This document shows, in pieces, positions 1 through 64,000 of a DNA stretch of 64,000 nucleotides. Numbering within the stretch: position 1 is the first letter of the stretch; each line of letters starts with the position of its first letter. Source of the stretch: Candidatus Omnitrophota bacterium. GTDB lineage: Bacteria; Omnitrophota; Gorgyraeia; Zapsychrales; Zapsychraceae. The translations under genes were made by a program, and so were the position numbers. The DNA is taken from contig JADFXT010000003.1 of NCBI GenBank assembly GCA_015233405.1, positions 54,591 to 118,590 on the forward strand, written 5' to 3'. Below the pieces are notes generated by a model, which saw only the letters and a program-made list of their open reading frames with translations, did no database searches and had not been told where the DNA came from.

Positions 1-2
1 TT

Positions 3-1577
3 TTACTTAACTTGTCTACCGAATCCCACGCGAACACTATTTTGATTTTGTTGCGTATTATACATCCCCTGTGTTGCCACAGGTTGTGTATTCTGTGCCA
101 TGGGTCCGTCGATAATCTGATGGCAATTGGAACAAACACCGCGGTATCCATGTGTCATGCCAGCATTGCTTGAAATCGGCGGTGCCTGTACGGGCATTTG
201 AGCAGCGACAGGCGCCATGGGATTATTTCCTTGATTATAAAAATTCGGCTGATTATTTTGATTTTGGTAATACGCACCACCGCGCGCCATGATCTGTCCG
301 CAATTAGGACAACGCGGAAATTCATTTGCCCCTTGTTGCGCGTACATTCTCCAATTGCAATTCGGGCAGAGGAAGAATCCCGTCGATTCCGGACCATTCC
401 AAAAATTAGGTTGGTTCGTCATTTGGTTCATCTGCGGTCTAACCTGGTTCATATTGGCAGCCTGTTGCCCGCCTTCTGACCACCAATTGATTGGTCCTTT
501 GTTCGACATATCTTTAGCCATAGGCGAGCCACAGTTCGGGCACGTCGGATAATTATTGCCTTGCATTGTTCCTTTCATTCGCCAATTGCAATTCGGGCAA
601 ACAAAAACTTGCTGTCCCCATCCAAAAGCAACTTGAGTGCCAGTATTCATTTGTCCCATGGTATCCGGGTCCGGCATAGCCACACCTTGCACCATAGCGC
701 CTTGCATATATCCCGGCATTGGGCAAGCTTGACCCATTTGATTCATTCCCATTCCACCTTGCATAAAGCCCTGTCGAGTAGGTAAAGGACACGTCGGAAC
801 TGCCATCGTATTCATGTCCGGCATACCAAATCCAGCGCCCTGCGCGGTTTGCTGCATCATACGAATACGGCAATTGGGACAAACAGGACAAACACCTGCG
901 GAATTCTGACCGGCCATAATATACTTACAACGAGGACAAAAATAATTGCAAAAAACCCCGCCTTGTCCGGGGCCAAAACCTGCCTGCATATTAGCTTGTG
1001 CATTGACAGGAGAAACCGGTCCGGCCATAACAGGTTGAGAAATCACATTCGTGGACGTCGGGGCTTGAGGCATCCGTGCTTGCCGATAAAGACTGATGGC
1101 CTTTCTTGAAGTTCCTGCATATCCGCCAAACACACGTATGCCAAACTGCATCAGGATATTATAACTTTGCTGGTCGATATTGTTGACGATGACAGCCTCT
1201 TCTCCTTTGCCAGCAACTAAATACGCGATCTGGGGATTGGGCACCGTGCCACGATAAGGATTTTGAACCGCCTGAACAAGTTTCTGCGATAACGGATTCA
1301 CGACCAGAAAATATTTGGACTCTTGCAAAGACGGCGACACTTTAGCGCTCAAAGACGGGCCATCGGCCGCGATAACGATTTTTCCACAGGCCGGATTTCC
1401 CGCATTCTGGTTCTGAGTCTCAGGAGCAAACAGCGCGTAAACTCCAACGATCAAGACAAGAAATATCGAACCAAAAATAAAATAAACATTCAGGTCGACA
1501 TCTTTGAGCCGCGCCAGGAGATCCTCAAACGGATTATCTTGGGCTTTAGTGTTTTTTGCTTTCAAATTTTTTTCCAT
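3..1577 (-). CDS. membrane-anchored NifX/NifB-C-like domain protein with zinc-ribbon array, M/Q/N/G/P-rich low-complexity region and C-terminal magnetochrome-type CXXCH
   Basis: 524-codon ORF, TAA at 3-5. N-terminal TM helix (VYFIFGSIFLVLIVGVYALF). Residues ~65-165 resemble the dinitrogenase FeMo-cofactor-binding (NifX/NifB-C) fold (KIVIAADG..YFLVVNP..AVIVNNIDQQSYNILMQFGIRVF). Three CPxC..CPxC ribbons (FCPRCKYIM..CPVCPNCRIRM; VCPNCNWRM..CPNCGSPM; LCPNCNWRM..CPNCGQIM). C-terminal HGYRGVCSNCHQI. Confidence 0.8.
   Translation of the reverse strand: MEKNLKAKNTKAQDNPFEDLLARLKDVDLNVYFIFGSIFLVLIVGVYALFAPETQNQNAGNPACGKIVIAADGPSLSAKVSPSLQESKYFLVVNPLSQKLVQAVQNPYRGTVPNPQIAYLVAGKGEEAVIVNNIDQQSYNILMQFGIRVFGGYAGTSRKAISLYRQARMPQAPTSTNVISQPVMAGPVSPVNAQANMQAGFGPGQGGVFCNYFCPRCKYIMAGQNSAGVCPVCPNCRIRMMQQTAQGAGFGMPDMNTMAVPTCPLPTRQGFMQGGMGMNQMGQACPMPGYMQGAMVQGVAMPDPDTMGQMNTGTQVAFGWGQQVFVCPNCNWRMKGTMQGNNYPTCPNCGSPMAKDMSNKGPINWWSEGGQQAANMNQVRPQMNQMTNQPNFWNGPESTGFFLCPNCNWRMYAQQGANEFPRCPNCGQIMARGGAYYQNQNNQPNFYNQGNNPMAPVAAQMPVQAPPISSNAGMTHGYRGVCSNCHQIIDGPMAQNTQPVATQGMYNTQQNQNSVRVGFGRQVK
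111..152 (-). other. magnetochrome-type heme-c binding motif (H-G-Y-R-G-V-C-S-N-C-H-Q-I-I)
   Basis: CXXCH preceded by H-x-Y-R-G, the same pattern as the two motifs in the 13838-14680 product. It matches the magnetochrome signature known from MamP/MamE/MamT. Confidence 0.7.
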
Positions 1578-1607
1578 ATTATCCCCATTTGTTGATTCTT
1601 AAGTTTT

Positions 1608-2213
1608 TTAGAATCCTTGATTTGGATTATTGCCTTTATAAATCGGACCATATTGAAACGCTGGCCCAAAAACCGGTGAACCCATTTGCCACGTTCCTTT
1701 ATTCGGACCCATCAAAGGGCCGTATTGATATTCAAAGGGAATCGTTAAATACATCTTTTGTCCATCCCTATAAATGTCGAGGAGAATCCCATCAGTATAT
1801 TTAACATTGTTCGCTATATTAACAAAAGCTTTCGCCGTAGGAACCGGTTTACGCCCTATAGAAACAATGACATCGCCCGTCTTAACACCATATTTAAGAG
1901 CAAGATCTTTCCCTTCATCTAAAACAAACATACCCTTGATCTTCCCGGGGATATTAAATTCTTTACGGATACTGCGCGTCAATTGAATGACCCTCATGCC
2001 GATCCAGGTCATGCTATCGCCGGGTTCAACAATCGCACCATTCGCCGCCACGCGTTCTGCAGGCTCTGGAAAAATCTCGAGCGAAGAAACAAGCCAGCAA
2101 ATCACAATAATAGAGAAGATGACAATTCCGGCAGAAAGTACAGGCTCTTTGCGAACGAATGCTATGGTTCGTTTTTTTATTTCTTCAAACTTTTTTTCAT
2201 TTTTTGTTTTCAT
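1608..2213 (-). CDS. TM-anchored single-PDZ-domain protein
   Basis: N-terminal TM (VLSAGIVIFSIIVICWLV) followed by a PDZ-like segment (WIGMRVIQLTRSIRKEFNIPGKIKGMFVLDEGKDLALKYGVKTGDVIVSIGRKPV). Sits between the protease gene and the CXXCH protein gene. Confidence 0.75.
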   Translation of the reverse strand: MKTKNEKKFEEIKKRTIAFVRKEPVLSAGIVIFSIIVICWLVSSLEIFPEPAERVAANGAIVEPGDSMTWIGMRVIQLTRSIRKEFNIPGKIKGMFVLDEGKDLALKYGVKTGDVIVSIGRKPVPTAKAFVNIANNVKYTDGILLDIYRDGQKMYLTIPFEYQYGPLMGPNKGTWQMGSPVFGPAFQYGPIYKGNNPNQGF

Positions 2214-2217
2214 AGGC

Positions 2218-3639
2218 TCACTGTAGTTTCACTAAAATTTCATCGGTTTTTCCGTTTCTTAAAATATGGACATTCACGCTGTCCCCTGAGCGAAAATGCG
2301 CAACGACTTTTCTGATATCATCAGCCGATTGAATGACCACACCGGCAATAGCCGTGACAATGTCCCCTCTTTGAATCCCGGCAAACCTCGCCGGAGATTC
2401 ATCCATCACACGATTGACCAAAACACCTTGGCCAACAGATATCCCAAATTGTTTAGCAATAACATCATTAATAGGCATGACCTCTAATCCAAAACGTATC
2501 GGAACCGGCGCATCTGTTGTCGTTTTAGGTAAAGCCGCGGCCAACAAACCTTTTTGGTTAACTGGTACAGAAAAATTTCGTTTAAGCGCCTGAGCAAGAA
2601 AATCCTTGCAGTCATTGATAGGAATAGCAAATCCCGTTCCGCTAAAAACTCCGGTTGGCGCATAGATAGCCGTATTAATCGCGATGACTTCTCCGTTTAA
2701 ATTGACCAACGGCCCGCCGGAGGAACCACGGTTAATGGGCGCATCGGTTTGAAAAAGATTTTCATAGCGAATGCCTTCGATCAAAACAGATTTTCGAATG
2801 CCGCTTAAAATCCCGCTTGTTACCGTTTGTTCTATGCCAAACGGACTTCCGACAGCGACGACATAATCGCCGATCTGGCTAAAGCTCGAATCCGCCAAAG
2901 CCACCTCTGGAAATGGGCCATCCGCTCGTAATTTAAGAACAGCTAAATCCAAATTAGGTTCCTGGGCCACAAGATCCGCTTTAATATCACGCGACGGATT
3001 GCCAAAAACGGTCACGACGATATCGGTCGCATCTTTGGTCACGTGGTAATTTGTTAAAACATATCCGCGCTCATCCACGAAAATTCCGGCGCCGACATTT
3101 TCATATCCTTTGTTTTCGATAAATTTATCAATGGTCCCGTCGAACGGCGGGGCAAATTGAAGGTTCTGGGCGTCAATGGTCGGACGAACAGGCGTGCGAA
3201 CAACCCGTCGGGCGTGGATATCGCAGACCGAAGGGATAATAACATTGACCGCATCTTTTAATGAATTCTGGAATTTGCTGTCCGTGTTCGCGACAAGCTG
3301 CATACCGCCGTTAGGTGTGGCCTTGGTAATAGCTGCGACGGAATAATTAGAGGTGTTCCGCTGATTCGCCACGAGCTGCATACCACCGTTTGGTGTGGCC
3401 TTGGTAATAGCGGCTGGTGTGGCCATTCCTGCCTGAACGACCGGACTAGGGAACTTCGGCTCGCCGACATTAGATGGATTAACCGGATTCTTAGCACCGC
3501 CATTCTCAGCCTCAATGCTATTCGTGATATCTTCCCGTCTCATCACGACCCAAAAAAGGAGCATGACCGAGATAATGACTACACCGACTATCCATGGGCC
3601 CAGCGGCTTACGACAAAATAGATCGTTTGAATCTTCCAT
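2218..3639 (-). CDS. TM-anchored trypsin-like serine protease with C-terminal PDZ (HtrA/DegP family; MamE-like, lacking CXXCH)
   Basis: Catalytic triad contexts are intact: TNYHVTKDA (His), DLAVLKL (Asp), GSSGGPLVN (Ser). One PDZ (GVLVNRVMDESPARFAGIQRGDIVTAIAG). N-terminal TM (WIVGVVIISVMLLFWVV). Confidence 0.9.
   Translation of the reverse strand: MEDSNDLFCRKPLGPWIVGVVIISVMLLFWVVMRREDITNSIEAENGGAKNPVNPSNVGEPKFPSPVVQAGMATPAAITKATPNGGMQLVANQRNTSNYSVAAITKATPNGGMQLVANTDSKFQNSLKDAVNVIIPSVCDIHARRVVRTPVRPTIDAQNLQFAPPFDGTIDKFIENKGYENVGAGIFVDERGYVLTNYHVTKDATDIVVTVFGNPSRDIKADLVAQEPNLDLAVLKLRADGPFPEVALADSSFSQIGDYVVAVGSPFGIEQTVTSGILSGIRKSVLIEGIRYENLFQTDAPINRGSSGGPLVNLNGEVIAINTAIYAPTGVFSGTGFAIPINDCKDFLAQALKRNFSVPVNQKGLLAAALPKTTTDAPVPIRFGLEVMPINDVIAKQFGISVGQGVLVNRVMDESPARFAGIQRGDIVTAIAGVVIQSADDIRKVVAHFRSGDSVNVHILRNGKTDEILVKLQ
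3286..3414 (-). repeat. in-frame 78-nt tandem duplication inside the protease gene (AAITKATPNGGMQLVAN x2)
   Basis: DNA segments starting near 3290 and 3368 are nearly identical (gctgcataccRccgttWggtgtggccttggtaatagc). The protein repeat has a 26-aa period. Confidence 0.85.
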
Positions 3640-3661
3640 TCTTTTCCCTCACCTCTATTAG

Positions 3662-3886
3662 TTAAAAAGCAAACTTATCCCCAGCTACAGGAGTATCCAC
3701 TCCGGTGCTTGGAAAAGCAGCCGGCATTGCAGCTTTGTTTACCGTGGTTGGAACATGGTGCAATTGATGGTGCCGGGTCTTTCCCTTAAATCTAAAGAAG
3801 ACGGCAGCAGAGATCAATGTACAGACACCTAGAATAATTAAAAAACCAAACCACGGATTAAGACACTTTTCTTTATTTCCAATCAT
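3662..3886 (-). CDS. small single-TM membrane protein, unknown function
   Basis: 74-aa ORF with a TM helix (WFGFLIILGVCTLISAAVFF) and a His-rich stretch (TRHHQLHH). GAGG lies upstream of the ATG. Tightly packed between the MamI-like and protease genes. Confidence 0.5.
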   Translation of the reverse strand: MIGNKEKCLNPWFGFLIILGVCTLISAAVFFRFKGKTRHHQLHHVPTTVNKAAMPAAFPSTGVDTPVAGDKFAF

Positions 3887-3905
3887 AACGACGCCTCACG
3901 AATAA

Positions 3906-4076
3906 TTATTTTTTACCTTTTGTGAGTTTAAGCCCTGTGTTAAGAGCGATCAGCCCGCCGATAAGAAGCGCAAGCGGAACAGATCCACGTAAAAAATCGC
4001 CGAAATTATCCCACCAACCGAAAATCCCGACAACTCCTAAAAGAGCTGCAATTGCTCCTCCAATAACATGTGCCAT
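3906..4076 (-). CDS. MamI-like small two-TM membrane protein (56 aa; below ORF-track cutoff)
   Basis: Hand translation: MAHVIGGAIAALLGVVGIFGWWDNFGDFLRGSVPLALLIGGLIALNTGLKLTKGKK. AAGGAGA lies 6 nt upstream of the ATG at 4076. The G..G...WW....FLRG.VP...L..GGL.AL pattern recalls MamI. Position immediately upstream of the protease mirrors the mamI-mamE order. Confidence 0.55.
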   Translation of the reverse strand: MAHVIGGAIAALLGVVGIFGWWDNFGDFLRGSVPLALLIGGLIALNTGLKLTKGKK

Positions 4077-4102
4077 TTGTTTCTCCTTTCATTACTGTTT
4101 AA

Positions 4103-4387
4103 CTAACCGTTTATAAATGTTACCCCGAATCCTCCTCGAGGATTTTCCCAAACAATTGCGCCATCTGTACAAACCACCCGGCAGCTTCCGCACTCAAGAC
4201 AATTTTCATATGAGGCTTCAATGGCGCCGCTTTTCTCTTCGTAGGTCTTCGCCGGACAAACAACAAGACACATCTTGTGCTCGCAGTGCTTACAAACTTT
4301 CTTGTTGATCTTGATATGGCTCGCTGCATCTTTCTTGGTCTTGACCAAAAAAAGCTTGTCATCTAAAGAAAGTTTTCCGGTTTTCAT
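4103..4387 (-). CDS. fixX: ferredoxin-like protein FixX
   Basis: 94 aa. CPAKTYEE...YENCLECGSCRVVC...WENPRGGFGVTF aligns closely with E. coli FixX/YdiT. ATGA overlap with fixC. Confidence 0.85.
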   Translation of the reverse strand: MKTGKLSLDDKLFLVKTKKDAASHIKINKKVCKHCEHKMCLVVCPAKTYEEKSGAIEASYENCLECGSCRVVCTDGAIVWENPRGGFGVTFING

Positions 4388-5697
4388 ATTAAATTACTCC
4401 ACGCGCCCCACATATCGGACGCGACACGGGTCAATTTCACGTTTTTCATGACACGATTAAAAATCTCTTTTTTAACAACGCTTTTGGGCTTTTCGGACAC
4501 ACGGAAATAATCCACCAGAATATCATTCATCAAAGTCGGATAATCGTTGATAAGGGATTTATGTTTATGCAAGAACGACAGAAAATTTTTGCAATTTTTT
4601 AAATCCTGCATGACGAAACTCGCCTTAAGTTTTTCTTCATATTGCGACAGCGCCTCAGCGGTAAAATCGTTCTTCTCCTTCGCCTCGATAATCGTTTCCG
4701 CAGCAGAAAGGCCGGAGGACATCGCCAAATTGACACCTTCATGGAAAAACGACGTATTTAAAAGTCCTGCTGCATCGCCGACGACCAATAGCCCATCCCG
4801 GTAAAGCTTAGGAAGATAATCAAACCCGTCAGACGGGATCATATGCGCCATATATTCGGTGGTTTCTCCTCCGCGCACTAAAGGGGCGATGACCGGATGG
4901 CTCTTAAAATCATCGAGAATATCATTCGGATTCTTTGCATTCTCACTTTTCATAAAATCGCTTAAAGAAAATCCAACGCCAACGGATAAACTGTCTTGGT
5001 TCGTATAAATAAATCCATTTCCCAAAAGCCCTTGGACGGAGGCACCAAAATATTCATAGGCCGCGCCTTGACGGTCCGTTAAGCCGAACCGGTCTTCAAT
5101 AACGCTTCGAGGCAGACGGATGTTTTCCTTGACCGCGATGGAACGACGGCCTGGACTAATTTTCTTACGAAGCCTTGCCTTTTCCGATAACAATGAATTC
5201 GCGCCTTCTGCACAGACAATCACATCAGCCAATAAGCTATCTTCATCTCCACCGCTTGTAATACCGACGACTTTTCCGTTTTCATAAAGAAAATCTCGTA
5301 CGCAGTAATTCGTGATAATGCTCGCGCCAGCCTCTTCTGCCTTCTTGGCCAACCATTGGTCCATCGAGCCACGCCGTGCCAGAAAGGAATGATTATACGG
5401 TGCAACGTTAAATGCCGCAGGCGTTAAATCAAACGCCATTTCGTTTTCATTCGCTAAAAGAGCAAATTTTCTTTTCCCGACGTAACGTTCCCACGGCGCG
5501 TTATCTAAGAAATCTGGGAAAAGTTTTTCCATGATGCTTGAGAAAAATATCCCTCCAAACACATTCTTCGCGCCAGGATATTCGCCGCGCTCAATAACGA
5601 CGACCTCTATCCCGCGTTTAGCCAGAGCATACGCACACGTCAATCCCGAAGGCCCTGCGCCGACAATAATAACTTCCATTTTATCAGTTTGATTCAT
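4384..5697 (-). CDS. fixC: FAD-dependent electron-transfer-flavoprotein:quinone oxidoreductase FixC
   Basis: 437 aa. VIIVGAGPSGL dinucleotide fold. Long colinear similarity to E. coli FixC (GAKNV.GG; LPRSVIEDRF.L...QGAA; GGGF/NGFIYTN; FK.HP..APL; VGDAAG). Confidence 0.9.
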   Translation of the reverse strand: MNQTDKMEVIIVGAGPSGLTCAYALAKRGIEVVVIERGEYPGAKNVFGGIFFSSIMEKLFPDFLDNAPWERYVGKRKFALLANENEMAFDLTPAAFNVAPYNHSFLARRGSMDQWLAKKAEEAGASIITNYCVRDFLYENGKVVGITSGGDEDSLLADVIVCAEGANSLLSEKARLRKKISPGRRSIAVKENIRLPRSVIEDRFGLTDRQGAAYEYFGASVQGLLGNGFIYTNQDSLSVGVGFSLSDFMKSENAKNPNDILDDFKSHPVIAPLVRGGETTEYMAHMIPSDGFDYLPKLYRDGLLVVGDAAGLLNTSFFHEGVNLAMSSGLSAAETIIEAKEKNDFTAEALSQYEEKLKASFVMQDLKNCKNFLSFLHKHKSLINDYPTLMNDILVDYFRVSEKPKSVVKKEIFNRVMKNVKLTRVASDMWGAWSNLI

Positions 5698-6115
5698 GAG
5701 AAAAATTCTCTAACTTGCCCGTTTGTTTGTTTATTTGTTTGTTTGGGAAAAACTTATCTCTGATGAGCGCCGCATACTTTCCGGAAACATATAAACCTTT
5801 TTTCAACGTCTCTGCAATATTCGTTCGACTGCGCCGCAAAATATGAGCGCGGGATTTTGTCGCCGTTTTTAAATGAATAGCCTCATGAACTGGCTCTTTA
5901 TCGTGAAGATTTGCTTCAGTATGATTATTTGATTTTATTTTCTTGAGGAGGTCTAGAACAGCTTCTCGGGGGATACGCTGATGCCCGCCTAATGTAGTGA
6001 CCGCTTTAAGCTTTCCTTGCTTGACCCAACTTAAGACGGTAAAACGGGTAACATGAAGAAGCTCTGCAGCTTGCGACGTTGTTAAAAAATTATGTGAGGA
6101 GGTTGGAGTGTGCAT
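5684..6115 (-). CDS. excisionase/MerR-superfamily helix-turn-helix DNA-binding protein
   Basis: N-terminal LTTSQAAELLHVTRFTVLSWVKQGKLKAVTTLGGHQRIPREAV (HTH_17-like). Paralogous to the N-terminus of the 17494-17952 product. First gene after a sigma70-like promoter. Confidence 0.8.
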   Translation of the reverse strand: MHTPTSSHNFLTTSQAAELLHVTRFTVLSWVKQGKLKAVTTLGGHQRIPREAVLDLLKKIKSNNHTEANLHDKEPVHEAIHLKTATKSRAHILRRSRTNIAETLKKGLYVSGKYAALIRDKFFPNKQINKQTGKLENFSHESN

Positions 6116-6150
6116 TTATTGTTGAAATAAAGATTAATAAAAGTGTTTGG

Positions 6151-6179
6151 ATTATAGGCAATCAACCAAAAAAAGTCAA
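6151..6179 (-). promoter_or_regulatory. sigma70-type promoter (TTGACT-17 nt-TATAAT) for the HTH-fixCX-mamI-like operon
   Basis: Minus strand reads ttgact ttttttggttgattgcc tataat. The -10 element lies ~36 nt upstream of the ATG at 6115. Confidence 0.5.
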
Positions 6180-6293
6180 TAAAAAATATTCGACCGGATT
6201 TTTTATAAAAGAGTGTTGAAAATGTTGAATGATTTCTTACATTTTCTCGTCTGGAAAGGCTTTTCTCGGCAAGAAAAATAAAAAAAGCCTAAA

Positions 6294-7313
6294 TTAATGA
6301 AACCCTGGTGTTTTGTACTGAACAATTTCACCATTTTTGCTTTCAATAACCAGGACTTCAACGCGCTTTAAAGCATGCGCTAAACGCAAGCCTTTTTCAC
6401 CACCTAAAACAGAAATAGCCGTTGATAATTCATTGGCCGCTTGGGTCGTATTGGCTACAACGGTGACACTTACGGCCCCTTTTTGAGGGTAACCGCTAAC
6501 AGGATCTATGATATGCGAGAACGCTTCAGAACCGATAGTATAGAATTTTTCATAATTGCCGGAAGTTGATATGCCCCTATCACTTAGAACTGTGGTGCAA
6601 TATAATTTCTCCTTGTTAAAAGGGTCCTGAACCCCTATGATCCAAGGTTTTTTCCCCTGATCTTTTCCTCTGCAAAATATCTCACCTCCGCCATCAACCA
6701 GAAAATGTTTGATCCTGTTTTTATCAAGTATTTTTGCAAGTTCATCGCAAACGAATCCTGAAGCAGGAGAACCAAGATCCACTTTCATTCCCGGTTTTTT
6801 AAAAGAAATAAAATCCGGAGCCTTAAGGCATAAATTCCGATAACCAACTTTATCTTTTGTTTTTTCTAATAAATCTTTATCCGGAAGTTTTCCTTGATCC
6901 GCAGATTTTTTCCATAATTCTACAAGCGGCAATGCAGTGATGTCATATGCGCCATTTGTCAGTTTAGAATATTCAATGGATTCTTTGATCACTTTAAACA
7001 CATCAGCCGTAACGCGCACCCCTTGAAATCCATCCGCATTTAATCTGCTTAGATCCCCTTCCATATTTTTTGAATGCGCATTCATGTGCAATTGAACTTC
7101 CTCAACTTTTTTCCAGCATTGATTAATAACCGATATAACATTTATCTTTGGGTCATAAAAAAAATGAATGCGCACATAAGCCCCTAAATAAGGCCTTGTT
7201 TCATCGTAATCCAAAAGTTTTTGTTTCTTAAAAGACGATCGAATTAGAAAGAAGAATGCACCGAGGATGATTAACAAAAAAATGTTGAGAATGTTGATAT
7301 GATTTGGGTTCAC
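6294..7313 (-). CDS. apbE: ApbE-family FAD:protein FMN transferase with N-terminal signal anchor
   Basis: 339 aa, ApbE-like throughout (YDITALPLVELW; DLGSPASGFVCDELAKIL; GGGEIFCRG; ISTSGNYEKF; HIIDPVSGYP). N-terminal TM (ILNIFLLIILGAFFFLI). Confidence 0.85.
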   Translation of the reverse strand: MNPNHINILNIFLLIILGAFFFLIRSSFKKQKLLDYDETRPYLGAYVRIHFFYDPKINVISVINQCWKKVEEVQLHMNAHSKNMEGDLSRLNADGFQGVRVTADVFKVIKESIEYSKLTNGAYDITALPLVELWKKSADQGKLPDKDLLEKTKDKVGYRNLCLKAPDFISFKKPGMKVDLGSPASGFVCDELAKILDKNRIKHFLVDGGGEIFCRGKDQGKKPWIIGVQDPFNKEKLYCTTVLSDRGISTSGNYEKFYTIGSEAFSHIIDPVSGYPQKGAVSVTVVANTTQAANELSTAISVLGGEKGLRLAHALKRVEVLVIESKNGEIVQYKTPGFH

Positions 7314-7347
7314 GATAGATTATTGAACGAGATTAGAGAACTCGTAA

Positions 7348-8130
7348 CTATAGAAACCTGAGGTATTTACGGCAAAGCCCAGTGAGAAACAGTGGAATAA
7401 TAAAAATACCAACAAATTCTTCTAGAATAGCAACAATTTTGTTGAATCCGATTGGAATTATGTCTCCATAACCAATGTGCGTGAAGGTAATTAAGCTAAA
7501 ATAAATGGATTCAAATAAATTCGGTTTGTGAGCAACCGAACTAACAAGAAAATGGCCCTGGGTATACAATAAAGCGGTCAATAAAATTAATGAACAGGCA
7601 AAAATAACTGTTCGCTGCGGGCGCTCTCCGTGGCCCCATAGGATGGAAGATATCGATAATAAAACCCAAGAGATAAAAAGCTTCATCCGTCCTTTAAGAT
7701 CAAATCCTTGATGATTCTTTCCGACATGATGAAGTCGTTTGGCATAAAATAAATGCGGCATCAGAGACTTTCGATAACATTCTTTGGAAAGAAAAAAGCA
7801 TTCTGAAAAACTGACATATTCCAGGTCGCGCTCATAACAAATCCCTGCATTTTTGTAAAGAATGCTCGCGTATTCATAATCGCCGGAGATGACCGCTTCT
7901 TCAGCGGCTTTTTCATAATACATCGACGCATAATAGAACAATGTCTGCCTGCCGCCTTGAAATTCACAGCAGCTCGCCGCGGAAGTAAAACAGATTGTTG
8001 CTTGTTTATGCTGTCCCTGGCTTTGATAAGACATGGCCGCTTGCAAAAAAAGCTTCGAAGCTTCCTCATATTTTTGAGCTTCAAAAAGCTTCTGCGCTTC
8101 TTGTTCTATATTTTTAATATCGTCGGCCAT
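7348..8130 (-). CDS. two-TM K+-channel-like protein with N-terminal TPR/SNAP-like helical-repeat domain
   Basis: Selectivity-filter-like SLITFTHIGYGD between two TM helices. The N-terminal ~115 aa are helical repeats (AQKYEEASKLFLQAAMSY..YYEKAAEEA..ASILYKNAGICY). The start overlaps the STAS stop (TAATG). Confidence 0.75.
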   Translation of the reverse strand: MADDIKNIEQEAQKLFEAQKYEEASKLFLQAAMSYQSQGQHKQATICFTSAASCCEFQGGRQTLFYYASMYYEKAAEEAVISGDYEYASILYKNAGICYERDLEYVSFSECFFLSKECYRKSLMPHLFYAKRLHHVGKNHQGFDLKGRMKLFISWVLLSISSILWGHGERPQRTVIFACSLILLTALLYTQGHFLVSSVAHKPNLFESIYFSLITFTHIGYGDIIPIGFNKIVAILEEFVGIFIIPLFLTGLCRKYLRFL

Positions 8131-8468
8131 TATGTTCCTAAATCTTTCATTGCCATTTCCCGATGTTCATAAATCGGGATCAATTTGTGGATCTTTGTGA
8201 TTTCAAACAGCCCCTTTACGTCTTTATTAACATTACAGATCGCCAGTTTTCCGCCGGATTTCTTAAGCATTTGCATCATTTCTATGAGTGTCGCAAGCCC
8301 GGCGCTGCAGACAAACGTCACCTTTTCAAAATCAACCAGGACTTTGGTCGAGCCTTCTTTCAACATTTTTAGAAATGATTCGCGTAGCGCGATGGAGTTG
8401 TCCACGCTCAATTCCCCATCCATGGTCACTACAGTAATGCCGCTTATTTTCTCAACCAGTATTTTCAT
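8130..8468 (-). CDS. STAS-domain anti-sigma-factor antagonist (SpoIIAA/RsbV-like)
   Basis: 112 aa, typical STAS layout (LVDFEKVTFVCSAGLATLIEM) with a candidate phospho-Ser. Confidence 0.85.
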   Translation of the reverse strand: MKILVEKISGITVVTMDGELSVDNSIALRESFLKMLKEGSTKVLVDFEKVTFVCSAGLATLIEMMQMLKKSGGKLAICNVNKDVKGLFEITKIHKLIPIYEHREMAMKDLGT

Positions 8469-8480
8469 TTTCAGCCTCCC

Positions 8481-8882
8481 TTATTGCTTCAAAAATTTAG
8501 TCATCTTTATTGTCCGGCCCTCATTGGCGAACTCTAATTTATCCATGACATTTTTTATAAGAAATATCCCTCTGCCGCTTAACTTTTCTAAATTTTCCGT
8601 TTTGACAGGGTCAGGAATCTTTTGATAATCAAAGCCTTTGCCTTGATCCGTCACTTGAATGGTTAGTTGATTCTCGTCAGATGTAATCTCAACCTGCACC
8701 GATAAACGCGGGTCCATTTTATTGCCATGTTTAACGGCATTGACAATCGCTTCATATAACACGAGCTTAATATTAAAAATAGTGCTTTGGTCCAAAGCCA
8801 ATGGAGACAGTTTCTCCAGAATTGAAGAAACAAATCCGTTTATAGGCGCAACTTGCGAAGGTATGGTCTCAAATATATGCAT
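8481..8882 (-). CDS. anti-sigma regulatory factor / Ser-Thr kinase (RsbW/SpoIIAB-like, HATPase_c)
   Basis: 133 aa with EAIVNAVKHGN (N-box), DQGKGFD (G1) and GRGIFLIKNVMD (G2). Confidence 0.85.
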   Translation of the reverse strand: MHIFETIPSQVAPINGFVSSILEKLSPLALDQSTIFNIKLVLYEAIVNAVKHGNKMDPRLSVQVEITSDENQLTIQVTDQGKGFDYQKIPDPVKTENLEKLSGRGIFLIKNVMDKLEFANEGRTIKMTKFLKQ

Positions 8883-8943
8883 AAAGGTTGCAGTAAATTA
8901 TCAAAAAAACTCCGACGCGTCAAATAAAAATATCCCTTACCCT

Positions 8944-10887
8944 TTAAATAATCTTAACAACAATAAAAGTGATATCATCCGACTGCTTATGTTGCGGCTC
9001 AAATTTCCGGACATCTTTTTCAATCGAGGACAACAATCCTCTTGCGGGGAAATTCCGGTCTTTTTCAATTGTAGAAATCAGCCGTTCCTTGCCATACATT
9101 TGGCCCTTGGCGTTTCTCGCTTCTGTGATCCCGTCGGTATAAAAAACAAAAATGTCGCCGGAAGAAAATGCGATCTGTCCGCCGGAGTAAGTGCTTTCGA
9201 GCATCCCTAAGGGGTATCCGTCTTCCACATCCAAAGCTTTAGCGGAAGCGCCCTTGGGCAAATATAAAACCGGCAGATGCCCGCCGTTGGCGTACGTCAT
9301 GATCTTTTTATCCATGTCGAATATGGAATAATAAAGCGTGACAAATAATCCTGTCGGAGAGTCCTGGGTTAATTTTAAGTTTAAATTGTGAAGCGCCTCA
9401 TGCGGCTTGGTTTCGGACAAAGCGAAAAATTTAAACGCGCCCGAAACCGTGGTCATAAAAAGGCTGGCCGGCATGCCTTTTCCGGAAACGTCGCCGATCA
9501 TGACGCCAAGCCGTTTAGGGCTGAATTCATAAAAATCATACAAATCCCCGCCGACCTCACGGGCCGTATACATGATGGCGGCGATATCAAGCCCGGCGGT
9601 CATAGGAAGCGTTTTAGGAAGGAAACTCTCCTGGATCTTCTTGGCAATTTTCATTTCATTCTCGACGAGGATTTTCTTCTTCCACTCGCGGATGGAGATC
9701 ATCAGCGTTGAAAGCAAATAAAGCGCCACCAACGCAAAGAACGGATAAAACATATCCACCCAAATTCCGAATAAAATGAACAATAAAATCGCCAAGACGC
9801 TATAGGAAAAAATCGTGCCGGCTAATATCAAAAAACTCTTAAATGGCTTGGTGGCAAATACGCCCCAGACGATCAACGCGCCTAATAAAAACAAAATGAC
9901 CTGGTTGGTTTGCTTTGAGGCGCGGACGATAAATTGTTTATTCAATATAGAATTAATAATGTCGCTGTGCACCGCAAGCGCCGGATAAAGCGCGGAGAAC
10001 GGGTTAGGATGCAGGTCTGCCGTGCCGGCGGCGGTGAGTCCTACAATGCAAATTTTGTCCTTAAAAACATTTAAATCCAGCGTCGGCTTTTCTCCTTTTT
10101 TTAAAGAAACATAAGACTGCAAAATATCCACAAAAGAATAATGTTTATAATATCTGCCCCAATCGCCGGCATAATTCACGATCACATTTGAATTTTCATC
10201 CACCGGGATCCGCATCTTGCGGCCCAATTGAATATAGCGACCAGGATAAAGCTTTAGATCTTTAGCAGATAACCCCAAATAAGCAGAGATTAAACGAAGC
10301 GAAAGATATGGATGAAGCGTGTTTCCATATTCAACCAAAAGCGGAACGCGCCGATATTTTCCGTCGGGGTCTGGGATGACATTAATATGCCCGATACCTG
10401 CAGCCACTTGCCTGAAATTTTCTAACGTTTGGGCCGTATAACCCTTTGCCTCGATGACCTTTTGTTTTGGCGTATTGTCCAGATCAAAAACATATGGCAA
10501 ATAAACATTACCCGTGGTCTTGATCGCCTGTTCCAATTCTGGGTCGCCATTGCCTTTCTCCGAGAAGAAAATATCCATCAAAACGGCTTTGGCGCCATAT
10601 TCAGACAAAGCCTTGATCAAAACAGCATGATACCCTCTGTCAAAAGGGAATCGCCCTAATTTGGCGATAGAATCTTCACCAATTTCAACAATTACAACTT
10701 TATCAGATGTGAATACGAACGGACGGAGATGAAAACGAAAGTCTAATGCGCCAAGCTCACTATTTTCAAAAATGCGAGCATGGGAACCGCACAAAAGAAT
10801 GGCAGCAAAGGCGAGAAAGATAAGGACCAACAAAACGTTTTGAAACGCAACGGCCAGCAAATCAAGAATTTTTTTCAGATTGACCAT
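8944..10887 (-). CDS. CHASE2 sensor domain / PP2C (SpoIIE-type) serine phosphatase
   Basis: 647 aa. N-terminal TM plus CHASE2-like region (VVIVEIGEDSIAKLGRFPFDRGYHAVLIKAL..DIFFSE). Three to four TM helices. C-terminal SpoIIE/PP2C region (IQESFLP, GGDLYDF, GDVSGKGMPASLFM, YTDGITEA). Confidence 0.9.
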   Translation of the reverse strand: MVNLKKILDLLAVAFQNVLLVLIFLAFAAILLCGSHARIFENSELGALDFRFHLRPFVFTSDKVVIVEIGEDSIAKLGRFPFDRGYHAVLIKALSEYGAKAVLMDIFFSEKGNGDPELEQAIKTTGNVYLPYVFDLDNTPKQKVIEAKGYTAQTLENFRQVAAGIGHINVIPDPDGKYRRVPLLVEYGNTLHPYLSLRLISAYLGLSAKDLKLYPGRYIQLGRKMRIPVDENSNVIVNYAGDWGRYYKHYSFVDILQSYVSLKKGEKPTLDLNVFKDKICIVGLTAAGTADLHPNPFSALYPALAVHSDIINSILNKQFIVRASKQTNQVILFLLGALIVWGVFATKPFKSFLILAGTIFSYSVLAILLFILFGIWVDMFYPFFALVALYLLSTLMISIREWKKKILVENEMKIAKKIQESFLPKTLPMTAGLDIAAIMYTAREVGGDLYDFYEFSPKRLGVMIGDVSGKGMPASLFMTTVSGAFKFFALSETKPHEALHNLNLKLTQDSPTGLFVTLYYSIFDMDKKIMTYANGGHLPVLYLPKGASAKALDVEDGYPLGMLESTYSGGQIAFSSGDIFVFYTDGITEARNAKGQMYGKERLISTIEKDRNFPARGLLSSIEKDVRKFEPQHKQSDDITFIVVKII

Positions 10888-10954
10888 GATAAAAAATTAG
10901 TCCTTTTCTTGTTTTGCCAATTATAACATTTCTTTTATAAAAGAACAGAATATT

Positions 10955-11890
10955 CTACAGGCGCAAATCCTTCTCTCTGGAATAAACCGAACATTTCTTG
11001 CATTTATTGATCTTCTCTTCAGCCGTACCCTGCATTTGTCCATCGCACCAGGTGTAATCCACATCCCAGCATTTGACCCCATGATTGGGAAACGCAGGGC
11101 ATTGAACCTGACGCTCCGCCGGACAATTTAAGATGTCCCAGCAAGAAGACTTTAAAAGATTTTTACAATAATCCTGTAAATCATTCGTCCGCTTTTTCAT
11201 TCCGTTTATCAAGCGGTCCCAGTTTTCTTTATTTTCCAACTCCTTAGAGAATGGCCTTTTCTCGATACCTTCCAGAAAACTCTCGACACTCCAGCAATAA
11301 TTTTTTAAGGTGTCTAAAAGACGATTTATTCGTAAGGTCACCTCTTCATCCGGCATTGCATCTCTCCAGACCTCAAATCCCCCCAGCACCCTTCCTCGTT
11401 TATCAATGAGCGGACCAGCTGTAACAATGATCGTATGCTCGCGATCGAATTTGTCCTGAACCTTGACCCTTTTACCAATGACGGACTTCTGCGTCGTCAT
11501 AGCTTGTTTAATAGCACAATTTTTCTCGCACAAATCGCTATTAAACACTCTCATACACTTGACTTTTCCTATGGCATCATTTAATTTCAAGCCTGTAAAA
11601 TCAAGGCAAGCCGGATTCATATATTGGATCTTCATGTTTTTATCCACGACGAAGAACGGATAACTTGAGGCCCGCAAGATGCTAGCAGCGAAAGAAGACA
11701 TCTCTTCAAACTCATCAAAGACTTTTGCCTTGGAAGATAAAAATTCCAGAAAATTATTATGCTCCCCACTTTTAGGCTCAGCTTTCTTTTGAGAAAACCG
11801 CGTCTTTTCAGAATCTTTTTTATCGACGGGATCCGGAACATTTTTCAAATCTTCAATGACTTGTACCATCCGATAGAAATTCATTGCCAT
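10955..11890 (-). CDS. PAS-domain protein with C-terminal Cys-rich module containing two CW dipeptides
   Basis: PAS-like core (FFVVDKNMKIQYMNPACLDFTG...TAGPLIDKRGRVLGGFEVWRD). C-terminus CWDILNCPAERQVQCPAFPNHGVKCWDVDYTWCDG...CKKCSVY. Confidence 0.75.
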   Translation of the reverse strand: MAMNFYRMVQVIEDLKNVPDPVDKKDSEKTRFSQKKAEPKSGEHNNFLEFLSSKAKVFDEFEEMSSFAASILRASSYPFFVVDKNMKIQYMNPACLDFTGLKLNDAIGKVKCMRVFNSDLCEKNCAIKQAMTTQKSVIGKRVKVQDKFDREHTIIVTAGPLIDKRGRVLGGFEVWRDAMPDEEVTLRINRLLDTLKNYCWSVESFLEGIEKRPFSKELENKENWDRLINGMKKRTNDLQDYCKNLLKSSCWDILNCPAERQVQCPAFPNHGVKCWDVDYTWCDGQMQGTAEEKINKCKKCSVYSREKDLRL

Positions 11891-11944
11891 TATGGCCTCC
11901 TTATATTAAAAAACGCTATTTTGTCATCCCCACTCTATATTGCT

Positions 11945-12021
11945 GTCATTTCCGAAATCTTTTATCGGGAATCCATGTTTTAAACCCTTGTGGATCCCCG
12001 ACTAATGCATTCGGGGATGAC
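11945..12021. repeat. palindromic MITE/REP-like element, subfamily B (77 bp)
   Basis: gtcatttccgaaatcttttatcgggaatcc ... ggatccccgactaatgcattcggggatgac: two hairpins with terminal inverted GTCAT/ATGAC. Near-identical architecture at 40098-40182. Confidence 0.85.
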
Positions 12022-12042
12022 AGCGGTTAGAGCTTGTTGAGA

Positions 12043-12948
12043 TTACGCTGGCTCAAAAAAGAAATCAACTTCACCGATGGACGGAAGATTACGAATAACC
12101 GACTTCTTCATATCGTCCATGGCCACACAGACTTCCTGAAGAGTACCCGTCTTGGGACAGCGAAGACTGATGCCGACCCAAAATTTCTTGCCCACTCTCT
12201 TAAACTTGATACTCCCTGGTCGATATTTAGGATAAGCGGACAGGATCATCTTTTCTATGCGAAGCGCGAACCCCGGTTCAGGAACCTGGTCCAGGATGTT
12301 TCGCACATTAGAAGCCCAATGACTCAAAGAATCTTTAACAATGACCACACCGACGATGAGAGCTGCTAACCGGTCGCAGACGGCAAAATCAGCCCCCATC
12401 TGAGATAAAATGATCCCTAAAATCACGGCACTTGAAGAAAGGACATCTGCTCCGGCGTGACAACCGTTTGCAATCAGTCCAGAGCTATCTAACCTTTTGC
12501 CGGCGCAAAAATTATACCGTTGGATCATATAGGTCAGAAAGACCGACGCTACGGCAACGGGGAGCGCCAACACAATATCCGGTTGGACAAAATCACGTCT
12601 AAGAATGGCCAGAATGCTCGAAAGCGTAATAGAAACGCCAAACCCGATCAAGATACTAAACGCGATAAGCGCGACGATAAATTCAAGTTTCGCATAACCA
12701 TACGGAAATCGAACATCATTCGGCCGACTGGAAAATGACAAGCTCACCATAATGAGAATGCTCGTCACAACACAAGCGATGGATTGAATTCCGTCGGCGA
12801 TCATCCCGGAACTGTTGGCGAACGTTCCACCGGCAAGTTTTATTACGACCAAAACAGCATTGCCGATGACTGTCCAGACGAGGATTTTCTTTGAACACGC
12901 CCAACAGCCTTCTGTCGTCATACAGGAATTTGCATTTTTTGAAATCAT
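12043..12948 (-). CDS. cation diffusion facilitator transporter, MamB-like (N-terminal CxxC)
   Basis: 301 aa with CDF topology. N-terminal CWAC parallels the CxxC of MamB. TM2 ADGIQSIACV. TM5 NGCHAGADV (HxxxD retained). PYGYAKLEF loop. C-terminal cytoplasmic domain. Confidence 0.8.
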   Translation of the reverse strand: MISKNANSCMTTEGCWACSKKILVWTVIGNAVLVVIKLAGGTFANSSGMIADGIQSIACVVTSILIMVSLSFSSRPNDVRFPYGYAKLEFIVALIAFSILIGFGVSITLSSILAILRRDFVQPDIVLALPVAVASVFLTYMIQRYNFCAGKRLDSSGLIANGCHAGADVLSSSAVILGIILSQMGADFAVCDRLAALIVGVVIVKDSLSHWASNVRNILDQVPEPGFALRIEKMILSAYPKYRPGSIKFKRVGKKFWVGISLRCPKTGTLQEVCVAMDDMKKSVIRNLPSIGEVDFFFEPA

Positions 12949-13835
12949 ATTTTTTCTTCCAGCCTAATACCAATGAACACTTCATGGGGGCTTAAAAATT
13001 TTACCTTTACCGCTCTTTTGATGTTCTCTGCGATAGCAAAAACGTCCACCATGGGAATGTCTTTTGCCGTCGACAGATCAGCGATAATTTCGTAGATGTG
13101 GCCGATCTTGTTAACGCGTAACGCCTTTAACGACGCTTCACCTATCTGTGCTTTACGGATACAACTTTCGACCTCGGAAACAGTTTTCTTATCGCACGAG
13201 GCATCCATCAGCCCTATAAAGGCTTTATATAAAAATAAAACACTGTAGGCGATGATAAAGAACGCCGCAAAAATAGCGCATCCATAATCAACAATGTAAG
13301 ACCCCATCCTCGATATTACGACGGTAAGGATGGTCAAGACCGAAAGCAGGAAATCTGTATCCAGAATAAAGATAATATCCTTCGATTCGTCTTCTTCCTG
13401 AATATTGGTTATCTCGGCCTTGATTCTTACCATAAACACTAAACTGATCGTAGCAGCGATCGCCGCAACCCACGCAGCCAGAAATTCTGGCGGATAAAGC
13501 GTGTGAAAGAAAATCATATGGCCTAAAGAAAAAAGAAGGGCGCTGGTGCTTAAGGCGATAACTGACGATATCGCCAAAAGGATCATGAATTCAAGCTTGC
13601 CCCGGTTAAAATATGGCGATAGCCGTCGGGAAGAATGCGTTATACCGATGCGCATCAAGGTGGCAATGGCTATCAAGATACCAAAAATCGCGAAGATGCC
13701 GGATACCAATAAACATTTTGAGCCCGTGATGACGCCTAAAACAGTCTTAAACAAAAAAGATGTTATAAAAAAATATAATAAGGCATAGGTGATCCGCTCT
13801 TTCTTTTCTTTAAGGAAATCTGGTTTCTTTTTCAT
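12945..13835 (-). CDS. cation diffusion facilitator paralogue with degenerate transport-site residues (MamM-like partner?)
   Basis: CDF-like layout (NRGKLEFMILLA loop, C-terminal domain). TM2 reads LVSGIFAIFG, lacking the D/H pair. The ATG at 13835 is preferred over the track GTG at 13859 because it lies 2 nt after the upstream stop. ATGA-type 4-nt overlap with the downstream CDF gene. Confidence 0.75.
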   Translation of the reverse strand: MKKKPDFLKEKKERITYALLYFFITSFLFKTVLGVITGSKCLLVSGIFAIFGILIAIATLMRIGITHSSRRLSPYFNRGKLEFMILLAISSVIALSTSALLFSLGHMIFFHTLYPPEFLAAWVAAIAATISLVFMVRIKAEITNIQEEDESKDIIFILDTDFLLSVLTILTVVISRMGSYIVDYGCAIFAAFFIIAYSVLFLYKAFIGLMDASCDKKTVSEVESCIRKAQIGEASLKALRVNKIGHIYEIIADLSTAKDIPMVDVFAIAENIKRAVKVKFLSPHEVFIGIRLEEKI

Positions 13836-13837
13836 CG

Positions 13838-14680
13838 TTATCCCTGGATTACATGGCACTTAGAACAAATCCCTCGATATTCATGCGGCGCCTGCGCATT
13901 TGCCGGTATCGCTGGGACATTAGGGGTCATAATCACATGACAATTTTCACAGACGCCGCGAAATTCATGCATCATAATTGCATCACGCAAAATGGCCGGC
14001 GCCTTTGTTTGTCCCGGGATTGGCTTCGTTAAAGCAACCGTCCGCGCTCCAGGGAATACACATCCATTTCTGCCCGTATACGCAATCTGCTGGCCAGCAC
14101 CGCCCGTCGTGGCAGGAGGAAAACATTGGGTAACCGTCGGACATGTCATACAACCCGGCGGAATATACGCCGCTTGTTGACCGGCCTGCGCCTGCCACTG
14201 ATTAAAAATTTGCGTTCCCGTTGGACAATTGGGTTGAAAGGCTATTTGTTGTCCACCACCCGTTGCCGGAGGAAAACATTGGGCAACATTGGGACACACC
14301 GCACAATTCGGTGGAACATACGCAGCCTGTTGTGCAGCGCCTGTTCCTTGAGGAAAACATTGTGTGACCGTTGGGCACGTCATACAACCCGGCGGAATAT
14401 ACGCCACTTGCTGCGGCATGGACTGCCACTGATTAAAGTCTTGAGCAGCGGTTGGATAATTCTGCTGAAACGCGACCTGCTGAGAGCCTCCCGTGGCAAT
14501 AATCCCTTGCTGGGCAGGATCTTGAACGGGCACCGGTTTGGGCCGCATATTAAAAAGCGCAAAGCAGAAAAATGACGTGAGCCCGACGACAGTAAGCCCT
14601 ATCATCCATAAACTTTTGGCATTGATATTCGCGCAGGAATCGTCTGCGAAAAATATCTCTTCTTTTTTATCGTTCTTCAT
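13838..14680 (-). CDS. TM-anchored double-magnetochrome (2x CXXCH) protein with Q-rich CxxC..C repeat region
   Basis: 280 aa. N-terminal TM (LWMIGLTVVGLTSFFCFALF). Repeats of PPGCMTCPTVTQCFP type. C-terminal MHEFRGVCENCHVI and PHEYRGICSKCHVI. Confidence 0.85.
   Translation of the reverse strand: MKNDKKEEIFFADDSCANINAKSLWMIGLTVVGLTSFFCFALFNMRPKPVPVQDPAQQGIIATGGSQQVAFQQNYPTAAQDFNQWQSMPQQVAYIPPGCMTCPTVTQCFPQGTGAAQQAAYVPPNCAVCPNVAQCFPPATGGGQQIAFQPNCPTGTQIFNQWQAQAGQQAAYIPPGCMTCPTVTQCFPPATTGGAGQQIAYTGRNGCVFPGARTVALTKPIPGQTKAPAILRDAIMMHEFRGVCENCHVIMTPNVPAIPANAQAPHEYRGICSKCHVIQG
13841..13972 (-). other. two tandem magnetochrome-type heme-c motifs
   Basis: H-E-F-R-G-V-C-E-N-C-H and P-H-E-Y-R-G-I-C-S-K-C-H, about 28 residues apart. 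Confidence 0.75.
14078..14482 (-). repeat. in-frame ~234-nt (78-aa) super-repeat inside the double-CXXCH gene
   Basis: QQVAFQQNYPTAAQDFNQWQ..QQVAYIPPGCMTCPTVTQCFP versus QQIAFQPNCPTGTQIFNQWQ..QQAAYIPPGCMTCPTVTQCFP. DNA blocks near 14117-14180 and 14351-14414 are nearly identical. Confidence 0.8.
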
Positions 14681-14774
14681 GAAAAACCCCTTTCATTTTA
14701 ATCCCTCCGTCCCCCTTATACTGATGGGGGAGGTTATATATTGTCACAATCCAAGGAACACAATTGTTTTGCCT

Positions 14775-14897
14775 GTCATCCTCAACTTCCTCGATGTTGT
14801 ATCTAGAAATGATTGGGGATCCATTAAATGCTTTTAGGTCCTAAGCCCCTACAGGAGGACACCTTCTGGATCCCCGCCTAAAGATTGCGGGGATGAC
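14775..14897. repeat. palindromic MITE/REP-like element, subfamily A (123 bp, left arm degenerate)
   Basis: Starts gtcatcctc, contains the core ggggatccattaaatgcttttaggtcc, and ends ggatccccgcctaaagattgcggggatgac. The right arm is nearly identical to that of 36178-36283. Confidence 0.8.
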
Positions 14898-14989
14898 AGA
14901 AAAAGATCAAGGATAAGACCTATAATTTTCATCATTTCCACAAAAACGGGAATCCACTCTTTAAAAAATAAAAATCATATAACCAGACA

Positions 14990-15436
14990 CTATATTCCGC
15001 CGGGACGGGTTCCTACCGTCGTATAAATAATGACCGATTCTCCTTGCCGGTCGATCGTAATTTTAACACGCTCATTTGTATTGGATGTCTGGATAAGCCG
15101 CTCCAGTTGTTCCGGGCTGGTTACACTGGTCCCGTTCCACCTTCGGATGACATCCCCTTCATGAATTTTGGACGCTTGCGCCGGCGAGCCGACAAAAACT
15201 CTCGAAACCAATAAGCCGTTCGATGACTGAATATCAAATTGCTTTTTGATATCCGTCGTAAGCTCAACCGTTTCCATGCCCAGCCAAAGCCGCGAATCCG
15301 CAGGCTTGAGCAGCATGGTCGGCAACTTTATAAAAAGCACAATCACCGTAATGGCCGTTAAAAGGATCATAAAAAGGACCGCGTTGACCGCGTCATCATT
15401 TTTTCTCTTAATGGCCACCTTTGTTTTTATCATCAT
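14990..15436 (-). CDS. TM-anchored single-PDZ-domain protein
   Basis: 148 aa. N-terminal TM (AVLFMILLTAITVIVLFI) followed by PDZ (LWLGMETVELTTDIKKQFDIQSSNGLLVSRVFVGSPAQASKIHEGDVIRRWNG). 4-nt overlap with the NapH-like gene. Confidence 0.8.
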   Translation of the reverse strand: MMIKTKVAIKRKNDDAVNAVLFMILLTAITVIVLFIKLPTMLLKPADSRLWLGMETVELTTDIKKQFDIQSSNGLLVSRVFVGSPAQASKIHEGDVIRRWNGTSVTSPEQLERLIQTSNTNERVKITIDRQGESVIIYTTVGTRPGGI

Positions 15437-16281
15437 TGCCCCTGATTATTCGTTGTCGCTGTTGCCCCAAGGCCAACCTTGACATTTTCACATTTCAAAC
15501 ACTTAAAACATCTCACACACGTCGACGCGCCAGGGTCATCACTAATGTTGATATCCACCGGACAGACCTCTCTACATTTTTGGCAATCTTTGCAATCGCG
15601 CGGGTCCACTTTTAGTTGAAGAATGCTGTGTCTATTAAAGAATCCAAATATCGCACCGAGCGGGCAGGCTAGACGGCAAAATGGCCTTTTGGCGATAATG
15701 AAAAGCGCGATAAAAGAAAATGCGATAAGGATCTTGATGATAAATAATAACCCTAAAGTCGAAAGAGACACAGCCGGCTCGCCGTAGACCGGAATGATCG
15801 GATTCCAAACGACCCAAGGAATCGCGGCTTGAAGCGTCCCCATAGGGCACACCTTCGAGAACCAAGTCTCTTGCGTGATTAACGGGAACAAAATAACGAG
15901 AAAAATCAGGATCAGATATCGTAAGGCTGATAACTTTTGTGGAAGACGGATCTTTACACTCTTTATTTTATAAAAAAGATCCTGGATAAGCCCAAACGGG
16001 CACAACCAACCGCATGCCAAAGAACCCACCATAATTCCGGTGGTCGCAAGATATGCCGTCAAAAGATACGGGAACTTACGGATGGTCATAAAATGTTGAA
16101 ATGTTCCAATAGGGCAGGAAAGAAATGCCGACGGACAACTATGGCAATTCAACCCCGGGATGCACACACTTTTTAGCGAGCCCTGATAAACCTGTTTGGT
16201 CCTTAAAAAACCGAAATACGCATTTGTTAAGACGAGCGAACACCACTGTGCTGTCGTGCGTATACTCTGTAGCAAATCCAT
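15433..16281 (-). CDS. NapH/MauN/NosH-like integral-membrane polyferredoxin (putative quinol-linked electron transfer)
   Basis: 282 aa. CX3CP motifs (CGWLCP, CRLACP) plus CHSCPSAFLSCP between TM helices. C-terminal 2x[4Fe-4S]-type CKDCQKCREVCP and CVRCFKCLKC. Confidence 0.8.
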   Translation of the reverse strand: MDLLQSIRTTAQWCSLVLTNAYFGFLRTKQVYQGSLKSVCIPGLNCHSCPSAFLSCPIGTFQHFMTIRKFPYLLTAYLATTGIMVGSLACGWLCPFGLIQDLFYKIKSVKIRLPQKLSALRYLILIFLVILFPLITQETWFSKVCPMGTLQAAIPWVVWNPIIPVYGEPAVSLSTLGLLFIIKILIAFSFIALFIIAKRPFCRLACPLGAIFGFFNRHSILQLKVDPRDCKDCQKCREVCPVDINISDDPGASTCVRCFKCLKCENVKVGLGATATTNNQGQ

Positions 16282-16284
16282 CCG

Positions 16285-16419
16285 TTACTCCAATCCAATA
16301 CAGGCCATGCACATGGTGGCCCCGTTGTTTTGTGTCTCGAGAGGTTCGTTGTTATTGTCTCCGATAAGGAAAAAAATAAACGCCAAAAAGAAGACGACAA
16401 TCACGACTATCTTTTTCAT
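16285..16419 (-). CDS. possible 44-aa exported/membrane peptide with C-terminal CMAC (below ORF-track cutoff)
   Basis: Hand translation: MKKIVVIVVFFLAFIFFLIGDNNNEPLETQNNGATMCMACIGLE. The stop lies 4 nt before the NapH-like ATG. No homology claim is made. Confidence 0.3.
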   Translation of the reverse strand: MKKIVVIVVFFLAFIFFLIGDNNNEPLETQNNGATMCMACIGLE

Positions 16420-16439
16420 AATCAAACATCCTTCCAGAT

Positions 16440-16790
16440 TTACTGGCTTTCAATCCATGTCATATATGTTCGACACCGCGGGCATTGTGGAAATCCGCTA
16501 TATCCGCAGGCCGGACAAACAAAGGCGCCCCGATATCCGTTCCAATACATGGAAACCTGGCACGTCGGGCATAAAGGAACTCCTTTTGCACCGCACTTGG
16601 GACAAACACTGAACACATTATGTTCAATCACCTTCATGACGACATTATTGGAAACAAGGGAACGCGCCTGGACTGTTTTAAATTTCGAAACCGAATACAT
16701 GGCATACCCGGACAAAAAAATGGCAAAAGCCACCACCATGATAAGTAGGCGATTTCTGTCCTGATCATTTAAGATAATACTGTCTTCCAT
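16440..16790 (-). CDS. TM-anchored double zinc-ribbon protein
   Basis: 116 aa. TM (LLIMVVAFAIFLSGYAMY) followed by CPKCGAKGVPLCPTCQVSMYW and CPACGYSGFPQCPRCRTYMTW. The ribbon style matches that of the 3-1577 product. Confidence 0.65.
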   Translation of the reverse strand: MEDSIILNDQDRNRLLIMVVAFAIFLSGYAMYSVSKFKTVQARSLVSNNVVMKVIEHNVFSVCPKCGAKGVPLCPTCQVSMYWNGYRGAFVCPACGYSGFPQCPRCRTYMTWIESQ

Positions 16791-16792
16791 GC

Positions 16793-17497
16793 TTACAACA
16801 CCTTCACTTTGGGTTTTACAGCGGCACTATTAAGCGGCGCAGTCACGGCGGTTACCTCATGCATAACGCCACCACACTTAGGGCATTGCGTGGGAACAAT
16901 AGCTCCGGCACTTTTTTCCGAAACGCGGTAACTGCAATCAAAGCACATATAATATTTTCCCTGGACTATCCGCCCGACGTTGGCTTGGGCATCAAAGGAG
17001 TTACAGGCCACCGGCGTTTTACTTCCGGTAATGCCGAAATGCGACGGAACGTTTTGTTCGGTAAGTTTGGTCAGGCCGTCGGGAAAATCATTGAGCGCCT
17101 GCCACACGGTCCCTTTTAAATCCGTATAAACTTCAATACGCGCCTGGCTAAAAACTCTAAAAGGTTCAAATCCAACATTGTTGCCGAGAACAGCGTCGAC
17201 GTTTAAACCCGCGATCATTTGAGCGGAACGTAACCCAGCGGCATGCTGGGCGTCCATAAATTTATTCGGTACGGCCTTATACGTTCTTTTGGCACGGTCA
17301 CAGATAATATAAAACGGCGCCCTGCCGAACAGGTAGGAAACCGGGCTTGAAATGTCTTTCCCCGTCGATGCGATCGCGATGATCACGGCCTTTTTACCGG
17401 TCAAAACCAATGGATTATTCTTTTCATAAAGCGCGCGCCCAATGACAAGGCCGACCGCCACAATCAAAACGATGAGGAATATCGTTTCTTTTTTCAT
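16793..17497 (-). CDS. membrane-anchored NifX/NifB-C-like domain protein with C-terminal zinc ribbon
   Basis: 234 aa. N-terminal TM. Good NifX-family pattern (AVIIAIASTGKDISSPVSYLFGRAPFYIICD...GLNVDAVLGNNVGFEPFRVFSQARIEVY). C-terminal CFDCSYRV...CPKCGGVM. Confidence 0.8.
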   Translation of the reverse strand: MKKETIFLIVLIVAVGLVIGRALYEKNNPLVLTGKKAVIIAIASTGKDISSPVSYLFGRAPFYIICDRAKRTYKAVPNKFMDAQHAAGLRSAQMIAGLNVDAVLGNNVGFEPFRVFSQARIEVYTDLKGTVWQALNDFPDGLTKLTEQNVPSHFGITGSKTPVACNSFDAQANVGRIVQGKYYMCFDCSYRVSEKSAGAIVPTQCPKCGGVMHEVTAVTAPLNSAAVKPKVKVL

Positions 17498-17952
17498 TGG
17501 GGATTACTCTTCTGCTTCGTTTTATTTTTCGTAGAAACAGCTTCGCCATCCTGGTCAAAATGGATTTTCTTGTAATACTCGCAGGATAAACAAGAAGTCT
17601 TACAGAAGATCTTTTGGTGGGCGACGTGTTCACGGATCGTGTAACACTTTTTGGTATCGGACAGAAAGACGACACAGAGTTTGCAGTTATGAACTCCATT
17701 ATTCTTCACCGGTTGATGAAATTCCCAACAGCGTAAAAAATCTGCATTTTCTATAAACTTCTCCGACTTAATTGCGTTGAGGCCGATTTTATACGTTTTA
17801 ATAAAAGCAACGAGGTCCGCACGGTGAATGCGCCGGTGGCCGCCCGGGGTCTTGGTGCTTTTTAAAATCCCTTTTTTCGTCCAATTGATGATAGAGAATC
17901 TTGTTACGTTGCAAAGCTTGGAAATCTCTACGGTTGAATAATATTCCTTCAT
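17494..17952 (-). CDS. excisionase/MerR-superfamily HTH DNA-binding protein with Cys-rich C-terminal module
   Basis: YSTVEISKLCNVTRFSIINWTKKGILKSTKTPGGHRRIHRADLV (HTH_17-like) followed by CWEF..CKLC..C..CKTSCLSCEYY. AGGAGG RBS. 4-nt overlap with the downstream NifX-like gene. Confidence 0.8.
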   Translation of the reverse strand: MKEYYSTVEISKLCNVTRFSIINWTKKGILKSTKTPGGHRRIHRADLVAFIKTYKIGLNAIKSEKFIENADFLRCWEFHQPVKNNGVHNCKLCVVFLSDTKKCYTIREHVAHQKIFCKTSCLSCEYYKKIHFDQDGEAVSTKNKTKQKSNPQ

Positions 17953-18071
17953 CGGCCCTCCTGTTGAGTTCTACTTATTATACTTATTCTACATATTATA
18001 CATTTAAGGGCAAAAAAATTTATTTCCCGACGACGCCTAAATTTCTACCAGGAAATAAATGAATTGAAATC

Positions 18072-18100
18072 ACTATAAATAAAAACGGTTTTAAAGTCAA
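18072..18100 (-). promoter_or_regulatory. sigma70-type promoter candidate (TTGACT-17 nt-TATAGT) upstream of the second HTH-led operon
   Basis: Minus strand reads ttgact ttaaaaccgtttttatt tatagt, ~120 nt upstream of the ATG at 17952. Confidence 0.4.
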
Positions 18101-18119
18101 ATATTATTTTAAACCCCCT

Positions 18120-18881
18120 TTAGCTGATAATCCCTTGAATATACTCTCTTGTCATTTCCTGTTTCGGATTTTCCAAGACTTCCTGGGCGGGGCCATGTTC
18201 AATCAGACGGCCCATGTAAAGAAAAAGGACATAATCCGCCAATCGCTTGGTCTGCCTTAAAATGTGCGTGACAATAACGATCGTGTAATGCTGTTTCAAT
18301 TCCAAGAACCGCTTTTCAATGTGCTGGCTGGATTTAGGGTCAAGCGCAGAAGTCGGCTCATCTCCGAGGATAATTTCCGGCCCGACAGCCAACCCACGGG
18401 CAAGGCACAAGCGCTGCTGCTGGCCGACGGAAAGCCTGGAGGCCGGGGCACTTAATTTATTTTTCACTTCCTCCCAAAGGCTCGCAGTTTTTAGAAAATG
18501 CTCGACGATTCGGTCTAATTTCTTTTTATTTTTCTCGCCGTGCAAACGCGGCCCGTAGGCAATATTGTCATAAATGGACATCGGCAGAGGATACGGCTTT
18601 TGGGACAAAAGCCCCATCTTCTTTCGGATGTGGGTCACTTCGATGTTCGGGTCATAAATATTTTCCCCGTCGACAAAGACCTCGCCGGTCACTTTGACAT
18701 TATCCGTCGGGTCAAGCAGGCGGTTAAACGATTTTAAGAGGGTCGTTTTCCCGCAGCCAGAAGGCCCGATAATCACGGTTATTTTTTTATTCGGGATTTC
18801 GACGCTGATATCTTTAAGTGCGTGGTCTTTCCCGTAAAAAACATTTAGATTGTTGACACGAATATGAGCATTGGATTCCAT
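18120..18881 (-). CDS. pstB: phosphate ABC transporter ATP-binding protein PstB
   Basis: Walker A GPSGCGKTT, signature LSVGQQQRL, Walker B ILGDEPTSALD. Typical PstB N-terminus and length. Confidence 0.95.
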   Translation of the reverse strand: MESNAHIRVNNLNVFYGKDHALKDISVEIPNKKITVIIGPSGCGKTTLLKSFNRLLDPTDNVKVTGEVFVDGENIYDPNIEVTHIRKKMGLLSQKPYPLPMSIYDNIAYGPRLHGEKNKKKLDRIVEHFLKTASLWEEVKNKLSAPASRLSVGQQQRLCLARGLAVGPEIILGDEPTSALDPKSSQHIEKRFLELKQHYTIVIVTHILRQTKRLADYVLFLYMGRLIEHGPAQEVLENPKQEMTREYIQGIIS

Positions 18882-18888
18882 CGGTTGT

Positions 18889-19740
18889 TTACCTCACCAC
18901 GTGCCGCGCAAACCGTTTTGTTAAAAAACGTGACACGACACTGATAATTAAAATAATGATCGTTAAAATAAGCGCCGCGGCATAAGCTCGCCCCCGGACT
19001 TCCGGGATGGGCGTACTGAATTGAAAGAAAATGGTCAACGGCAATGTCGCCACTGGCCTAAATAAGGACGACGGCAGTGAATCCGTAAAGCCTGCGGTAA
19101 ATATAAGCGATGCCGCATCTCCTATTCCCCGGCCAAAAGCTATTAAGACCGCCGTTAGAATCCCCGGCAAAGCTTGACGGACAACGACCTTAAACGCGGT
19201 CTCCCATCGGGTCGCCCCAAGTGCGTAAGAGGCATCCAAAAGCGCATTAGGGACCATACGAATAACCTCGTCCATCGAACGGGTCATGATCGGTAGAATC
19301 AAAAACGCCACGGTGATCATACCGGCTAAAAGAGATGTGTGAAGCCCGAAGAAAAGCATCAAGGTAAAACCAAATGCGCCGTAAACGATCGACGGAATTC
19401 CCCACAAGACATCAAACACAAAACGCGTCACATAGACCAGCCTTGATCCTCTTCTAGCGTACACGTTTAGATAAAGCGTAACCGGCAAACTAATGAAAAA
19501 TGCTAAAATCGTTGCCCCGCCGGTCAGATACAAGGACCCCAAGATCGCATTTAGAATGCCACCTTCTTTTCCTAAATAATACCCGCTCTTGGGCGCTTGG
19601 GTGAGCATCGACCAGCTTAAAAACGGCAACCCCTTGACGACGATCGTCCCTAGGATCATCAAAAGCACAGCCAAGATCAGCAAGGTCGAGCCGACCATCA
19701 AGGTCTTAAAAATATTTTCTTCCAGCGAGCGTTTATCCAT
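18889..19740 (-). CDS. pstA: phosphate ABC transporter permease PstA
   Basis: 283 aa, 6-TM permease with EAS/ALGATRWET motif. Adjacent to pstB and pstC. Confidence 0.9.
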   Translation of the reverse strand: MDKRSLEENIFKTLMVGSTLLILAVLLMILGTIVVKGLPFLSWSMLTQAPKSGYYLGKEGGILNAILGSLYLTGGATILAFFISLPVTLYLNVYARRGSRLVYVTRFVFDVLWGIPSIVYGAFGFTLMLFFGLHTSLLAGMITVAFLILPIMTRSMDEVIRMVPNALLDASYALGATRWETAFKVVVRQALPGILTAVLIAFGRGIGDAASLIFTAGFTDSLPSSLFRPVATLPLTIFFQFSTPIPEVRGRAYAAALILTIIILIISVVSRFLTKRFARHVVR

Positions 19741-20656
19741 AATAATAACTGCTCCATTTGCTACCGCTTAAGATCATTCGGGAAACCACATTAAAATACA
19801 GCACCACCAGAAGCAAAATGAAAGACGCGAAAAGCAGCGCCGAGTCGTATAAAGGAATCGACATCATTTCTCCGTAATTATTGGCAATCAATGCCGGTAA
19901 CGGATACGCCGGGTCAAACAAGGACTTCGGTAATCGGGCGACATTTCCGACGACCATCATGACCGCAATGGTTTCACCTAAGGCACGCGAAATCCCGAGG
20001 ACAATGGCAGCGACAATGCCCGGCATGGCGCGGCGCATCACGACGTTCTTGATGGTCTGCCATTTCGTCGCACCGAGCGCCAAGGACGCGTCTCTTAACT
20101 CTTGCGGCACGGCCTTTAAAATTTCCGTAGAGAGATGGATTATAAATGGAAAAACCATGACCGCCAAGACCATGCCTCCGGCCAAGACGCAATATCCCGT
20201 TGAGGAAACATGGAATAACGGGGCCAGCCATTCTTTAATAAACGGCACAATGACCAAAACGCCCCAGATGCCATAGACGACCGAGGGAATTCCTGCCAAA
20301 ATATCAATGAGCGGATTGATCCATTCCCGGAATTTTTTTGGCGCGTATTCAGCGATATAGATCGATGTTAAAAGACAAACCGGTATGGCGAGCGCCATAG
20401 CAACACAAGTCACCCAAAGTGTGCCGGCGATAAACGGCAAGAAACCGAACGACCCTCTCGACGGATGCCAATCGAGAGAAAATAAAAGACTGCGCAAAGG
20501 TTGCATCTGAAGAACCGGACGGGAACGGAAATAAAGCGTAGCGGCAATAAGAAGGACGATGAGCCCAGACGATATTACAAGAAGATACAAGAGCTTTTCA
20601 GAAGCCCGATCCCAAAACAATCGCCGGCGTTGAACTCCCAAGCTCTCTTCGCTCAT
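19733..20656 (-). CDS. pstC: phosphate ABC transporter permease PstC
   Basis: 307 aa permease with the ASLALGATKWQTI motif. Operon context. Confidence 0.9.
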   Translation of the reverse strand: MSEESLGVQRRRLFWDRASEKLLYLLVISSGLIVLLIAATLYFRSRPVLQMQPLRSLLFSLDWHPSRGSFGFLPFIAGTLWVTCVAMALAIPVCLLTSIYIAEYAPKKFREWINPLIDILAGIPSVVYGIWGVLVIVPFIKEWLAPLFHVSSTGYCVLAGGMVLAVMVFPFIIHLSTEILKAVPQELRDASLALGATKWQTIKNVVMRRAMPGIVAAIVLGISRALGETIAVMMVVGNVARLPKSLFDPAYPLPALIANNYGEMMSIPLYDSALLFASFILLLVVLYFNVVSRMILSGSKWSSYYYG

Positions 20657-20658
20657 CT

Positions 20659-21621
20659 TTAGTTGTTACCAAGCTTTTGAAGGTCTTCGTCAATTCTTTC
20701 CTGCGTGACATTCACAAAACCGGCGGCAGGGACAAATTTTTGTCCATCGGTCAAAACCCAGCGCAAAAACGCACGAACTTCTTTTCGCTCGGGGTTCCCA
20801 TTGGAAACAAAGAAAAGTTCTCTGGCCGGTGGAGAAGGATACCTGCCATCCGCAATGGCCGCAGTGATCGTCGGAAGGTCACGGTAAACATCTTCTTTTT
20901 CGTCAATGAGTCCATCGCCATTAACGTCAATCGGAACAACACGAATACCGTCTACCGGCGTTTTTGTCGTGGAATCATAAGCGAAATTAATATTATTATA
21001 TCCTATGCCCAAAGCATCTTTCTTCACGGCTTCCGCGACGCCCGGGTCTCCATAAACACCAATGCCAACTAAATCTTCCTGCTTCTTCCCTAAATATTTT
21101 GCCCAAGTCTCGGCGGCGCCACAGGCATCTGAACGCGTATAAACATTAACAGCGTCGGTGGAAGAACTTTTTACGACCTCGCCCCATGTCTTGGCTTTGC
21201 CTGTAATAAAAATATCCTGAAAAATCTCTTTTGTAATGCCTTTGGCCAAAATATCTTTAATGGCGGGATTGTTCGCGCTAATCGTCGCAACAACAGCGTC
21301 TTTGGTCACAGAAAACCCTAAAGCACCTCTTTTGACTTCTTCCGGATTAATATCACGAGAGACCATGCCAAGGTCAATGACCTTAGCGAGGCAATCCGCC
21401 ATACCTTTTCCAGCTCCGCCGGCGGAAATATCAACTTTAATGTTCGGATAAACCTTTTGAAATTCTTCCGCCCATTTCACGGCCATCGGATAAAGCGCCC
21501 AGGCTCCCGATATTGTGATTCTTCCTTCAAGATTTTCGCTTTTTGCTTGGGCATAGCCTGTTCTCACCAAACAAGAACTGACAACAAGTGCAAAAACCAT
21601 AGCCGTGACAATCCGTTTCAT
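20659..21621 (-). CDS. pstS: phosphate ABC transporter substrate-binding protein PstS
   Basis: Signal peptide. ITISGAWALYP and SAGGAGKG motifs of PBP-like phosphate binders. First gene of pstSCAB. Confidence 0.9.
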   Translation of the reverse strand: MKRIVTAMVFALVVSSCLVRTGYAQAKSENLEGRITISGAWALYPMAVKWAEEFQKVYPNIKVDISAGGAGKGMADCLAKVIDLGMVSRDINPEEVKRGALGFSVTKDAVVATISANNPAIKDILAKGITKEIFQDIFITGKAKTWGEVVKSSSTDAVNVYTRSDACGAAETWAKYLGKKQEDLVGIGVYGDPGVAEAVKKDALGIGYNNINFAYDSTTKTPVDGIRVVPIDVNGDGLIDEKEDVYRDLPTITAAIADGRYPSPPARELFFVSNGNPERKEVRAFLRWVLTDGQKFVPAAGFVNVTQERIDEDLQKLGNN

Positions 21622-21766
21622 TTTTTCTCCTTTTTATAATTTTTCAAAAGATAAGCCCCAAATTAACATGCACAATATTCAAAGTCAAGAATTTTGTAAA
21701 TTTGTCCTGGGGATGAAACTAAAAGAAAATGCTTTTTAGACAAAAATTTCCGACGGGAGATGACGA

Positions 21767-22492
21767 TTAATGGACCGATTTCTTTGTTTTTTCCTTATAA
21801 AGTAATTTCCAGGGATTCGCCTTCAAATCCTCACTTAATTCCTCTAAATTCCCGGAGGTCTTCTCTAAGCTCTCAACAATTTCATCAATCGCCTTCTGGT
21901 TAACTTTAAGCCTTTCATCCACATTGCCTGTAATCGAAGCAACACTTTTAGTTGTTGTATTGACATTCGCGATAATTTGATCAATAGCCGTTTTATTGAC
22001 ATTTAAACGCTCATTAATATTTTGAGAAATTTCTTTTAACTGAACCGCAACCGCTTGACCTTCGGTCAAAATCTGATTAAAGTCTGCCGGTTCCTGGCCG
22101 ATAATCACACTATTCGCAGCTAAATGATTCTCGCCAACGCCGCTCGAAATCAAGCCCACATATTTTTCCCCCATGAACCCTAAATTCTTAACATAGGCCT
22201 TGGTATCCTCTTTTAATCGCACAGCGTTCTTGACCCAGATCAAGACCTCCATCTTTGTCCCTTCGGGCGTTTCTTTAACGGTAATGGCCTTGACCATGCC
22301 GACCTCTAAACCATTGAGCATGACCGGAGAATTCGTTGAGATCCCGTCGATATTCTTAAACACGACTTTCATCGCATAACCTTTTTGGGAAAAATGCACA
22401 TTCCCCGTCTTTAATGTCAGCCCGGCGAGGATCAACAAAACAATCACCACCATCATGCCGATTTTTATTTCATTATTCCATTTCATAGCCAA
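21767..22492 (-). CDS. mlaD: MlaD/MCE-domain protein
   Basis: N-terminal TM plus MCE domain (FKNIDGISTNSPVMLNGLEVGMV) and a coiled-coil C-terminus. Follows mlaF and mlaE. Confidence 0.8.
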   Translation of the reverse strand: MAMKWNNEIKIGMMVVIVLLILAGLTLKTGNVHFSQKGYAMKVVFKNIDGISTNSPVMLNGLEVGMVKAITVKETPEGTKMEVLIWVKNAVRLKEDTKAYVKNLGFMGEKYVGLISSGVGENHLAANSVIIGQEPADFNQILTEGQAVAVQLKEISQNINERLNVNKTAIDQIIANVNTTTKSVASITGNVDERLKVNQKAIDEIVESLEKTSGNLEELSEDLKANPWKLLYKEKTKKSVH

Positions 22493-22506
22493 TCTCCTTT
22501 ATGCTT

Positions 22507-23274
22507 CTATTCGTTTAATTGGATCGGGCCTTCAATAAAGCCGTTAATGAACTGCTGGACAATGGCTTGGGAGGAATTCTTAATTTCCTCCTTCGTGCCC
22601 ACCTGAATTAGTTTTCCTTTATAAACCATAGCAATACGGTCCGCGATACGAAAAACGCTTTCCATATTATGCGTGACCACGATCGACGTCAGTTTAAGCT
22701 TCTTAGTGAGGTCTAAAATAAGATTATCGACGACCGCACAGACGATAGGGTCTAGGCCGGCTGTTGGCTCGTCATAAAAAACGATCTCCGGATCTAAAGC
22801 AATGGCCCGGGCAAGCCCCACGCGTTTTTTCATCCCGCCAGAAATCGTGCTCGGCTCATAATTCTCAAAGCCCTGCAATCCCACCAACCCCAATTTCATT
22901 TTAGCCGTGAGACTTATGATCTTTGAATCCAGCCGCGTATGTTCCCTCAAAGGCAAGCTGACATTTTCCTCCACCGTCAAAAAATCCAATAGCGCCGCTG
23001 ACTGAAAACACATCCCAAACCGTTTTTTTAGCTCATCTTTCTCATTCGACGACAATTCATTCAACTTTTTATCCCTAAAATAAACTTCACCCTCTTCGCA
23101 AGGAATGGCGCCGCTCATGATCCTTAACAAAGTGCTTTTCCCGCTTCCGGATCCGCCCATGATCACAAAGGTTTCACCTTCATAAATATCAAAAGAGATA
23201 TTATCGAGGACAACCCGGCCGTTAAAAATTTTTCGGACATTTTTGACGGAAATAGCGACTTTACGATTGTTCAT
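22507..23274 (-). CDS. mlaF: ABC transporter ATP-binding protein MlaF-like
   Basis: GGSGSGKST, ISGGMKKRVGLARA, VFYDEPTAGLD. Confidence 0.85.
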   Translation of the reverse strand: MNNRKVAISVKNVRKIFNGRVVLDNISFDIYEGETFVIMGGSGSGKSTLLRIMSGAIPCEEGEVYFRDKKLNELSSNEKDELKKRFGMCFQSAALLDFLTVEENVSLPLREHTRLDSKIISLTAKMKLGLVGLQGFENYEPSTISGGMKKRVGLARAIALDPEIVFYDEPTAGLDPIVCAVVDNLILDLTKKLKLTSIVVTHNMESVFRIADRIAMVYKGKLIQVGTKEEIKNSSQAIVQQFINGFIEGPIQLNE

Positions 23275-23278
23275 TGGT

Positions 23279-24076
23279 CTATACGCCCCAGAAGAAATAA
23301 ATGCCGGTCATGATACAATCGGCAACGATAATAAGAATAAAACTTGTGACGACGCTGATGGTCGTGGCCCGGCCCACACCGACGGCTCCGCCTTTTGTTT
23401 TAAGCCCCTGATAAACACCGACCATCGTAATGATGATGGCGAAAACAAACGCCTTAGAAAGTCCGGTATAAAGATCTTTATGCGTCAGGAATTTCCAGGC
23501 GATCTGCATATAAAGACCGGAATTGATCTTAAGACTCGTGGTGCCTATAACATACCCTCCGGTTATGCCCGCGGCATCGCCGATAATGGTGAGACACGGA
23601 AGCATTAAGAATAACGCCAAGAGTTTCGGAACTGCCAAAAACCGTACGGGGCTGATGGCCATAATATCCAAGGCTTCAATTTGCTCATTGACTTTCATGG
23701 AGCCGATCTCAGCGGTAATGGCAGCACCAATGCGCCCGGCAATGACCAGTGCCGTTAAGACAGGGCCCAATTCCCGGCAAATCGATATTGAGACCAAACT
23801 GGCTACGTAAATCACGCCTCCCATTTTTTCAAGCTGTGGGGCGGCTTGCATGGCCAAAACCATGCCGGTAAAGAAAGTCACGAAGAAAACAATGACGATC
23901 GAGTTAAGGCCCATGAAAACCATCTGCGCAATTGTCGACGAGAAATTGATCGGTCTCTTTTTAAAAGGCCCCAAGACGATCCAATACAACGTCTCCAAGA
24001 GAAGCTGTAAAAATTCAGAAGAAATCTTTATCCAGCTTTCCACCTTTGCTCCAATATGTTCAAGCAATGACAGCAT
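23279..24076 (-). CDS. mlaE: ABC transporter permease MlaE-like
   Basis: 265 aa. MlaE pattern ([36 protein letters not shown]-like). Confidence 0.85.
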   Translation of the reverse strand: [265 protein letters not shown]

Positions 24077-24093
24077 AAATCTTTATCGCCCCT

Positions 24094-24480
24094 TTAGGAT
24101 TTATTTAGCAATTTTGAGACAGCTGCAATCAGTTCTTCCGGCACCACAGGCTTGGTTAAATAAGCATCCGCCCCCATTTTCTTGCCAATTTCCTTATCCT
24201 CCTTTAAATCGCGGGAGGTCATAAAAATAATAGGGATCGCTTTATATTCTTCCTGGGATTTAAGTAGTTGGCAGAAATTATAACCGTTGATGATAGGCAT
24301 CATCACGTCTAAGACAATCAAATCTGGCCGTTCGTCAACCGCCATTTGAAGCCCATCAGCGGCATCGGTCGACGACATGACCCTATATCCATTGTCTGAA
24401 AGATGACTTCGCAGCAACTTTACTGAAAGAATATCATCATCAACAACTAATATGACTTTCTGTTTCTCAGTAGGATCCAT
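24094..24480 (-). CDS. stand-alone response-regulator receiver protein (CheY-like)
   Basis: VILVVDDD, DLIVLDVMMP and KP motifs. The ATG at 24480 is preferred over the track TTG at 24510. Confidence 0.85.
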   Translation of the reverse strand: MDPTEKQKVILVVDDDILSVKLLRSHLSDNGYRVMSSTDAADGLQMAVDERPDLIVLDVMMPIINGYNFCQLLKSQEEYKAIPIIFMTSRDLKEDKEIGKKMGADAYLTKPVVPEELIAAVSKLLNKS

Positions 24481-24722
24481 AAACTTGTACTCCAAAATAG
24501 TTTGAAGCAAGCATTCGGGTTTTAAATAATTTCTAATAGAATTACATCAGTGCCTATAATTGTCAAATGTTTTCTATAATCCTGTTCTTTTCATTATCCT
24601 ACCTCCTAAAAACCGATCTTGACCAACGAATGTTGGATAAATAGATTGTTGAGGTTTTTTATTTATAGTAAAGTATATTAAATTATTAGAAATGTTAGCC
24701 CCATCCTCTTTGAGGTGCTCTT

Positions 24723-25997
24723 ATGATTAAAAAGATTCTATTAATATTAATTATCTTCTCTGTTTGCCTTCCAAACACTTTTCTTGGAGCGCAGGAACAT
24801 TTTGATACAGACAGCATCCCTAGCTTAAAAACACTGGCAGAAGCCAGAGGCAAATATATCGGGACAGCCGTTGATATCCGGTCGCTTAAATATGATCCAG
24901 AATGTTCCCAAGTGTTGGCTGATCAATTTAATGTAATTACTCCAGCCAACGCCTTGAAATTTGATGCGACAGAACCTGGAAGGAACATTTTTTCTTTTAA
25001 AGACGCAGATGCCATTTTGAATTTTGCCACAATCCACAACATGAAAATGCGGGGTCATACACTGGTATGGTACCTACAAATTCCCTCCTGGCTTGCCAAA
25101 GGAAAACATTCCAAAGAAGACCTCAAAGAAATCCTGCACAATCATATTAAATCTGTCGTCGGGCGCTATAAAGGGAAAATTTACAGCTGGGATGTGGTCA
25201 ATGAAGCATTTCAATCTAACGGGACTTTGCGACGGAACGTATGGCTTAACAATATTGGAGCGGAATACATTGAACTTGCCTTTCGATGGGCCCATGAAGC
25301 AGACCCGAATGCGTTATTATTTTATAATGAAGACGGCATTGAAATGCGAAATAAAAAGTCCGACGCCGTCTATGAGCTTATCAAAAAATTAAAAGCCAAA
25401 GGGGTTCCTATCGACGGGATCGGATTCGAAGGGCACTTCGACCTAGCCCCTGAAGGAACGATGAAAAACATGGCCGCCAATATCAAACGATTTGCCGAAC
25501 TTGGTCTTGAGACGGATTTTACCGAGGTTGACGTCACGCTTGCCGAGAATATCTTACGGAAGAAATTTTATAAAATTATCCCTAACGGGAAAAACATTCT
25601 GGATGCCTTAATCCAAAAGAAAATCCTGTTAGACATCTCTTTAACCAAAGTCCGTTTAAGGTATCATATTAACAACATAGAAAATGCTGTGCGAAATATT
25701 GCCGGCGAAGATTTCGATAAAGTCTGGGCTATTTTAAAACAATCCTATATCAATAGCCCGACGATCAATAAAGAAAAGAAACTGGAAAAACAAGCGAAGA
25801 TCTTTAACGACGTTTGCACGGTCTGCCTCAATAATCCGAGTTGCAAAATAATTATATTCTGGGGATTTACCGATAAACATTCGTGGTTAAGAAGATTTCA
25901 CAATGATGATGCGCCCTTGATTCTTGATCAGCAATATCATCCCAAGCCAGCCTATTACAAGATCATCAAGGCGTTTCAAAACAAAGAATCTAACTAA
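24723..25997 (+). CDS. secreted glycoside hydrolase family 10 (endo-1,4-beta-xylanase-like) with an internal insertion
   Basis: Signal peptide. GHTLVW, WDVVNEA (acid/base Glu), TEVDV (nucleophile Glu), WGFTDKHSWL. An extra helical-looking segment lies between the last two motifs. Confidence 0.8.
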   Translation: MIKKILLILIIFSVCLPNTFLGAQEHFDTDSIPSLKTLAEARGKYIGTAVDIRSLKYDPECSQVLADQFNVITPANALKFDATEPGRNIFSFKDADAILNFATIHNMKMRGHTLVWYLQIPSWLAKGKHSKEDLKEILHNHIKSVVGRYKGKIYSWDVVNEAFQSNGTLRRNVWLNNIGAEYIELAFRWAHEADPNALLFYNEDGIEMRNKKSDAVYELIKKLKAKGVPIDGIGFEGHFDLAPEGTMKNMAANIKRFAELGLETDFTEVDVTLAENILRKKFYKIIPNGKNILDALIQKKILLDISLTKVRLRYHINNIENAVRNIAGEDFDKVWAILKQSYINSPTINKEKKLEKQAKIFNDVCTVCLNNPSCKIIIFWGFTDKHSWLRRFHNDDAPLILDQQYHPKPAYYKIIKAFQNKESN

Positions 25998-26759
25998 ATG
26001 GAAAGATTGTCTTCTCCTGTTAAAAAAGTCGGCATTACCGGTGCGTCAGGAAATATCGGGACAACCCTCCAGATGAGGTTCTGTAAAGAATATGACCTGT
26101 CCCTGTATGATATCAAAGAAGGAAACCGTGCTTGCAATGCAAATTTTGTCAAAGTAGATCTTGCGGAAAAAAATAAAATCAATGGGATTTTTAATGGACT
26201 AGACGCACTGATTCATTTGGCTGCTGATCCGAGGCCAGACGCCCCCGAGCAGCTAACCTATAGGAATAATTTTACCGTAACAAAGTTTGTTTTTGAAGAA
26301 GCTCATCGGGCTGGAATAAAAAAAATCATTTTTGCGAGCTCGAATTTTTATCATGAACAAGCCATCACACAAAAACTCAATGGAACAATGAAAGGGCTTA
26401 TCACGCTCGATATGCCTCCAAGTCCGGCATGCCTCTATGGAAAATCTAAAGTATTTGGAGAAAAACTCGGCCGGCATTTTTCTCGTCTAGGCATGCAATT
26501 TGTGGCGCTTAGAATCGGCTGGACTGTCCCTGAAGATAATCCTACGGTCTATGGAGGAGATTATATGCGCGCGGTTTTTTGCAGCAAACGAGATCTTGGG
26601 GAGGCGTTCTCAAAGGCGCTTGAAGTTGAGACTAATTTCTTAGCGGCGTTCGCGGTGAGTAATAACAGCCATACGGTCTTTGATCTTACAGAGACTAAAG
26701 AAAAATTAGGATTTTTTCCTCAAGATGATGCAGAAAACTATTATAAGGCGAGTAAATAA
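25998..26759 (+). CDS. NAD-dependent epimerase/dehydratase family protein
   Basis: GITGASGNIGT Rossmann motif and a YGKSK catalytic motif. The start abuts the GH10 stop (TAAATG). Confidence 0.8.
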   Translation: MERLSSPVKKVGITGASGNIGTTLQMRFCKEYDLSLYDIKEGNRACNANFVKVDLAEKNKINGIFNGLDALIHLAADPRPDAPEQLTYRNNFTVTKFVFEEAHRAGIKKIIFASSNFYHEQAITQKLNGTMKGLITLDMPPSPACLYGKSKVFGEKLGRHFSRLGMQFVALRIGWTVPEDNPTVYGGDYMRAVFCSKRDLGEAFSKALEVETNFLAAFAVSNNSHTVFDLTETKEKLGFFPQDDAENYYKASK

Positions 26760-26788
26760 TTCCTTTCCCGACCATCGTCATATAGTTG

Positions 26789-27667
26789 TTAAATATCTCC
26801 GCCAGCCGCCCGATGAAGCATCCGTTCTTCCTGCTTATGCCTGATTTGCGATTTGACCGGTATCTCGAACAAGACAATATAAAAAAGCTTCAAAAAACTT
26901 ATTGATGCCGTGAATATATTGAAATGGTGTTCTTTGTGCAGCTCTAACGATAAAGAAGAAGCCCGCCTGAACATCAAAATATGGTATGTCAAGACTTGAG
27001 CCAAAGGCACATTTTTCGCTTCCGTATATATCCGATTGAGCATCGCCCCTAATTGAAAATATTTATTCTCACGATAAGAATTATATAACTCAAAATGTCT
27101 TACAATGGCCCTTTCCGCATACCAGATCCTAAAATGATGCTTTCTTATCCTGTCTATCAAATCTCTCTCGTCGTGATAATGAGAATACTTTAAATTTGGA
27201 TCAAATGAGAATTTTTCAAATATTTTAGATCTGAAAGCCATGTTGCATCCGAATATGCCGCCGGCATACATATAAGGCTCATTCGTGTTTTTGACGTAAG
27301 ACAACCCTCCGACGGCCATAACATCTTTACTAAAAATAAACGGCCGAGTTAATTCTTTTAACCAATCCTTATTAACAATGCAATCGTCATCGGTAAAGGC
27401 AATGATTTCACCGGTGGAATGCTTCACCCCCAAGTTATATAAAAAGGCAGTTGATATTTTCTTCTCATTACGGATTAAAATAAATCTCTTGTCTTGACTA
27501 TAGTGCTTCTGGAGGAATTCCTTTGTCCCGTCGCTGGACCCGTCATCAACAATAACAAGATTGTAGTTGGAATAATCGGACGCCAGAATTGAAGCTATAA
27601 CCTGTTGGAGGGCTTCTTTCCTGTTTTTTGTTCTTATGACTATAGATACGAAAAGCGCTTTATTCAT
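26789..27667 (-). CDS. glycosyltransferase family 2
   Basis: VSIVIRTKNRKEAL...VDDGSSDGT...FTDDD motifs. Confidence 0.85.
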   Translation of the reverse strand: MNKALFVSIVIRTKNRKEALQQVIASILASDYSNYNLVIVDDGSSDGTKEFLQKHYSQDKRFILIRNEKKISTAFLYNLGVKHSTGEIIAFTDDDCIVNKDWLKELTRPFIFSKDVMAVGGLSYVKNTNEPYMYAGGIFGCNMAFRSKIFEKFSFDPNLKYSHYHDERDLIDRIRKHHFRIWYAERAIVRHFELYNSYRENKYFQLGAMLNRIYTEAKNVPLAQVLTYHILMFRRASSLSLELHKEHHFNIFTASISFLKLFYIVLFEIPVKSQIRHKQEERMLHRAAGGDI

Positions 27668-27692
27668 TTTTCGTTTAAACTCTTATGGAGCC

Positions 27693-28886
27693 TTATCTTT
27701 TCTTAAAGGTTAACCCCAAATAATACCTGAATTTTATCCGAAAAGCGGAAAATGAAATCATGCTCATTTGAAGGATATCTTTACAAAAAAATATAAATCT
27801 CGTCGAAAACTTTAAGAAGCCCCAGCTATTAACATTCTTAAGCCCGTAATGGCGCCGCAGCCAGGTCATATAACTTGCCCAAACCATATAAATAAATTTC
27901 TCCCAAAATGTTTGGGGCTGCGCTTGGTCCATCGTCAGACGATAATGCACGCGTTCCATCCGCAAAACTTGTAAATTCTGAAACTGTTCAACCACCTCCG
28001 TGGGGATAGGCGCTTTCAGCGTCGTCGCCAAGTATCGAACCACATCCCGCATCTGCAGCGTCACGCTCATCTCTCGCGAAAGGCGAATAATCCGCTCCCA
28101 ATCCAAGGACTTAGAAACACGAAGAATTTTCATCGCATCCGGCATACACTTCACCGCGCTACTTTGCGCCCAGCTATAAGGATTGACGCCTTTTTTGCGT
28201 GCGCCGTGAACACACACATGAAGGAACTGGTCTGAAGCTGACAATCCTTTAATAGATATTCCGTCAAAGAGAAAAGGTTTTGCATCCGCCCAGAAATCGT
28301 CATCGACGGAAGTTTTATAACTACACCATAAACTTTCCCAATGAAGATCAATAAAAAGGCCCTGAGGATTACGAAAACCTATGGAATGGCACCATTTCAT
28401 CAATTCCTCTATCGAGTATTCAAGGGATTCATAGCGTTTAAAACCATAGGACCCTAACAGTTGAGAAACCCTGATCACCTCCTGCCGAGGGATCAAAATA
28501 TCCACGTCCCACATCGGACGCAGGCCAAAATCTTTATAATAATTCAGCGTTAACCCCATTCCCTTTAAAGAAAGCATGGGGATCTTTTCATTTTCCAAAG
28601 CCCTTAGGACAGGACTAATTTTCTTTAGAAGAAATTGGTTCTTAAACCATATCGAACGGTAAACACCTTTGAATTTGTTCATATATGGTTCATGGATACG
28701 ATCTTTTAAATTCTGATAAAGCATGGCGCCTAATGGATAAAACTGATGGTCGATCTCTTTGACGCCGTTTTCCTGAATCCATGTCTGCCAGGCGACAACC
28801 GCCTCATCTTCATTCCATAAAGCGGCCTTTAAAAGCAATTCTTCGCCGCGGGAAGGATACCAATTTAGTATTTCATTGTCTTTCAT
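27693..28886 (-). CDS. uncharacterised nucleotidyltransferase-family protein (NTP_transf_5-like)
   Basis: 397 aa. LKGMGL...GLRPMWDVDILI (DxD) pattern typical of this family. Confidence 0.65.
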   Translation of the reverse strand: MKDNEILNWYPSRGEELLLKAALWNEDEAVVAWQTWIQENGVKEIDHQFYPLGAMLYQNLKDRIHEPYMNKFKGVYRSIWFKNQFLLKKISPVLRALENEKIPMLSLKGMGLTLNYYKDFGLRPMWDVDILIPRQEVIRVSQLLGSYGFKRYESLEYSIEELMKWCHSIGFRNPQGLFIDLHWESLWCSYKTSVDDDFWADAKPFLFDGISIKGLSASDQFLHVCVHGARKKGVNPYSWAQSSAVKCMPDAMKILRVSKSLDWERIIRLSREMSVTLQMRDVVRYLATTLKAPIPTEVVEQFQNLQVLRMERVHYRLTMDQAQPQTFWEKFIYMVWASYMTWLRRHYGLKNVNSWGFLKFSTRFIFFCKDILQMSMISFSAFRIKFRYYLGLTFKKR

Positions 28887-28946
28887 ATTTATTTATCTTC
28901 CGTAATCTTTTGAGTCTTCCGCTGCCTATCGCGGTTTCGCCGATGC

Positions 28947-29627
28947 TCAACCATTCCCTCGGACATTTCGTCCTCGGTCAAGATGTTCTTTTAAAAGCAA
29001 CACATAATCTTTCCGATGATGACGCTCAAGAATTCCCACATTTGTTTTATGAATCCGGCGAAATGTCACCACGTCTTTGAGGACAAAAGCCTTCAACCCC
29101 ACTTCCACGCTATAAGCATACCACGTTGCAAAATCGGTAAGTTTTTTTGTTTCTTCAAACCATCCCGCTTTAAAAAAAGCTTCCCGTCTTATCACCATTG
29201 ACGACGGAATAATCCCAGGAAGGATCTCGTTGGCCGGAGGCGCCGCCTTTTTTAATTCAGCGCTGTAGAATTGTTTAACATGCCCAAAAACCAAATCGAT
29301 TTCCAAATGGCTTGTAAGATAATCCATTTGTAATGCGAGTTTTTCTTTAACCCACAGATCATCCGCGTCCAGAAAAGCAAAATAATTTCCTTTTGCTTCA
29401 CGAACGGCCCGATTACGCGCTACGCCCTGGCCTAAATGGCCCTGATTAAAATAACGAACAGAAGGAAACTGCTTGGCCACTTTTGCGGTATCATCCGTCG
29501 AGCCATCATCCACAACGATAATTTCAAAAGAAAGATATGTTTGACAAAGGATGCTATCAATCGCCTCGGCCAAATATTTCTCGCCGTTATAAACAGGGAC
29601 AATGACGCTTACCAATGGGTCGGCCAT
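28947..29627 (-). CDS. glycosyltransferase family 2
   Basis: VSVIVPVYNGEKYLAEAIDSILCQTY...VDDGSTD...LDADD. Confidence 0.85.
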   Translation of the reverse strand: MADPLVSVIVPVYNGEKYLAEAIDSILCQTYLSFEIIVVDDGSTDDTAKVAKQFPSVRYFNQGHLGQGVARNRAVREAKGNYFAFLDADDLWVKEKLALQMDYLTSHLEIDLVFGHVKQFYSAELKKAAPPANEILPGIIPSSMVIRREAFFKAGWFEETKKLTDFATWYAYSVEVGLKAFVLKDVVTFRRIHKTNVGILERHHRKDYVLLLKEHLDRGRNVRGNG

Positions 29628-29629
29628 AG

Positions 29630-30727
29630 TTACGCTCTTAGTTCGTTTAATAAATCCTGAATCGCTAAAGGGATGCCGGATAAATTTGTTCCCACCTCAA
29701 GAATATAACCGGGGATCTGCCTGACAAGGTTGCCGAAATTCTTAATGTCCACCTCTCCTCCGAGGCTTAAAACCTGATTATTTAACTGAAATATAGTATT
29801 GGGAACTAAATTCTTTAAAATGACAGCCGCAGATGTTTTTGTGAGCCGCGTCTCTTTTAAATTGCTGATCTGAGGGATCAAAATTGCCCGGCATGGAAAA
29901 CCGTTGATCATTTTATCCGGAAAATATTCATTGAGAAAAAGTAAGGCCTTTTCCGAATCCAGATGGTCCTTATTTGAAACCAAATTTTGCATATGAGACA
30001 ATAAATTTTTAAGATTATCCGGATTGACTTTAGCCGAGCTGTAAAGACTATGAATATATGGTTCAGGGTCGTTGCTGAATAAACAATAATCATCCCCGGC
30101 GTAAAAAAGACCTGAATTCAAAGACGAAAGCGCCGCGGTAGATTTTCCCGAGCCGCTTTTTCCGATCAATAAAACACCGCCTTTTTCTGTGCCAATGGCC
30201 CCGCCATGGGTCAATTGCCTGCCACGAATGAGCATCCACCAATGTAAAATAGGCATCATCGGAGCGCCCTTTTCATAATAAGGAATCTGTTGGGCATCTC
30301 TCACCAAATAAAATCCGACATTAGATGACATATCCAATAGACTTAAAATGCCTCGGCCAAAATTATAATTGGCTTTAATAGAATTGTCTTCTTGGCCTCC
30401 TATAGGTTTGATGTGCCATTGCCAGGCAGCATCCTTGGTCCAAGGAAAAACCGGCATCACAGCTTGGGTGGAAACACTGTCGAAAAAGCAAATAGTTAAC
30501 GATGGATTATCGACCGCCTCCGTAGCAAGATGTTCCAAGGCGGGCGTAATAAATGGCATTAACGTTGGCCCGGCAAAACGCAAGCGGACGCTAAATCCAG
30601 CGATGTTGTAGAAACGCTCGATCGGTTTACCGACGGACTTTTCGGTTTCCCGGAATACAGTAGAAACGGCTTGAAAAAACGATCTGGGCGTGGCGTTCTC
30701 TATTTTCTTTTGAGGGGAATTATTCAC
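29630..30727 (-). CDS. HPr-kinase-related P-loop protein (HprK-like kinase)
   Basis: 365 aa. HGGAIGTEKGGVLLIGKSGSGKSTAALS resembles the HprK C-terminal catalytic P-loop. Adjacent to a PqqD-family gene. Confidence 0.65.
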   Translation of the reverse strand: MNNSPQKKIENATPRSFFQAVSTVFRETEKSVGKPIERFYNIAGFSVRLRFAGPTLMPFITPALEHLATEAVDNPSLTICFFDSVSTQAVMPVFPWTKDAAWQWHIKPIGGQEDNSIKANYNFGRGILSLLDMSSNVGFYLVRDAQQIPYYEKGAPMMPILHWWMLIRGRQLTHGGAIGTEKGGVLLIGKSGSGKSTAALSSLNSGLFYAGDDYCLFSNDPEPYIHSLYSSAKVNPDNLKNLLSHMQNLVSNKDHLDSEKALLFLNEYFPDKMINGFPCRAILIPQISNLKETRLTKTSAAVILKNLVPNTIFQLNNQVLSLGGEVDIKNFGNLVRQIPGYILEVGTNLSGIPLAIQDLLNELRA

Positions 30728-30748
30728 GAGAGATAGACGTTCAGTTTT

Positions 30749-31192
30749 TTAGGCATCCGGCTTTCTATTAGGCCAGCCTCTTTCATCAACATCATCAATG
30801 GGGTCTAAAAGAAGCAGATCCTGCATATCGGAATACTTATGCACAACAGGCGCTTCAAATGGGATCTTTTGTCCCGTCATAGACGTTTCAATCTTTGGAT
30901 GAGCGCTATCGACATTTCTAATGTCTGTCGCATCACAAGAGGAAATAAGACCTTCTTTTTCCAGTTCTGCAATAAACCCCACAACCACAGCCTCTAAGTT
31001 TGCAGGGCTTTCCTCATAACGTTTAGACAGATCCTCGACGATATTTTGAGCCGACGCGCCTTGCGCTAATGAGTCCCAAACAAGAATCCCTGCCTTATCA
31101 AGGCTATAATATTTTCCGCTATCAAAATTGATAATGACCGTTTCTTCTTCAATGGTCTCGTAAGAAATCTTTGCATTTATTTTATAAAACAT
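30749..31192 (-). CDS. PqqD-family (RRE-type peptide-binding) protein
   Basis: 147 aa. INFDSGKYYSLDKAGILVWDSLAQGASAQNIVEDLSKRYE...FIAELEKEGLI matches the PqqD fold pattern. Confidence 0.7.
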   Translation of the reverse strand: MFYKINAKISYETIEEETVIINFDSGKYYSLDKAGILVWDSLAQGASAQNIVEDLSKRYEESPANLEAVVVGFIAELEKEGLISSCDATDIRNVDSAHPKIETSMTGQKIPFEAPVVHKYSDMQDLLLLDPIDDVDERGWPNRKPDA

Positions 31193-31213
31193 ATCCGACT
31201 CCTTTTGCTGCCT

Positions 31214-31241
31214 ATTTTAACACACATTAAATCCCTTGCAA
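31214..31241 (-). promoter_or_regulatory. sigma70-type promoter candidate (TTGCAA-16 nt-TAAAAT) for the PqqD-led operon
   Basis: Minus strand reads ttgcaa gggatttaatgtgtgt taaaat, followed by an AAAGGAG RBS. Confidence 0.4.
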
Positions 31242-31273
31242 TGAAACAATGTTTGAATTCTAGCGGGTATAAT

Positions 31274-31302
31274 CAAAAAAGGGCTTGATTTCTCAAGCCC
31301 TT
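31274..31302 (-). terminator. rho-independent terminator downstream of gap
   Basis: Minus-strand RNA: aagggcuuga-gaaa-ucaagcccuu followed by uuuuga. Lies 36 nt after the gap stop. Confidence 0.7.
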
Positions 31303-31337
31303 CTTTGTCACTTGCTCAGATAAATTTAAACGATGGT

Positions 31338-32423
<1,086 letters not shown>

Positions 32424-32468
32424 TTAACTGATATTAAAAAATTTTTCTAAGTATGAATTTGAATTATT

Positions 32469-32497
32469 ACAATATACACAGACCGAAAACTTGTCAA
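32469..32497 (-). promoter_or_regulatory. promoter candidate for gap (TTGACA, then TATATT/TATTGT)
   Basis: Minus strand reads ttgaca agttttcggtctgtg tatatt gt. The spacer is 15 or 17 nt depending on the -10 choice. Confidence 0.35.
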
Positions 32498-32505
32498 GGG
32501 GATAG

Positions 32506-32835
32506 TTACTTGTCTTTTTCCTGGGAGGCCTGCTCAGCTTTCAACTCTTCCTCAACTTTCAGTATATATTTCTGCGGGTCTTTCTTAAATGCACTAATAC
32601 ATCCTGCGCAACAAAAATGGTAGATCTTTCCCTCATATTCATAAATGGCCGACGCCATGCCGCTATTGCTAACGATCTTTGCGCCAGAGATCGGACAAAT
32701 TTTGTTACCCACATCTTGCGATTGTGTAACCTTATCCGTCCCATTGGTATCGCTTGTCGCATTTTGAGCCTGCGCCGATTGATGGCTTGCCAATAATAAA
32801 ATACCCAAAACCATAACAACATAGAATCTTTTCAT
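32506..32835 (-). CDS. exported YHS/TRASH-type metal-binding domain protein
   Basis: Signal peptide. CPISGAKI...YEYEGKIYHFCCAGCISAFKKDPQKY. The ATG at 32835 (GAGGAG RBS) is preferred over 32865. Confidence 0.75.
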   Translation of the reverse strand: MKRFYVVMVLGILLLASHQSAQAQNATSDTNGTDKVTQSQDVGNKICPISGAKIVSNSGMASAIYEYEGKIYHFCCAGCISAFKKDPQKYILKVEEELKAEQASQEKDK

Positions 32836-32848
32836 CTGACTGCTCCTC

Positions 32849-35800
32849 TCATTTGCTGACATCAACGGTTCCCTGTTTCATTTCGTACCGCCATTTCCAA
32901 ATGGAATAAATCGGCGGATAAACCAGCAATTCCAAAATAAAGCTCGTCAATATGCCTCCGATCATCGGTGCGGCAATGCGTTTCATCATGTCCGCGCCAG
33001 CGCCCATGGACCACATAATAGGAAGAAGCCCCATGAACATCGCCATCACCGTCATCATCTTAGGACGAATACGCTTAACGGCTCCGTGAATAATCGCCTC
33101 GTCGAGGTCTTCCCTTGTTTTCATCTTCCCCTGCCTCGCCATATCATGATACGACATATCGAGAAACAGAAGCATAAATACGCCGGTCTCGGCATCAAGC
33201 CCCATCAGCGCGATCATCCCCACCCACACTGCGATGGACATATTGTAGTGTAAAATATAGAGAAACCAAATAGCTCCGACCAAAGAAAACGGTACAGCCA
33301 GCATGACAATGGACGCCTTAATCGGAGATTTGGTATTCATATACAGCAAAATAAAAATCAGAAAAAGTGTAATAGGAATAACCACTTTGAGCCGCTCTCG
33401 AACCCGCAGCATGTTCTCATATTGTCCGCTCCATGAAAGCGCATAGCCCGTCGGTAATTGTATCTTTTCACGGACAATTTTGCGCGCCTCGGTGACATAG
33501 CTTCCGACGTCTCGGCCAGCGATATCGACATACACATAGCCGGCAAGCATGCCATTCTCATCGCGGATCATGGCCGGACCCAACGATAAATGGATATCCG
33601 CCAATTCTTCGAGCGGGATCTGTGCCCCCGCCTCCGTCGGAACTAAAACACGCTTAAGCTTTTCTAGATCATCGCGAAATTCCCTCGCGTAACGGACATT
33701 GACCGTGTAGCGCTCTCGGCCTTCCACCGTGGTCGTGACCGCCTCGCCGCCGATGGCAGAGGTAATGATCTCTTCCGCATCTTTGACCGACAAACCGTAA
33801 CGAGCAAGCTGCTCACGCTTGATATCAAAATCCAGAAAGTATCCGCCGGTCACGCGCTCTGCAAAAACTGAGCGAGTGCCTTTGATATCCTTCATCACAG
33901 ACTCAAGGCTGAGGCCGATCTTCTCGATTTCTTTTAAATCGGCGCCATAAATCTTTATTCCGACCGGAGTGCGCACGCCCGTCGACAACATATCGATCCG
34001 CGCCTTAATAGGCATGGTCCATGCATTCGAGACACCAGGGAATTGCATCTTTCGGTCCAAATCATTGATCAAATCTTCATAAGTAATACGGTCGCGCCAA
34101 ATCGGCCTAAACGGTGTTTGAAGAAATTCCGGAAGCCCCGAATACCAGCGGTCAACTTTTCGCCACTGGTTCTCTGGCTTTAAGACAACCGTTGTTTCCA
34201 TCATAGAAAACGGCGCTGGATCCGTCGATGTTTCCGCGCGGCCGGCCTTCCCAAAGACCCGTTCAACCTCCGGCGCACTTTTTAGGATCTTATCCATGGA
34301 TTGAAGAAGCTTCTGCGTCTCCGTGACCGATATGCCCGGCATGGTCGTCGGCATATACAAAATCGTTCCTTCATTTAATGGCGGCATAAACTCCGACCCT
34401 AACTGAAAGAAGACGGGAATAACCGAAAGCATTAAAATTCCTGCGGTGATAATCGTTGCCTTGCGATGCTTAAGGACAAATCTGCACGCCGGCTCATAAA
34501 TACGAAAGAGCGTCTTGCTGATCGGATGTTTCTCTTCCGGATAATATTTCCCGACGGTGGCTGCGTTGAACAAATTGGAAAGCCAGCGCGGCTTAAAATG
34601 TTTATAGTCCATCCGCGTAAAAAGCATCCGCATAGCCGGATCGAGCGTAATGGCCAAGAGCGCGGCAATGGCCATGGCCAAGTTTTTGCTAAAAGCGAGC
34701 GGTCTAAATAATCGCCCCTCTTGGTCGACGAGAGTAAAGACCGGCAAGAACGCCACCGCTATGACTAATAAGGAAAAGAATACGGACGGGCCGACTTCCT
34801 TAAGTGCATTGAGCCGAACGACATGAAAATCCCCCTTGCGTCCTCCGGCGTCCCACAATTGCAATTTCTTATAGGCATTCTCAACCTCGACAATCGCTCC
34901 GTCGACAAGAACACCGATGGAAATGGCAATACCAGATAAACTCATAATATTTGAGGTCAGTTTCATCCCGAACATCGGAATAAAAGAAAGTAGAACGGCA
35001 ATGGGGATCGTAACGATAGGAATAATGGCCGACGGGAAATGCCATAAGAATATGAGAATAACCAAGCTGACGATGATCATTTCTTCAATGAGCTGGTGTT
35101 TGAGCGTTTCAATGGATCGCTTGATCAAATCCGACCGGTCATAGGTAGGAATGATGTCAACGCCTGCCGGCAAAGACGGCTTGATCTCTTCGATCTTTTC
35201 TTTAACGCGAGTGATGACATTAAGCGCGTTCTCACCGTAACGCATGATGACAATGCCGCCGACGGTGTCACCCTGGCCGTCTAAGTCCGCGACCCCTCGG
35301 CGGATATCCGGACCCAATACCACTTGCGCAACATTCTTGACCAATACAGGTGTCCCAGACGGGTCAGAACCAATGACGACATTAGCGATATCTTGCGGAG
35401 ATTTCGCGTAACCACGGCCGCGGATCATATATTCCGCTCCGGAAAATTCCACCAACCGTCCACCCACATCATTATTACTGTCACGAATAGCGTCCACCAC
35501 TTTGGTCAGTGGGATTTTGTAGGACAAAAGCGCGTTCGGGTCAATATTCACTTGATATTGCTTCTGGAATCCACCGACGGAAGCAACCTCAGCCACACCG
35601 GGAACGCCTTGAATCCAATAGCGCAGATACCAATCCTGAAAACCACGAAGCTTGGACAAATCGTTCTTGCCAGTCTTGTGGCTTTGGCTATGTGGAGAGC
35701 CAAACCACTGCCTTTCTGGCTTGTCCACAAGCGCGTATTGATACACCCATCCGACGGAACTAGCGTCAGGACCGATCTCGGTCCGTACACCTTCAGGCAA

Positions 35801-36157
35801 TTTGGGGATGATCTTGCTTAAATATTCTAGTGTACGGCTACGCGCCCAATAAATATCCGTGCCGTCTTTAAAAATAACGTAAACGTAGGAAAACCCGAAA
35901 TCAGAAAATCCTCGAACCGCTTTAACGTTAGGCGCTCCCAGAAGAGCACTGACGATAGGATAGGTGACCTGGTCCTCGATAATGTCAGGCGAGCGGTCCC
36001 AGCGGGAATAAATAATCACTTGGGTATCGGATAAATCAGGAATGGCGTCCAGGGGAATATTTTTTATACAATATAACGCGCCGATCATCGCCGCCAGGAC
36101 AAAGATGATGACGAGGTATTTATTCTTTGCGGAAAATTCGATAATTCGTTCGATCAT
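32849..36157 (-). CDS. heavy-metal efflux RND permease, CusA/CzcA family
   Basis: 1102 aa. HME-RND pattern from N-terminus (MIERIIEFSAKNKYLV) to C-terminus. 12-TM layout. Confidence 0.9.
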   Translation of the reverse strand: MIERIIEFSAKNKYLVIIFVLAAMIGALYCIKNIPLDAIPDLSDTQVIIYSRWDRSPDIIEDQVTYPIVSALLGAPNVKAVRGFSDFGFSYVYVIFKDGTDIYWARSRTLEYLSKIIPKLPEGVRTEIGPDASSVGWVYQYALVDKPERQWFGSPHSQSHKTGKNDLSKLRGFQDWYLRYWIQGVPGVAEVASVGGFQKQYQVNIDPNALLSYKIPLTKVVDAIRDSNNDVGGRLVEFSGAEYMIRGRGYAKSPQDIANVVIGSDPSGTPVLVKNVAQVVLGPDIRRGVADLDGQGDTVGGIVIMRYGENALNVITRVKEKIEEIKPSLPAGVDIIPTYDRSDLIKRSIETLKHQLIEEMIIVSLVILIFLWHFPSAIIPIVTIPIAVLLSFIPMFGMKLTSNIMSLSGIAISIGVLVDGAIVEVENAYKKLQLWDAGGRKGDFHVVRLNALKEVGPSVFFSLLVIAVAFLPVFTLVDQEGRLFRPLAFSKNLAMAIAALLAITLDPAMRMLFTRMDYKHFKPRWLSNLFNAATVGKYYPEEKHPISKTLFRIYEPACRFVLKHRKATIITAGILMLSVIPVFFQLGSEFMPPLNEGTILYMPTTMPGISVTETQKLLQSMDKILKSAPEVERVFGKAGRAETSTDPAPFSMMETTVVLKPENQWRKVDRWYSGLPEFLQTPFRPIWRDRITYEDLINDLDRKMQFPGVSNAWTMPIKARIDMLSTGVRTPVGIKIYGADLKEIEKIGLSLESVMKDIKGTRSVFAERVTGGYFLDFDIKREQLARYGLSVKDAEEIITSAIGGEAVTTTVEGRERYTVNVRYAREFRDDLEKLKRVLVPTEAGAQIPLEELADIHLSLGPAMIRDENGMLAGYVYVDIAGRDVGSYVTEARKIVREKIQLPTGYALSWSGQYENMLRVRERLKVVIPITLFLIFILLYMNTKSPIKASIVMLAVPFSLVGAIWFLYILHYNMSIAVWVGMIALMGLDAETGVFMLLFLDMSYHDMARQGKMKTREDLDEAIIHGAVKRIRPKMMTVMAMFMGLLPIMWSMGAGADMMKRIAAPMIGGILTSFILELLVYPPIYSIWKWRYEMKQGTVDVSK

Positions 36158-36177
36158 GTTATTTTTACCGTCTCTCT

Positions 36178-36283
36178 GTCATTCCCGCGGAGGCGGGAAT
36201 CCAGTAAATGCTTTTAAGACTTTCCATTTCAGACAAAATTCACCAGATATCCTGGATCCCCGCTTAAAGATTGCGGGGATGAC
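36178..36283. repeat. palindromic MITE/REP-like element, subfamily A (106 bp)
   Basis: gtcattcccgcggaggcgggaatccagtaaatgcttttaag ... ggatccccgcttaaagattgcggggatgac, lying between the RND permease and adaptor genes. Confidence 0.9.
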
Positions 36284-36294
36284 AACCTTAACAA

Positions 36295-37686
36295 TCATTT
36301 CTCTTGAGAAGGAGATTTTAACTTGCTCTCGGAATCGACGAGAAAGTTGCCGCTAGTCACGACCACATCCCCTTCTTTAAGGCCGCCTAAGACCTCGTAA
36401 TAATTCTCGACTTTCTGCCCGAGCGTAACTTCGCGGGATTCGAGCACATTGTTCTCTTCGGAAAGATAAACAATTTTTCTTAACCCCGTGTCTAGAACAG
36501 CCGTCTCGGGAACCGCTAATTTTTTGCCCAGACTTTCTTTGATCAAGGCATTAACGAACATTTCCGGCTTAAGTTTATTATCCGTGTTCGGAACCTCGAC
36601 GCGCACTTGATTCGTCCGCGTGTTTGGATCTAAGACAGGGCTGATAGAAACGACCTTGCCGGTGAATTTCTCGCCGGGATAGGCAACGGCTTCAATGTCG
36701 ACGGAATCGCCGACTTTAATAAAACCTATTTCATATTCATAGACATTGATATATGCCCAAACGCTTTCTCCCTTGCTGGGAAGATATAAATTCGTTTCCG
36801 CTTTGCGCGTCTGTTCAAGAGCAGCAATCTGGTCCTCGTTCATTCCTAAAAGTTTTAATTTATTTCGCGCGGCTTCCGTCAAACTTTTGGCTCTGTTGAT
36901 AACATCAGCCAGCGGAGAATCTTTGACATTATCCTCGGCATTTAACGCTTGAACAAATTCTTCCTGCGTGACGGCAAGCTCGGGATCATAAGCGATCTTG
37001 CCCGACACACGTACAACTTTCTGTAACTCTCTGACCTGGACCGACTCTGTCTGAACACCGATCATCTGCTGCCGCTCGGGGCTGATCACGACCGTCGTTC
37101 CTTTCTCCGTCGCTGTCGCTGGCTCTTCATAAACAGGAATATAATCCATGCCCATGGGATCTTTCATCGCTACCGGCGACGTGGATTGCGGGTCCATCGG
37201 GTTTCGATAAAACAAAACCTTGCGTTCTTTTTTGCCTTCGGCCGGGACAAGCGTTTTTTCGCTGGCGACTTCCACGAGCTTTCCGTTAGTTGTAACAATA
37301 AATTCACCACAGACCGGACAGACCAGCCTCTCGCCGGGTTTCAGATGTGCCTTGATCATCATAGGACAATTTTTCATGTTACATTTATGAAGGATACAAA
37401 CCTCGGCTAGTGTTTTTTCTTTAGATAGAGCTGGCGCGGCATTTATTCCTTGATTGGCTGTTTTATCCGCAGCACTGGCTTCTGTCTTCACCAATTTCAT
37501 CCCGCAAATGGCACAATCACCAGGCTTATCCGACGTAAAGGTCGGATGCATCGGGCAGCGATAGATAACATTGCCTTGCGAAACAGCGTTATGATCTTGC
37601 GATTGTCCACAACTTGCGAGAACAAAGACCGTTCCGACAAACATGATTGCTGCGAGAACCCATAACCCGTTCTTAAATAGCTTCAT
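36295..37686 (-). CDS. efflux RND periplasmic adaptor (CusB-like) with N-terminal heavy-metal-binding CxxC modules
   Basis: Lipobox LASCG. YRCPMHPTFTSDKPGDCAICGMKL plus a second Cys cluster. Barrel-sandwich hybrid and beta-barrel regions. Confidence 0.85.
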   Translation of the reverse strand: MKLFKNGLWVLAAIMFVGTVFVLASCGQSQDHNAVSQGNVIYRCPMHPTFTSDKPGDCAICGMKLVKTEASAADKTANQGINAAPALSKEKTLAEVCILHKCNMKNCPMMIKAHLKPGERLVCPVCGEFIVTTNGKLVEVASEKTLVPAEGKKERKVLFYRNPMDPQSTSPVAMKDPMGMDYIPVYEEPATATEKGTTVVISPERQQMIGVQTESVQVRELQKVVRVSGKIAYDPELAVTQEEFVQALNAEDNVKDSPLADVINRAKSLTEAARNKLKLLGMNEDQIAALEQTRKAETNLYLPSKGESVWAYINVYEYEIGFIKVGDSVDIEAVAYPGEKFTGKVVSISPVLDPNTRTNQVRVEVPNTDNKLKPEMFVNALIKESLGKKLAVPETAVLDTGLRKIVYLSEENNVLESREVTLGQKVENYYEVLGGLKEGDVVVTSGNFLVDSESKLKSPSQEK

Positions 37687-37720
37687 AATAACCTCTTTCT
37701 AAATTCATTTTTCTTAGGTT

Positions 37721-37791
37721 GTCATTCCTGCGAAAGCAGGAATCCAGTAAATACTTTTAGGTTCCTGGATCCCCGCTTCCGCGGGGATGAC
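37721..37791. repeat. palindromic MITE/REP-like element, subfamily A (71 bp, compact)
   Basis: gtcattcctgcgaaagcaggaatccagtaaatacttttaggttcctggatccccgcttccgcggggatgac. Confidence 0.9.
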
Positions 37792-37818
37792 AAAAAAGAG
37801 ACAATCCTGTGTTCTCGA

Positions 37819-39081
37819 TTAATAATCTATGTCTCCCCCGACAACTTTCTCAAGATCCGCTAAAGCGACGCGTAAATCTAATATTGCCTTGTAATGTTCC
37901 AATTTGAATTCTGTCAACATCCGCTGACTGTCGAGCACGGCGAGGAAATCTGTTCTTCCAGATTCATAGCCTTTCATCGCGACACTCACCGCTTCCTTAG
38001 CTTGTGGAATAAACGCCGTTTCATAAAGCTCGACGAGTTTTTTATTGGCTACGGCCCGGGCGTACGCATCGTTGACTTCAAAAAGAACCGCATTTTCTTT
38101 TCCCTTATATTCAGCCTTGACCATTTCAAGGTCCGATTTCATTTCCTTAACCCCAAACGATTGTTTTTCAAAAAACCACAAGGGGATAGTGACGCCGATC
38201 ATTCCCGCCCAGGCGCCGTCTACGGCGCTACCTTTATCGACCATCTGTTTAAATCGCACGTTAAAATCCGGCAAGAATTCGTTACGCGCAAGATCAACCG
38301 CTGCTTGCCCTCGGTCCACAGCATAGGCGAAAGCTTTAAGTTCGGGATTGTTTGCACGAGCGAGTTTATAAAAGTCATCGAGCGTTTGATCAAATTGAAT
38401 TGCCGGTTCGGCCAAAGGAATTCCAAAATCCGTTTTGGGATCTCTATTCAGGAGCACATCTAATCGCGCTTGGGCCGTCACCCGTTTCTGCTCGAGCAGA
38501 ATAAGTTCATTATCCACTCGGGCGAGTTCCACTTGAGATTTCAGCGCATCAGCCTGCGTGCCTTGACCGGCGCCATATCTCGTCGTCGCTGTTTTCGAAA
38601 GCTGGTCTAAAATATCTTTATTTTCTTTATTAATTTCAATTTCTTTATATATCAAAGAAAGCTCAGAGTAGGCACTCTTCACCTTCGAGACAATATCCCT
38701 CTCTTTGGCCTGATAATTTTCGTAGGCCATTTTCGCAAGCTTGGAGGCTATTTTCGCGCGTAAATATAATTTGGTGGGAAAGGGAATATCCTGGGAGACA
38801 GAAAATGTCTTCATAGGATTACCCGACAATTCCCGGTCAGCAGTTATCCGGTCGTATTCAAATTCAATGGTCGGATCGGCTAAACTTCTAGCCTGCGGAA
38901 TGCGCGCGCTGGCGGCATCAAACGCATTCTTCGTCGAGAGAATTTCTGGATTTGATGCCAGCGCTTCTTTGATCAACGAGTCGAGAGTATACGACTGATT
39001 ATTTTCGGCTCTTGCCGTCAGGGAAAATAAAACAATCGTAATAAGTGTAATCAAAAAGGTGATTTTTCGAACTACATTCAT
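37819..39081 (-). CDS. TolC-family outer-membrane efflux protein
   Basis: OEP repeats throughout. The ATG at 39081 (AGGAGG RBS, signal peptide MNVVRKITFLITLITIVLF) is preferred over the track start at 39219, which overlaps cysK. Confidence 0.85.
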   Translation of the reverse strand: MNVVRKITFLITLITIVLFSLTARAENNQSYTLDSLIKEALASNPEILSTKNAFDAASARIPQARSLADPTIEFEYDRITADRELSGNPMKTFSVSQDIPFPTKLYLRAKIASKLAKMAYENYQAKERDIVSKVKSAYSELSLIYKEIEINKENKDILDQLSKTATTRYGAGQGTQADALKSQVELARVDNELILLEQKRVTAQARLDVLLNRDPKTDFGIPLAEPAIQFDQTLDDFYKLARANNPELKAFAYAVDRGQAAVDLARNEFLPDFNVRFKQMVDKGSAVDGAWAGMIGVTIPLWFFEKQSFGVKEMKSDLEMVKAEYKGKENAVLFEVNDAYARAVANKKLVELYETAFIPQAKEAVSVAMKGYESGRTDFLAVLDSQRMLTEFKLEHYKAILDLRVALADLEKVVGGDIDY

Positions 39082-39115
39082 TGGCCCTCCTATTTGAAAA
39101 ACAACCGCTTTGAGT

Positions 39116-40051
39116 TTACACCAAGAACTCCTGGAATAACCAGGTCGACAAATACCGCTCCCCTGAATCGGGAAGAATAGCCACAATAAGCTTTCCCTTA
39201 TTTTCTTTTCGTTTGGCAACTTCGAGCGCGGCCCAGGCCGCTGCCCCGCTGGAGATCCCGACTAAAATCCCTTCCTGTTTAGCGAGCTGCCGCGCAACTT
39301 TTCCAGCATCTTCCTTGCTCACTTGGATGATTTCATCGACGACATTTCGGTTTAAGACCTGCGGAACAAATCCCGCACCAATTCCCTGGATTTTATGTGG
39401 GCCAGGATTTCCTCCGGATAAAACAGGTGAATCCGCAGGTTCAATGGCGATCGCCTTAAACTCCGGCTTACGCTTTTTGATCACTTCTGAAATCCCCGTG
39501 ATTGTCCCACCCGTTCCGACTCCCGCGACCAAAATATCAATTTTTCCGTCGGTATCATTCCAGATTTCCTCCGCGGTTGTTTTACGGTGGATTTCCGGGT
39601 TCGCCGGATTATTGAACTGCTGCGGCATAAAACTGTTCGGCGTATTTTTAAGTAACTCCTCCGCTTTCTCTATTGCGCCCTTCATGCCTTTCGCGCCTTC
39701 GGTCAAGACAAGCTCAGCGCCGAAAATTTTTAACAGTTGCCGACGCTCAAGGCTCATGGTGTCCGGCATCGTTAAGATCAACTTGTAACCTTTGGCCGCA
39801 GCGACAAACGCCAACGCAATTCCGGTATTGCCGCTCGTCGGCTCAATAATAACGGAATCTTTATTGAGGACTCCGCGCCGCTCTGCGTCTTCAATTAAAG
39901 CAACACCCAAACGGTCCTTCACACTTGAAAGCGGATTAAAAGACTCCACTTTGACGACCACCGTAGCCTCGAGACCTTCGGCCAAACGGTTCAACTTGAC
40001 CAACGGCGTATTGCCGACGGTCTTTGTGATATCAGAGAATATTTTTGACAT
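39116..40051 (-). CDS. cysK: cysteine synthase A (O-acetylserine sulfhydrylase)
   Basis: [28 protein letters not shown] (PLP Lys), [15 protein letters not shown]. The track extension to 40129 reads through a repeat element. Confidence 0.95.
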
Positions 40052-40097
40052 AATGACCTCACTTTCTTCTTTACTCTCATTCCCACCCCACACCGCT

Positions 40098-40182
40098 GTC
40101 ATTCCCGAAATCTTTTGTCGGGAATCCACGACGAGAATATGGTCTTGTTATGAATCCCCGATTAAAATCATTCGGGGATGAC
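40098..40182. repeat. palindromic MITE/REP-like element, subfamily B (85 bp)
   Basis: gtcattcccgaaatcttttgtcgggaatcc ... gaatccccgattaaaatcattcggggatgac. Confidence 0.85.
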
Positions 40183-40237
40183 AACTCTTAGACTAAGACA
40201 TTCGAAATGACAAAAAAATGCACTCTACAAAATTAGC

Positions 40238-41542
<1,305 letters not shown>

Positions 41543-41591
41543 TCATTGGAGAGGGAAAGATTTTCACAACCTTTCCCTCTGGAATTTTTTC

Positions 41592-42422
41592 TTAAAATGC
41601 ATATTGGGCGCTTAACACGACTCCGTCGCCCAACCCGACTGTACTGGTTGATTTTGAATCCCCGGCATTGACATACGCCAAGACCAAAGAAAGATTCTTA
41701 TTCGCCAGAAAGGCAATATGCGCATCCCAATAATCGGCATTCTTAAATGTCGGAAAGCGCGCGCCTTGTTTGTATTCAAACCCGAGGACGAATTTATCTG
41801 TCAATATCACGTCGACGTTGCCGAACCCTGTGACGTCTCTCTTATCATCATACCCAAACACGCCCGTCACCCGGCTATTGGTCGAAACCACACCTCCCGA
41901 TAATAGCACAGGCCTGGGAAACAGGGTAATGGATTTTGTGGCAACTAAATAATAGTCCTCGCCCGTCGAATCAACGCCGGCCGGGCCGTTGGCCGTATGC
42001 TTGACCACACTTCCGACGGATACCGCAGGAACAAATTTAGAATCAAACGCATTTTCCGGCAAGACCAGGAATTTCGCGCCGATATTATTCTTATGTTTTG
42101 TCTCTGTGTTAGATTGGGCGATGATTTCATGGCCGTAAGAAAGTTCCAACCTTTTAAAGAACGTCTGGGCGACTCCCAGCGACGTCCAATCGACGTTGAC
42201 ATGGTCCAGATTCACATACCAAGCACCGAATCGTGGAAGGCCGATCGCATCGCTTTCTCCTATTTTAATATGGCTGTCGGAATCTGCCAAATACGCCAGC
42301 GGATTAAACGCGATCCCGCCAACACCTTCCAGATTCGTCAAGGGCGGGCCTGCCAAAACATTTCTTGATAAAGTAAAAACCGTCAGCACGGCAAACACAA
42401 AAACAAATATCAACTTCTTCAT
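41592..42422 (-). CDS. putative outer-membrane beta-barrel protein
   Basis: Signal peptide, alternating amphipathic strands and a C-terminal ...LSAQYAF typical of OMPs. No family assignment. Confidence 0.55.
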   Translation of the reverse strand: MKKLIFVFVFAVLTVFTLSRNVLAGPPLTNLEGVGGIAFNPLAYLADSDSHIKIGESDAIGLPRFGAWYVNLDHVNVDWTSLGVAQTFFKRLELSYGHEIIAQSNTETKHKNNIGAKFLVLPENAFDSKFVPAVSVGSVVKHTANGPAGVDSTGEDYYLVATKSITLFPRPVLLSGGVVSTNSRVTGVFGYDDKRDVTGFGNVDVILTDKFVLGFEYKQGARFPTFKNADYWDAHIAFLANKNLSLVLAYVNAGDSKSTSTVGLGDGVVLSAQYAF

Positions 42423-42543
42423 TTTTTTATCTCCTTAGATTTTTTTGTGCTTTTTTACTCCAGCTGACTGGTTATTATTAAGCATGGTTTATTTTTTTAA
42501 AATAGTCCGGATAACCGGTAAAAATCATTTCACCAAAGAATTA

Positions 42544-42735
42544 CTAGATCCCACCTCCTTCCTCAAGCTTCCACACGTCGTCGAACCGCGTCTTTTTAGC
42601 GATATCGATTTGCACGATCTTTCTATTGTGGACCTTAATATGGACTTCACCGTATTCCAGAGATTCCACCCCATCGCTGATGTCTTTGATAATGGTGTCG
42701 TTAAGAAACTTTTTCGAATTGTTTTTGATATCCAT
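42544..42735 (-). CDS. YezD/DUF2292-like small protein
   Basis: 63 aa. YGEVHIKVHNRKIVQID matches the YezD-family pattern common in sulfur-assimilation loci. Confidence 0.55.
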   Translation of the reverse strand: MDIKNNSKKFLNDTIIKDISDGVESLEYGEVHIKVHNRKIVQIDIAKKTRFDDVWKLEEGGGI

Positions 42736-42746
42736 TTATTGCTCCT

Positions 42747-42784
42747 TAAATAAAATCCCGCTCTCCTTCTTTAAGGCTAGCGGG
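42747..42784 (-). terminator. candidate terminator/attenuator hairpin in the Rrf2-yezD spacer
   Basis: Minus-strand RNA: cccgcu-(16 nt)-agcggg followed by auuuuauuu, located just upstream of the yezD-like RBS. Confidence 0.3.
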
Positions 42785-42898
42785 CTGTCTCGTCCTAGAA
42801 ATTAATGTTTTGTCTACTTAATAGGAAGACCTCCCTGGCCGCGCATCTCTATGCGACACATCATTAAGCCCATATTATTAGGGAAGAAGAACATGTGT

Positions 42899-43339
42899 TT
42901 ATATCGCATAAGCAATCACTTTTTGTTCAGCATCAAGCTGCAAAGCCAATTGTTCAAAATTTATATTGTCAATAATATCCGATGTCGCTTGTGAAACGTC
43001 CTGCCAGATTTTCCTAAAAACACACTTATAAACATCGCCGCACTGAGAATATCCCTCTTTAACGCAAGCAATCGGTTCTGTCGGTCCATCGACAAACCGG
43101 ACAACATCGCCTACAGTGATCTCGGCTGGCGACCTTGCCAATAAATATCCGCCAACATTCCCGCGCCGGCTTTCCACAAATCCACCTCTCTTTAATTCCA
43201 AGAGCACCTGCTCTAAAAATTTAATCGGGGCATCAATATGCGTGGCGATATCATTGATGGTCAAAAGCCCTTGGTTATAATTCTTTGCTAAATCTAATAC
43301 AGCCTTAAGCGCGTAATCACCTTTATACGTAATCTTCAT
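42899..43339 (-). CDS. Rrf2-family transcriptional regulator (CymR/IscR-like)
   Basis: MKITYKGDYALKAVLDLA...INDIATHIDAPIKFLEQVLLELKRGGFVESRRGNVGGY. Confidence 0.9.
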   Translation of the reverse strand: MKITYKGDYALKAVLDLAKNYNQGLLTINDIATHIDAPIKFLEQVLLELKRGGFVESRRGNVGGYLLARSPAEITVGDVVRFVDGPTEPIACVKEGYSQCGDVYKCVFRKIWQDVSQATSDIIDNINFEQLALQLDAEQKVIAYAI

Positions 43340-43448
43340 TATTTCCTCCTGTTAATCTATAATGTCTATCAACATAGTATAGTATATAATGAAATTAAAA
43401 TTTGTCAAGTATTTTTTTAGGGGATGCTTCGAGAAGAATTATTCTGTT

Positions 43449-44408
43449 CTAAATCAATATCTTTTGCAATAAATTAAAGAGGTAACCGATAACGATAATA
43501 CTTAATGCTGTGATGCTAAAAAAGATAACTATCAATTTTAGCTTCATCGCCCTTCGAAGCATAATCGCTTCAGGAAGGCTCAACGCCGCCACCGCCATTA
43601 AAAACGCTAAAGCCGTCCCTAAAGGGAATCCTTTTTGGAATAAAACAACAGCAATAGGGACAATGGCCGCACAGCTTCCGTACATGGGCACGCCAATCAA
43701 GACGGCAATAGGCACAGAAAGAAACCCAGTTTTACTGACAATAAACTGAACCTCTGTTTGTGGGACGTAATTATGGATTAAAGCTCCAACCCCGACGCCA
43801 AAAAGTATCCAAATCCAAAGCTTCTCGACAATGCATTTTGCTTCGTTTACGCCAAAGCCAATCCTTCCTACGATGTTCTTCGTCCTTACATCACAAGCCT
43901 CTGCTTCATGTTGGGGTACCATATCTTTCTCGACGTAATTTTCCAGATTCATTTTTCCTAAAACAATTCCCACGATAATTCCAATCGCCATGCCACTGAT
44001 GACATAGGCCAGAGCTATCTTCCATCCGAAGAATCCGATCATGAGCACCACTAAGTATTCATTGATTAACGGTGATGTTATTAAGAAAGAAAATGCCACA
44101 CCCAACGGGATTCCGGAATCCAAAAAACTGATAAAGAGAGGGATTGAAGAACAGGAACAAAACGGGGTGATTGCACCAAAGAGCGCGGCAAAAAAGTTTC
44201 CCCATCCCTTTCTGGCCGTAATCCAGGTTTTAATTTTATCTTGAGATAAAAAAGTGCGTAAAAATCCTATGACCGAAATCATGACAAATAAAAGCAGGAT
44301 TATCTTAGTGGAATCATAGATAAAAAAATTTATCGCTGATCCTACTTGAGCGTTGGGATCAAGCCTCAAAAAAGAATACGTCAACCAATCGACCATTATC
44401 TGCAGCAT
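43449..44408 (-). CDS. predicted permease (DUF318/ArsP-like family)
   Basis: 319 aa, multi-TM. GAITPFCSCSSIPLFISFLDSGIPLGVAFSFLITSPLINE signature. Confidence 0.8.
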   Translation of the reverse strand: MLQIMVDWLTYSFLRLDPNAQVGSAINFFIYDSTKIILLLFVMISVIGFLRTFLSQDKIKTWITARKGWGNFFAALFGAITPFCSCSSIPLFISFLDSGIPLGVAFSFLITSPLINEYLVVLMIGFFGWKIALAYVISGMAIGIIVGIVLGKMNLENYVEKDMVPQHEAEACDVRTKNIVGRIGFGVNEAKCIVEKLWIWILFGVGVGALIHNYVPQTEVQFIVSKTGFLSVPIAVLIGVPMYGSCAAIVPIAVVLFQKGFPLGTALAFLMAVAALSLPEAIMLRRAMKLKLIVIFFSITALSIIVIGYLFNLLQKILI

Positions 44409-44578
44409 GAATTCTTCCCCTTATCGGATGAGTTACAACAGCTGGATTCTGATTTCGCCTTGGCCTCTATCTTTTTGTCTAATTTTTCCACCCAATTTCT
44501 AAAAAAAGTTTTTACCTTGCAGATCTTTTTGCTTTTATTAGTCTCTTCCATATACTCCTCCTTTTCGAATAGACACAA
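44396..44578 (-). CDS. small protein with C-terminal paired-Cys motifs (SSCCNSSDKGKNSCC)
   Basis: A 50-60-aa ORF overlapping the permease start by 13 nt. No homology claim is made. Confidence 0.35.
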   Translation of the reverse strand: MCLFEKEEYMEETNKSKKICKVKTFFRNWVEKLDKKIEAKAKSESSCCNSSDKGKNSCCR

Positions 44579-44598
44579 TTCTCCAGAAAAATTCCCAG

Positions 44599-45282
44599 TT
44601 AAACTTTTGCACTAATGCGGCCGTCTACCGGTACAATATTTTTCCAGACAAATATCTGCGACGCTATTTCATCATCAAAGACAACATTCGCATCTTCACA
44701 ATCAATCACATACGCGGGAGAATTTTGAAGAAGTTTAATGACGGAACCACGCGAAAGATGCAAGCTCTCGATCTGATAGAATTGCTGTTCGCTTTTGTAA
44801 TTGATATACGCTATGCGCGTTGAACATCCCACCTTCATATTCGTCAGCGGAATCACGAGGCTTTCGCTGGTAACGACGGCACGCTTACAACAATCACCTT
44901 CCGGGATGGGCTTTCCGTGCGGACATTCCCTCGGGTGAGAAAGCAAAGAACAAATACTGTCAACGATTTCTGAGATGACCATATGCTCAAATTCGCAGGC
45001 CAAAGGCTCGGAAACCTGGCCAAAAACGGTGTAAAGCAGCGTCTCGGCTAAACGGTGCGACCGGATCAAACGCCGCGCCGCAGCCTCGCCCATTGTGGTC
45101 AGCGCCACGTTCTCGCCGCCATCGGAAAATTTCACCAAACCATCAGACTTAAGCACATTTAAATACTTAGCATCAAAATTTACGCCGACGTGTTGTTTTA
45201 ATAAACCAAGCGAATTCACGCCATCTTCTTTCATGTGCCACAAACATTCGAGATATTCATCGAGATCATTTTTTTCTATCAT
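44599..45282 (-). CDS. DtxR/IdeR-family metal-dependent repressor with C-terminal FeoA/SH3-like domain
   Basis: LDEYLECLW...RRLIRSHRLAETLL...HPRECPHGKPIP, then an SH3-like tail. The ATG at 45282 has an AGGAG RBS; the track start at 45363 overlaps the feoB C-fragment. Confidence 0.85.
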   Translation of the reverse strand: MIEKNDLDEYLECLWHMKEDGVNSLGLLKQHVGVNFDAKYLNVLKSDGLVKFSDGGENVALTTMGEAAARRLIRSHRLAETLLYTVFGQVSEPLACEFEHMVISEIVDSICSLLSHPRECPHGKPIPEGDCCKRAVVTSESLVIPLTNMKVGCSTRIAYINYKSEQQFYQIESLHLSRGSVIKLLQNSPAYVIDCEDANVVFDDEIASQIFVWKNIVPVDGRISAKV

Positions 45283-45301
45283 ATTTTCTCCTTCAAGATT
45301 A

Positions 45302-45772
45302 TTATTTTTTAAGAAATACCAGCAGCCAATAAAGCCCGCCTGCCAACAAAATCGAACTGACACTGATATACGCCATCATCCATGCAGCTTTTCTTGTCCC
45401 CATCTCTCTTGCCAGTGCTACGGTATGTGCCAAACAAGGCATAAATGTGGTCGTTAACACCACGGCGACAATACACTGCGTGACATTAAGAGCTCCGCAC
45501 TGAACCAGTTTAATGATCATCCCGGCCGCCGCTTCCCGTCGGGCAACGCAAACAATAAGCACATCGACCATCTGAAGCGGAAGGCCCAAAAAACCTTTGA
45601 TAACGGGGCTGACGATGTATTTTATTAAATTCAATAATCCTATTTTATCCGACGCGAAAAGAACAACGGCGGTAATCATAAATACCGGGACAGATTCTTT
45701 CAAAAACCAGAGGATCCTATAATAAACTTTCACCAGCACCAGCTTGGGGTCTGGCATCCGCATGCGCGGCAC
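45302..45772 (-). CDS. feoB: FeoB C-terminal membrane fragment (same frame as the upstream feoB, after one TAA)
   Basis: MPDPKLVLVKVYYRILWFLKESVPVFMI... corresponds to the region after the conserved P-x-Y-R-x-P loop of FeoB. GTG start with no Shine-Dalgarno sequence. Confidence 0.6.
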   Translation of the reverse strand: MPRMRMPDPKLVLVKVYYRILWFLKESVPVFMITAVVLFASDKIGLLNLIKYIVSPVIKGFLGLPLQMVDVLIVCVARREAAAGMIIKLVQCGALNVTQCIVAVVLTTTFMPCLAHTVALAREMGTRKAAWMMAYISVSSILLAGGLYWLLVFLKK

Positions 45773-45793
45773 GGACTGGATAAAATCGCTCTT

Positions 45794-47242
45794 TTAGTCA
45801 TCCTTCAAAATATTATTAAGAAGAAGCCCTGCTGTTATCTGCGCTAATCCCAATGCCGTATACGCGATAATAAACGCTTGAATGCCGCATCGACCGAGAA
45901 TACTTAAATTAAGCCCCATTTGCGCCGCGCAGGGAATGGCAAAAGCGATCAGGTAAGCCGTGATATATCTTTCTTTCGGGGACCGAAGACAGCACGTGTT
46001 CATCGTGGCCATGGTTTTACAGCCAAATCCCAGCGCGATAGGCATGATGGCTTGGCCGCTTAACCCAAATTTCTCGAAGATTTTTTTCGTAAGGATGCAC
46101 AGGTTCGGGATATAACCGCTGTCTTCCAGAATATTAAAAAACAGGAAAAAGAATGAAAGGATCGGAAGCACCGTCATAATGGCGTTGGCCAGCCCCAGAG
46201 ATAAAATCCCGTAATTGCCTGTTAAAAATTCTTTCCAAAATTGGGAATAAATATGGACGTCGATTTGATGTGACACTGGAAGCCACAGATATTGATTCAT
46301 CCAGTTGGAGACGACATTGGCCACGTCCACGACGAGGACATACATCATCCAGACAACGCCAAGCAGAATAAATATTCCCCAAAGAGGATCACGGCATATT
46401 TGAGAAAATTTTTGTGAATACCCTTCAAGCGCGACCTTCTGCTTATGAATAACCGCGGAAAAAATCTCGTCAGCCCGCTCAATGAGCCTGCGTTTAATGA
46501 CCCGGGTAAAACTGCCTGAACAATTCTTGCGGACGATTTCGGCCGCTTGAAAGACATCCAGGGCGACATTTTCCCCGTATTGCTTTTTTATAAAACTCTC
46601 GATAAATTCATCTTTTTGAAGAAACAGCATTGCGATCTTCCGACGAAACACCATATCCGAAGGAAGCTTAGCCATGATAGTGCTAATACTTTCCTCTGTC
46701 AAAGTATCGTAGCCGCTAAGCTGCGGCATTGAATCAGCCTCCGCTATAGCCTTCTTTAATTCTTCCGTTCCAATACCCTTTGTGGCGACGGACTCAACGA
46801 CAGGGATTTCCAATAGTTCGGAAAGCCGACGCGAATCGATCCAGATGCCTCGTTTGGCGGTCTCGTCAATAGCGTTGACACAGAGCACCATCGGGATTCC
46901 CAATTCCATCAAATCCATCGTCAAAGTCAAAGATTGATTCAGCTGATTAGCGTCGGCGCACTGGACTAAGACATCCGGTTTTTCATTCAATATGGCATCT
47001 CGCGCGATCAACTCTTCGCGCGAATAGATATAGGAGCTATGCAAGGCCGGCGTGTCAATAATCTCATACCAACAATCTCCTCTCTCATATCGGCCTTTTT
47101 TTGTTTCCACTGTCGTATTATGATAATTTCCTACCAGAGTGTATTCGCCGCTCAGATTATTGAACACATGGCTTTTGCCAGTATTGGGCAAACCAACAAT
47201 CATGACTTTCTTTGTTTTCTTCACATCTCGTTCAATGACCAC
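45794..47242 (-). CDS. feoB: ferrous iron transporter FeoB, N-terminal G-domain plus most of the membrane domain
   Basis: G1 GLPNTGKS, G3 DTPA, G4 NAID. Gate/nucleoside-recognition membrane region. Ends NNILKDD-TAA. Confidence 0.9.
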   Translation of the reverse strand: MVIERDVKKTKKVMIVGLPNTGKSHVFNNLSGEYTLVGNYHNTTVETKKGRYERGDCWYEIIDTPALHSSYIYSREELIARDAILNEKPDVLVQCADANQLNQSLTLTMDLMELGIPMVLCVNAIDETAKRGIWIDSRRLSELLEIPVVESVATKGIGTEELKKAIAEADSMPQLSGYDTLTEESISTIMAKLPSDMVFRRKIAMLFLQKDEFIESFIKKQYGENVALDVFQAAEIVRKNCSGSFTRVIKRRLIERADEIFSAVIHKQKVALEGYSQKFSQICRDPLWGIFILLGVVWMMYVLVVDVANVVSNWMNQYLWLPVSHQIDVHIYSQFWKEFLTGNYGILSLGLANAIMTVLPILSFFFLFFNILEDSGYIPNLCILTKKIFEKFGLSGQAIMPIALGFGCKTMATMNTCCLRSPKERYITAYLIAFAIPCAAQMGLNLSILGRCGIQAFIIAYTALGLAQITAGLLLNNILKDD

Positions 47243-47285
47243 TTTCTGCCTTTCTTGTTAATTCATTCAACGGGAACTCTAAATC

Positions 47286-47723
47286 TCATCTCTTGCACAT
47301 CCTACAAACCCCATAAAGTTCAAGCTTGTGCCGCTCAGGGTAAAACCCGTGACGGGCAAAAAGTTTATCCTGAAGCCTTTCTATCTCAGGATCAAAAACC
47401 TCAACAAACCTCCCACACTTGGTACAAATAAGATGGTCGTGATGGGAACCAGCCGAGGCAAACTCATATCTCGACGAACCGTCTTCACACCTAAGCTCAT
47501 TCAACACGCCGGCATCGCACAAAAGCCGAAGGGAACGGTAGACCGTAGCCTGGCCTATCCCAGAGCGTTTCTTATTCAGAAGCGCTAACACCTCGTGCGC
47601 CGTAAGATGCCTCTTGGGGCTCGCTGAGATGGCCTTGAGGACCGTCAGACGCTTATGGCTCTGTTTAAGTTTCTGCGACGAGATATAATCCGAGAGTTTT
47701 TCATGTTCCTTGGGCGTAGACAT
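47286..47723 (-). CDS. fur: Fur-family transcriptional regulator
   Basis: 145 aa. Winged helix (ATVYRSLRLL), HHDHLICTKCGRFVEV and a C-terminal CRMC. Confidence 0.9.
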   Translation of the reverse strand: MSTPKEHEKLSDYISSQKLKQSHKRLTVLKAISASPKRHLTAHEVLALLNKKRSGIGQATVYRSLRLLCDAGVLNELRCEDGSSRYEFASAGSHHDHLICTKCGRFVEVFDPEIERLQDKLFARHGFYPERHKLELYGVCRMCKR

Positions 47724-47739
47724 ATTTAACCTCCATTTC

Positions 47740-47758
47740 GATATTGATAATCATTATC
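47740..47758. promoter_or_regulatory. Fur box
   Basis: GATATTGATAATCATTATC matches 18 of 19 positions of GATAATGATAATCATTATC. It contains the perfect 7-1-7 palindrome TGATAATCATTATCA (47745-47759). Confidence 0.8.
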
Positions 47759-47787
47759 ATTTTAACGGCTACTAACTTTTATGTCAA
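47759..47787 (-). promoter_or_regulatory. sigma70-type promoter of fur (TTGACA-17 nt-TAAAAT)
   Basis: Minus strand reads ttgaca taaaagttagtagccgt taaaat, directly abutting the Fur box. GGAGG RBS. Confidence 0.6.
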
Positions 47788-47804
47788 GGGTTTAATAAAA
47801 ATAT

Positions 47805-48341
47805 CTAGGACTTTTTGGAAATCAGCGCTTGGTAGGCCAGCAAGGCAAGGATGGTGAAGCTGTCGAGCATTTCACCTTTTTTAATCATGGAAAGACATTG
47901 GCGGAAAGAAAACCATCTCTTCTCAAAAATTTCTTCCGGATCAGGAGAGAAATCTTTATCTTCGGTAAAATCCGTGGCATGAAAAAGATGTGTTGGCGTA
48001 TGAACAGACTCGAGGGTTTCCTGATAAAACAAAAGCGGCTTAATATTCTTGCAGCGAACGCCAGTCTCTTCGTAACATTCACGAACAATGGCTTTAGCCG
48101 GCGTCTCACCCGGTTTCACACCGCCGCCGGGAATTTCCCAAGAATCCCGATTGATAAGCACGCGGTATTGGCGGACCAAAAGGACCATATTATTACGAAT
48201 GACAACAATACCAACCCGCTCGTCAAACTCAGCCACATAAAAATCTTTCTGGCGCTTACCGAAATCCATGGTGACACGCGAAACCCGGCCGTAGGGATTT
48301 TGATGAATAATTTTATTACTTTTCGTTTTAGGTTTACGCAT
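47805..48341 (-). CDS. NUDIX hydrolase
   Basis: Nudix box GGGVKPGETPAKAIVRECYEETG. Confidence 0.85.
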   Translation of the reverse strand: MRKPKTKSNKIIHQNPYGRVSRVTMDFGKRQKDFYVAEFDERVGIVVIRNNMVLLVRQYRVLINRDSWEIPGGGVKPGETPAKAIVRECYEETGVRCKNIKPLLFYQETLESVHTPTHLFHATDFTEDKDFSPDPEEIFEKRWFSFRQCLSMIKKGEMLDSFTILALLAYQALISKKS

Positions 48342-49043
48342 TTAGTAACTATCGTCCAGATGTTCATCGACGTAAGTGGCCAAAAGTTCGGCGACCTTCG
48401 GCGGCGGCGTAGCGCTGAAATAGCTGTCAATAATCGCATGACCCATCTCATGAGAAATGACAGAATCCGAAATATCCTCTAAGGATGTATAAATGGTTTT
48501 ATATCGGTCAACATAAAACGATTTATAATCATGGGTCTCCTTAAACATGATCCAATATTCATTATTTAATTCCGCGCGGGTTCTAAAAACTTTGATCTTG
48601 ATATCTATCCGTGGGCTCATCGCAAGGATTTGTTCCACCCGAAGCAGGATCGTCTCTAGCCGGGCGATAATCCTTTTTTCGATGGCATACGCCGGATTGG
48701 CAAAGAGATCTTTTTCCAGCGTCGAGACCGAGAACGAACGGCTGCGCAATCTTGCCTCTAATGTCCTTAAATTAATCTCACTGGGATATTCCAACGTCAT
48801 TTGCTTACTTTGATAAGCGGCCCAGCCCGGGGTTTCCTGACTAATATCGACTTCAGCAATCCCGCCGGGCTCAGTTAAAAGATTGATATTGGTCATATCC
48901 ACATCAGGGACAGTTTCCTCTCGCTGCGCCATCGCCAGCACATTGCAAGCCCCGGCAACAACAAACCCCAGGATGATAAGGATGTATTTATAATTCGAAT
49001 TTCTTAAAAAGCTTTTTGGCATTTTCAATTTTTTCTCGGTCAT
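48342..49043 (-). CDS. exported hypothetical protein with HExxH motif (putative metallopeptidase-like)
   Basis: N-terminal hydrophobic anchor and VISHEMGHAIID near the C-terminus. The start is uncertain (49043 or 49022). Confidence 0.5.
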   Translation of the reverse strand: MTEKKLKMPKSFLRNSNYKYILIILGFVVAGACNVLAMAQREETVPDVDMTNINLLTEPGGIAEVDISQETPGWAAYQSKQMTLEYPSEINLRTLEARLRSRSFSVSTLEKDLFANPAYAIEKRIIARLETILLRVEQILAMSPRIDIKIKVFRTRAELNNEYWIMFKETHDYKSFYVDRYKTIYTSLEDISDSVISHEMGHAIIDSYFSATPPPKVAELLATYVDEHLDDSY

Positions 49044-49539
49044 GTTCGGATAATTTGGATATCTCTATGTCGTCGACCTCTTTTTTGATTTCAAGAATTC
49101 TGGTGCGCAAAGACAGCACCATTTGATTTAAGGCTTTCGCTAAATCCTTAAGTTCATCTTTCTTACGCACATGAAAACTCATGGCCAAATTCCCCTGGCT
49201 TACTTCAGCCAAGTCTTTTTCTAACCGATATAAAGGCCCGGCAATCCTGTGAGAGATAAAAAGGGTCAAGATGATCGTAGCTGTCCCGGCGATCATGATG
49301 GCAACGAGGCTGCTTAAGACCAAAAGCGGCAGGATGAAATCCGACGTGCTTTTAATCTGCAACCGCGAATTTTCAAAGACCGTGGTCACTGTCTTGGCGG
49401 ATAAAGCGTAAACAATCCCTCCGATCAAAAGAGCGACAAGAATAACTACCGCACAAAATTTCAAGATAAAGTCTCTTTGAAACTCCATCTTAACTATCCG
49501 AACCCGCCTTCTCTTGAATTGGATATTATTATTCTGCAT
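48988..49539 (-). CDS. two-TM HAMP-domain protein
   Basis: Two TM helices flank a short loop, then a HAMP-like segment (HRIAGPLYRLEKDLAEVSQGNLAMSF...LKDLAKALNQM). Confidence 0.65.
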   Translation of the reverse strand: MQNNNIQFKRRRVRIVKMEFQRDFILKFCAVVILVALLIGGIVYALSAKTVTTVFENSRLQIKSTSDFILPLLVLSSLVAIMIAGTATIILTLFISHRIAGPLYRLEKDLAEVSQGNLAMSFHVRKKDELKDLAKALNQMVLSLRTRILEIKKEVDDIEISKLSEHDREKIENAKKLFKKFEL

Positions 49540-49540
49540 A

Positions 49541-50401
49541 TCATTCTCCCTTTTTGCCTACAGCAGCATTTAATTTAAGACTTTGAAAAACGTCGTCATG
49601 TCGAACCACGCGGGCACTATCTTTTAAATTCTTCACCCAGCGGTTCAACTTGTCCTGGACTTTCTTGCGTAAAACCATTTTCTTCAGCTGGCCGACCATC
49701 TGTTCATAGGCTTTAAGATTTTCCTGGCTCTCTCCGATCGCTTTAAAAACCACCCAAGTGTTGTTATATTCCAGCGGCGCAGAAATCTGTCCCGCCTTCA
49801 AAGAAAAAAGAGTGTCTTCCAGCGGCTTTGACAATTCTCCGGCGGAAAAGTCCGCAGCCTGAGAAAATAAAATCCTCTCTTTAAGCTGCAGGGCAACAGC
49901 ATCAAAATTGACACCGGATTTGCTCAACGTTGCCGCAGAATCCTTATCTTTACAGTAAACCATTTGCGCTTGAATTTTACGGCTTAAAAGAGCATAGGCA
50001 TTCTTTAATTCCTCTTCACTTACCGTCGATGTTCGAATATATTCATTGGTTTTTCGATTCATGATCCTTTTGATGAGCGCCTGTTTCCAGTAATCTTCAA
50101 TCTCTTTCATAAAATGCTTGTCCTTATCTAAGTTCGACTTCTGAGCTTCCTGAACCAAGAGCTCTTTAGTCAGCAGATCTTGATAAATCTGCTCCTTGAG
50201 CGCAGGGACATCTTCAGCTTTTAAGACATCCGGCACAGATAAAAGAGCCTCTACTTGAAAATCCTCTGCGGTCAGCCGATAATTATTGATTTCCGCGACG
50301 ACAGGGCTATTCTGTTCCTTTTTAGCACACCCGGCGGCCACAAGCCCGGCGAGAATAATCGCCCCCCAAACATAATAATGCCGTTTTTTCAATTTATTCA
50401 T
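49541..50401 (-). CDS. SurA/PpiD-like peptidyl-prolyl isomerase lipoprotein
   Basis: Lipobox LVAAGC. SurA-N-like helices and a parvulin-like segment. The ATG at 50401 has an AAGGAG RBS. Confidence 0.7.
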   Translation of the reverse strand: MNKLKKRHYYVWGAIILAGLVAAGCAKKEQNSPVVAEINNYRLTAEDFQVEALLSVPDVLKAEDVPALKEQIYQDLLTKELLVQEAQKSNLDKDKHFMKEIEDYWKQALIKRIMNRKTNEYIRTSTVSEEELKNAYALLSRKIQAQMVYCKDKDSAATLSKSGVNFDAVALQLKERILFSQAADFSAGELSKPLEDTLFSLKAGQISAPLEYNNTWVVFKAIGESQENLKAYEQMVGQLKKMVLRKKVQDKLNRWVKNLKDSARVVRHDDVFQSLKLNAAVGKKGE

Positions 50402-50440
50402 CTTCTGCTCCTTTATGATAAGACCAACAAACATATTTTA

Positions 50441-52294
50441 TTATCCATCCTGATCAGTGTAATTACCTGCAATAATTGCTTTCATCTCTTCCATGACACC
50501 TTCGACATCCATGACCGCAACGAGACGATGCAATCGTTTTATTCCGCGGCCTAAATTTTCTAAATCAAATTCTTGAGGCTGGCTGATAAAAATTTTATCA
50601 TGCTTCGTCGCCGCATCTTTTTCCTTGTCCAACAAAAGTTCTTCTTCCAATTTCTCGCCGGGACGTAGCCCAATGAATTTAATGCTGATATCTTTATCAA
50701 TGGTTAACCCTGATAATGCGATCAAATTTCTGGCGATCTCGATGACTTTGATCTGCTCGCCCATGTCCAGAATAAAAAGCTCGCCGCATTTGCCCATGGA
50801 TCCCGCCTGCAGCACAAGCATGACCGCCTCGGTGATGCTCATAAAATAGCGTTTGACGTCCGGGTGCGTGATGGTGATCGGCCCCCCGTCGGCAATTTGT
50901 TTTTTAAATAAAGGGACCACGCTTCCCGCCGAACCTAAAACATTACCAAACCGGACCGCCATAAATTTCGTCTTGCTGACCTTGGCCTTGGCCTGCAAAA
51001 TCATCTCGGCCACGCGCTTACTCATCCCCATCACATTGATCGGATTGACCGCTTTGTCCGTTGAGATAAGAACGAACCGTTCGACCCCATAATGGTGCGC
51101 GGCATAGATCATGTTTCGGCTGCCTAAGACGTTGTTTTTGACCGCCGCGATCGGATTTTCTTCCATCAAAGGAACATGTTTGTGCGCGGCCGCGTGAAAG
51201 ATGACCTCCGGCGTTTCTTTGGTAAAAAGCCGTTTTAAAAGTCCAACATCCCGAATGTCCCCGATGCAAGTTTTGATGGAGACGGAAGGATAGCGGACCT
51301 TAAACTCAATCGTCAAAAAATAAACGAAATTCTCGTGATGATCAAAGAGGATGATTTCCTTTGGATTAAACCGCACGATCTGCCGACAAATTTCAGACCC
51401 AATAGACCCACCGGCTCCCGTCACTAAGACAACCTTCCCTCCAACATAATTCCGGATTTCATCCTCATTGATGCGAACAGTCTCCCGGCCCAAAAGGTCT
51501 TCGGGCTTTACATCACGCGCCCGCACTTCCATTTCGCCGCTTAATATCTTGCTAAAACCGGGGACTACTTTTATTTTTGCTGGAGTTTGTTCACAATAAG
51601 AAAGGATGTCACGCACCACTTCTCCCTGCGCTGAAGGAATCGCAAGAATGATTTCATCGACTTCGGATTCTTCCACGACACGAGGGATGTCTCTACGGCC
51701 ACCAAGGATCCTGATCCCCTGAATGCTTTCATCGATCTTGATCTTATCGTCGTCAATAAACCCAACGATCCAGCCCAAGCTTGGATTTTTGCGGTATTCG
51801 CGAAGGAGCATGAGTCCCGCCTCCCCAGCGCCGACAATCAAAATCCGCCGGATGCCGTCTTTATACCCGCGGTAATAATTTTCCTTAATAAAAATTGAGA
51901 TAAAACGAATCCCGCCGACAAGCCCCGTACATAGAACAAAATCGACGATAAAAATAGACCTCGGGAATCCTTGACCGCCCCATAAAGCCACGCTTATGAT
52001 AAAAAAAGCCGTGGCAGACACATTGGCCTTCAAAATTTTCATTAAATCATATATGGAAGAATACATCCAAAGTCCGCGATATAAACCAAAATAAGCAAAC
52101 ACCAATAACTTGACAGGGATAATTAAAAAAAACGCATTAAAGAATCCCGGCAATTCACTTAAGGGAATAGAAAAGTCAAACCTCAATAGAAAGCTCAAAG
52201 AATATGCCACGACCACAATGGCAACATGGGCCAAGAGAATAATCCCCCGTCGATATCGTAAAATGATCTCTTGTTTAGTTTCGTTAACCCCCAT
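50441..52294 (-). CDS. polysaccharide biosynthesis protein CapD/PglF/WbpM-like (membrane-bound nucleotide-sugar 4,6-dehydratase)
   Basis: 617 aa. Four N-terminal TM helices. Two Rossmann motifs (ILIVGAGEAG; VLVTGAGGSIGSE). YGVERFVLISTDKAVNP, MGMSKR. Confidence 0.9.
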   Translation of the reverse strand: MGVNETKQEIILRYRRGIILLAHVAIVVVAYSLSFLLRFDFSIPLSELPGFFNAFFLIIPVKLLVFAYFGLYRGLWMYSSIYDLMKILKANVSATAFFIISVALWGGQGFPRSIFIVDFVLCTGLVGGIRFISIFIKENYYRGYKDGIRRILIVGAGEAGLMLLREYRKNPSLGWIVGFIDDDKIKIDESIQGIRILGGRRDIPRVVEESEVDEIILAIPSAQGEVVRDILSYCEQTPAKIKVVPGFSKILSGEMEVRARDVKPEDLLGRETVRINEDEIRNYVGGKVVLVTGAGGSIGSEICRQIVRFNPKEIILFDHHENFVYFLTIEFKVRYPSVSIKTCIGDIRDVGLLKRLFTKETPEVIFHAAAHKHVPLMEENPIAAVKNNVLGSRNMIYAAHHYGVERFVLISTDKAVNPINVMGMSKRVAEMILQAKAKVSKTKFMAVRFGNVLGSAGSVVPLFKKQIADGGPITITHPDVKRYFMSITEAVMLVLQAGSMGKCGELFILDMGEQIKVIEIARNLIALSGLTIDKDISIKFIGLRPGEKLEEELLLDKEKDAATKHDKIFISQPQEFDLENLGRGIKRLHRLVAVMDVEGVMEEMKAIIAGNYTDQDG

Positions 52295-52295
52295 A

Positions 52296-52916
52296 TTAAT
52301 CCTTCCCTTGTTTCGACTTTAATCTAACAACCGTAGCTCCAATGGCTGAAATATCGGTCATCAAACTGATTTTGCCTCGAACATATTCCAAATTGATTTT
52401 TAATTTATCCGGCAAAATAACCTCGGTATAAAATTTTTCGGGGTCATTATTTTGCGCCAACAATTCTTCTTCATGACGATATTTGATAGAGGCTAAATCC
52501 GTCACCCCCGGGCGAACACTCAAGACCTCGGCATTCGCTCCTCTATAAAACGCTTCGTACTTTGGGACCTCCGGTCTTGGGCCGACAAAGCTCATCTGAC
52601 CGACTAAGACATTAAACAATTGCGGCAATTCGTCTATTTTTGTCCATCTTAAAAATCCGCCGGCTTTGGTAATACGATTTTTCCTCCCAGGCTCAAAGAG
52701 CAATCTTTCCTTCGAAGAATCCGTAAACATCGTTCTAAATTTCATCAGAGGAAACAACCGGCCTCCCCGCCCCATTCTTTTCTGGATAAAAAAAACCGGC
52801 CCCGGCGAATCCAGTTTGATCCAAATCCCCACAACACAAAATAATGGGATCAAAACCAGAATCCCAACGAGAGAAAAAATAATATCAAACAACCTTTTGC
52901 CAAATGATCTATACAT
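52296..52916 (-). CDS. initiating sugar-phosphate transferase (bacterial sugar transferase, PglC/WbaP-C-like)
   Basis: MYRSFGKRLFDIIFSLVGILVL...GPVFFIQKRMGRGG..KFRTM...DELPQLFNVLVGQMSFVGPRP. The ATG at 52916 is preferred; track start is 52952. Confidence 0.85.
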   Translation of the reverse strand: MYRSFGKRLFDIIFSLVGILVLIPLFCVVGIWIKLDSPGPVFFIQKRMGRGGRLFPLMKFRTMFTDSSKERLLFEPGRKNRITKAGGFLRWTKIDELPQLFNVLVGQMSFVGPRPEVPKYEAFYRGANAEVLSVRPGVTDLASIKYRHEEELLAQNNDPEKFYTEVILPDKLKINLEYVRGKISLMTDISAIGATVVRLKSKQGKD

Positions 52917-54081
52917 GCCGATTCCGTTTAATAACGTTCTTAACCGCATCAATGACCTGCGCGACCTGATCTTTGGTCATCCCCGGGAAAATAGGCAAAG
53001 AGATCATCCGTTCATACGCCCATTCGCTATGAGGATAATCTTTAGCCTTAAATCCAAATTTTTCCTGATAAAACGGATGCCGATAGAGCGGAATAAAATG
53101 CACGCTCGTCGAAATTCCTTGCTGAGCTAATTCTTCAATAAATTGAGCGCGGTCAATGGAAAGCTTCTCAAGGGCAAGTTTAATGACATACAAATGCCAA
53201 CTTGTTACCCGGTCAGGGCGAATGACCGGACAAATAATCTCCGGCAGCGTCGTGAAATTTTTATGATACATCTCGGCAATGGCTTGGCGCTTTTTCCACA
53301 TCATCTCAAGCTTCTTAAGCTGAACTAATCCCAACGCGGCATTCATATCCGTCGTATTATACTTATAGCCGGCGCCGACAATCTCATAATACCAATGCCC
53401 GCCTTTCGCGTAACGTTTCCACGCATCCCGGTTCATCCCGTGAAGCCGCATAATTTTCATCCGCTCGGCCCATTTCGGATTTTCCGTCGTTATCATACCG
53501 CCTTCGCCGGTCGCCAACGTCTTTGTGGCATAAAAACTAAAACACGTAATGTCCGCAAGCGTTCCAACTTTTTTTCCTTTATACCACGACGGAAGCGTAT
53601 GCGCGGCATCTTCAATCAAAGAAAGCTTGTGTTTCTTGGCAATTCTTTTGATCCGGTCATAATCAACCGGCTGGCCAGCATAATCAACGACAATAATCGC
53701 CTTGGTACGGGAAGTGATGCCGTCTTCAATTTTTGACGCGTCGATATTAAGCGTATCCGGTTCGACATCTACCAAAACCGGTTTGGCCTTAAAATAACAA
53801 ACGACCTCGGCGGTGGCAGTAAACGTAATGGCGGGGACCAAAACTTCATCCCCTTCTTTAATCCCAATCGCTTCTAATGCTAAATGTAATGCGGCCGTGC
53901 AGGAATTAACAGCGAGCGCATATTTTGCACCAACATAAGTTCTAAACTTTTCCTCAAACTCGACGGTTTTGGGCCCCATGGTGATCCAACCGGACTCAAT
54001 CGCCTCAGTCACGGCTTTGATTTCCTCTTTCCCGACGAACGCCCGGTGAAAAGGAACATGTTGTGATTTCTTTTGTGCCAT
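52909..54081 (-). CDS. DegT/DnrJ/EryC1/StrS-family sugar aminotransferase
   Basis: FEEKF..YVGAKYALAVNSCTAALHLAL, FSFYATKTLATGEGGM (PLP Lys). The start at 54081 (MAQKK) is preferred. Confidence 0.9.
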   Translation of the reverse strand: MAQKKSQHVPFHRAFVGKEEIKAVTEAIESGWITMGPKTVEFEEKFRTYVGAKYALAVNSCTAALHLALEAIGIKEGDEVLVPAITFTATAEVVCYFKAKPVLVDVEPDTLNIDASKIEDGITSRTKAIIVVDYAGQPVDYDRIKRIAKKHKLSLIEDAAHTLPSWYKGKKVGTLADITCFSFYATKTLATGEGGMITTENPKWAERMKIMRLHGMNRDAWKRYAKGGHWYYEIVGAGYKYNTTDMNAALGLVQLKKLEMMWKKRQAIAEMYHKNFTTLPEIICPVIRPDRVTSWHLYVIKLALEKLSIDRAQFIEELAQQGISTSVHFIPLYRHPFYQEKFGFKAKDYPHSEWAYERMISLPIFPGMTKDQVAQVIDAVKNVIKRNRHV

Positions 54082-54101
54082 CCGTTTCCCTTGCCTTATT
54101 C

Positions 54102-55160
54102 CTATAGCCTTCCCAATCGGCATTTCTTTGGTCTAAATCTTAAATAAACTTCCTTACCAGTTTCAATAGATTCATAAATCGCGTTGATGAGCTCCAAAGA
54201 TTTGCGCCCCTCTAATCCGTCGACTAAGGCCGGTTGATTATTAATCACCGCATCCGTCACATGTTGAAGATACGCCATATGGCCAAAACCATACACATTC
54301 GGCGGATTCTCGCGATATTTTTCTAAAATGATTTTATCTTCTTCTCGAGGGTCGGAAAAATTCCAAACCTTCATTTCATTGACGGCAAAGCCCCCGATTT
54401 CTACGGCCCCTTTTTCGCCTAAAATGGAAATCGACCCTTCCAAGTCTTTCGGCCGGGCAGCCGTTGTCGCTTCAATCACGCCTAAGGCCCCATTTTTAAA
54501 CTTAACGACCACAACTCCGGTATCTTCCACTTCAATATTCACGAGCGCCGTCGTGGATTTGGCAAAAACGCTTTCCGCCTCGCCGACAAGCCACTCCAAC
54601 AGGTCAATATGATGGCTTGCCTGATTGGCAAACACGCCGCCATCCATGTTCCATTTTCCACGCCAGGAATCCTGGTCATAATATTTCTGGTCCCGGCACC
54701 AACGCACACGAACCGTCCCTAAAACGATCTTGCCTAGCCTTCCCTCATCCAAGGCCTGCCGCAATTTTTGCACCGGATAATTATAACGGTTCTGCTTTAC
54801 GACGAACAGTTTGATACCTGCCTCATCGCAAGCACGGATCATGGCATCCGCATCATCCAGCGTTAAAGACATCGGCTTCTCGACGACAATATGTTTCTTG
54901 TATTTAGTAAGCCCGATGACATGCCGCGCGTGAAGGCCGCTGGGCGTCAAGACAGAAACCACATCAATCTTTTCCTTATCCATCATCTCGAACATGTCCG
55001 TATAAAACGGGACCTTAAAACGCTCCCCAAAACTCTGCGCCCTTTTTACATCAATATCGCAAACAGCCTTTAGACACGCGTCTTTGATCTGATTAAACCC
55101 TAGCAGTTCCGCATGTCGCTTGGCAATACGCCCACAACCCACAAGAGCGAAATTTAACAT
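54102..55160 (-). CDS. Gfo/Idh/MocA-family NAD-dependent sugar oxidoreductase
   Basis: FALVGCGRIAKRH Rossmann motif, VVVEKPM, and a C-terminal alpha/beta domain. AGGAGG RBS. Confidence 0.85.
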   Translation of the reverse strand: MLNFALVGCGRIAKRHAELLGFNQIKDACLKAVCDIDVKRAQSFGERFKVPFYTDMFEMMDKEKIDVVSVLTPSGLHARHVIGLTKYKKHIVVEKPMSLTLDDADAMIRACDEAGIKLFVVKQNRYNYPVQKLRQALDEGRLGKIVLGTVRVRWCRDQKYYDQDSWRGKWNMDGGVFANQASHHIDLLEWLVGEAESVFAKSTTALVNIEVEDTGVVVVKFKNGALGVIEATTAARPKDLEGSISILGEKGAVEIGGFAVNEMKVWNFSDPREEDKIILEKYRENPPNVYGFGHMAYLQHVTDAVINNQPALVDGLEGRKSLELINAIYESIETGKEVYLRFRPKKCRLGRL

Positions 55161-55283
55161 TCATTCCTCCTTAACTTCGGAATTTGATAACCTTGATATT
55201 TCATCCGGAATGCGGGTATATGTCCCATTCCAGCCAATGTACCAAACCCATATATTACATGAATTAAAAAGAAAACAAAAGGC

Positions 55284-55307
55284 AAAAAAATGCACAAAGT
55301 GCATTTT
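55284..55307 (-). terminator. rho-independent terminator after the GT2 gene
   Basis: Minus-strand RNA: aaaaugcac-uuu-gugcauuuu followed by uuugcc. Lies 10 nt after the stop at 55317. Confidence 0.5.
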
Positions 55308-55316
55308 AAACGAAAA

Positions 55317-56390
55317 TCAGCGGCTCAACTTCATATCTTGAATTTTTTTCTTTGTGTTTTTCTTTAATATTATAAAATCAAAAATCCCTCTGAGGTATCC
55401 CATACCATAACCAAAATGAATCACGCAAAAAGATGCCACTAGAAAAGGAAAAAGAAGAATCCCTTTTTGAGACGCTAAAAAGGCCGAAACCGTAAAGTTA
55501 ACCAAGAGATATAAGACGGATTCAATGGCGAGAATTTCATGAAAGACCGGATAAAAGAAAAAACCTATTCCGCACATCGCAAGGGAAATGATAAACAACG
55601 CAGGAGCCAATTGACGCCAAGTCATCACTTTCCCTAATTTGATGGCGGTCAGGGGCTTGAAATAACCATACTGATAATTCATCCGCCAAAGCTGAGTAAA
55701 AAATTGCCGAGCATAATAATTGATGATAATTTCAGGTACCAGAAGAACCTTGCCGCCATTTTTAATAATTCTGGAATTAAATTCATCATCCTGATTGCGA
55801 ATCAGGTCTTCGTCAAATAGTCCCACTTTCTTAAATACATCTCTTTGAAAACATCCAAAGGGGACTGTATCAACAAACTTCGGCGCTATAGCCCCGGTTT
55901 TGAAACTTGCATTTCCAGCCCCAAAGCCACGCGAAATCGCTAAAGCAATAGCCCGAGCAGTCAGCGTGCTATTTCCAGGCTTTATATTCAAGAACCCGCC
56001 GACATTATCCACCTGATATTCTATAATATATTTAACGCACTGCGAAATATAATTCTGCGGATAATCCGCGTGCACATCCAGACGAATAATAAAATCTCCT
56101 TCTGCGCGTCCAATTAAAATATTAAGCCCTGTTGAGACAATCTTGCGCGGATTATCAAGCCATCGGATAAACGAATAACGCTTGGCATAATCATCAAGAA
56201 TTTCCCGCGTACGGTCCGTGCTCATACCGTCGGCAATAAAAATTTCTATTTGATCCTGCGGATAATCCTGCGCCAACACGGAATCCAGACATTCTCCTAT
56301 GAATCTTTCCTCATTGCGACATGGAATGATAATCGACACACGTTTTGTCATAAGATTATTTTTAATTCGGTCCTTTAAGAATTTTCCCAA
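55317..56390 (-). CDS. glycosyltransferase family 2 with C-terminal TM helices
   Basis: VSIIIPCRNEERFI...FIADGMSTDRT...DVHA. Four C-terminal TM helices. Alternative start at 56351 (MTKRV). Confidence 0.8.
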   Translation of the reverse strand: MGKFLKDRIKNNLMTKRVSIIIPCRNEERFIGECLDSVLAQDYPQDQIEIFIADGMSTDRTREILDDYAKRYSFIRWLDNPRKIVSTGLNILIGRAEGDFIIRLDVHADYPQNYISQCVKYIIEYQVDNVGGFLNIKPGNSTLTARAIALAISRGFGAGNASFKTGAIAPKFVDTVPFGCFQRDVFKKVGLFDEDLIRNQDDEFNSRIIKNGGKVLLVPEIIINYYARQFFTQLWRMNYQYGYFKPLTAIKLGKVMTWRQLAPALFIISLAMCGIGFFFYPVFHEILAIESVLYLLVNFTVSAFLASQKGILLFPFLVASFCVIHFGYGMGYLRGIFDFIILKKNTKKKIQDMKLSR

Positions 56391-57291
56391 ACAGCCAACG
56401 GCTTTCCAGCGTGGCGCGCTCAGAATCCGTAATCACATGACCTCCATGATTTTTAAGAAGATAGTCTAACAGGACTGTCGCTGGAACAAACCAACCACCC
56501 TTCTTAGCGAACCGCCCCATAAGCGCCTTGAATCTCGAATTTAAAACTTTACCATCCTGAAAACCTTTAGCAAAATGCGTATACATGATGCACGCGCCAC
56601 CTTCGGCTTCCAAACGATCCTGATGAAATTCATTAACACAATTAACAAAATCCTGCACATTCCCTCCGTTGGATGAGGCAAACCATTGGTTCACAAAGGG
56701 GCGCGCCGGATCATAATATGGCATAAATGGGCAGACTTTAAGCGTATTAATTTCTGAAAAAACAAAATTTCGAACATATTTAATACGCGACTTGCAAAGA
56801 TCCCCCCAGAAAAACGGGTCCCCCACAACATGCCCACGGAAAAAATTCTTTCGCTTATAAAACGTCAGCAAATTGTATACGGCCTCCTCAATCCCAGTCA
56901 ATCTCGCACTGCCCCAATAAATCCCCTCTTGACAAAGAGAATGATTCGCCATGGACTGCGGATAACCACCAAACAACTCTTGGAATCTGTCCAATCCTCT
57001 GATCGTATCTTCACGTAATGAAGAATAACTGGCAGCGTTATGAAATCCTATCTCAAATCCTTTCTTTTGAAGATCCAAGACCCATGATAAATAAGGCCCG
57101 TCCTCACAAGCTTCCCCTCCTACCCTTGGGATAATTTTGCTTCTTAACGGCCAAACGGATTTCGTTGTCTTAAACCCTAAATCATAAAGAAGAGCATAAA
57201 CCTCAGATGTGTTTTGAACAGTCGAAAAATCCGGGTCATCAAATATTGTAAAAGCAAAATTTTTGCCATCAGGCCATTTTATACCCGCCAT
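56362..57291 (-). CDS. hypothetical protein, possibly NodB-like polysaccharide deacetylase
   Basis: 309 aa. FAFTIFDDPD and GFHNAS resemble NodB motifs. Weak assignment. Confidence 0.4.
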   Translation of the reverse strand: MAGIKWPDGKNFAFTIFDDPDFSTVQNTSEVYALLYDLGFKTTKSVWPLRSKIIPRVGGEACEDGPYLSWVLDLQKKGFEIGFHNAASYSSLREDTIRGLDRFQELFGGYPQSMANHSLCQEGIYWGSARLTGIEEAVYNLLTFYKRKNFFRGHVVGDPFFWGDLCKSRIKYVRNFVFSEINTLKVCPFMPYYDPARPFVNQWFASSNGGNVQDFVNCVNEFHQDRLEAEGGACIMYTHFAKGFQDGKVLNSRFKALMGRFAKKGGWFVPATVLLDYLLKNHGGHVITDSERATLESRWLFGKILKGPN

Positions 57292-57292
57292 C

Positions 57293-58402
57293 TTAAACTC
57301 CTCCTAATACCCGACGATAAACATCCACAATTTTATTAATAACAACTTTCTGATCGAATAATTGTTCCGCTCTCTTTTTTCCATGAAGGCCCATATCTCT
57401 GATAGATTCATCCCCATTAATAAAACGTAAAACAACGTCTGTATAATCCTGGTCCTGATCCACCAGAAAACCATTGACCCCTTGTTCTACAACATCATTA
57501 TTCCCGGGAATATTAGAACAAACAATCGGCACGCCCAAGACAGCCGCCTCAATCAAACTCATAGGTAAAACTTCTCGCTGTGAAGAAAAAAGAAAGACAT
57601 CGCTAGCGGAAAGATATCGCGCGACATTTTTCTGGTAACCAAGAAATATAACTTGAAGATTCTTTCGCATTAATGAATCGGCCAACGATTCCAAGCGCCC
57701 ACGCTCAGGGCCATCTCCCACAATAAGCCCAACAATATTTTCTTTTGTCTTCCCGGCGCAATCATTTAGAATTTCCAAAAACTTATCAAACCGTTTGGAA
57801 GGAATTAGTCTTCCCGTCATACAGACCACACGGCTTTCGTATCCTATACCAAGCTCATGACAAACATCCTTGCGGGTGTCGCTGCCGGCGGACTCTCGAA
57901 ACTTTTGACAATCAATAAAATTGGGTATTAAGACGACCTTTTCTTCTGGCAGGCCTCCGCTAAGAAGACTTTGCAACTTAGATTGAGAAATCGCCACAAA
58001 GAAATCGCAATACTTCTTAAATAGAAAGAATGCGATCGGTGCCGGCATTCTAGAAAACCGGCGCGAATGATGTGTCATGATGATCTTGATATTTTTATTT
58101 ATCCGCCGGGCGGACAATCCCGCAAGAATCCCGACAGATGCTCCTTGCGCGTGAATAATATCCGGTGAGGTCTGATCAATAATCCGAGACAATTCTCTAA
58201 TCAATGTCGGGATATTAAAGACCGAAAAACTGGAAATAGAAAAATAATCAACCCCATCAATAAATCGCTCACGTAATTCCCCATCCGAAGCAACAAAAAA
58301 AACTTTTATGCCGCCTAATGCCGTCAATCCATTAGCTAATTCGACCGCCATAGATTCAGCGCCACCAAGTTTCAAATCCTCGTTAAGAATTAATACCTTC
58401 AT
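57293..58402 (-). CDS. glycosyltransferase family 4 (GT-B)
   Basis: GGAE N-terminal motif and the C-terminal E(x7)E region (SQREVLPMSLIEAAVLGVPIV). Confidence 0.85.
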   Translation of the reverse strand: MKVLILNEDLKLGGAESMAVELANGLTALGGIKVFFVASDGELRERFIDGVDYFSISSFSVFNIPTLIRELSRIIDQTSPDIIHAQGASVGILAGLSARRINKNIKIIMTHHSRRFSRMPAPIAFFLFKKYCDFFVAISQSKLQSLLSGGLPEEKVVLIPNFIDCQKFRESAGSDTRKDVCHELGIGYESRVVCMTGRLIPSKRFDKFLEILNDCAGKTKENIVGLIVGDGPERGRLESLADSLMRKNLQVIFLGYQKNVARYLSASDVFLFSSQREVLPMSLIEAAVLGVPIVCSNIPGNNDVVEQGVNGFLVDQDQDYTDVVLRFINGDESIRDMGLHGKKRAEQLFDQKVVINKIVDVYRRVLGGV

Positions 58403-59586
58403 AAACTTTTTACCTCTGAGATAGCTCCTAAGGGAATGGCCCGCCGTTTATTTGGATAAAATCCTGCCAACAGAATTGCCCAAATAAACCAGGTCACCTT
58501 GGCATAATCCAGCGTTAAGGAAAAAGCGAAAGGAAACCAGATTAGAAATAAAATAATAAAAAATGACTGCTGGGAACTTTTCAATAAAAACTTTCGAACT
58601 AATCCTCCCCAAAGAAACAGATAAATGAAGAAACCAATAATTCCCGTCTCAACTAAAACGCTCACAAATGTATTGTGCGCGACTCTTCCATAAAGGCTGG
58701 GATTATCCAAACTAAAAGCATATGCTCCACTGCCGACACCAAAAAGCGGATTTTTTATCCAAGCTTCAAAGCCAGCCTTCCATATTTCCACCCGCAGCAG
58801 AAATGTCCCGGCATTCTGCCCTTCTGATACGCGATTCAAAAGATATTGAGGGACAAAAACAGACAACAAAAATATAGCGAACATAAATACAACAATAAAC
58901 AACAGCCCTTTTCTAGAAAAAAATGACCTTCTCTCCATAAAAAGAAGAATAAAATAAAAACTTCCTACACTCAAAGCCCCCGCTCGAGAACCGGTAAGAA
59001 AAATACCGATAGACGCCAACAAGATAAAACCGACAAGCAAAACTTTTCCAAATTTATTAGTAACATAAGACTTAAACAGGATATACGCTAAAGCAATCCC
59101 AACGGCTAAAACACAGGCTAAATTATTCTGGTTCATATTCGCCGCCGTAAAACGCCCTTCTTCCAAAACATCCATGGACGATGGGCCACGATAATATTCC
59201 AAAAAAAGGAGCCCCAAGGCCACAGCACAACCCCACACATAAACTAAGAAAGGGTTTTTCACGCCGTTCAATGACACCTTAGAAAACAGAAAATAGGCAA
59301 ACAATAAATCCAGCGCCAACGTTTTAACCCTTGCGATAGAAGATACCATGTCCGCCGACCATAAAATAGAGACCCCAGACCATATAATAAATAAAAGCGC
59401 CGCAAAGAAAACGACGTTAGGACGTACAATCTTTTTTCCACTAACGACATTACATAAAAAAAAGACCAGACAGCCTATCCCGCATAAGAGCGCGACAGTC
59501 AATCCTTCGCCTAAAGCTCCGCCCTCTTCAATGGGAATAATAAAAACAAGCCCAAAAAGGAAAAATGTGTAAAGCTTATCTACCAT
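58399..59586 (-). CDS. O-antigen ligase/polymerase-like (Wzy_C) membrane protein
   Basis: 395 aa, ~10 TM helices. TGSRAGALS and GVGSGAY...AHNTFVSVLVETGIIG motifs. Confidence 0.75.
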   Translation of the reverse strand: MVDKLYTFFLFGLVFIIPIEEGGALGEGLTVALLCGIGCLVFFLCNVVSGKKIVRPNVVFFAALLFIIWSGVSILWSADMVSSIARVKTLALDLLFAYFLFSKVSLNGVKNPFLVYVWGCAVALGLLFLEYYRGPSSMDVLEEGRFTAANMNQNNLACVLAVGIALAYILFKSYVTNKFGKVLLVGFILLASIGIFLTGSRAGALSVGSFYFILLFMERRSFFSRKGLLFIVVFMFAIFLLSVFVPQYLLNRVSEGQNAGTFLLRVEIWKAGFEAWIKNPLFGVGSGAYAFSLDNPSLYGRVAHNTFVSVLVETGIIGFFIYLFLWGGLVRKFLLKSSQQSFFIILFLIWFPFAFSLTLDYAKVTWFIWAILLAGFYPNKRRAIPLGAISEVKSL

Positions 59587-60674
59587 TATGAAATTCCTTT
59601 TAATAATTTCATATATGCATCTACGGCAAAATCAACAGTATATTCCTTCATTTCAGATGTCTTCTCGGGTAATCGACTCTCCAATGTTTTCTCAATGGCA
59701 GCAGCCAAAGCAGTCGCATTCCCAACTTCAACAATTCGGCCCAAACGACCATTATCTAGGATCTCTGCTGGACCATAGGGACAGTTTGTTGAAACAACAG
59801 CAACGCCTAATGCCAATGCCTCAATAAGCACCGTCGGCAACGCCTCACGCCGGGAAGACAAAACAAACACCTTTGCCCGTTTTAGATACGGATAAGGATT
59901 CGCCAAATGCCCTGGGAGTTTAATATGATCTTGAAGGCCATATTTTTTTATGAGATCTTCTAATAGCCTACGCTGTGCACCCTCGCCAAGGATAAGAAGA
60001 TTTAATTTTCGACTCTTCTTTAAAATTTTAAATGCCTCGATCAGAACAGAAAAATCTTTTTGCTCAACCAATCGCCCCATTCCTAAAATATAATCCGCAT
60101 CTTCGTCAAACAACGGAACAAACTCGGCACAGGAGCGCGCCATCAAATCCTTTCCTATGACTGGATTGTAAATAACAGAGACCTTGTCATTGGAAATTCC
60201 ATAAAAAGAAATAACGTCCTTGGCAACTCCCTTGGATACCGCTATCACGTGATCAGCATAACGATAAAAACATTTTCCCAAAACGTGGACGACGCGGTCC
60301 TTGAGCAAGCGCGCATTCTTAAACCATTCTGAAGGCGCAACATGTTCAGTCAAAAGAAATTTGGTTTTTACATTTTTGGAAAAAACTTTAACAAGCGCCG
60401 TCACAATATTGGCATGTTCAAGATGAGAAATAAAAAAATCCGGCTCATTGTCCTTTATATATTTCGAGATGGCAAAGAAAGAAGCTAGAACACCTTTCTT
60501 GGCAAGATCAACTACGTTGACTTGGCGAGATAAAGAATCAACATGCGGACCTTTCTTCTCGACCAAAAGCAAATCAACTCCAATTCCCCGTGTCGATAAT
60601 TCATTGGCGAGCAGAACAACAACACGTTCCGCCCCGCCACCATCAAGCGAAGGAATAAAAATAGCTACACGCAT
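59586..60674 (-). CDS. glycosyltransferase family 4 (GT-B)
   Basis: GGGAERV N-terminus and SRREALPTVLIEALALGVAVV in the C-terminal region. Confidence 0.85.
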   Translation of the reverse strand: MRVAIFIPSLDGGGAERVVVLLANELSTRGIGVDLLLVEKKGPHVDSLSRQVNVVDLAKKGVLASFFAISKYIKDNEPDFFISHLEHANIVTALVKVFSKNVKTKFLLTEHVAPSEWFKNARLLKDRVVHVLGKCFYRYADHVIAVSKGVAKDVISFYGISNDKVSVIYNPVIGKDLMARSCAEFVPLFDEDADYILGMGRLVEQKDFSVLIEAFKILKKSRKLNLLILGEGAQRRLLEDLIKKYGLQDHIKLPGHLANPYPYLKRAKVFVLSSRREALPTVLIEALALGVAVVSTNCPYGPAEILDNGRLGRIVEVGNATALAAAIEKTLESRLPEKTSEMKEYTVDFAVDAYMKLLKGIS

Positions 60675-60693
60675 AGCATTCTCCTAAGGACCA

Positions 60694-61860
60694 TTACAAT
60701 GAATTTAAACAACGACGATAGAAAGCAAAAACCTCCGCGCACCATCGTTCAAGACCAAAATCTTTCTTCACCAAAGCACAGCTATCCATCAAATCTGTCC
60801 GGACATCTTCATCCGACAAGGACAATGTTCCCAGAATTCTTTTTTCAAGATCTTGCACATCAGCAGACTTAAAAAATTTAACACCCCTAAAATCTTTTGC
60901 CCATTGAACACCCGGGATATCACTGACAATAACTCTACATTTATTAAGGATCGCTTCACACAAAGCATAGGAAAATCCCTCATGGCGGCTGGCTGAGAGA
61001 AAAATAGCCGCGCACTGATAATAATCCGCTGGGGTCTCCGTCGGAGGAATCAAATACAGCCACGCAGGAATATTTCCTTTAGAATAATTGTTCACATAGC
61101 AGCTAAGATCCTCTGTTCCCACGATCCCCAAAACCACATCAGACTGAGACCGGACAATCGACAAAACCGCTTCTATGGCGACATCCACGCCCTTAATAAT
61201 AGGCGCCCAGCCGAACATCAAAATAAGAACTTTATCATCTGGAATATTAAGATCGCGTAACACTTGAGCTTTTGAACGCGACGTAACGACCGCTCGTTGA
61301 AGATCCACTCCATTCGAAACGGCAATCAGCCGCTCTCTGGGAAATCCCAGCGCCCTAAGTTTCTCGTACAAATAATCCGACGCTGCAACAGAAAAACAAA
61401 ACCTCCCCATACATTTATATTTTAAAAAATTCTTTAGCCTTCTTAAGAAATTCCATTTCAGAGGAAAGTCAGAATGCATATGCCAAATCACAACTACTCT
61501 TCTAAAGCGAAGCCTCAAAAAGACACTGGCGACCCATGCTACGATGTCATATTCTGAGAAATGAGAATGAAAGACGTCAATTTTCTCTTTGGCTGCGAGA
61601 TCCATCAAAAAGATCACTAAAGAAAAAAAACATTTCCTGGACGGAAAAAAATACACCGATCGTCCAGAGCCAACAAGCGCCTTGCACCAATCCTTATTAG
61701 ACGCATCTTTGGGAAATACCCATATCTGCCGCGCATTATTTCTGGAGCACTCTTGATCTAATGCCGACAATGAAGCAATAAAATTTCCTCCATAGGGCGC
61801 CGCAAATCCAGCCAGATGCGCCACCATCAAAGGCGGATTTTCTATTTTATTTATTCCCAT
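60694..61860 (-). CDS. glycosyltransferase family 4-like (GT-B)
   Basis: YGGNF N-terminus and SRHEGFSYALCEAILNKCRVIV in the C-terminal region. Confidence 0.7.
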   Translation of the reverse strand: MGINKIENPPLMVAHLAGFAAPYGGNFIASLSALDQECSRNNARQIWVFPKDASNKDWCKALVGSGRSVYFFPSRKCFFSLVIFLMDLAAKEKIDVFHSHFSEYDIVAWVASVFLRLRFRRVVVIWHMHSDFPLKWNFLRRLKNFLKYKCMGRFCFSVAASDYLYEKLRALGFPRERLIAVSNGVDLQRAVVTSRSKAQVLRDLNIPDDKVLILMFGWAPIIKGVDVAIEAVLSIVRSQSDVVLGIVGTEDLSCYVNNYSKGNIPAWLYLIPPTETPADYYQCAAIFLSASRHEGFSYALCEAILNKCRVIVSDIPGVQWAKDFRGVKFFKSADVQDLEKRILGTLSLSDEDVRTDLMDSCALVKKDFGLERWCAEVFAFYRRCLNSL

Positions 61861-61921
61861 ATAATCTCATTTCGTCAGAAAATAGCTCCTAAACATTACA
61901 AACGCATTCTCGTGATCAATC

Positions 61922-62884
61922 TTATTGATTTCTTATACGAAAAAATTTTTGTTTTAGCCTCCATCCCCCTCGAACCCATGAAGACGGCATTCTTGAACAC
62001 AATTTCCAAAATATCTTTCTCAAATAAAAACGCGACGTCTGGCAATTTTTCAAGACAACACCAGCTCTTTTCGGATCGCCTGATAACACCAAACTTCGAG
62101 CAACTCTTAATTGTTCTCTTGCGATATATTCTTTTAAACTATGAAGCATTTCAGGACGGACTTTTTTATTCAAAATGGCCTCTTGCCCCGTCTTGATGAA
62201 AGGTAAATTCTCGATAACAGGAAATTTCAAACTAGCCCTGTTCATCGCATCTTGATAATAAACGGCACACGCCCGATTTGAAAAAGCTATCGGATAATTT
62301 AGCGCAATCCGGCCCCAGACATCTAAATCTTCACCAAGCTTTTCTCCGACGGGAAATCCTCCTCCGATCGCAACGAATACCTCTTTAGGGACACAAACAG
62401 CTGAAGCGCAAACAATCCACTCTCCCTCAACCATCGACGAAAAATAATCAGGGATCAGACCTTCCCATGGAGAATTGGAAATGGTTTTAAACTTCTGAAG
62501 CTTAGTCCTTTTGCCCGACGTGCAAATTTCAAACCACGTCGCATACGCTCCTGCCTGTGGATAAAGCCCTCTTAGCCTTAAAATGACTTCCAGAAAATCC
62601 GGCAACCATTCATCATCTGCATCCAGAAAAGCGACTAATTCCGCCTTGGCTTCGTCTATGCCTTTATTTCTGGCTGCTGAAACCCCGCCATTGGGTTGCT
62701 CAATCAAACGCAGGCGGTCATCCTGAATATTTTTTACCGTCGCTATGCCGTTATCCGTAGACCCGTCATCCACAATAACAATTTCAAAATCCTGCACGCT
62801 CTGACGAAGGACCGACTGGACAGCCCGGGCGATATATTTTTCTTTATTATACAAAGAAATGATAACGGATACTTTTGGCGTCAT
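61922..62884 (-). CDS. glycosyltransferase family 2
   Basis: VSVIISLYNKEKYIARAVQSVLRQS...VDDGSTDNG...LDADD. Confidence 0.85.
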   Translation of the reverse strand: MTPKVSVIISLYNKEKYIARAVQSVLRQSVQDFEIVIVDDGSTDNGIATVKNIQDDRLRLIEQPNGGVSAARNKGIDEAKAELVAFLDADDEWLPDFLEVILRLRGLYPQAGAYATWFEICTSGKRTKLQKFKTISNSPWEGLIPDYFSSMVEGEWIVCASAVCVPKEVFVAIGGGFPVGEKLGEDLDVWGRIALNYPIAFSNRACAVYYQDAMNRASLKFPVIENLPFIKTGQEAILNKKVRPEMLHSLKEYIAREQLRVARSLVLSGDPKRAGVVLKNCQTSRFYLRKIFWKLCSRMPSSWVRGGWRLKQKFFRIRNQ

Positions 62885-62887
62885 AAT

Positions 62888-64000
62888 TTACCTACCAAAA
62901 CGAACAAGCATGTTAAACAACATGGCGCGCTCTTCTTTTGCCAAAAGAAATTTCCATGCGAAGAAAATAAATGTCATGGAAACTCCGACGGCAGCAACGA
63001 AAAGCTTCCCATAATTATCGAGGCAAACATACTGCGTAAGAAGTACGGCTACGACCATGATTCCTATCGTAAGCACTACGCCTTTCCAAACCGGCTTAAT
63101 AAATGTCGTTAACGGAATCTTTAAAATGTACGCGGCATAAAAAGGAACAAAGATCGCATGCCGAATCGTAAGCACCAACGCTCCCGCAACGGCAATGCCA
63201 ATAACACCCCAATGCAAAAACTTGGCGAACACAACAGCCAGAATAACATTAAGAATGCCGATAAAAATAACCACCAGCGCCGGAGTGCGCACCTTGTTAA
63301 GAGCTCTCTGAATGGCAAATAAAGGCTGTATTCCTAAATTGATCGTCAAGTGTGCCGCAAACACCCAGACCAACGGAACATATTTGACATATTCGTTCCC
63401 GAGCCAAAGGTTCAAAACAGGTTTTGCAAACCCGCACAATAATCCCACCGGAAAAGCTATTCCAATCGCCATAAATTTTACAGCTCGACGGGAAATAGAA
63501 ATAATGGAATCCTTATCCTCGCGGGCATGACTGATAAGCACCATAGGAGAAAAAACGCCTGAGAAAACTCCCGCCACACTTCGTAACAAAAAATTTAGCT
63601 GTAAAATAGCTGCGTATTGCCCCGTGATCAATCCGCCAAATAAAAGGTTACACACAATAAGATCAACTTGTAGCAGCAATAAAGACCCGATCTGATCTAG
63701 TACAATCCAACCGCTCATGCTCCAAATGTCCCGCAATTTTGTTTTATCATAATAAGATCGCGCGATTCGTAGTTGAGGTGCTTTCTTGCGCCACAAATAA
63801 ATGCTAAGAGAAAGAACCCCCAGGGCAGAAAGCAGATAGGCTATTCCCACCGCCGGAAGGCTGACCCGAAAGAATAAAAAAAGTAAAACAATCAATGCCG
63901 TTCGTAAACCTAAGCCGCTGATATCAATCATATTTTGCAAATCAAGCCGATTCAATGCAAACAAAGGCGAACCAAAGACACTCGAAAAGATACTGAACAG
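62888..64000 (-). CDS. Wzx-like polysaccharide flippase (MOP superfamily), 5' end outside the window
   Basis: Multi-TM product. The reading frame stays open from the track start (TTG at 63964) to nt 64000 (…LFSIFSSVFGSP-LFALNRL). Confidence 0.75.
   Translation of the reverse strand: MFSIFSSVFGSPLFALNRLDLQNMIDISGLGLRTALIVLLFLFFRVSLPAVGIAYLLSALGVLSLSIYLWRKKAPQLRIARSYYDKTKLRDIWSMSGWIVLDQIGSLLLLQVDLIVCNLLFGGLITGQYAAILQLNFLLRSVAGVFSGVFSPMVLISHAREDKDSIISISRRAVKFMAIGIAFPVGLLCGFAKPVLNLWLGNEYVKYVPLVWVFAAHLTINLGIQPLFAIQRALNKVRTPALVVIFIGILNVILAVVFAKFLHWGVIGIAVAGALVLTIRHAIFVPFYAAYILKIPLTTFIKPVWKGVVLTIGIMVVAVLLTQYVCLDNYGKLFVAAVGVSMTFIFFAWKFLLAKEERAMLFNMLVRFGR

Follow-up and report, generated by a model that had tools for sequence, protein, structure and literature searches.

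Among the closest described counterparts of the locus analysed here are the Bacillus modules RsbU/RsbV/RsbW-sigmaB and SpoIIE/SpoIIAA/SpoIIAB-sigmaF, which are built from a phosphatase of the PP2C/SpoIIE type, a Ser kinase with a HATPase_c_2 domain and a single-domain STAS protein. In canonical partner-switching systems, the sigma factor gene is co-operonic. Chlamydia, like Omnitrophota, belongs to the PVC group and is not known to have a dedicated sigmaB; its RsbU carries a membrane-anchored periplasmic sensor domain. The Chlamydia Rsb system comprises the sensor phosphatase RsbU, the kinase RsbW and the anti-anti-sigma STAS proteins RsbV1 and RsbV2 (PMC11619594). STAS switching that depends on phosphorylation also serves systems whose output is not a dedicated sigma factor, as in Vibrio SypE/SypA, Anabaena HenR, Bordetella BtrU/V/W and Pseudomonas HsbR/HsbA, and in the HenR system the STAS protein acts on a glycosyltransferase (PMC8256260, PMC13555669, PMC10120452). 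Finally, the STAS protein MlaB is a subunit of the Escherichia coli transporter MlaFEDB. Its Thr52 occupies the SpoIIAA phospho-site position within the MlaF interface, and phospho-regulation of MlaB has been proposed, with no kinase known (PMC7367683).

Components of the locus

The window, i.e. the whole 64 kb stretch of Omnitrophota DNA analysed, contains a partner-switching triad of phosphatase, kinase and STAS protein among the following genes:

7348-8130, minus strand: TPR/SNAP-like N-terminus fused to a 2-TM K+-channel-type pore, 260 aa (Ion_trans_2, E = 1.9e-12)
8130-8468, minus strand: STAS protein, 112 aa, single domain (PF01740, E = 7.6e-22)
8481-8882, minus strand: RsbW/SpoIIAB-like Ser kinase, 133 aa (PF13581 HATPase_c_2, E = 2.7e-27)
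8944-10887, minus strand: CHASE2 plus SpoIIE/PP2C Ser phosphatase, 647 aa (Pfam; CHASE2 1e-55, SpoIIE 6.9e-46)
10955-11890, minus strand: PAS domain, helical hairpin and two-CW Cys-rich module, 311 aa (PAS, 7e-8)
12043-17952, minus strand: magnetosome operon with HTH_17, Nitro_FeMo-Co (NifB-like), Zn-ribbon, Fer4_5, PDZ, magnetochrome, CDF and CDF genes (Pfam)
18120-21621, minus strand: PstSCAB-type phosphate ABC transporter (Pfam; PstB TIGR00972, 338 bits, cutoff 343; PstS-family match below cutoff)
21767-24076, minus strand: MlaD, MlaF and MlaE of a lipid ABC transporter (MlaE TIGR00056, 245 bits, above cutoff; MlaF and MlaD models are the best matches, yet under their equivalog cutoffs)

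The four consecutive genes from the PAS/two-CW protein to the STAS protein are present as given in the preliminary description, with their domains confirmed at E-values far beyond chance. They share one strand with their neighbours, the gaps are short, and no convincing terminator was found in the intergenic gaps of the locus. That the four form 'one complete cascade', however, is an interpretation and not an observation.

The phosphatase is the input component of the triad and consists of an extracytoplasmic CHASE2 sensor, three TM helices and a SpoIIE/PP2C domain, whose metal-binding Asp residues (D448, D451, D466, D585, D637/D638) are invariant in 12 homologues. The kinase has an intact N-box (E44/N48/H52-G-N), G1 box (D79-x-G-x-G) and G2 box (G103-x-G), all conserved across both gene arrangements described below. 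Among PDB structures it matches RsbW (1e-9) and SpoIIAB (4e-8), but it falls well under the NCBIfam equivalog cutoffs of the RsbW/SpoIIAB models (62.6 vs 145 and 55.6 vs 135 bits). The STAS protein scores 75 bits against the NCBIfam anti-sigma-factor-antagonist superfamily (cutoff 53) and matches the SpoIIAA structure 1th8_B at 3.6e-10. Its motif FVCSAGL, put forward earlier as containing a candidate phospho-Ser, aligns column-for-column to FMDSSGL of SpoIIAA, placing Ser55 on the phosphorylated serine. Ser55 is thus the predicted phospho-site, and the serine is kept in all 18 aligned orthologues. The Asp that precedes it is replaced by Cys in the window and by Gly in the other members of the magnetotactic (MTB) clade.

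These features, in particular the phospho-Ser position and the intact ATP- and metal-binding motifs, are shared with the Bacillus modules. The Omnitrophota triad differs from them in the membrane CHASE2 sensor on its phosphatase, in a kinase and STAS protein whose scores do not reach the RsbW, SpoIIAB and SpoIIAA equivalog cutoffs, in conserved neighbours that are membrane transport proteins, and in the lack of a sigma factor gene from its operon, the window and the related loci. A Sigma70-family match was found neither among the non-overlapping ORFs of at least 100 aa in the whole window, in agreement with the preliminary description, nor in the Pfam-annotated flanks of eight related loci (L001-L004, L090-L092, L094). 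The non-sigma modules likewise show STAS phospho-switching; they differ in their input domain, which is CHASE2 here, and none is tied to an Mla ABC transporter or a K+-channel-type protein in the literature searched. With Chlamydia Rsb, the triad has in common partner switching by a sensor phosphatase, a kinase and STAS proteins, a likeness at the level of shared domains, while the sensor domain is not CHASE2 and the gene neighbourhoods are different.

Distribution and gene order of the triad

The phosphatase has 1393 homologues at E<1e-20, nearly all in Omnitrophota, full length and 50-64% identical. Two arrangements were distinguished. The type I order, kinase-STAS-MlaE-MlaF-MlaD-PP2C, is found at eight loci (L006, L007, L008, L011, L031, L040, L091, L092), of which L008 is a complete 1.14 Mb Omnitrophota chromosome. 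Intergenic gaps are small and the neighbours are housekeeping genes (AccA, MnmE, LeuRS, ComEC, LptE and HolA in L091 and L092); mam absence in relatives was assessed over flanks of 7-10 kb, and no mam homologue lies within 10 kb of these eight loci. As in the E. coli operon encoding MlaB, a small STAS protein is here encoded together with the Mla transporter, directly upstream of MlaE, with the kinase gene before it and the phosphatase gene after MlaD. A STAS gene just upstream of MlaE and an adjacent PP2C gene, with or without the kinase, also occur in varied gene orders in Auribacterota (L064, L074) and Nitrospirota (L049, L066).

The type II order, PP2C-kinase-STAS-TPR/K+-channel, characterises the window together with L001-L004, L090 and L094. 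In L094 the unit lies among housekeeping genes, the kinase and STAS protein share a single ORF that has no intervening stop codon, and no mam or Mla genes are nearby (7 kb upstream and 10 kb downstream covered for Mla). In neighbour-joining (NJ) trees of the phosphatase, kinase and STAS protein, all built on short proteins, type II forms one clade within the Omnitrophota sequences, in which L094, free of a magnetosome gene cluster (MGC), branches first. Relative to type I, identity falls from 61 to 40% for the kinase and from 65 to 34% for the STAS protein.

In the window, MlaEFD is still located upstream of the triad on the same strand, and in L002-L004 the order is MlaEFD-PstSCAB-PP2C. PstSCAB is conserved in L001-L004 and L090, lying in the MTB clade between MlaD and the PP2C side. 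The retention of MlaEFD-PstSCAB immediately upstream of PP2C in the MTB clade supports orthology with type I. The earlier proposal that the triad is dedicated to the MGC is therefore largely unsupported, and what the preliminary description named as its refutation was observed for the triad: orthologues reside in MlaEFD operons among housekeeping genes with no mam homologue within 10 kb, and the window's own gene order recurs in L094.

The PAS/two-CW gene and the magnetosome operon

The genes on either side of the four are of the magnetosome type and encode magnetochrome proteins, a Trypsin-PDZ protease resembling MamE, a pair of CDF transporters and a Fer4_5 protein. The PAS/two-CW gene is the terminal gene of a conserved nine-gene order (HTH_17, NifB-like, Zn-ribbon, Fer4_5, PDZ, magnetochrome, CDF, CDF, PAS-twoCW), found identically in two other Omnitrophota MAGs (L085, L086). 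There, the operon does not adjoin the triad; in L086 the two are on the same contig, more than 20 kb apart. Conversely, no PAS-twoCW gene was found at any triad locus examined outside the window. In the window, the operon is located between PstB and the PP2C gene, a position at which it is missing in L002-L004, where PstB abuts PP2C. Since the content of this interval varies between nothing, Fur-Feo-OprB, HK-ArsP-Fer4_5 and an MGC operon, it looks like an insertion hot spot.

The PAS/two-CW protein thus belongs to the magnetosome operon, separate from the triad, and the preliminary description fused two units. What stands of its cascade is a bona fide RsbU/RsbW/RsbV-type triad, and of its biomineralisation switch the link between PAS/two-CW and MGCs. 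The protein scores 43.1 bits against the two-CW model NF045718 (cutoff 35), has only 63 homologues and contains 11 invariant Cys; it is probably a separate sensor, metal- or Fe-S-based. In a Riflebacteria MAG (L087), a homologue and MamI/MamE are 3 kb apart; another homologue is on a Syntrophales contig near a CDF::NifB-like fusion, with no mam genes visible there. Similar to the mad and mam genes of deep-branching magnetotactic bacteria (a mamAB-like cluster plus mad1-9), PAS/two-CW shares an operon, in three Omnitrophota genomes, with genes for CDF (MamB/M-like), magnetochrome, Fer4_5 and NifB-like proteins, but it bears no mam, mad or man name in the literature searched. The triad differs from these genes in not being restricted to MGCs.

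Output of the triad

The best explanation, to which we assign a probability of about 0.55, is that the triad is an ancestral, Omnitrophota-wide partner-switching module, older than the MGC and not specific to it, with no sigma factor nearby and a membrane output other than a sigma factor, beside which magnetosome genes were added later. We infer a signal flow in which CHASE2 would sense an extracytoplasmic or envelope signal and control the cytoplasmic PP2C domain, the RsbW-like kinase would phosphorylate STAS Ser55 and PP2C would remove the phosphate. The phospho-state of the STAS protein would then set whether it binds the kinase or another partner, and the output would be a membrane transport protein under post-translational control. 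The bracketing of MlaEFD by type I genes in most Omnitrophota suggests a phospho-regulated, MlaB-like role for the STAS protein, with the Mla transporter as the putative ancestral output. In the window's sublineage, kinase-STAS would have moved downstream of PP2C and become coupled to the TPR/K+-channel-type gene, and magnetosome genes would have been inserted later on both sides of the pre-existing locus.

Judged by synteny, the TPR/channel protein is probably the target of the triad here. In the window, its start codon and the stop codon of the STAS gene overlap (TAATG), a translationally coupled arrangement, and the gene also follows STAS in L002-L004, L090 and L094, with other genes intervening in L001, L002 and L090 (in L001 the channel gene is four genes away). 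Moreover, the homologue tables of phosphatase and channel share 17 contig-length matches, some of them contigs of 3.5-8 kb. The protein is modelled by AF2 at pLDDT 85, and its family has an invariant WGHGERPxR motif. A basic linker (mean net charge +3.8) suggests that the TPR domain may lie in the cytoplasm, a placement that depends on the topology of helix 145-168. The selectivity filter of the window protein, THIGYGD, has His where the consensus TVGYGD has Thr, and some family members have degenerate filters (VGAES, VGTEN), so ion conduction is not certain.

Alternatively, the window's module might still regulate MlaFED about 13 kb upstream, with the STAS protein as a phosphorylatable MlaB analogue and the channel gene as a passenger. 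The window and L002-L004 all retain MlaEFD upstream on the strand of the triad, MlaE has no other STAS gene next to it, and the E. coli transporter requires MlaB for MlaF association, the phosphomimetic T52E weakening binding (PMC7367683). We nevertheless regard this as unlikely: L094 has the unit without nearby Mla genes, the STAS protein is tightly coupled to the channel gene, and it changed sharply from type I to type II although type I members are 56-76% identical to each other. Nor does it resemble MlaB in sequence; the Omnitrophota STAS proteins are full-length and SpoIIAA-like (~111 aa, aligned to the SpoIIAA C-terminus) and not of the minimal MlaB type, scoring 21-33 bits against NF033618 (cutoff 90), with type I marginally above type II. 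A classical anti-sigma system, in which an alternative sigma factor from another part of the genome would be sequestered by the kinase and the Mla, channel and magnetosome genes nearby would share no more than location or regulation with it, appears similarly improbable. It would agree with the best PDB and NCBIfam matches, RsbW/SpoIIAB for the kinase and SpoIIAA/RsbV for the STAS protein, with a sigma search that covered the 64 kb window, on a contig of 186 kb, and with the Chlamydia Rsb-type switching described with a target sigma factor (PMC11619594). However, the sandwiching of Mla genes by module components at at least eight loci and the recurrence of STAS-MlaE adjacency in other phyla are hard to explain without functional coupling, and both the sigma-free window and annotated flanks and the low kinase scores count against it.

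Equally doubtful is that magnetotactic Omnitrophota co-opted the triad, alone or together with PAS/two-CW, to regulate magnetosome genes or proteins specifically and in response to a signal; it might then act, for instance, through the HTH_17 proteins heading magnetosome operons or through magnetosome-membrane proteins. The triad adjoins the MGC in the window, L002-L004 and L090, shares a contig with MGC operons in L001/L086, and is beside or near an MGC in six of six MTB-lineage loci sampled; the uninterrupted single-strand layout fits as well, and both the kinase/STAS divergence and the change from Asp to Gly or Cys before the phospho-Ser are compatible with a new partner. Against this, the four-gene type II unit occurs without an MGC in L094, orthologues are linked to Mla in non-MGC contexts, L085 and L086 carry PAS-twoCW away from the triad, the PstB-PP2C interval looks like an insertion hot spot, and the adjacency is equally explained by one ancestral MGC insertion beside a pre-existing locus. 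What interest remains lies, for the module, in genomic evidence for a control of Mla by STAS that is regulated by phosphorylation and, for the magnetosome operon, in a PAS sensor with 11 Cys that is tied to magnetosome clusters.

A partner-switching triad encoded without a sigma factor

The preliminary description reported four consecutive minus-strand genes forming a partner-switching cascade with its own sensor. All four ORFs lie where it placed them, and their domain assignments are upheld by Pfam and NCBIfam:

10955-11890, minus strand: PAS protein with a C-terminal two-CW domain (NF045718, 43.1 bits against a cutoff of 35)
8944-10887, minus strand: CHASE2 and SpoIIE/PP2C phosphatase (CHASE2 E = 1e-55; PF07228 E = 6.9e-46)
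8481-8882, minus strand: HATPase_c_2 kinase (PF13581 E = 2.7e-27)
8130-8468, minus strand: STAS protein (PF01740 E = 7.6e-22; NCBIfam anti-sigma-antagonist superfamily, 75 bits against a cutoff of 53)

Judged by its sequence motifs, the phosphatase, kinase and STAS set (hereafter the triad) is apparently complete and catalytically competent. The PP2C metal-binding residues D448, D451, D466, D585, D637 and D638 are invariant among 12 aligned homologues, and the N, G1 and G2 ATP-binding boxes of the kinase align with those of RsbW (6m36_A) and are kept in 16 orthologues. The STAS motif FVCSAGL, already singled out for its candidate phospho-serine, aligns with FMDSSGL of SpoIIAA, making Ser55 the predicted phosphorylation site; this residue is aligned to the phospho-serine of SpoIIAA 1th8_B (Ser58 position) and retained in 18 of 18 aligned orthologues. 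The NCBIfam equivalog cutoffs were missed for RsbW, SpoIIAB, SpoIIAA and MlaB alike, with the kinase scoring 62.6 bits against RsbW NF003144 (cutoff 145) and 55.6 bits against SpoIIAB TIGR01925 (cutoff 135). The best PDB match of the kinase is 'SenB' (9qih_A, E = 4.7e-15), on which no publication was found in the literature searched. In a promoter and terminator scan of the module, terminator-like matches all fell inside coding regions, and the gaps between the PAS and PP2C genes and between the PP2C and kinase genes hold weak -10-like motifs only.

A Pfam scan of all non-overlapping ORFs of at least 100 aa in the 64 kb found no Sigma70 domain, in agreement with the earlier statement that the window lacks a sigma factor, and eight related loci likewise show none in their annotated flanks of 7-10 kb. 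The triad resembles the RsbU/RsbW/RsbV and SpoIIE/SpoIIAB/SpoIIAA modules in all three protein-level features, but differs from them in having no co-encoded sigma factor. It belongs in the growing group of partner-switching systems with non-sigma outputs, such as SypE/SypA, HenR with a STAS protein acting on a glycosyltransferase, BtrUVW and HsbRA (PMC8256260, PMC13555669).

Two arrangements of the triad in Omnitrophota

At E<1e-20, a search with the CHASE2-PP2C protein finds 1393 homologues; almost all are full-length Omnitrophota proteins with 50-64% identity. Their genes occur in two arrangements. In type I, kinase-STAS and PP2C enclose the Mla genes in the order kinase-STAS-MlaE-MlaF-MlaD-(0-2 genes)-PP2C. 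This order was found in at least eight loci (L006, L007, L008, L011, L031, L040, L091 and L092), of which L008 lies on a complete 1.14 Mb chromosome. Loci L005-L011, L031 and L040, as well as the Mla-linked loci of other phyla, came from a genome-collection scan with an alignment whose generic PP2C motifs left Omnitrophota under-sampled. Intergenic gaps in L091 and L092 range from -4 to 51 nt, and the neighbours of the triad there are AccA, MnmE, FolE, LeuRS, ComEC, LptE and HolA. No homologues of the MamE, CDF, magnetochrome, Fer4_5 or NifB-like proteins of the window were found in type I loci.

Type II has the order PP2C-kinase-STAS-TPR/channel and is found in the window, in five other loci of the magnetotactic (MTB) lineage (L001-L004 and L090) and in L094, from a non-magnetotactic Omnitrophota MAG (GCA_947085705.1). 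Over 7 kb upstream and 10 kb downstream the latter locus holds neither mam nor Mla genes; it lies among a MazE/PIN pair, cold-shock proteins, RpoZ, IF-1 and Lon. Here the kinase and STAS protein form one ORF of 248 aa (9234-9995) with no stop codon between them, a natural fusion that supports direct kinase-STAS interaction. Seventeen contigs of equal size are common to the PP2C and TPR/channel homologue tables, some of them only 3.5-8 kb long; these matching sizes indicate that the four-gene type II unit is common. Directly upstream of PP2C, L094 carries a rotamase-like gene, a HAMP gene and a third gene without assignment (5266-7174). Homologues of these three genes with 26-35% identity stand in the same order in the window at 48342-50434, about 38 kb from the module, and could be paralogues or what is left of an older linkage.

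In neighbour-joining trees and identity matrices, type II forms one clade for PP2C, kinase and STAS, nested in Omnitrophota and with L094 as the first branch of the clade (in trees built from short alignments). The MTB members keep MlaEFD-PstSCAB directly upstream of PP2C, an argument for orthology between the PP2C genes of the two types and for kinase-STAS as the part that moved. From type I to type II, identity falls from 61 to 40% for the kinase and from 65 to 34% for STAS, with smaller drops for PP2C (62 to 54%) and MlaE/F (70 to 58%); among themselves, type I STAS proteins share 56-76% identity. That the two types are unrelated paralogues was considered and, on the loci compared, rejected, given the MlaEFD genes upstream of PP2C in the MTB clade and the nesting of type II within type I in the PP2C tree.

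In other phyla, STAS lies directly upstream of MlaE with PP2C adjacent and sometimes a kinase, in differing gene orders: L064, L074 (Auribacterota), L049 and L066 (Nitrospirota). A MAG labelled Cytophagia is among the sources of these loci, and their PP2C proteins are non-CHASE2. Partner switching and Mla are therefore linked outside Omnitrophota as well. By sequence, the STAS protein was rejected as MlaB-like: against MlaB NF033618 (cutoff 90 bits) the window protein scores 28.5 bits and type I proteins 32-33 bits, and it aligns to full-length SpoIIAA instead of the minimal MlaB fold, which is without the C-terminal strand and helix. The link to Mla is therefore one of synteny and not of STAS sequence.

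The magnetosome gene cluster and the PAS/two-CW gene

Gene order in the window, minus strand, from high to low coordinates:

Start: stand-alone response regulator, MlaE-MlaF-MlaD, PstSCAB
Next, a magnetosome operon: HTH_17, Nitro_FeMo-Co, Zn-ribbon, Fer4_5, PDZ, magnetochrome, CDF, CDF, PAS/two-CW
After this operon: CHASE2-PP2C, kinase, STAS, TPR/Ion_trans_2 protein, ApbE
After ApbE: HTH_17, FixC-like, FixX-like, MamI-like ORF, MamE-like, PDZ, magnetochrome

The closest relatives of the window are MAGs with GCA_0152… accessions, which seem to come from the MTB collection of Lin et al. 2020, where 20 Omnitrophota MTB genomes were reported (PMC7602337). In L002-L004 the order is MlaEFD-PstSCAB-PP2C-kinase-STAS-channel-ApbE-HTH_17-HTH_17-MamI…MamE…MamB, placing the triad at the edge of the magnetosome gene cluster (MGC), and L090 is similar. 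The interval between PstB and PP2C is empty in L002-L004 and holds Fur-FeoAAB-OprB in L001, HK-ArsP-Fer4_5-methyltransferase in L090 and the nine-gene MGC operon in the window. The window is the only locus with magnetosome genes on both sides of the triad. This is most simply read as assembly of the MGC beside, and here around, a pre-existing triad locus.

This bears on the proposal that the module is dedicated to the surrounding biomineralisation genes. The triad is not restricted to MGCs: its orthologues stand in Mla operons or, together with the TPR/channel gene, among housekeeping genes, with no mam genes within 7-10 kb on each side, and it is accordingly a conserved module next to unrelated genes in these mam-less loci. 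The earlier interpretation finds partial support, in a partner-switching module without a nearby sigma factor and in the MGC link of the PAS/two-CW gene, but is not borne out for the triad as a dedicated, cluster-born regulator of biomineralisation.

The PAS/two-CW gene has a different distribution from the triad. Only 63 homologues are detectable, in Omnitrophica, Syntrophales, Riflebacteria and Planctomycetota. In L085 and L086 it ends the same nine-gene magnetosome operon, 14-23 nt past the second CDF gene, and is followed by unrelated genes and not by PP2C. L086 and L001 belong to the same contig, on which this operon lies more than 20 kb from the triad. In a Riflebacteria MTB MAG (L087) the gene stands 3 kb upstream of MamI/MamE, and in a Syntrophales locus (L093) it adjoins a CDF::NifB-like fusion, with no mam genes seen in 16.6 kb; in both, a PAS-sigma54 activator gene precedes it. 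No PAS/two-CW homologue was found in triad loci outside the window, so that of the four genes once read as a single unit, this one is linked to the MGC (L085-L087) but does not form a unit with the triad. The CDF-to-PAS gap in the window (11891-12042) measures 152 nt against 14-23 nt in L085 and L086 and holds a 7-bp inverted repeat, TCCCCGA…TCGGGGA; it may be regulatory or a rearrangement scar.

Eleven cysteines are invariant in the family (alignment A3): four in the PAS core (C95, C112, C121 and C125) and seven in the two-CW module (C250, C256, C264, C274, C282, C297 and C300), where C250-W251 and C274-W275 form the conserved CW pairs of the window protein. These cysteines suggest that the protein binds a metal or Fe-S cofactor. 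AF2 models the PAS core and a helical hairpin with confidence but gives the two-CW module a pLDDT of 40-55, and no output domain is recognisable. We regard the protein as a candidate redox sensor, Fe-S- or metal-based, in deep-branching magnetosome clusters. No name for its gene was found in the MGC literature searched, nor any mention of STAS, PP2C or two-CW genes.

HTH_17 (MerR/excisionase-type) genes at 17494-17952 and 5684-6115 head both magnetosome operons of the window, as they do the matching operons in L085, L086, L002, L003 and L090. Together with PAS/two-CW, they are better candidates than the triad for cluster-specific regulation. Between the channel gene and the MamI-like ORF lie an ApbE gene and a FixCX-like pair (4103-7313). 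L090 has the same order, with FixC 84% identical, and these flavin and electron-transfer genes seem to be part of the Omnitrophota MGC:

6294-7313, minus strand: ApbE flavin transferase
4384-5697, minus strand: FixC-like (ETF-QO)
4103-4387, minus strand: FixX-like ferredoxin
3906-4076, minus strand: MamI-like ORF

A second iron-related block occupies 42899-47723 of the window:

47286-47723: Fur
45794-47242 and 45302-45772: FeoB, apparently split into two ORFs
44599-45363: DtxR/FeoA-type regulator
43449-44408: ArsP permease
42899-43339: Rrf2 regulator

The TPR/channel protein and the predicted output of the switch

The conserved type II partner of the triad is a TPR/channel protein of 260 aa (7348-8130, minus strand). 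Its AF2 model (pLDDT 85) comprises six TPR/SNAP-like helices, a basic disordered linker and a K+-channel-type pore of the expected fold, matching PF07885 (Ion_trans_2) at E = 1.9e-12 with the filter THIGYGD against TVGYGD. Foldseek searches with this model returned separate TPR/SNAP and Kv pore matches only, all at E>1e-3, and we infer the membrane side of the TPR domain from charge bias only. A WGHGERPxR motif before TM1, on the cytoplasmic side, is invariant in the family (alignment A2). The filter varies: TTVGYGD occurs in between 12 of 36 and about half of the members, the MTB clade has T-x-T-H-IGYGD, and some members carry the degenerate forms VGAES, VGTEN or VGPDS. An invariant motif beside a variable filter suggests that the conserved function of the family may be other than K+ conduction. 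In L001, two Volactin/actin-like genes and a response regulator stand between STAS and the TPR/channel gene (13583-15773); the actin-like genes may be relatives of the Mad28/MamK-type actins found in deep-branching MTB.

Functional assignments for the module derive from synteny and homology. CHASE2 would sense an envelope or extracytoplasmic cue, PP2C and the kinase would set the phosphorylation state of Ser55, and the output would be a protein-protein switch on a membrane transport system. As the immediate target in the window we favour, tentatively, the TPR/channel protein, because it is the conserved type II partner, its start codon overlaps the STAS stop codon (TAATG) and in L094 its gene begins 2 nt past the fused kinase::STAS gene. 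The Mla transporter is an alternative output here: the MlaEFD genes retained upstream in the MTB clade speak for it, the STAS score far below the MlaB cutoff against it. An unlinked sigma factor is another; it would agree with the RsbU/W/V-like make-up of the triad, and neither the window nor the flanks of the related loci supplied one.

More broadly, we put at roughly 0.3 the probability that in Omnitrophota, and in some Nitrospirota and Auribacterota, an RsbU/W/V-type phospho-switch controls membrane transport post-translationally and not transcription, with an ancestral, phosphorylatable STAS protein that was an MlaB-like on/off subunit of MlaFED and was rewired to a TPR K+-channel-type protein at the MGC edge in the lineage of the window. 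In E. coli, MlaB is a STAS protein required for MlaF association; its Thr52, at the position of the SpoIIAA phospho-site, lies within the MlaF interface, and T52E weakens binding (PMC7367683). This structural work on MlaFB asked whether and how the Mla STAS subunit is phospho-regulated, and its authors called the regulation of MlaB an open question, the kinase being unknown to them (PMC7367683). No report tying partner switching to Mla or to a K+-channel-type protein was found in the literature searched, and the type II unit suggests a previously undescribed class of partner-switching output, an ion-channel-type protein.

In magnetosome biology, these findings mainly correct an impression: what looked like a cascade encoded by the cluster is a juxtaposition, and the triad should therefore not be cited as an MGC regulator without experiments; the analysis is useful here as a pointer to a Cys-rich PAS sensor within deep-branching MGCs. 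For envelope biology, the recurrent kinase-STAS-MlaEFD-PP2C operon offers genome-level evidence for control of Mla-type transport by a phospho-regulated STAS protein, and a concrete system in which to test it. If the proposed control of membrane transport is true, it would provide the kinase and the phosphatase that have been missing from the phospho-regulation long proposed for MlaB-type STAS proteins.

Follow-up and report, generated by a model that had tools for sequence, protein, structure and literature searches.

A tandem-magnetochrome protein with a three-cysteine repeat stalk in an Omnitrophota-type magnetosome cluster, and a possible metal-binding role for the repeats

In the window analysed in this work (the whole stretch of 64,000 nucleotides from a Candidatus Omnitrophota contig), a gene for a putative magnetosome heme protein carries an array of cysteine-containing repeats between its membrane anchor and its heme sites. 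What kind of protein is this, and what could such an array do beside c-type hemes? According to Arnoux et al. (2014, PMC3971196), no redox proteins other than the magnetochromes are associated with the magnetosome. The 280-aa product studied here is 100% identical to MBF0521985.1 ("magnetochrome domain-containing protein", Candidatus Omnitrophota MAG), and a Shine-Dalgarno-like AAGGGG lies 7 nt upstream of its open reading frame. From the N-terminus, it consists of a TM helix, a stalk rich in Q, P, A, G, T and C, and two complete magnetochrome heme sites (Table 1). To our knowledge, the biochemistry of magnetochromes has to date dealt only with the proteobacterial MamP, MamE, MamT and MamX.

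A magnetochrome (MCR) is recognised as a unit of about 23 aa in which CxxCH is preceded by a distal His (P-H-x-x-R-G) and which scores above the Pfam gathering score. The Pfam profile PF18509 matched the protein in two stretches (48 bits, E 9e-13; cut-off 30.4 bits), with CxxCH at C244 and C272, which bears out its initial annotation as a double-magnetochrome protein. In the alignment of 40 homologues H238, R241, G242, C244, C247 and H248 are invariant columns, and H266, C272, C275 and H276 are kept as well. The tandem arrangement of the MCRs, the single TM helix and the setting in a magnetosome gene cluster are further features of the magnetochrome family. A conserved cysteine (C16, in 'SCAN') is located just N-terminal to the TM helix, and 36 of 44 homologues have an N-terminal Cys. 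AF2 modelled the full protein with low confidence (mean pLDDT 53). Since c-heme attachment happens outside the cytoplasm, the part that follows the TM helix is predicted to be extracytoplasmic. We conclude that the gene almost certainly codes for a tandem-magnetochrome c-type di-heme redox protein of an Omnitrophota-type magnetosome cluster, with one TM anchor, the remainder facing the lumen or periplasm, and a slot just upstream of mamM/mamB-like genes.

Table 1. Features of the magnetochrome gene and its neighbours (positions in the window; aa, residues of the 280-aa protein)
Feature	Position	Strand	Remarks
Whole gene, 280 aa: TM anchor, Cys-repeat stalk, double magnetochrome	13838..14680	-	matches NCBI MBF0521985.1
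Single TM helix, aa 21-43	14552..14620	-	AF2 helix, pLDDT 88-97
A1 module, aa 67-89, QQVAFQQNYPTAAQDFNQWQSMP: degenerate, Cys-free repeat version	14414..14482	-	
B1 Cys unit, aa 90-110, QQVAYIPPGCMTCPTVTQCFP: C99, C102, C108	14351..14413	-	
B2 Cys unit, aa 117-137, QQAAYVPPNCAVCPNVAQCFP: C126, C129, C135	14270..14332	-	
A2 module, aa 144-167, QQIAFQPNCPTGTQIFNQWQAQAG: degenerate, one Cys (C152)	14180..14251	-	
B3 Cys unit, aa 168-188, QQAAYIPPGCMTCPTVTQCFP: C177, C180, C186	14117..14179	-	identity to B1: 20/21 aa, 89% nt
Last QQxAY module, aa 197-222, QQIAYTGRNGCVFPGARTVALTKPIP: family-wide 'VALTxP' lead-in to first heme domain	14015..14092	-	
Magnetochrome domain 1, aa 226-250: distal His238, C244-x2-C247-H248	13931..14005	-	Pfam PF18509; aligns to MamP 4jj0
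Magnetochrome domain 2, aa 256-278: His266, C272-x2-C275-H276	13847..13915	-	Pfam PF18509; aligns to MamP 4jj0
TM + HtrA-type PDZ protein, 148 aa, conserved upstream partner	14990..15436	-	
NapH/MauN-like membrane polyferredoxin (Fer4_5)	15433..16281	-	
116-aa TM protein, double CxxC...CxxC zinc-ribbon	16440..16790	-	
NifX-like (Nitro_FeMo-Co) protein, C-terminal rubredoxin-like knuckle	16793..17497	-	
Two CDF genes directly downstream: MamM-like 12945-13859, MamB-like 12043-12948	12043..13859	-	

The stalk, of about 150 aa, is composed of six modules of about 25 aa that each open with QQxA(F/Y), and it is near-uncharged (7/178 residues charged, acidic residues absent). Three of the six modules contain the core PPxC-x2-CP-x4-CFP and are called B units. 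The initial annotation had described three cysteine units and two QQ(V/I)AFQ..FNQWQ units within a 78-aa super-repeat, and we recover them as three copies of QQxAY(I/V)PP(G/N)C(M/A)(T/V)CP(T/N)V(T/A)QCFP, the A1 and A2 modules, and an offset of 77-78 aa. Its cysteine spacing, C-x-x-C-x6-C, has to be corrected to C-x2-C-x5-C in all three units, and its placement of the units in the lumen agrees with our prediction of an extracytoplasmic side, which follows from the position of the units after the TM anchor and before the c-type heme sites. Within the stalk, AF2 modelled the B units best (pLDDT ~60-72, against ~40 elsewhere), as short turns round the cysteines in which a hydrophobic core is absent; a double B unit was modelled with low confidence (pLDDT 62).

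At the DNA level, the window has 3 matches to a degenerate pattern of the Cys unit, and 100 shuffles have none. Two copies near 14117-14180 and 14351-14414 had been described as nearly identical and recently duplicated. Their sites are right within 1 nt, but the identity between 14116-14179 and 14350-14413 is just 89% (57/64), a third copy at 14269-14332 is 77% identical, and entire A-B blocks (~150 nt) share about 77% DNA identity. The copies have diverged mainly at synonymous sites: of the 21 core codons of B1 and B3, 7 differ, 6 of them synonymously and one as a V/A change, and in the homologue L007 the unit copies are identical at 21/21 aa despite 11 synonymous codon differences. As 6 of the 7 differing codons are synonymous, the peptide is under purifying selection, and a recent duplication is not supported. 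The sequences indicate instead an older, lineage-specific duplication maintained by purifying selection, which is strong at Cys and non-Cys positions of the B unit alike. An assembly artefact is an unlikely source of the repeats, given the DNA differences of 11-30% between copies and the presence of this architecture in many assemblies made independently.

When 1.84 billion representative proteins were searched exhaustively with a profile, the B motif turned up in this magnetochrome family only. It is thus not common in unrelated proteins of non-magnetotactic bacteria; had it been, the initial annotation would have been undermined. A word-indexed search with a double-unit profile, in which low-complexity words swamped the candidates, returned 1 protein among 1005 candidates, and a metagenome scan with the back-translated motif gave at least 120 chance matches in short frames, with no family member among the matches listed. 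We define the family by a TM helix, an uncharged stalk that contains one or more (C/H)-x2-CP-x4-CFP units, a Zn-ribbon or both, a tandem MCR, and a gene flanked by a TM-PDZ gene on one side and two CDF genes on the other; the 280-aa protein belongs to it by this definition. Members, found in MAGs labelled Omnitrophota, Planctomycetota, Fibrobacteria and Hydrogenedentes, have between 0 and 5 B units each. Only Cys3-Phe-Pro is invariant in the unit. Cys1 is missing in P0002 and P0022, and Cys2 is Ser or Asn in P0043 and P0048; all functional-looking units retain at least one of the two. Conservation is as strong at the other positions of the unit (P, T, V, T, Q, F, P) as at the cysteines, with Thr/Ser kept at three loop positions. 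The searchable, non-subscription literature yielded no description of the Cys module or of Omnitrophota magnetochrome proteins.

How does this design compare with known magnetochrome proteins? The suggestion that the layout is unlike that of MamP, MamT or MamX is upheld, since the protein showed no PDZ domain and its NCBIfam scores for MamP and MamT fall far under the cut-offs. MamP (Magnetococcus/Magnetospirillum; PDB 4jj0/4jj3) shares the single TM anchor, the C-terminal MCR tandem and the location in the core magnetosome cluster, and 4jj0 is the sole solved structure matched by the 280-aa protein (E 1e-3, aa 226-278). However, the MamP equivalog NF040965 scores 31.8 bits here, in the MCR region only, against a cut-off of 300 bits. 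In MamP a PDZ domain separates the TM helix from the MCR tandem, whereas Pfam detects MCR alone in the 280-aa protein, which hence has no PDZ 'crucible'; MamP in turn lacks the long uncharged Cys-repeat stalk. The crucible of the MamP dimer is acidic and binds iron. One relative, P0044, combines B units with an internal PDZ. MamP has ferroxidase activity (Arnoux 2014, PMC3971196), and by analogy its presumed role in iron redox control may extend to the protein described here. MamT also has a TM anchor and a tandem MCR with other recognised domains absent, and its profile NF040992 gives the best NCBIfam score, but this amounts to 34.3 bits against a 200-bit cut-off and covers a single MCR (aa 254-280); moreover, MamT is about 150-175 aa long and the Cys-repeat stalk is absent from it.

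The gene neighbourhood points to a further relationship. The conserved cassette reads NifX-like, Zn-ribbon, NapH-like, PDZ and magnetochrome genes followed by two MamB/MamM-like transporter genes. In the window, the MamM-like gene begins before the magnetochrome gene ends and covers its stop codon; the neighbours there also include a MamE-like protease. This cassette is found in the eight loci checked, labelled Omnitrophota, Planctomycetota and Fibrobacteria, and in five of them (P0017, P0036, P0009, P0044 and L011) it was read from called genes and Pfam. The L023 locus shares the layout, but its downstream ORF has no CDF match. A promoter/terminator scan across the 310 nt upstream of the magnetochrome gene showed nothing notable, nor did a small-ORF list. 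As described by Arnoux et al. (2014, PMC3971196), MamP* in magnetotactic Deltaproteobacteria (RS-1, BW-1) is organised as MCR1-MCR2-PDZ-NitroFeMoCo. The operon studied here has the same domain set (two MCR, PDZ, Nitro_FeMo-Co); unlike the single MamP* polypeptide, it is spread over three genes in another order, with the NapH-like and Zn-ribbon genes intervening, and B units have not been reported for MamP*.

We tentatively propose, as the best explanation of these data, that the B units are sites in the lumen which feed the hemes, either as metal (iron)-thiolate centres or through redox chemistry. The di-heme end, similarly to MamP or MamT, would pass single electrons to or from iron and so control the balance of Fe(II) and Fe(III) while the mineral grows. 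The core PPxC-x2-CP-x4-CFP could act as a small thiolate knuckle for a soft metal. Fe(II)/Fe(III), abundant in the lumen, is the most plausible candidate; it could be coordinated by a single B unit together with a fourth ligand, or be shared among units or subunits. The outcome might be docking sites for substrate iron, or stations near the hemes that handle one electron at a time in the manner of rubredoxin, the B units standing in for the PDZ 'crucible' of canonical MamP. The two complete MCRs with MamP 4jj0 as their sole solved relative, the shared cassette with its MamP* domain set and the strong purifying selection on the B unit all count for this proposal. So do the modelled turns devoid of a hydrophobic core, as would be expected of cofactor-dependent mini-domains.

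The main alternative is a structural, metal-free stalk, in which disulfide-closed loops (Cys3 with Cys2 or Cys1) would stiffen the uncharged Pro/Gln-rich spacer, and copy number would set the distance between hemes and membrane or mediate oligomerisation. We consider this possible, though rather unlikely. The extracytoplasmic site, where disulfides form, agrees with it, as do the low-complexity, near-uncharged composition, the copy number of 0-5 among homologues and the low AF2 confidence. That Cys3 is the only invariant cysteine, while Cys1 or Cys2 is retained as a possible partner, fits such a pairing and counts against metal binding. The metal model is also weakened by the three ligands per unit, one short of a rubredoxin-type site, by a stalk free of acidic residues, unlike known iron-handling magnetosome proteins, and by the lack of any match of the B unit in Pfam, NCBIfam, PDB sequences (E <= 10) or PDB folds (Foldseek) that would tie it to a known metal site. 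Four observations favour metal over disulfides. First, one clade has His at the Cys1 spacing in 11/11 units (H-x2-CP-x4-CFP), a classic Cys/His ligand swap that would be useless for a disulfide. Second, a full disulfide design predicts mostly even cysteine counts, and the lumenal non-heme Cys count is even in merely 26/46 proteins (p = 0.46), as by chance. Third, conservation of non-Cys positions on a par with Cys is unusual for disulfide scaffolds or spacers. Fourth, 16 of 40 homologues also bear a genuine Cys4 metal knuckle in that stalk, in the form of a CPxC...CPxC Zn-ribbon; of the four members without any form of B unit, three carry Zn-ribbons instead. The B unit resembles rubredoxin and zinc-ribbon sites in being a short Cys-Pro knuckle without a hydrophobic core, and true ribbons are present in the homologues' stalks and in the neighbouring 116-aa gene product; these sites, however, have four Cys in two CxxC (CPxC) knuckles, against three in C-x2-C-x5-C here.

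A more specific form of the metal-thiolate proposal, which we regard as doubtful, is that the B units are self-assembling iron-thiolate centres (rubredoxin-like Fe(Cys)n or small Fe-S), formed in the iron-rich lumen with no need of the cluster machinery of the cytoplasm. They and the two hemes would make a mixed heme/non-heme electron wire, or a template for Fe-S nucleation. Uzun et al. 2020 reportedly noted a greigite-like affinity of Omnitrophota magnetosome genes, to which this reading would be relevant.

Two other roles appear improbable. In a thiol/disulfide relay, CxxC and a resolving Cys would cycle, coupling two-electron thiol to one-electron heme chemistry and poising the redox state of the lumen. 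The CxxC does adjoin a third Cys, in tandem copies beside hemes, and the operon holds other redox proteins (NapH-like and NifX-like); CxxC redox motifs, however, normally need a folded scaffold, neither a thioredoxin-like fold nor a family match was found, and Cys1 or Cys2 is dispensable in several members. Just as hard to credit is an array for recognition or processing, in which QQ(A/V)A(F/Y) and the loops would be docking or cleavage sites for an HtrA-type PDZ protein or a MamE-like protease, or Thr-x-Thr binders of crystal faces, with Cys only shaping the loop. The six QQxA(F/Y) elements at ~25-aa spacing, the loop Thr/Ser and the TM-PDZ gene always immediately upstream are in keeping with it; HtrA PDZ domains bind hydrophobic or aromatic C-termini, and MamE processes MamP in Magnetospirillum. 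This reading is purely analogical, and it leaves the invariant Cys3, the His swap and the co-occurring Zn-ribbons unexplained. Finally, that the units are heme-less magnetochrome relics (CxxCH to CxxCP) or products of repeat collapse is highly improbable: the repetitiveness and a superficial G-C-x-x-C-(H/P)-x-V likeness to MCR suggest it, but 52 B units and 82 MCR units align over just 8 columns with a probability of 3% (hhalign profile-profile), which led us to reject a degenerate magnetochrome, the units do not have the distal His-x-x-Arg-Gly of MCR, and the divergence between copies speaks against an artefact.

What do these stalks mean for magnetosome biology? Deep-branching magnetotactic lineages, namely Omnitrophota and the lineages of the MAGs labelled Planctomycetota, Fibrobacteria and Hydrogenedentes, use another design, with tandem hemes on a stalk of three-cysteine modules, often with zinc-ribbon knuckles. 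If the modules bind iron, they would offer a testable route for handing electrons and iron to the growing crystal in unculturable organisms, and a compact 21-residue motif for engineering. If the iron-thiolate reading is true, the centres would form a new class among redox cofactor sites outside the cytoplasm, one that is dedicated to biomineralisation; if the modules are only disulfide staples, the stalk would be a structural elaboration specific to these lineages, with little wider interest.

A minor point concerns the PDZ domains, which in the window are on separate genes (14990-15436 and 1608-2213). We reject an origin of the upstream PDZ as a PDZ split off from MamP by simple fission: P0044 has an internal PDZ plus a separate upstream PDZ gene, the upstream PDZ is closer to DegP/DegQ PDZ1 than to MamP, and the internal PDZ of P0044 shares just 25% identity with it.

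The magnetochrome gene spans 280 codons; an AAGGGG ribosome-binding site precedes its ATG by 7 nt, and the gene's stop codon overlaps with the beginning of the following gene. Its product matches NCBI MBF0521985.1 at 100% identity, an entry named 'magnetochrome domain-containing protein' that lies on a 186-kb contig of a Candidatus Omnitrophota MAG; the gene is already in GenBank under a generic name, and its magnetochrome (MCR) part is ordinary. The MCR is the sole Pfam family in the protein and is present twice (E 9e-13, 48 bits; Pfam cut-off 30.4 bits), with CxxCH motifs at C244 and C272 and the distal histidines H238 and H266 both intact. The two heme motifs read by the initial annotation are thus borne out, as is its TM anchor, a confident AlphaFold helix at residues 21-43; little else in the full-protein model was confident (mean pLDDT 53). 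Since c-type heme is attached outside the cytoplasm and the protein has no second TM segment, the residues after ~45, repeats included, must face the magnetosome lumen or the periplasm. A cysteine ~5-10 residues before the TM helix (Cys16, 'SCAN', codon 14633-14635), found in 36 of the 44 homologues of the family alignment (consensus xSCAxxxxKNxWIxG), is presumed to lie on the cytoplasmic side.

The stalk (residues 45-222) is composed mainly of Q (16%), P (14%), A (13%), G (10%), T (10%) and C (6%), holds 7 charged residues in 178, and consists of six modules of ~25 aa, whose QQxA(F/Y) starts lie at residues 67, 90, 117, 144, 168 and 197. The Cys-bearing B units have the consensus QQxAY(I/V)PP(G/N)C(M/A)(T/V)CP(T/N)V(T/A)QCFP, and the A units align with them as degenerate copies holding one Cys or none. 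The 78-aa super-repeat described initially is real, with A-B duplicated in the order A1-B1-B2-A2-B3; the spacing of its cysteines, given as C-x2-C-x6-C, is in fact C-x2-C-x5-C (e.g. C99/C102/C108). The back-translated Cys pattern occurs 3 times in the window and 0 times in 100 shuffles.

The same annotation took the DNA copies to be nearly identical and the duplication to be recent, and neither view is supported. Copies 14116-14179 and 14350-14413 are 89% identical, the third (14269-14332) 77%, and full A-B blocks about 77%. In the 21-codon core of B1 and B3, 7 codons differ, 6 of them synonymously and 1 by a V/A replacement, and homologous loci carry the same signature: two units of L007 are identical in 21/21 amino acids yet differ in 11 codons, the units of L017 (21/21) show 5 synonymous differences, and three units of L011 (19-20/21) show 4-6. 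Units have a mean nucleotide identity of 80% within proteins versus 61% between proteins, and those of one protein share lineage-specific residues, such as the Met after Cys1 in B1 and B3 of the window protein. These observations argue that the duplications are lineage-specific but old enough for good divergence at silent sites. The substitution pattern indicates that the B-unit peptide is kept by purifying selection and not by recent copying. Repeat collapse or expansion is an unlikely source of the pattern, because the copies have diverged and the pattern recurs in independent assemblies.

Among 5.8 billion proteins searched, 40 relatives were identified, and every one of them has MCR domains; the named ones are labelled Candidatus Omnitrophica/Omnitrophota, except one Planctomycetes. 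Canonical B units are present in 32 of the 40 (three in 2 proteins, two in 16, one in 14), and the homologue P0002 has five if two-Cys half units are counted. Across the 52 B units compared, Cys1, Cys2-Pro and Cys3-Phe-Pro are invariant, and the Pro-Pro ahead of Cys1, the Thr following it and the (T/S)-(V/F)-(T/A)-(Q/N) loop are strongly conserved. Cys1 is missing altogether from a few units (P0002, P0022), Cys2 is Ser or Asn in two relatives from a wider search (P0043, P0048), and all 11 units of 4/40 relatives, to which the wider search adds P0046 as a fifth, read H-x2-CP-x4-CFP. A CPxC...CPxC zinc-ribbon is inserted in the stalk of 16/40 relatives; P0038-P0040 have zinc-ribbons only, with no B units, and P0033 alone among the 40 has neither. 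The stalk is uncharged family-wide (median 4.4% D/E/K/R, 69% Q/A/P/G/T/N/C) and combines Cys modules of several kinds. A third, shorter module, (Y/F)xPGCAQQ(V/A)A(F/Y), which has a single Cys and repeats every ~10 aa, is found in pairs in P0021, P0025, P0026, P0030, P0037, P0053 and P0003 (examples: QQVAYAPGCAQQVAYTPGCAQQVAL). In some family members (P0009, P0016, P0020, P0021, P0023; locus L023) the number of magnetochrome domains is three or four rather than two, and the H-x2-C clade has long N-terminal extensions as well.

Whether the motif is common in unrelated periplasmic proteins of non-MTB, the objection raised at the outset, was addressed with an HMM built from 16 naturally occurring double units and run without prefilter on 1.84 billion cluster representatives. 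Only 27 matches were obtained at E <= 1e-3. Twenty-three belong to the magnetochrome B-unit family or are its fragments, including P0044 (TM-B-B-PDZ-B-MCR-MCR) and P0047, a B-unit protein whose adjoining next gene is NifX-like; the remaining four are weak (E 4e-7 to 8e-4), three being two-Cys 'CPSxxECFA' repeat proteins and one a repetitive, probably spurious sequence. The double-unit profile matched no PDB sequence even at E <= 10, and Pfam and NCBIfam gave no match on the stalk. These searches indicate that the B unit is not a general periplasmic motif. When a single genome from each GTDB species was scanned, B-unit MCR genes turned up in MAGs with the labels Omnitrophota (most), Fibrobacteria (nGRbin1), Planctomycetota/Planctomycetales and Hydrogenedentes. 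Openly searchable full-text literature yielded no account of the B unit, of the A/B stalk or of the cassette, nor did searches of such texts aimed directly at the motif or at Omnitrophota magnetochrome proteins find one. As a motif of uncultured magnetotactic lineages, the B unit is clear, defines its family and is tractable by experiment; its significance hinges on biochemistry.

MamP (4jj0), the only solved relative, aligns with both MCRs of the window protein (E 1e-3). The NCBIfam equivalogs for MamP (32 bits, cut-off 300) and MamT (34 bits, cut-off 200) fall far short, and Pfam and NCBIfam detect no PDZ within the polypeptide; it is therefore a magnetochrome protein outside both families, as its layout had first suggested, but most likely works like one of them. 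The deltaproteobacterial 'MamP*' has MCR1-MCR2-PDZ-NitroFeMoCo on one chain (Arnoux et al. 2014, PMC3971196), whereas in the window operon the same domain set lies on separate genes; this correspondence points to a functional link between the magnetochrome, PDZ and NifX-like products. Simple fission of the MamP PDZ does not explain the upstream PDZ gene: its product is similar to DegP/DegQ PDZ1, and in P0044 an internal PDZ coexists with the separate PDZ gene.

What could be the role of the Cys modules? They are strongly selected and stand in a lumenal array beside two hemes, within a redox-rich operon. Both AlphaFold2 models were of low confidence, with no PDB match for either. We tentatively propose that the B units bind metal, most plausibly iron, through thiolates in the lumen or, alternatively, that they would be one-electron relay sites standing in for the PDZ crucible of MamP. 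We favour this proposal because in one clade all units have His in place of Cys1 with the spacing unchanged, because true Cys4 zinc-ribbon knuckles share or take over the stalk position, because the number of lumenal non-heme cysteines is even in 26/46 proteins, which is random parity, and because the non-Cys positions of the B unit are as constrained as the cysteines. The main rival, a disulfide-stapled spacer, is in our view not much less likely; it is supported by Cys3, the one thiol that never varies and that could pair with either Cys1 or Cys2, by the varying copy number of B units and by the absence of acidic residues from the stalk. A dithiol/disulfide relay, and a PDZ/protease-recognition or crystal-face-binding array, are lesser alternatives, and an origin of the B units as decayed MCRs was rejected by profile-profile comparison (probability 3%).

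Features of the magnetosome cluster and of the magnetochrome stalk
Feature	Position	Strand
524-aa protein, single MCR + Zn-ribbon/rubrerythrin-like stretch	3-1577	-
201-aa PDZ protein, best NCBIfam match MamP PDZ region	1608-2213	-
MamE-like trypsin+PDZ protease without MCR	2218-3639	-
ApbE, FAD oxidoreductase	4384-7313	
TPR + ion-channel protein	7348-8130	-
STAS (partner-switching set)	8130-8468	-
HATPase anti-sigma kinase (partner-switching set)	8481-8882	-
CHASE2-SpoIIE phosphatase (partner-switching set)	8944-10887	-
PAS protein	10955-11890	-
MamB-like CDF transporter	12043-12948	-
MamM-like CDF transporter	12945-13859	-
Magnetochrome gene	13838-14680	-
A units, QQ(V/I)AFQ..FNQWQ (two)	aa 67-89, 144-167	
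B units (three)	aa 90-110, 117-137, 168-188	
TM + HtrA-type PDZ protein	14990-15436	-
NapH/MauN-like polyferredoxin (Fer4_5)	15433-16281	-
116-aa protein, one TM helix + double CxxC...CxxC zinc-ribbon	16440-16790	-
NifX-like Nitro_FeMo-Co protein with rubredoxin-like C-terminal knuckle	16793-17497	-
HTH_17 regulator	17494-17952	-

The block NifX-like / Zn-ribbon-sized gene / NapH-like / PDZ / magnetochrome / two CDF genes is found again at five loci, assigned by called genes and Pfam (those of P0017, P0036, P0009 and P0044, and L011, which is labelled Fibrobacteria). The same layout is seen at the Planctomycetota locus L023, but its downstream ORF is without CDF match; P0038, a second paralogue within one genome, has a reduced gene context. 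In the non-coding gap between the PDZ and magnetochrome genes (14681-14989, 310 nt; ~10-70 nt in the homologous loci checked), neither a terminator nor a plausible small ORF was found, nor, on the strand of the magnetochrome gene, a sigma-70-like promoter. The cassette starting with HTH_17 (window 12043-17952; L001, L002, L011, L023, L156) is conserved in Omnitrophota-, Planctomycetota- and Fibrobacteria-labelled MAGs.

Further Cys modules were seen among the neighbouring products. The knuckle of the NifX-like protein (rubredoxin-like/DUF7129, aa ~181-215) is a further Cys4 module in the operon; the zinc-ribbon partner is conserved at other loci (116-119 aa), and ribbons similar to its own are those in the stalks of the 16/40 magnetochrome homologues. 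The NapH-like polyferredoxin carries an N-terminal CHSCPSAFLSCP (aa ~45-56; C-x2-CP-x5-CP) that resembles the B unit (C-x2-CP-x4-CFP). The left window edge continues the magnetosome cluster on the minus strand with the MCR, PDZ and MamE-like genes, and regulatory genes, including the partner-switching set and the PAS protein, lie inside the cluster on that strand (7348-11890).

What the first reader, a model, noticed from the sequence alone, without database searches (positions are those of the whole stretch)
16440..17497. Second NifX-like/zinc-ribbon set: domains that are fused at 3-1577 occur here as adjacent genes
Seen: 16793-17497 encodes TM plus a well-conserved NifX-like domain (LFGRAPFYIICD...AVLGNNVGFEPF) plus one CxxC..CPxC ribbon. 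Two nt downstream starts a TM protein with two further ribbons (CPKC..CPTC, CPAC..CPRC). Together they recapitulate the domain order of the 524-aa protein at the other end of the island, minus the low-complexity region and heme.
Inference: a paralogous module, by gene fission/fusion or duplication, suggesting that the NifX-like plus ribbon combination is functionally important for this system rather than a chance fusion.
Basis: partly seen in the sequence, partly recalled or inferred. Interest (0 to 1): 0.65.

Follow-up and report, generated by a model that had tools for sequence, protein, structure and literature searches.

The report
Conserved NifX-ribbon gene pair in magnetosome cluster
Two small, tightly coupled membrane-protein genes sit in the magnetosome gene cluster of an uncultured Omnitrophota bacterium: one encodes a NifX-like metal-cluster-binding domain plus a cysteine ribbon, the other two short cysteine ribbons. 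They form a conserved unit next to the redox gene mad6 and are an old, diverged relative, not a recent copy or simple split, of the larger heme-bearing NifX protein at the other end of the cluster.

Summary
On the minus strand, 16793-17497 encodes a 234-aa protein with a TM helix, a canonical NifX-like domain (PF02579, 54 bits) and one Cys4 ribbon. Two nt downstream, 16440-16790 encodes a 116-aa protein with a TM helix and two short Cys4 ribbons. The domain order matches the 524-aa protein at 3-1577.

- The pair is conserved and always split: it occurs in 22 related loci plus one distant locus.
- It sits in a fixed operon: HTH, NifX-ribbon, double ribbon, an unlisted 44-aa TM/CxxC micro-ORF, Mad6, PDZ, MamP, MamM, MamB.
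- NifX+ribbon units also recur in Desulfobacterota magnetosome clusters, so the combination is not a chance fusion.
- Profile comparison shows collinear homology between the 234-aa and 524-aa proteins (200 columns, 97%), and between a 116-aa ribbon and a 524-aa ribbon (97%).

However, the two NifX domains are not each other's nearest relatives: they give the lowest profile score of all pairings and are sister groups in 0 of 200 bootstraps. Both families coexist in different conserved operons. Ribbon number in the 524 family varies from 0 to 6. The 116-aa protein has its own TM helix. They are therefore ancient paralogous modules, and the direction (fission or fusion) is unresolved.

The likely role is metal-cluster or iron and redox handling with Mad6/MamP. 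This is inferred, not shown.

The parts
16793..17497 (-). Gene for the 234-aa protein (family 'F234'; NCBI tag HQL24_02915): TM anchor + canonical NifX-like domain + conserved linker + one Cys4 ribbon
   Evidence: ORF. Pfam PF02579 at 54.2 bits. 59 homologues, 223-255 aa when complete. AlphaFold model pLDDT 80.8.
17417..17491 (-). N-terminal hydrophobic helix of the 234-aa protein (aa 3-27): signal anchor or uncleaved signal peptide
   Evidence: Helix H3-27 at pLDDT >90. Mean hydropathy 2.16. Flanking charges are ambiguous, net +2.3 on the N side versus +1.4 on the C side.
17048..17392 (-). NifX-like (ORP/MTH1175/TM1290-type) alpha/beta domain, aa 36-150. It keeps the FGRAP, D67, N78, HAAG and GFEP motifs.
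   Evidence: PDB sequence hits: 1RDU 4e-13, 1EO1 5e-13, 2WFB 2.5e-8. Foldseek best match ORP 2WFB, TM 0.89, rmsd 1.3 A. Motif comparison.
16958..17047 (-). Conserved linker aa 151-180 (NVPSHFGITGSK..AC.SF..AN..IVQG), with invariant H153 and C165
   Evidence: Invariant columns in 54 sequences. Low model confidence, pLDDT 48-52. The motif NVP(S/T)H(F/Y)G is shared with the distant P0143/P0156.
16853..16957 (-). Cys4 ribbon of the 234-aa protein (aa 181-215; C185, C188, C205, C208)
   Evidence: All four Cys are invariant. Beta-hairpins at pLDDT 78-87. Consensus QGKfyiCFdCnYRiSe..agg..P..CPkCGg.mHEV.
16440..16790 (-). Gene for the 116-aa protein (family 'F116'; HQL24_02910): TM helix + tandem pair of short Cys4 ribbons
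   Evidence: ORF. 29 homologue clusters of 109-118 aa, all 'hypothetical', none fused. Starts 2 nt after the upstream stop.
16695..16748 (-). TM helix of the 116-aa protein (about aa 15-32)
   Evidence: Model helix 9-43. Family charge bias: N flank net -0.35, C flank net +3.1. This predicts N-out/C-in, which would put the ribbons in the cytoplasm.
16449..16616 (-). Double short-loop ribbon domain (aa 59-114): two ~25-aa units, VCPxCGxKGxPxCPxCxVxMYWNG and FVCPACGxxGFPxCPRCxxxMTWIE
   Evidence: Alignments. Consensus. Model pLDDT 84-89 across the domain; best structural match is the two-zinc Cys-rich region of PriA (prob 0.99, E 0.028, not significant).
16285..16419 (-). Conserved 44-aa micro-ORF (TM helix + QNNGATMCMACIGLE tail) between the ribbon gene and mad6; belongs to the same conserved unit
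   Evidence: Sequence and RBS-like GGAAGGA. Present in all 11 genome loci and all 11 metagenome loci that extend that far. A distant copy is in L016.
15433..16281 (-). Mad6-like NapH-type membrane iron-sulfur protein, immediately downstream
   Evidence: Pfam Fer4_5 5.7e-16 plus Fer4_7. Always follows the pair. A mad6 mutant in D. magneticus RS-1 makes few particles (PMC4287615).
17494..17952 (-). HTH_17/MerR-like regulator with a Cys-rich C-terminal half; its stop overlaps the ATG of the 234-aa gene by 4 nt
   Evidence: Pfam HTH_17 1.6e-9. Coordinates. Conserved upstream of the pair in 9 of 12 genome loci.
12043..15436 (-). Rest of the conserved operon: PDZ protein (14990-15436), MamP-like magnetochrome protein (13838-14680), MamM-like (12945-13859) and MamB-like CDF transporters (12043-12948)
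   Evidence: Pfam results. The same order is seen.
3..1577 (-). 524-aa comparison protein (family 'F524'): TM + diverged NifX + 3 ribbons + low-complexity stretches + 1 magnetochrome. It lies in a different conserved operon (MamE-PDZ-F524).
   Evidence: The MamE-PDZ-F524 context is conserved in L030.

Best explanation
What it is. 16440-17497 holds a conserved, translationally coupled two-gene unit of the Omnitrophota magnetosome gene cluster. F234 is a membrane-anchored protein with a canonical ORP/MTH1175-type NifX-like domain and one Cys4 ribbon. F116 is a membrane-anchored double short Cys4 ribbon protein.

Context. The pair is part of a fixed operon: HTH regulator, F234, F116, a 44-aa TM/CxxC micro-protein, Mad6 (NapH-like Fe-S membrane protein), PDZ, MamP, MamM, MamB.

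Evolution. The pair and the 524-aa NifX-ribbon-magnetochrome protein descend from an old TM-NifX-ribbon(s) building block. That block is reused widely in magnetosome clusters of deep-branching magnetotactic bacteria. The two are ancient, functionally separated paralogues. They are not sister domains, not a recent duplicate, and not a simple fission product.

Likely mechanism (inferred). The three small Cys-rich membrane proteins assemble with Mad6 at the magnetosome or cell membrane. The NifX-like domain holds an iron-containing inorganic cluster or polymer, as NifX/NafY, the MrpORP Di-Nase domain and IssA do. The Cys4 ribbons bind Zn or Fe, and either dock the partners or relay electrons. The unit would then help feed iron in the right redox state to MamP/MamM/MamB-dependent magnetite nucleation early in biomineralisation.

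Shown: gene structure, domains, conservation, synteny, homology relationships. Inferred: complex formation, ligand, metal identity, membrane side, physiological role.
For: Structure and domains.

Tight coupling: the spacer is 2 nt here, and in other loci ranges from a 4-nt overlap to a 3-nt spacer. The promoter/terminator scan of the region found no more sites than in shuffled sequence.

Conservation of order: F234-F116-micro-Mad6-PDZ-MamP-MamM-MamB is seen in 11 genome loci (Omnitrophota plus one Planctomycetota MAG) and 11 metagenome loci. A remote version is in L016. Homologues are never fused.

Homology to F524: hhalign 97.2% over 200 collinear columns and 97.0% for ribbon to ribbon.

Not sister domains. 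F524 has lost the FGR/GAG/GP.A motifs that F234 keeps.

Module reuse in other proteins:
- Desulfamplus PDZ-(NifX-ribbon)n giants located after MamB.
- The F524 ortholog P0123, which has a canonical NifX domain.
- CDF-NifX fusions.
- Soluble NifX-ribbon proteins P0210/P0219.

Functional precedent from the literature:
- FmpA/FmpB of D. magneticus RS-1 carry NifX-type domains and are enriched on early magnetosomes. Alleles that remove those domains give fewer, smaller, misshapen crystals (PMC12748827, PMC4287615).
- A mad6 mutant is weakly magnetic (PMC4287615).
- The MrpORP Di-Nase domain binds Fe-S (PMC6345978).
- The IssA IPR003731 domain binds Fe and S and scaffolds thioferrate nanoparticles (PMC5524996).
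Against: - No experiment exists for any Omnitrophota protein.
- The ligand of ORP/MTH1175-type domains is unknown in most cases. ORP itself binds a Mo-Cu-S cluster, not iron.
- Membrane sides are unresolved and may differ. The charge bias puts the F116 ribbons in the cytoplasm. The F524 ribbons must share a side with a heme-c domain, that is, outside the cytoplasm. F234 is ambiguous.
- The ribbon folds give no functional clue. The best match, the PriA Zn region, has E 0.028.
- The deep branching order of NifX domains is unresolved, with bootstraps below 50%. A single common TM-NifX-ribbon ancestor is therefore plausible but not proven. Independent assembly from the same domain pool would give similar patterns.
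- The tree is a simple NJ tree on about 115 saturated columns. F524 is a long branch.
Confidence: 0.55

Rival explanations
1. First reader's version. The pair is a split (or the 524-aa protein a fused) copy of one and the same module. The two NifX domains would then be direct paralogues created by duplication plus gene fission or fusion within this lineage.
For: - Same domain order, with collinear BLASTP alignment 5-220 versus 37-248 at 26% identity, E 1e-10, and hhalign over 200 columns.
- F116 unit 2 aligns with the third F524 ribbon at 50% identity, with a shared WNG lead-in.
- The 236-aa protein of L016 joins an F116-type double ribbon to a low-complexity stretch and a long ribbon. This resembles the C-terminal half of F524.
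Against: - The NifX domains are the most distant pair among the groups compared: hhalign score 64.9, against 115-212 for F234 and 102-173 for F524 with the generic, giant, MCRshort and FmpB-like groups.
- They group as sisters in 0 of 200 bootstraps.
- No F524 member appears in the top 150 hits.
- Each has closer relatives of its own: P0143/P0156 for F234 and P0122/P0123 for F524.
- Both families coexist in at least 10 contigs and in different operons.
- The pair is never found fused in about 60 plus 29 homologue clusters.
- F116 has its own TM helix and probably the opposite orientation.
- The F524 ribbon count varies from 0 to 6.
Confidence: 0.2
2. Independent domain shuffling. F234, F116 and F524 were assembled separately from a common pool of mobile modules: a NifX-like domain, Cys4 ribbon repeats and TM anchors. 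The similar order would then be convergence, favoured by function.
For: - NifX-like domains occur in many architectures in magnetosome clusters: with PDZ, magnetochrome, CDF transporters, and alone.
- Ribbons occur without NifX, for example the PDZ+ribbon 242-aa protein in L014.
- Ribbon copy number is highly variable.
- PMC6345978 reports that the NTPase plus Di-Nase association arose several times independently.
Against: - The NifX-linker-ribbon unit aligns end to end even with soluble proteins (P0210, residues 40-215, 31% identity). The NifX-ribbon cassette is therefore inherited as a unit rather than re-invented.
- Collinear profile alignments include the TM helix and the ribbon.
Confidence: 0.2
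3. The pair is not a biomineralisation factor. Instead it is a generic accessory or maturation module for the NapH-like Mad6 protein, for example Fe-S cluster insertion, or a regulatory zinc-finger pair that merely hitch-hikes in the cluster.
For: - It is always adjacent to Mad6 together with the micro-protein.
- NifX-like Di-Nase domains take part in Fe-S protein maturation in the ORP system (PMC6345978).
- An HTH regulator is translationally coupled upstream.
Against: - All homologues recovered come from magnetosome-cluster contexts or magnetotactic-lineage MAGs. None was seen next to ordinary napH/ccoG-type genes.
- Removal of the NifX domain in FmpA/FmpB affects the crystals directly (PMC12748827).
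- A Mad6-maturation role would still be a magnetosome function.
Confidence: 0.15

Closest known systems
FmpB (DMR_41100, 'MamP-like') and FmpA (DMR_41090) of Desulfovibrio magneticus RS-1
   Same: These are magnetosome-cluster-encoded, membrane- or periplasm-targeted proteins that carry NifX/NifB-type ('dinitrogenase Fe-Mo') domains. They are enriched on early magnetosomes, and alleles lacking the domain give fewer, smaller crystals (PMC4287615, PMC12748827). They sit next to MamB, as the Desulfamplus NifX-ribbon giants do.
   Different: FmpA/B combine NifX with PDZ, protease or magnetochrome domains. The cited papers do not describe Cys4 ribbons in them. F234 has no PDZ or heme domain and comes with a separate double-ribbon partner. 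An FmpB-like protein (P0250: 3 MCR + PDZ + 2 NifX) is not the nearest NifX relative of F234 (hhalign 87.7).
ORP (orange protein, D. gigas, 2WFB), TM1290 (1RDU), MTH1175 (1EO1): small stand-alone NifX-like proteins (COG1433 / IPR003731)
   Same: They share the fold and hallmark motifs. Sequence E-values are 4e-13 to 2.5e-8. The model superposes on ORP with TM 0.89 and rmsd 1.3 A. Identity to stand-alone representatives is 35-41%.
   Different: Those proteins are soluble, of about 110-125 aa, with no TM anchor and no ribbon. They are not in magnetosome clusters. ORP binds a Mo-Cu-S cluster, and the ligands of the others are unknown.
IssA of Pyrococcus furiosus (iron-sulfur storage protein)
   Same: It has an IPR003731 (NifX-like, MTH1175-type) globular domain followed by a non-globular tail. 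The domain binds Fe and S and scaffolds an inorganic iron polymer, giving 20-300 nm electron-dense particles (PMC5524996). It is a precedent for a NifX-like domain working in iron mineral handling. F524 likewise has low-complexity tails.
   Different: IssA is cytoplasmic and soluble, has a cationic Gly/Arg/Trp tail and one Cys, and makes thioferrate rather than magnetite.
NifX / NafY / NifB C-terminal domain (nitrogenase cofactor carriers)
   Same: Same Pfam family, PF02579. They act as carriers of complex Fe-S(-Mo) clusters.
   Different: No nif genes lie nearby. The structural match to NifX itself is weak (9IAN_F, E 0.065, TM 0.33/0.51). The domain is closer to the non-nif ORP/MTH1175 group.
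The 524-aa magnetochrome-NifX-ribbon family of the same cluster (F524; NCBI 'magnetochrome domain-containing protein')
   Same: TM, NifX, linker and ribbon are collinear. There is ribbon-to-ribbon similarity with F116. Both are present in the same genomes.
   Different: - It has a magnetochrome heme motif and low-complexity spacers.
- Its ribbon number is variable.
- Its NifX domain has lost the FGR/GAG/GP.A motifs.
- It lies in a different operon, MamE-PDZ-F524.
- It is not the nearest NifX relative.
PriA Cys-rich region and other two-zinc ribbon modules
   Same: The F116 C-terminal domain is predicted as a compact pair of interleaved CxxC knuckle sites. Its best structural matches are the PriA CRR (prob 0.99, 59-61 columns, rmsd 3.8-4.0 A).
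   Different: The E-value is not significant (0.028). There is no helicase context, and F116 is membrane anchored. The resemblance is probably generic to small Cys4 metal-binding modules.

Membership tests
Pfam PF02579 Nitro_FeMo-Co (NifX/NifB/NafY-like domain) | HMM score above the curated gathering threshold | tested here: met
   The 234-aa protein scores 54.2 bits against a cut-off of 26.3, E 1.9e-14. The 524-aa protein scores 26.1 bits, just below the cut-off, but 46.1 bits against a generic NifX HMM.
Pfam PF02579 Nitro_FeMo-Co (NifX/NifB/NafY-like domain) | Alpha/beta fold of ORP/MTH1175/TM1290 | tested here: met
   Model pLDDT is mostly 87-95 in residues 39-140 (one 10-residue block at 78). 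Foldseek gives 2WFB TM 0.89 / rmsd 1.3 A and 1RDU TM 0.82.
Pfam PF02579 Nitro_FeMo-Co (NifX/NifB/NafY-like domain) | Hallmark motifs (FGR-A, D, N, G-A-G loop, G-P/E-x-A/P) | tested here: met
   F234 keeps YLFGRAP..CD..PN..QHAAGL..NNvGFEP. F524 has lost FGR, the GAG loop and GP.A.
Bona fide NifX/NafY nitrogenase cofactor chaperones | nif gene neighbourhood and binding of FeMo-co / NifB-co | tested here: not met
   The neighbours are mam/mad genes and pst genes, with no nif genes. The match to NifX 9IAN_F is weak, E 0.065. Cofactor binding is not testable here.
Magnetosome NifX-domain proteins (FmpA/FmpB type) | Encoded inside a magnetosome gene cluster next to mamB/mamE/mamP-type genes | tested here: met
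   The operon with Mad6, MamP, MamM and MamB is seen in the window and in 22 loci.
Magnetosome NifX-domain proteins (FmpA/FmpB type) | NifX domain joined to PDZ/protease or magnetochrome domains in one polypeptide | tested here: not met
   F234 has only a TM helix, NifX and a ribbon. F524 does carry a magnetochrome domain. PDZ proteins are separate genes.
Magnetosome NifX-domain proteins (FmpA/FmpB type) | Orthology to DMR_41090 / DMR_41100 | not tested
The FmpB-like proxy P0250 is not the nearest relative.
Magnetosome NifX-domain proteins (FmpA/FmpB type) | Magnetosome localisation and a biomineralisation phenotype | not testable with these tools
   This is known only for RS-1 FmpA/FmpB (PMC12748827).
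Cys4 zinc-ribbon / rubredoxin-like knuckle modules | Two CxxC knuckles on beta-hairpins, with conserved ligands | tested here: met
   F234 C185/188/205/208 are invariant. In F116, C63/66/74/92/95 are invariant and C77/103/106 are conserved in at least 90% of sequences. In two loci the fourth ligand of unit 1 is Asp.
Cys4 zinc-ribbon / rubredoxin-like knuckle modules | Identity of the bound metal (Zn versus Fe) | not testable with these tools
   Sequence and fold cannot distinguish the two. Metal analysis is needed.
   hhalign gives 97.2% over 200 columns for F234 and 97.0% over 24 columns for F116 unit 2 against ribbon 3.
   They give the lowest profile score among the larger groups, 64.9. They are sisters in 0 of 200 bootstraps. 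No F524 member is in the top 150 of 1530 hits.
   No F234-F116 fusion is found among homologues. L016 does have a 236-aa protein joining an F116-type double ribbon, a low-complexity stretch and a long ribbon.

The most novel reading that the evidence does not exclude
F234, F116, the 44-aa CxxC micro-protein and Mad6 form a dedicated membrane complex. In it, an MTH1175/IssA-type NifX-like domain holds an inorganic iron (oxo/sulfido) cluster or polymer as the physical precursor handed to the growing magnetite crystal. The Cys4 sites and the Mad6 Fe-S clusters set its redox state. This would be a protein-scaffolded iron-delivery route for magnetosomes in deep-branching magnetotactic bacteria, mechanistically akin to IssA thioferrate storage. 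The NifX-ribbon cassette would be its conserved hallmark across Omnitrophota, Planctomycetota, Hydrogenedentota and Desulfobacterota.
Probability: 0.15. Interest if true: 0.8.

Novelty: new variant of a known kind. Interest (0 to 1): 0.5.

Why it matters
NifX-type domains are the least understood recurrent domain in magnetosome proteins of deep-branching magnetotactic bacteria. The only functional data are the FmpA/FmpB alleles in D. magneticus RS-1.

This locus shows three things:
- A canonical NifX-like domain is kept, together with Cys4 ribbons and a previously unlisted micro-protein, in a fixed operon with Mad6, MamP, MamM and MamB.
- A second, diverged NifX-ribbon-heme protein is kept in a different operon of the same cluster.
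- The NifX-ribbon cassette is shared with Desulfobacterota clusters.

This gives concrete, testable candidates for Mad6 partner subunits and for an iron or metal-cluster carrier step in magnetite formation. It also warns against reading the two NifX proteins as redundant copies. Because the organisms are uncultured, the immediate value lies in hypotheses and annotation, not in a demonstrated mechanism.

Tried and rejected
- Recent duplication or simple fission was rejected on NifX profile scores, the NJ bootstraps, and coexistence in separate operons.
- The '3 ribbons = 1+2' match as a conserved feature was rejected. The F524 family has 0-6 ribbons and 0-2 CxxCH motifs.
- A bona fide nitrogenase NifX role was rejected. 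There is no nif context, and the domain is closer to ORP/MTH1175 than to NifX.
- A literature search for a name for the Omnitrophota pair (mad/man/NifX terms) found nothing beyond the FmpA/FmpB NifX domains. Mad9 is a ferredoxin-type protein, not this one.
- The structure search of the 116-aa model gave only non-significant matches (PriA CRR, TFIIB, ZifS) and no functional lead.
- The promoter/terminator scan found no more sites than in shuffled sequence.
- Membrane topology from flanking charges is clear only for F116 and the micro-protein. It is ambiguous for F234 and F524.
- The exact 524-aa sequence was not returned by the homologue search (best hit 57% identity). This was not followed up.
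Full report
**Source and setting.** The 234-aa product is identical to HQL24_02915, and the 116-aa product to HQL24_02910, of a 'Candidatus Omnitrophica bacterium' MAG on a 186-kb contig. This locus-tag series matches the magnetotactic-bacteria MAG survey PMC7602337. That attribution is my inference.

All genes of the island lie on the minus strand. Pfam scans give the following, in coordinate order:
- 3-1577: 524-aa protein with TM, NifX, three ribbons and a magnetochrome.
- 1608-2213: PDZ protein.
- 2218-3639: MamE-like trypsin-PDZ protease.
- 4384-5697: FAD oxidoreductase.
- 5684-6115: HTH_17 regulator.
- 6294-7313: ApbE.
- 7348-8130: TPR + ion-channel protein.
- 8130-10887: STAS / anti-sigma kinase / CHASE2-SpoIIE partner-switching set.
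- 10955-11890: PAS protein.
- 12043-12948: MamB-like CDF transporter.
- 12945-13859: MamM-like CDF transporter.
- 13838-14680: MamP-like protein with two magnetochrome motifs.
- 14990-15436: PDZ protein.
- 15433-16281: Mad6-like NapH-type Fe-S protein.
- 16440-16790 and 16793-17497: the two genes of the finding.
- 17494-17952: a second HTH_17 regulator.

pstBACS follows from 18120.

**Observation.** It is correct.
- The 234-aa protein (F234) has an N-terminal hydrophobic helix. Its Nitro_FeMo-Co domain scores 54.2 bits, twice the Pfam cut-off. It has one ribbon, C185-x2-C188-x16-C205-P-x-C208.
- The 116-aa gene (F116) starts 2 nt after the F234 stop, behind a GAAGGTG motif. It encodes a TM helix and two ribbons.
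- The 524-aa protein (F524) has the same order of parts, plus low-complexity spacers and one CSNCH magnetochrome.

Two refinements apply. First, the F116 ribbons are a tandem pair of ~25-aa short-loop units of the form C-x2-C-x7-C-x2-C. The ribbons of F234 and F524 have 16 and 15 residues between knuckles. Second, the '1+2 = 3' equality is accidental. Among 64 F524 homologues my motif count gives 0-6 ribbons and 0-2 CxxCH motifs.

**Is the pair conserved?** Yes, strictly.
- A GTDB-species scan with the F234 alignment returned 12 loci: ten labelled Omnitrophota/Omnitrophica, one 'Planctomycetales' and one Planctomycetota.
- In all 11 loci that extend far enough, the order is (HTH)-F234-F116-Mad6-PDZ-MamP-MamM-MamB.
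- A metagenome scan seeded with F116 gave 13 more loci. F234 precedes F116 in all 11 that have upstream sequence, and Mad6 follows wherever the sequence extends. Some of these may be the same populations as the MAGs.
- The junction is always tight, from a 4-nt overlap to a 3-nt spacer. The two genes are never fused. Complete F234 homologues are 223-255 aa and F116 homologues are 109-118 aa.
- A remote version exists in L016. It has a 259-aa TM-NifX-ribbon protein (P0143, 39% identity in the NifX domain), then two F116-type proteins, then Mad6.

**An extra member.** The 158-nt 'gap' between F116 and Mad6 holds a 44-aa ORF (16285-16419), MKKIVVIVVFFLAFIFFLIGDNNNEPLETQNNGATMCMACIGLE, preceded by GGAAGGA. 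It is present in the same gap in all 11 genome loci that contain it (two seen only at their starts), in all 11 metagenome loci that extend that far, and in L016. Its tail ..(E/S)(I/T)Q(N/H)NGA(T/S)(M/L)C(M/L)(A/S)CIG.. is nearly invariant. The conserved unit is therefore three small Cys-bearing single-span proteins followed by Mad6.

**What the proteins look like.**
- The F234 model has pLDDT 80.8. It shows a helix at 3-27, a confident alpha/beta domain at 39-137, a low-confidence but sequence-invariant linker (NVPxHFGITGSK..AC.SF), and a beta-hairpin ribbon at 178-218.
- The domain superposes best on the orange protein ORP (2WFB, TM 0.89, rmsd 1.3 A). Next come TM1290, TM1816, MTH1175, Ta1041m and PH0822. 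True NifX (9IAN_F) is far weaker, at E 0.065. Sequence search agrees.
- F234 keeps the hallmark motifs of the stand-alone family: FGRAP, D, N, HAAG, GFEP.
- The F116 model has pLDDT 82.5. It is a long helix plus a compact hairpin domain. The nearest structures are the two-zinc Cys-rich region of PriA, but only at E 0.028.
- Flanking-charge statistics put the F116 ribbons on the cytoplasmic side (N flank net -0.35, C flank net +3.1) and the micro-protein tail outside. They are ambiguous for F234 and F524.
- The magnetochrome of F524 needs heme-c attachment outside the cytoplasm. This rests on established knowledge of cytochrome c maturation. Since F524 has no second TM helix, its NifX domain and ribbons should be lumenal or periplasmic.

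**Are the two NifX domains close relatives?** No.
- A full scan of 1.84 billion representatives with the F234 NifX domain gave 1530 hits. After its own family come 941-1516-aa proteins, then hundreds of small stand-alone NifX-like proteins at 35-41% identity. No F524 member is in the best 150.
- The F234-family HMM scores the window's own F524 at only 20 bits, below the CDF-NifX fusions from other loci.
- Profile-profile scores show the same picture:

| Family | vs stand-alone | vs P0143 type | vs giants | vs P0122/3 type | vs FmpB-like | vs CDF-NifX | vs the other family |
|---|---|---|---|---|---|---|---|
| F234 | 212 | 164 | 159 | 115 | 88 | 65 | 65 (F524) |
| F524 | 134 | 54 | 156 | 173 | 102 | 42 | 65 (F234) |

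- An NJ tree of 106 domains on 115 columns with 200 bootstraps gives F524 monophyly at 99.5% and F234 monophyly at 70%. F234 groups with P0143/P0156 and F524 with P0122/P0123. An F234+F524 clade appears in 0% of replicates. Deeper nodes are unresolved and distances are saturated, so this excludes a sister relationship but not a remote common origin.
- F524 is a long branch. It has lost the FGR, GAG and GP.A motifs.
- Its ortholog P0123 keeps these motifs. P0123 shares the synteny MamE-PDZ-X-61aa-PDZ/MCR and the same magnetochrome lead-in (APPI..H..RGVCSNCH). Yet P0123 is still no closer to F234 (115) than to generic proteins (197).

**Are they nevertheless homologous modules?** Yes.
- BLASTP aligns F234 5-220 with F524 37-248 collinearly, at 26% identity and E 1e-10.
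- Family profiles align over 200 columns through the TM helix, NifX, linker and first ribbon, at 97.2% and E 4e-11.
- F116 unit 2 aligns with the third F524 ribbon at 50% identity over 24 columns with an 8-residue loop deletion, at 97.0%. The preceding (Y/F)WNG..G.F.CP.C is shared.
- In L016, a 236-aa protein links an F116-type double ribbon to a Q/G/N-rich stretch and a long ribbon. This resembles the C-terminal half of F524.
- The NifX-linker-ribbon unit also exists in soluble proteins. P0210 aligns with F234 40-215 at 31% identity.
- It is iterated 3-4 times after two PDZ domains in giants from Desulfamplus MAGs. One of these sits directly after MamB in a magnetosome cluster with MamI, MamQ-like, MamE, Mad23-like and MamK genes (L013).

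My reading is that an old NifX-ribbon cassette was recruited and diversified in magnetosome clusters. F234(+F116) and F524 are two long-separated descendants. Each is fixed in its own operon: Mad6-MamP-MamMB for the former and MamI-MamE-PDZ for the latter. They coexist on at least ten contigs. This is shown by matching contig lengths, directly for JADFZM010000001.1, and by partial hits in L010 and L012. Whether the two-gene or the one-gene state is ancestral cannot be decided. The separate TM helix of F116 and its probable opposite orientation argue against a plain split.

**Function (inferred).**
- In D. magneticus RS-1, FmpA and FmpB carry the same type of domain. They are enriched on early-stage magnetosomes. 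Alleles predicted to remove the domain give fewer, smaller and misshapen crystals (PMC12748827; PMC4287615).
- A mad6 nonsense mutant makes few particles (PMC4287615).
- Outside nitrogen fixation, IPR003731 domains bind Fe-S clusters (MrpORP, PMC6345978).
- In IssA, the domain scaffolds an inorganic iron-sulfur polymer into 20-300 nm particles, helped by a non-globular tail (PMC5524996).
- ORP binds a Mo-Cu-S cluster (cited within PMC6345978).

The most likely role of F234 is therefore as a membrane-tethered carrier or scaffold for an iron-containing cluster. It would work with F116, the micro-protein and Mad6, probably as one complex given the invariant coupling. It would act upstream of or beside the MamP iron oxidase and the MamM/MamB transporters. 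The ribbons may be structural Zn sites or rubredoxin-like Fe sites; the sequence cannot tell. Because F524 has lost the NifX motifs and gained a heme domain, it has probably taken on a different task. The two proteins are unlikely to be redundant.

**Comparison with the known.** The domain annotations are already public: NCBI labels F234 homologues 'NifB/NifX family molybdenum-iron cluster-binding protein' and F524 homologues 'magnetochrome domain-containing protein'. NifX domains in magnetosome proteins are published. My searches found no description of the following:
- the conserved split pair;
- its fixed association with Mad6 and the micro-ORF;
- the recurrence of the NifX-ribbon cassette across phyla;
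- the non-sister relationship of the two NifX families.

I rate it a new variant of a known kind, of moderate interest.

**Limits.** The tree method is simple. The topology calls rest on charge counts. No coordinates were available to test whether C66, H85, H153 and C165 form a site. Neither IssA nor RS-1 Fmp sequences could be compared directly. All functional statements are by analogy.

Noticed in passing
window 16285-16419 (-): There is an unlisted 44-aa ORF (TM helix + ..QNNGATMCMACIGLE) between the double-ribbon gene and mad6. It has an RBS-like GGAAGGA and stops 3 nt before the Mad6 ATG. It is conserved with a near-invariant CxxC tail in every related locus that covers the gap, and in the distant L016.
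   Followed up: yes
L006:4804-5958 and L012:15861-16994: This is a third NifX architecture in Omnitrophota magnetosome clusters: a CDF (Cation_efflux) transporter with a C-terminal Nitro_FeMo-Co domain where the usual cytoplasmic dimerisation domain would be. It is absent from this 64-kb window.
   Followed up: partly
L013:10001-13789 (Desulfamplus MAG JADGBF010000001.1); also P0124, P0126-P0129: These are giant 941-1516-aa proteins with TM + 2 PDZ + 3-4 NifX domains interspersed with 24-aa Cys4 ribbons. The one looked up (P0131, L013) is encoded directly after MamB in a Desulfobacterota magnetosome cluster. They are the best-scoring non-family hits (summed over several NifX domains) to the F234 NifX domain.
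   Followed up: partly
window 17494-17952 (-) and 5684-6115 (-): Two HTH_17/MerR-like regulators lie inside the island. The first has a Cys-rich C-terminal half (C..C..C....C..C..C) and overlaps the F234 start by 4 nt. It is conserved upstream of the pair in most loci. It may be a metal- or redox-sensing regulator of the operon.
   Followed up: no
window 8130-11890 (-): A partner-switching set (STAS, HATPase_c_2 anti-sigma-type kinase, CHASE2-SpoIIE phosphatase) and a PAS protein are embedded in the magnetosome island. The PAS gene directly follows MamB in most related loci.
   Followed up: no
window 4384-7313 (-); L030:5262-7455: An FAD oxidoreductase (ETF-QO/FixC-like) and an ApbE flavin transferase sit in the island. 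The HTH-FAD oxidoreductase(-Fer4) arrangement recurs upstream of MamI-MamE-PDZ-F524 in L030. There, heme biosynthesis and cytochrome c assembly genes follow the F524 operon.
   Followed up: no
window 7348-8130 (-): This is a 260-aa protein combining an N-terminal TPR/SNAP-like segment with an Ion_trans_2 potassium-channel-type pore domain. It is conserved in L006 (48% identity). A TPR-channel fusion inside a magnetosome cluster is unusual.
   Followed up: no
L002:10696-11052 and L010:10603-11043: In two F116 orthologues, the fourth ligand of the first ribbon is Asp instead of Cys (CPIDRV / CPTDQA). The first site therefore tolerates Cys3Asp coordination.
   Followed up: no
L016:810-1520 and 1533-1904: The distant locus has two F116-type genes. 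One (236 aa) extends into a Q/G/N/A-rich low-complexity stretch and a long C-x2-C-x16-C-x2-C ribbon, resembling the C-terminal half of the 524-aa family.
   Followed up: partly
L014:5049-5603 and 6970-7698: The cluster holding the F524 ortholog P0123 also has a separate 184-aa TM-NifX protein after MamI, and a 242-aa TM-PDZ protein ending in a Cys4 ribbon. This is further evidence that NifX domains and ribbons are shuffled among magnetosome proteins.
   Followed up: no
window 3-1577 (-): The exact 524-aa sequence was not returned by the homologue search, where the best hit had 57% identity. The neighbouring F234 and F116 products were found at 100% identity. The gene may be annotated differently or not called in the public record.
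   Followed up: no
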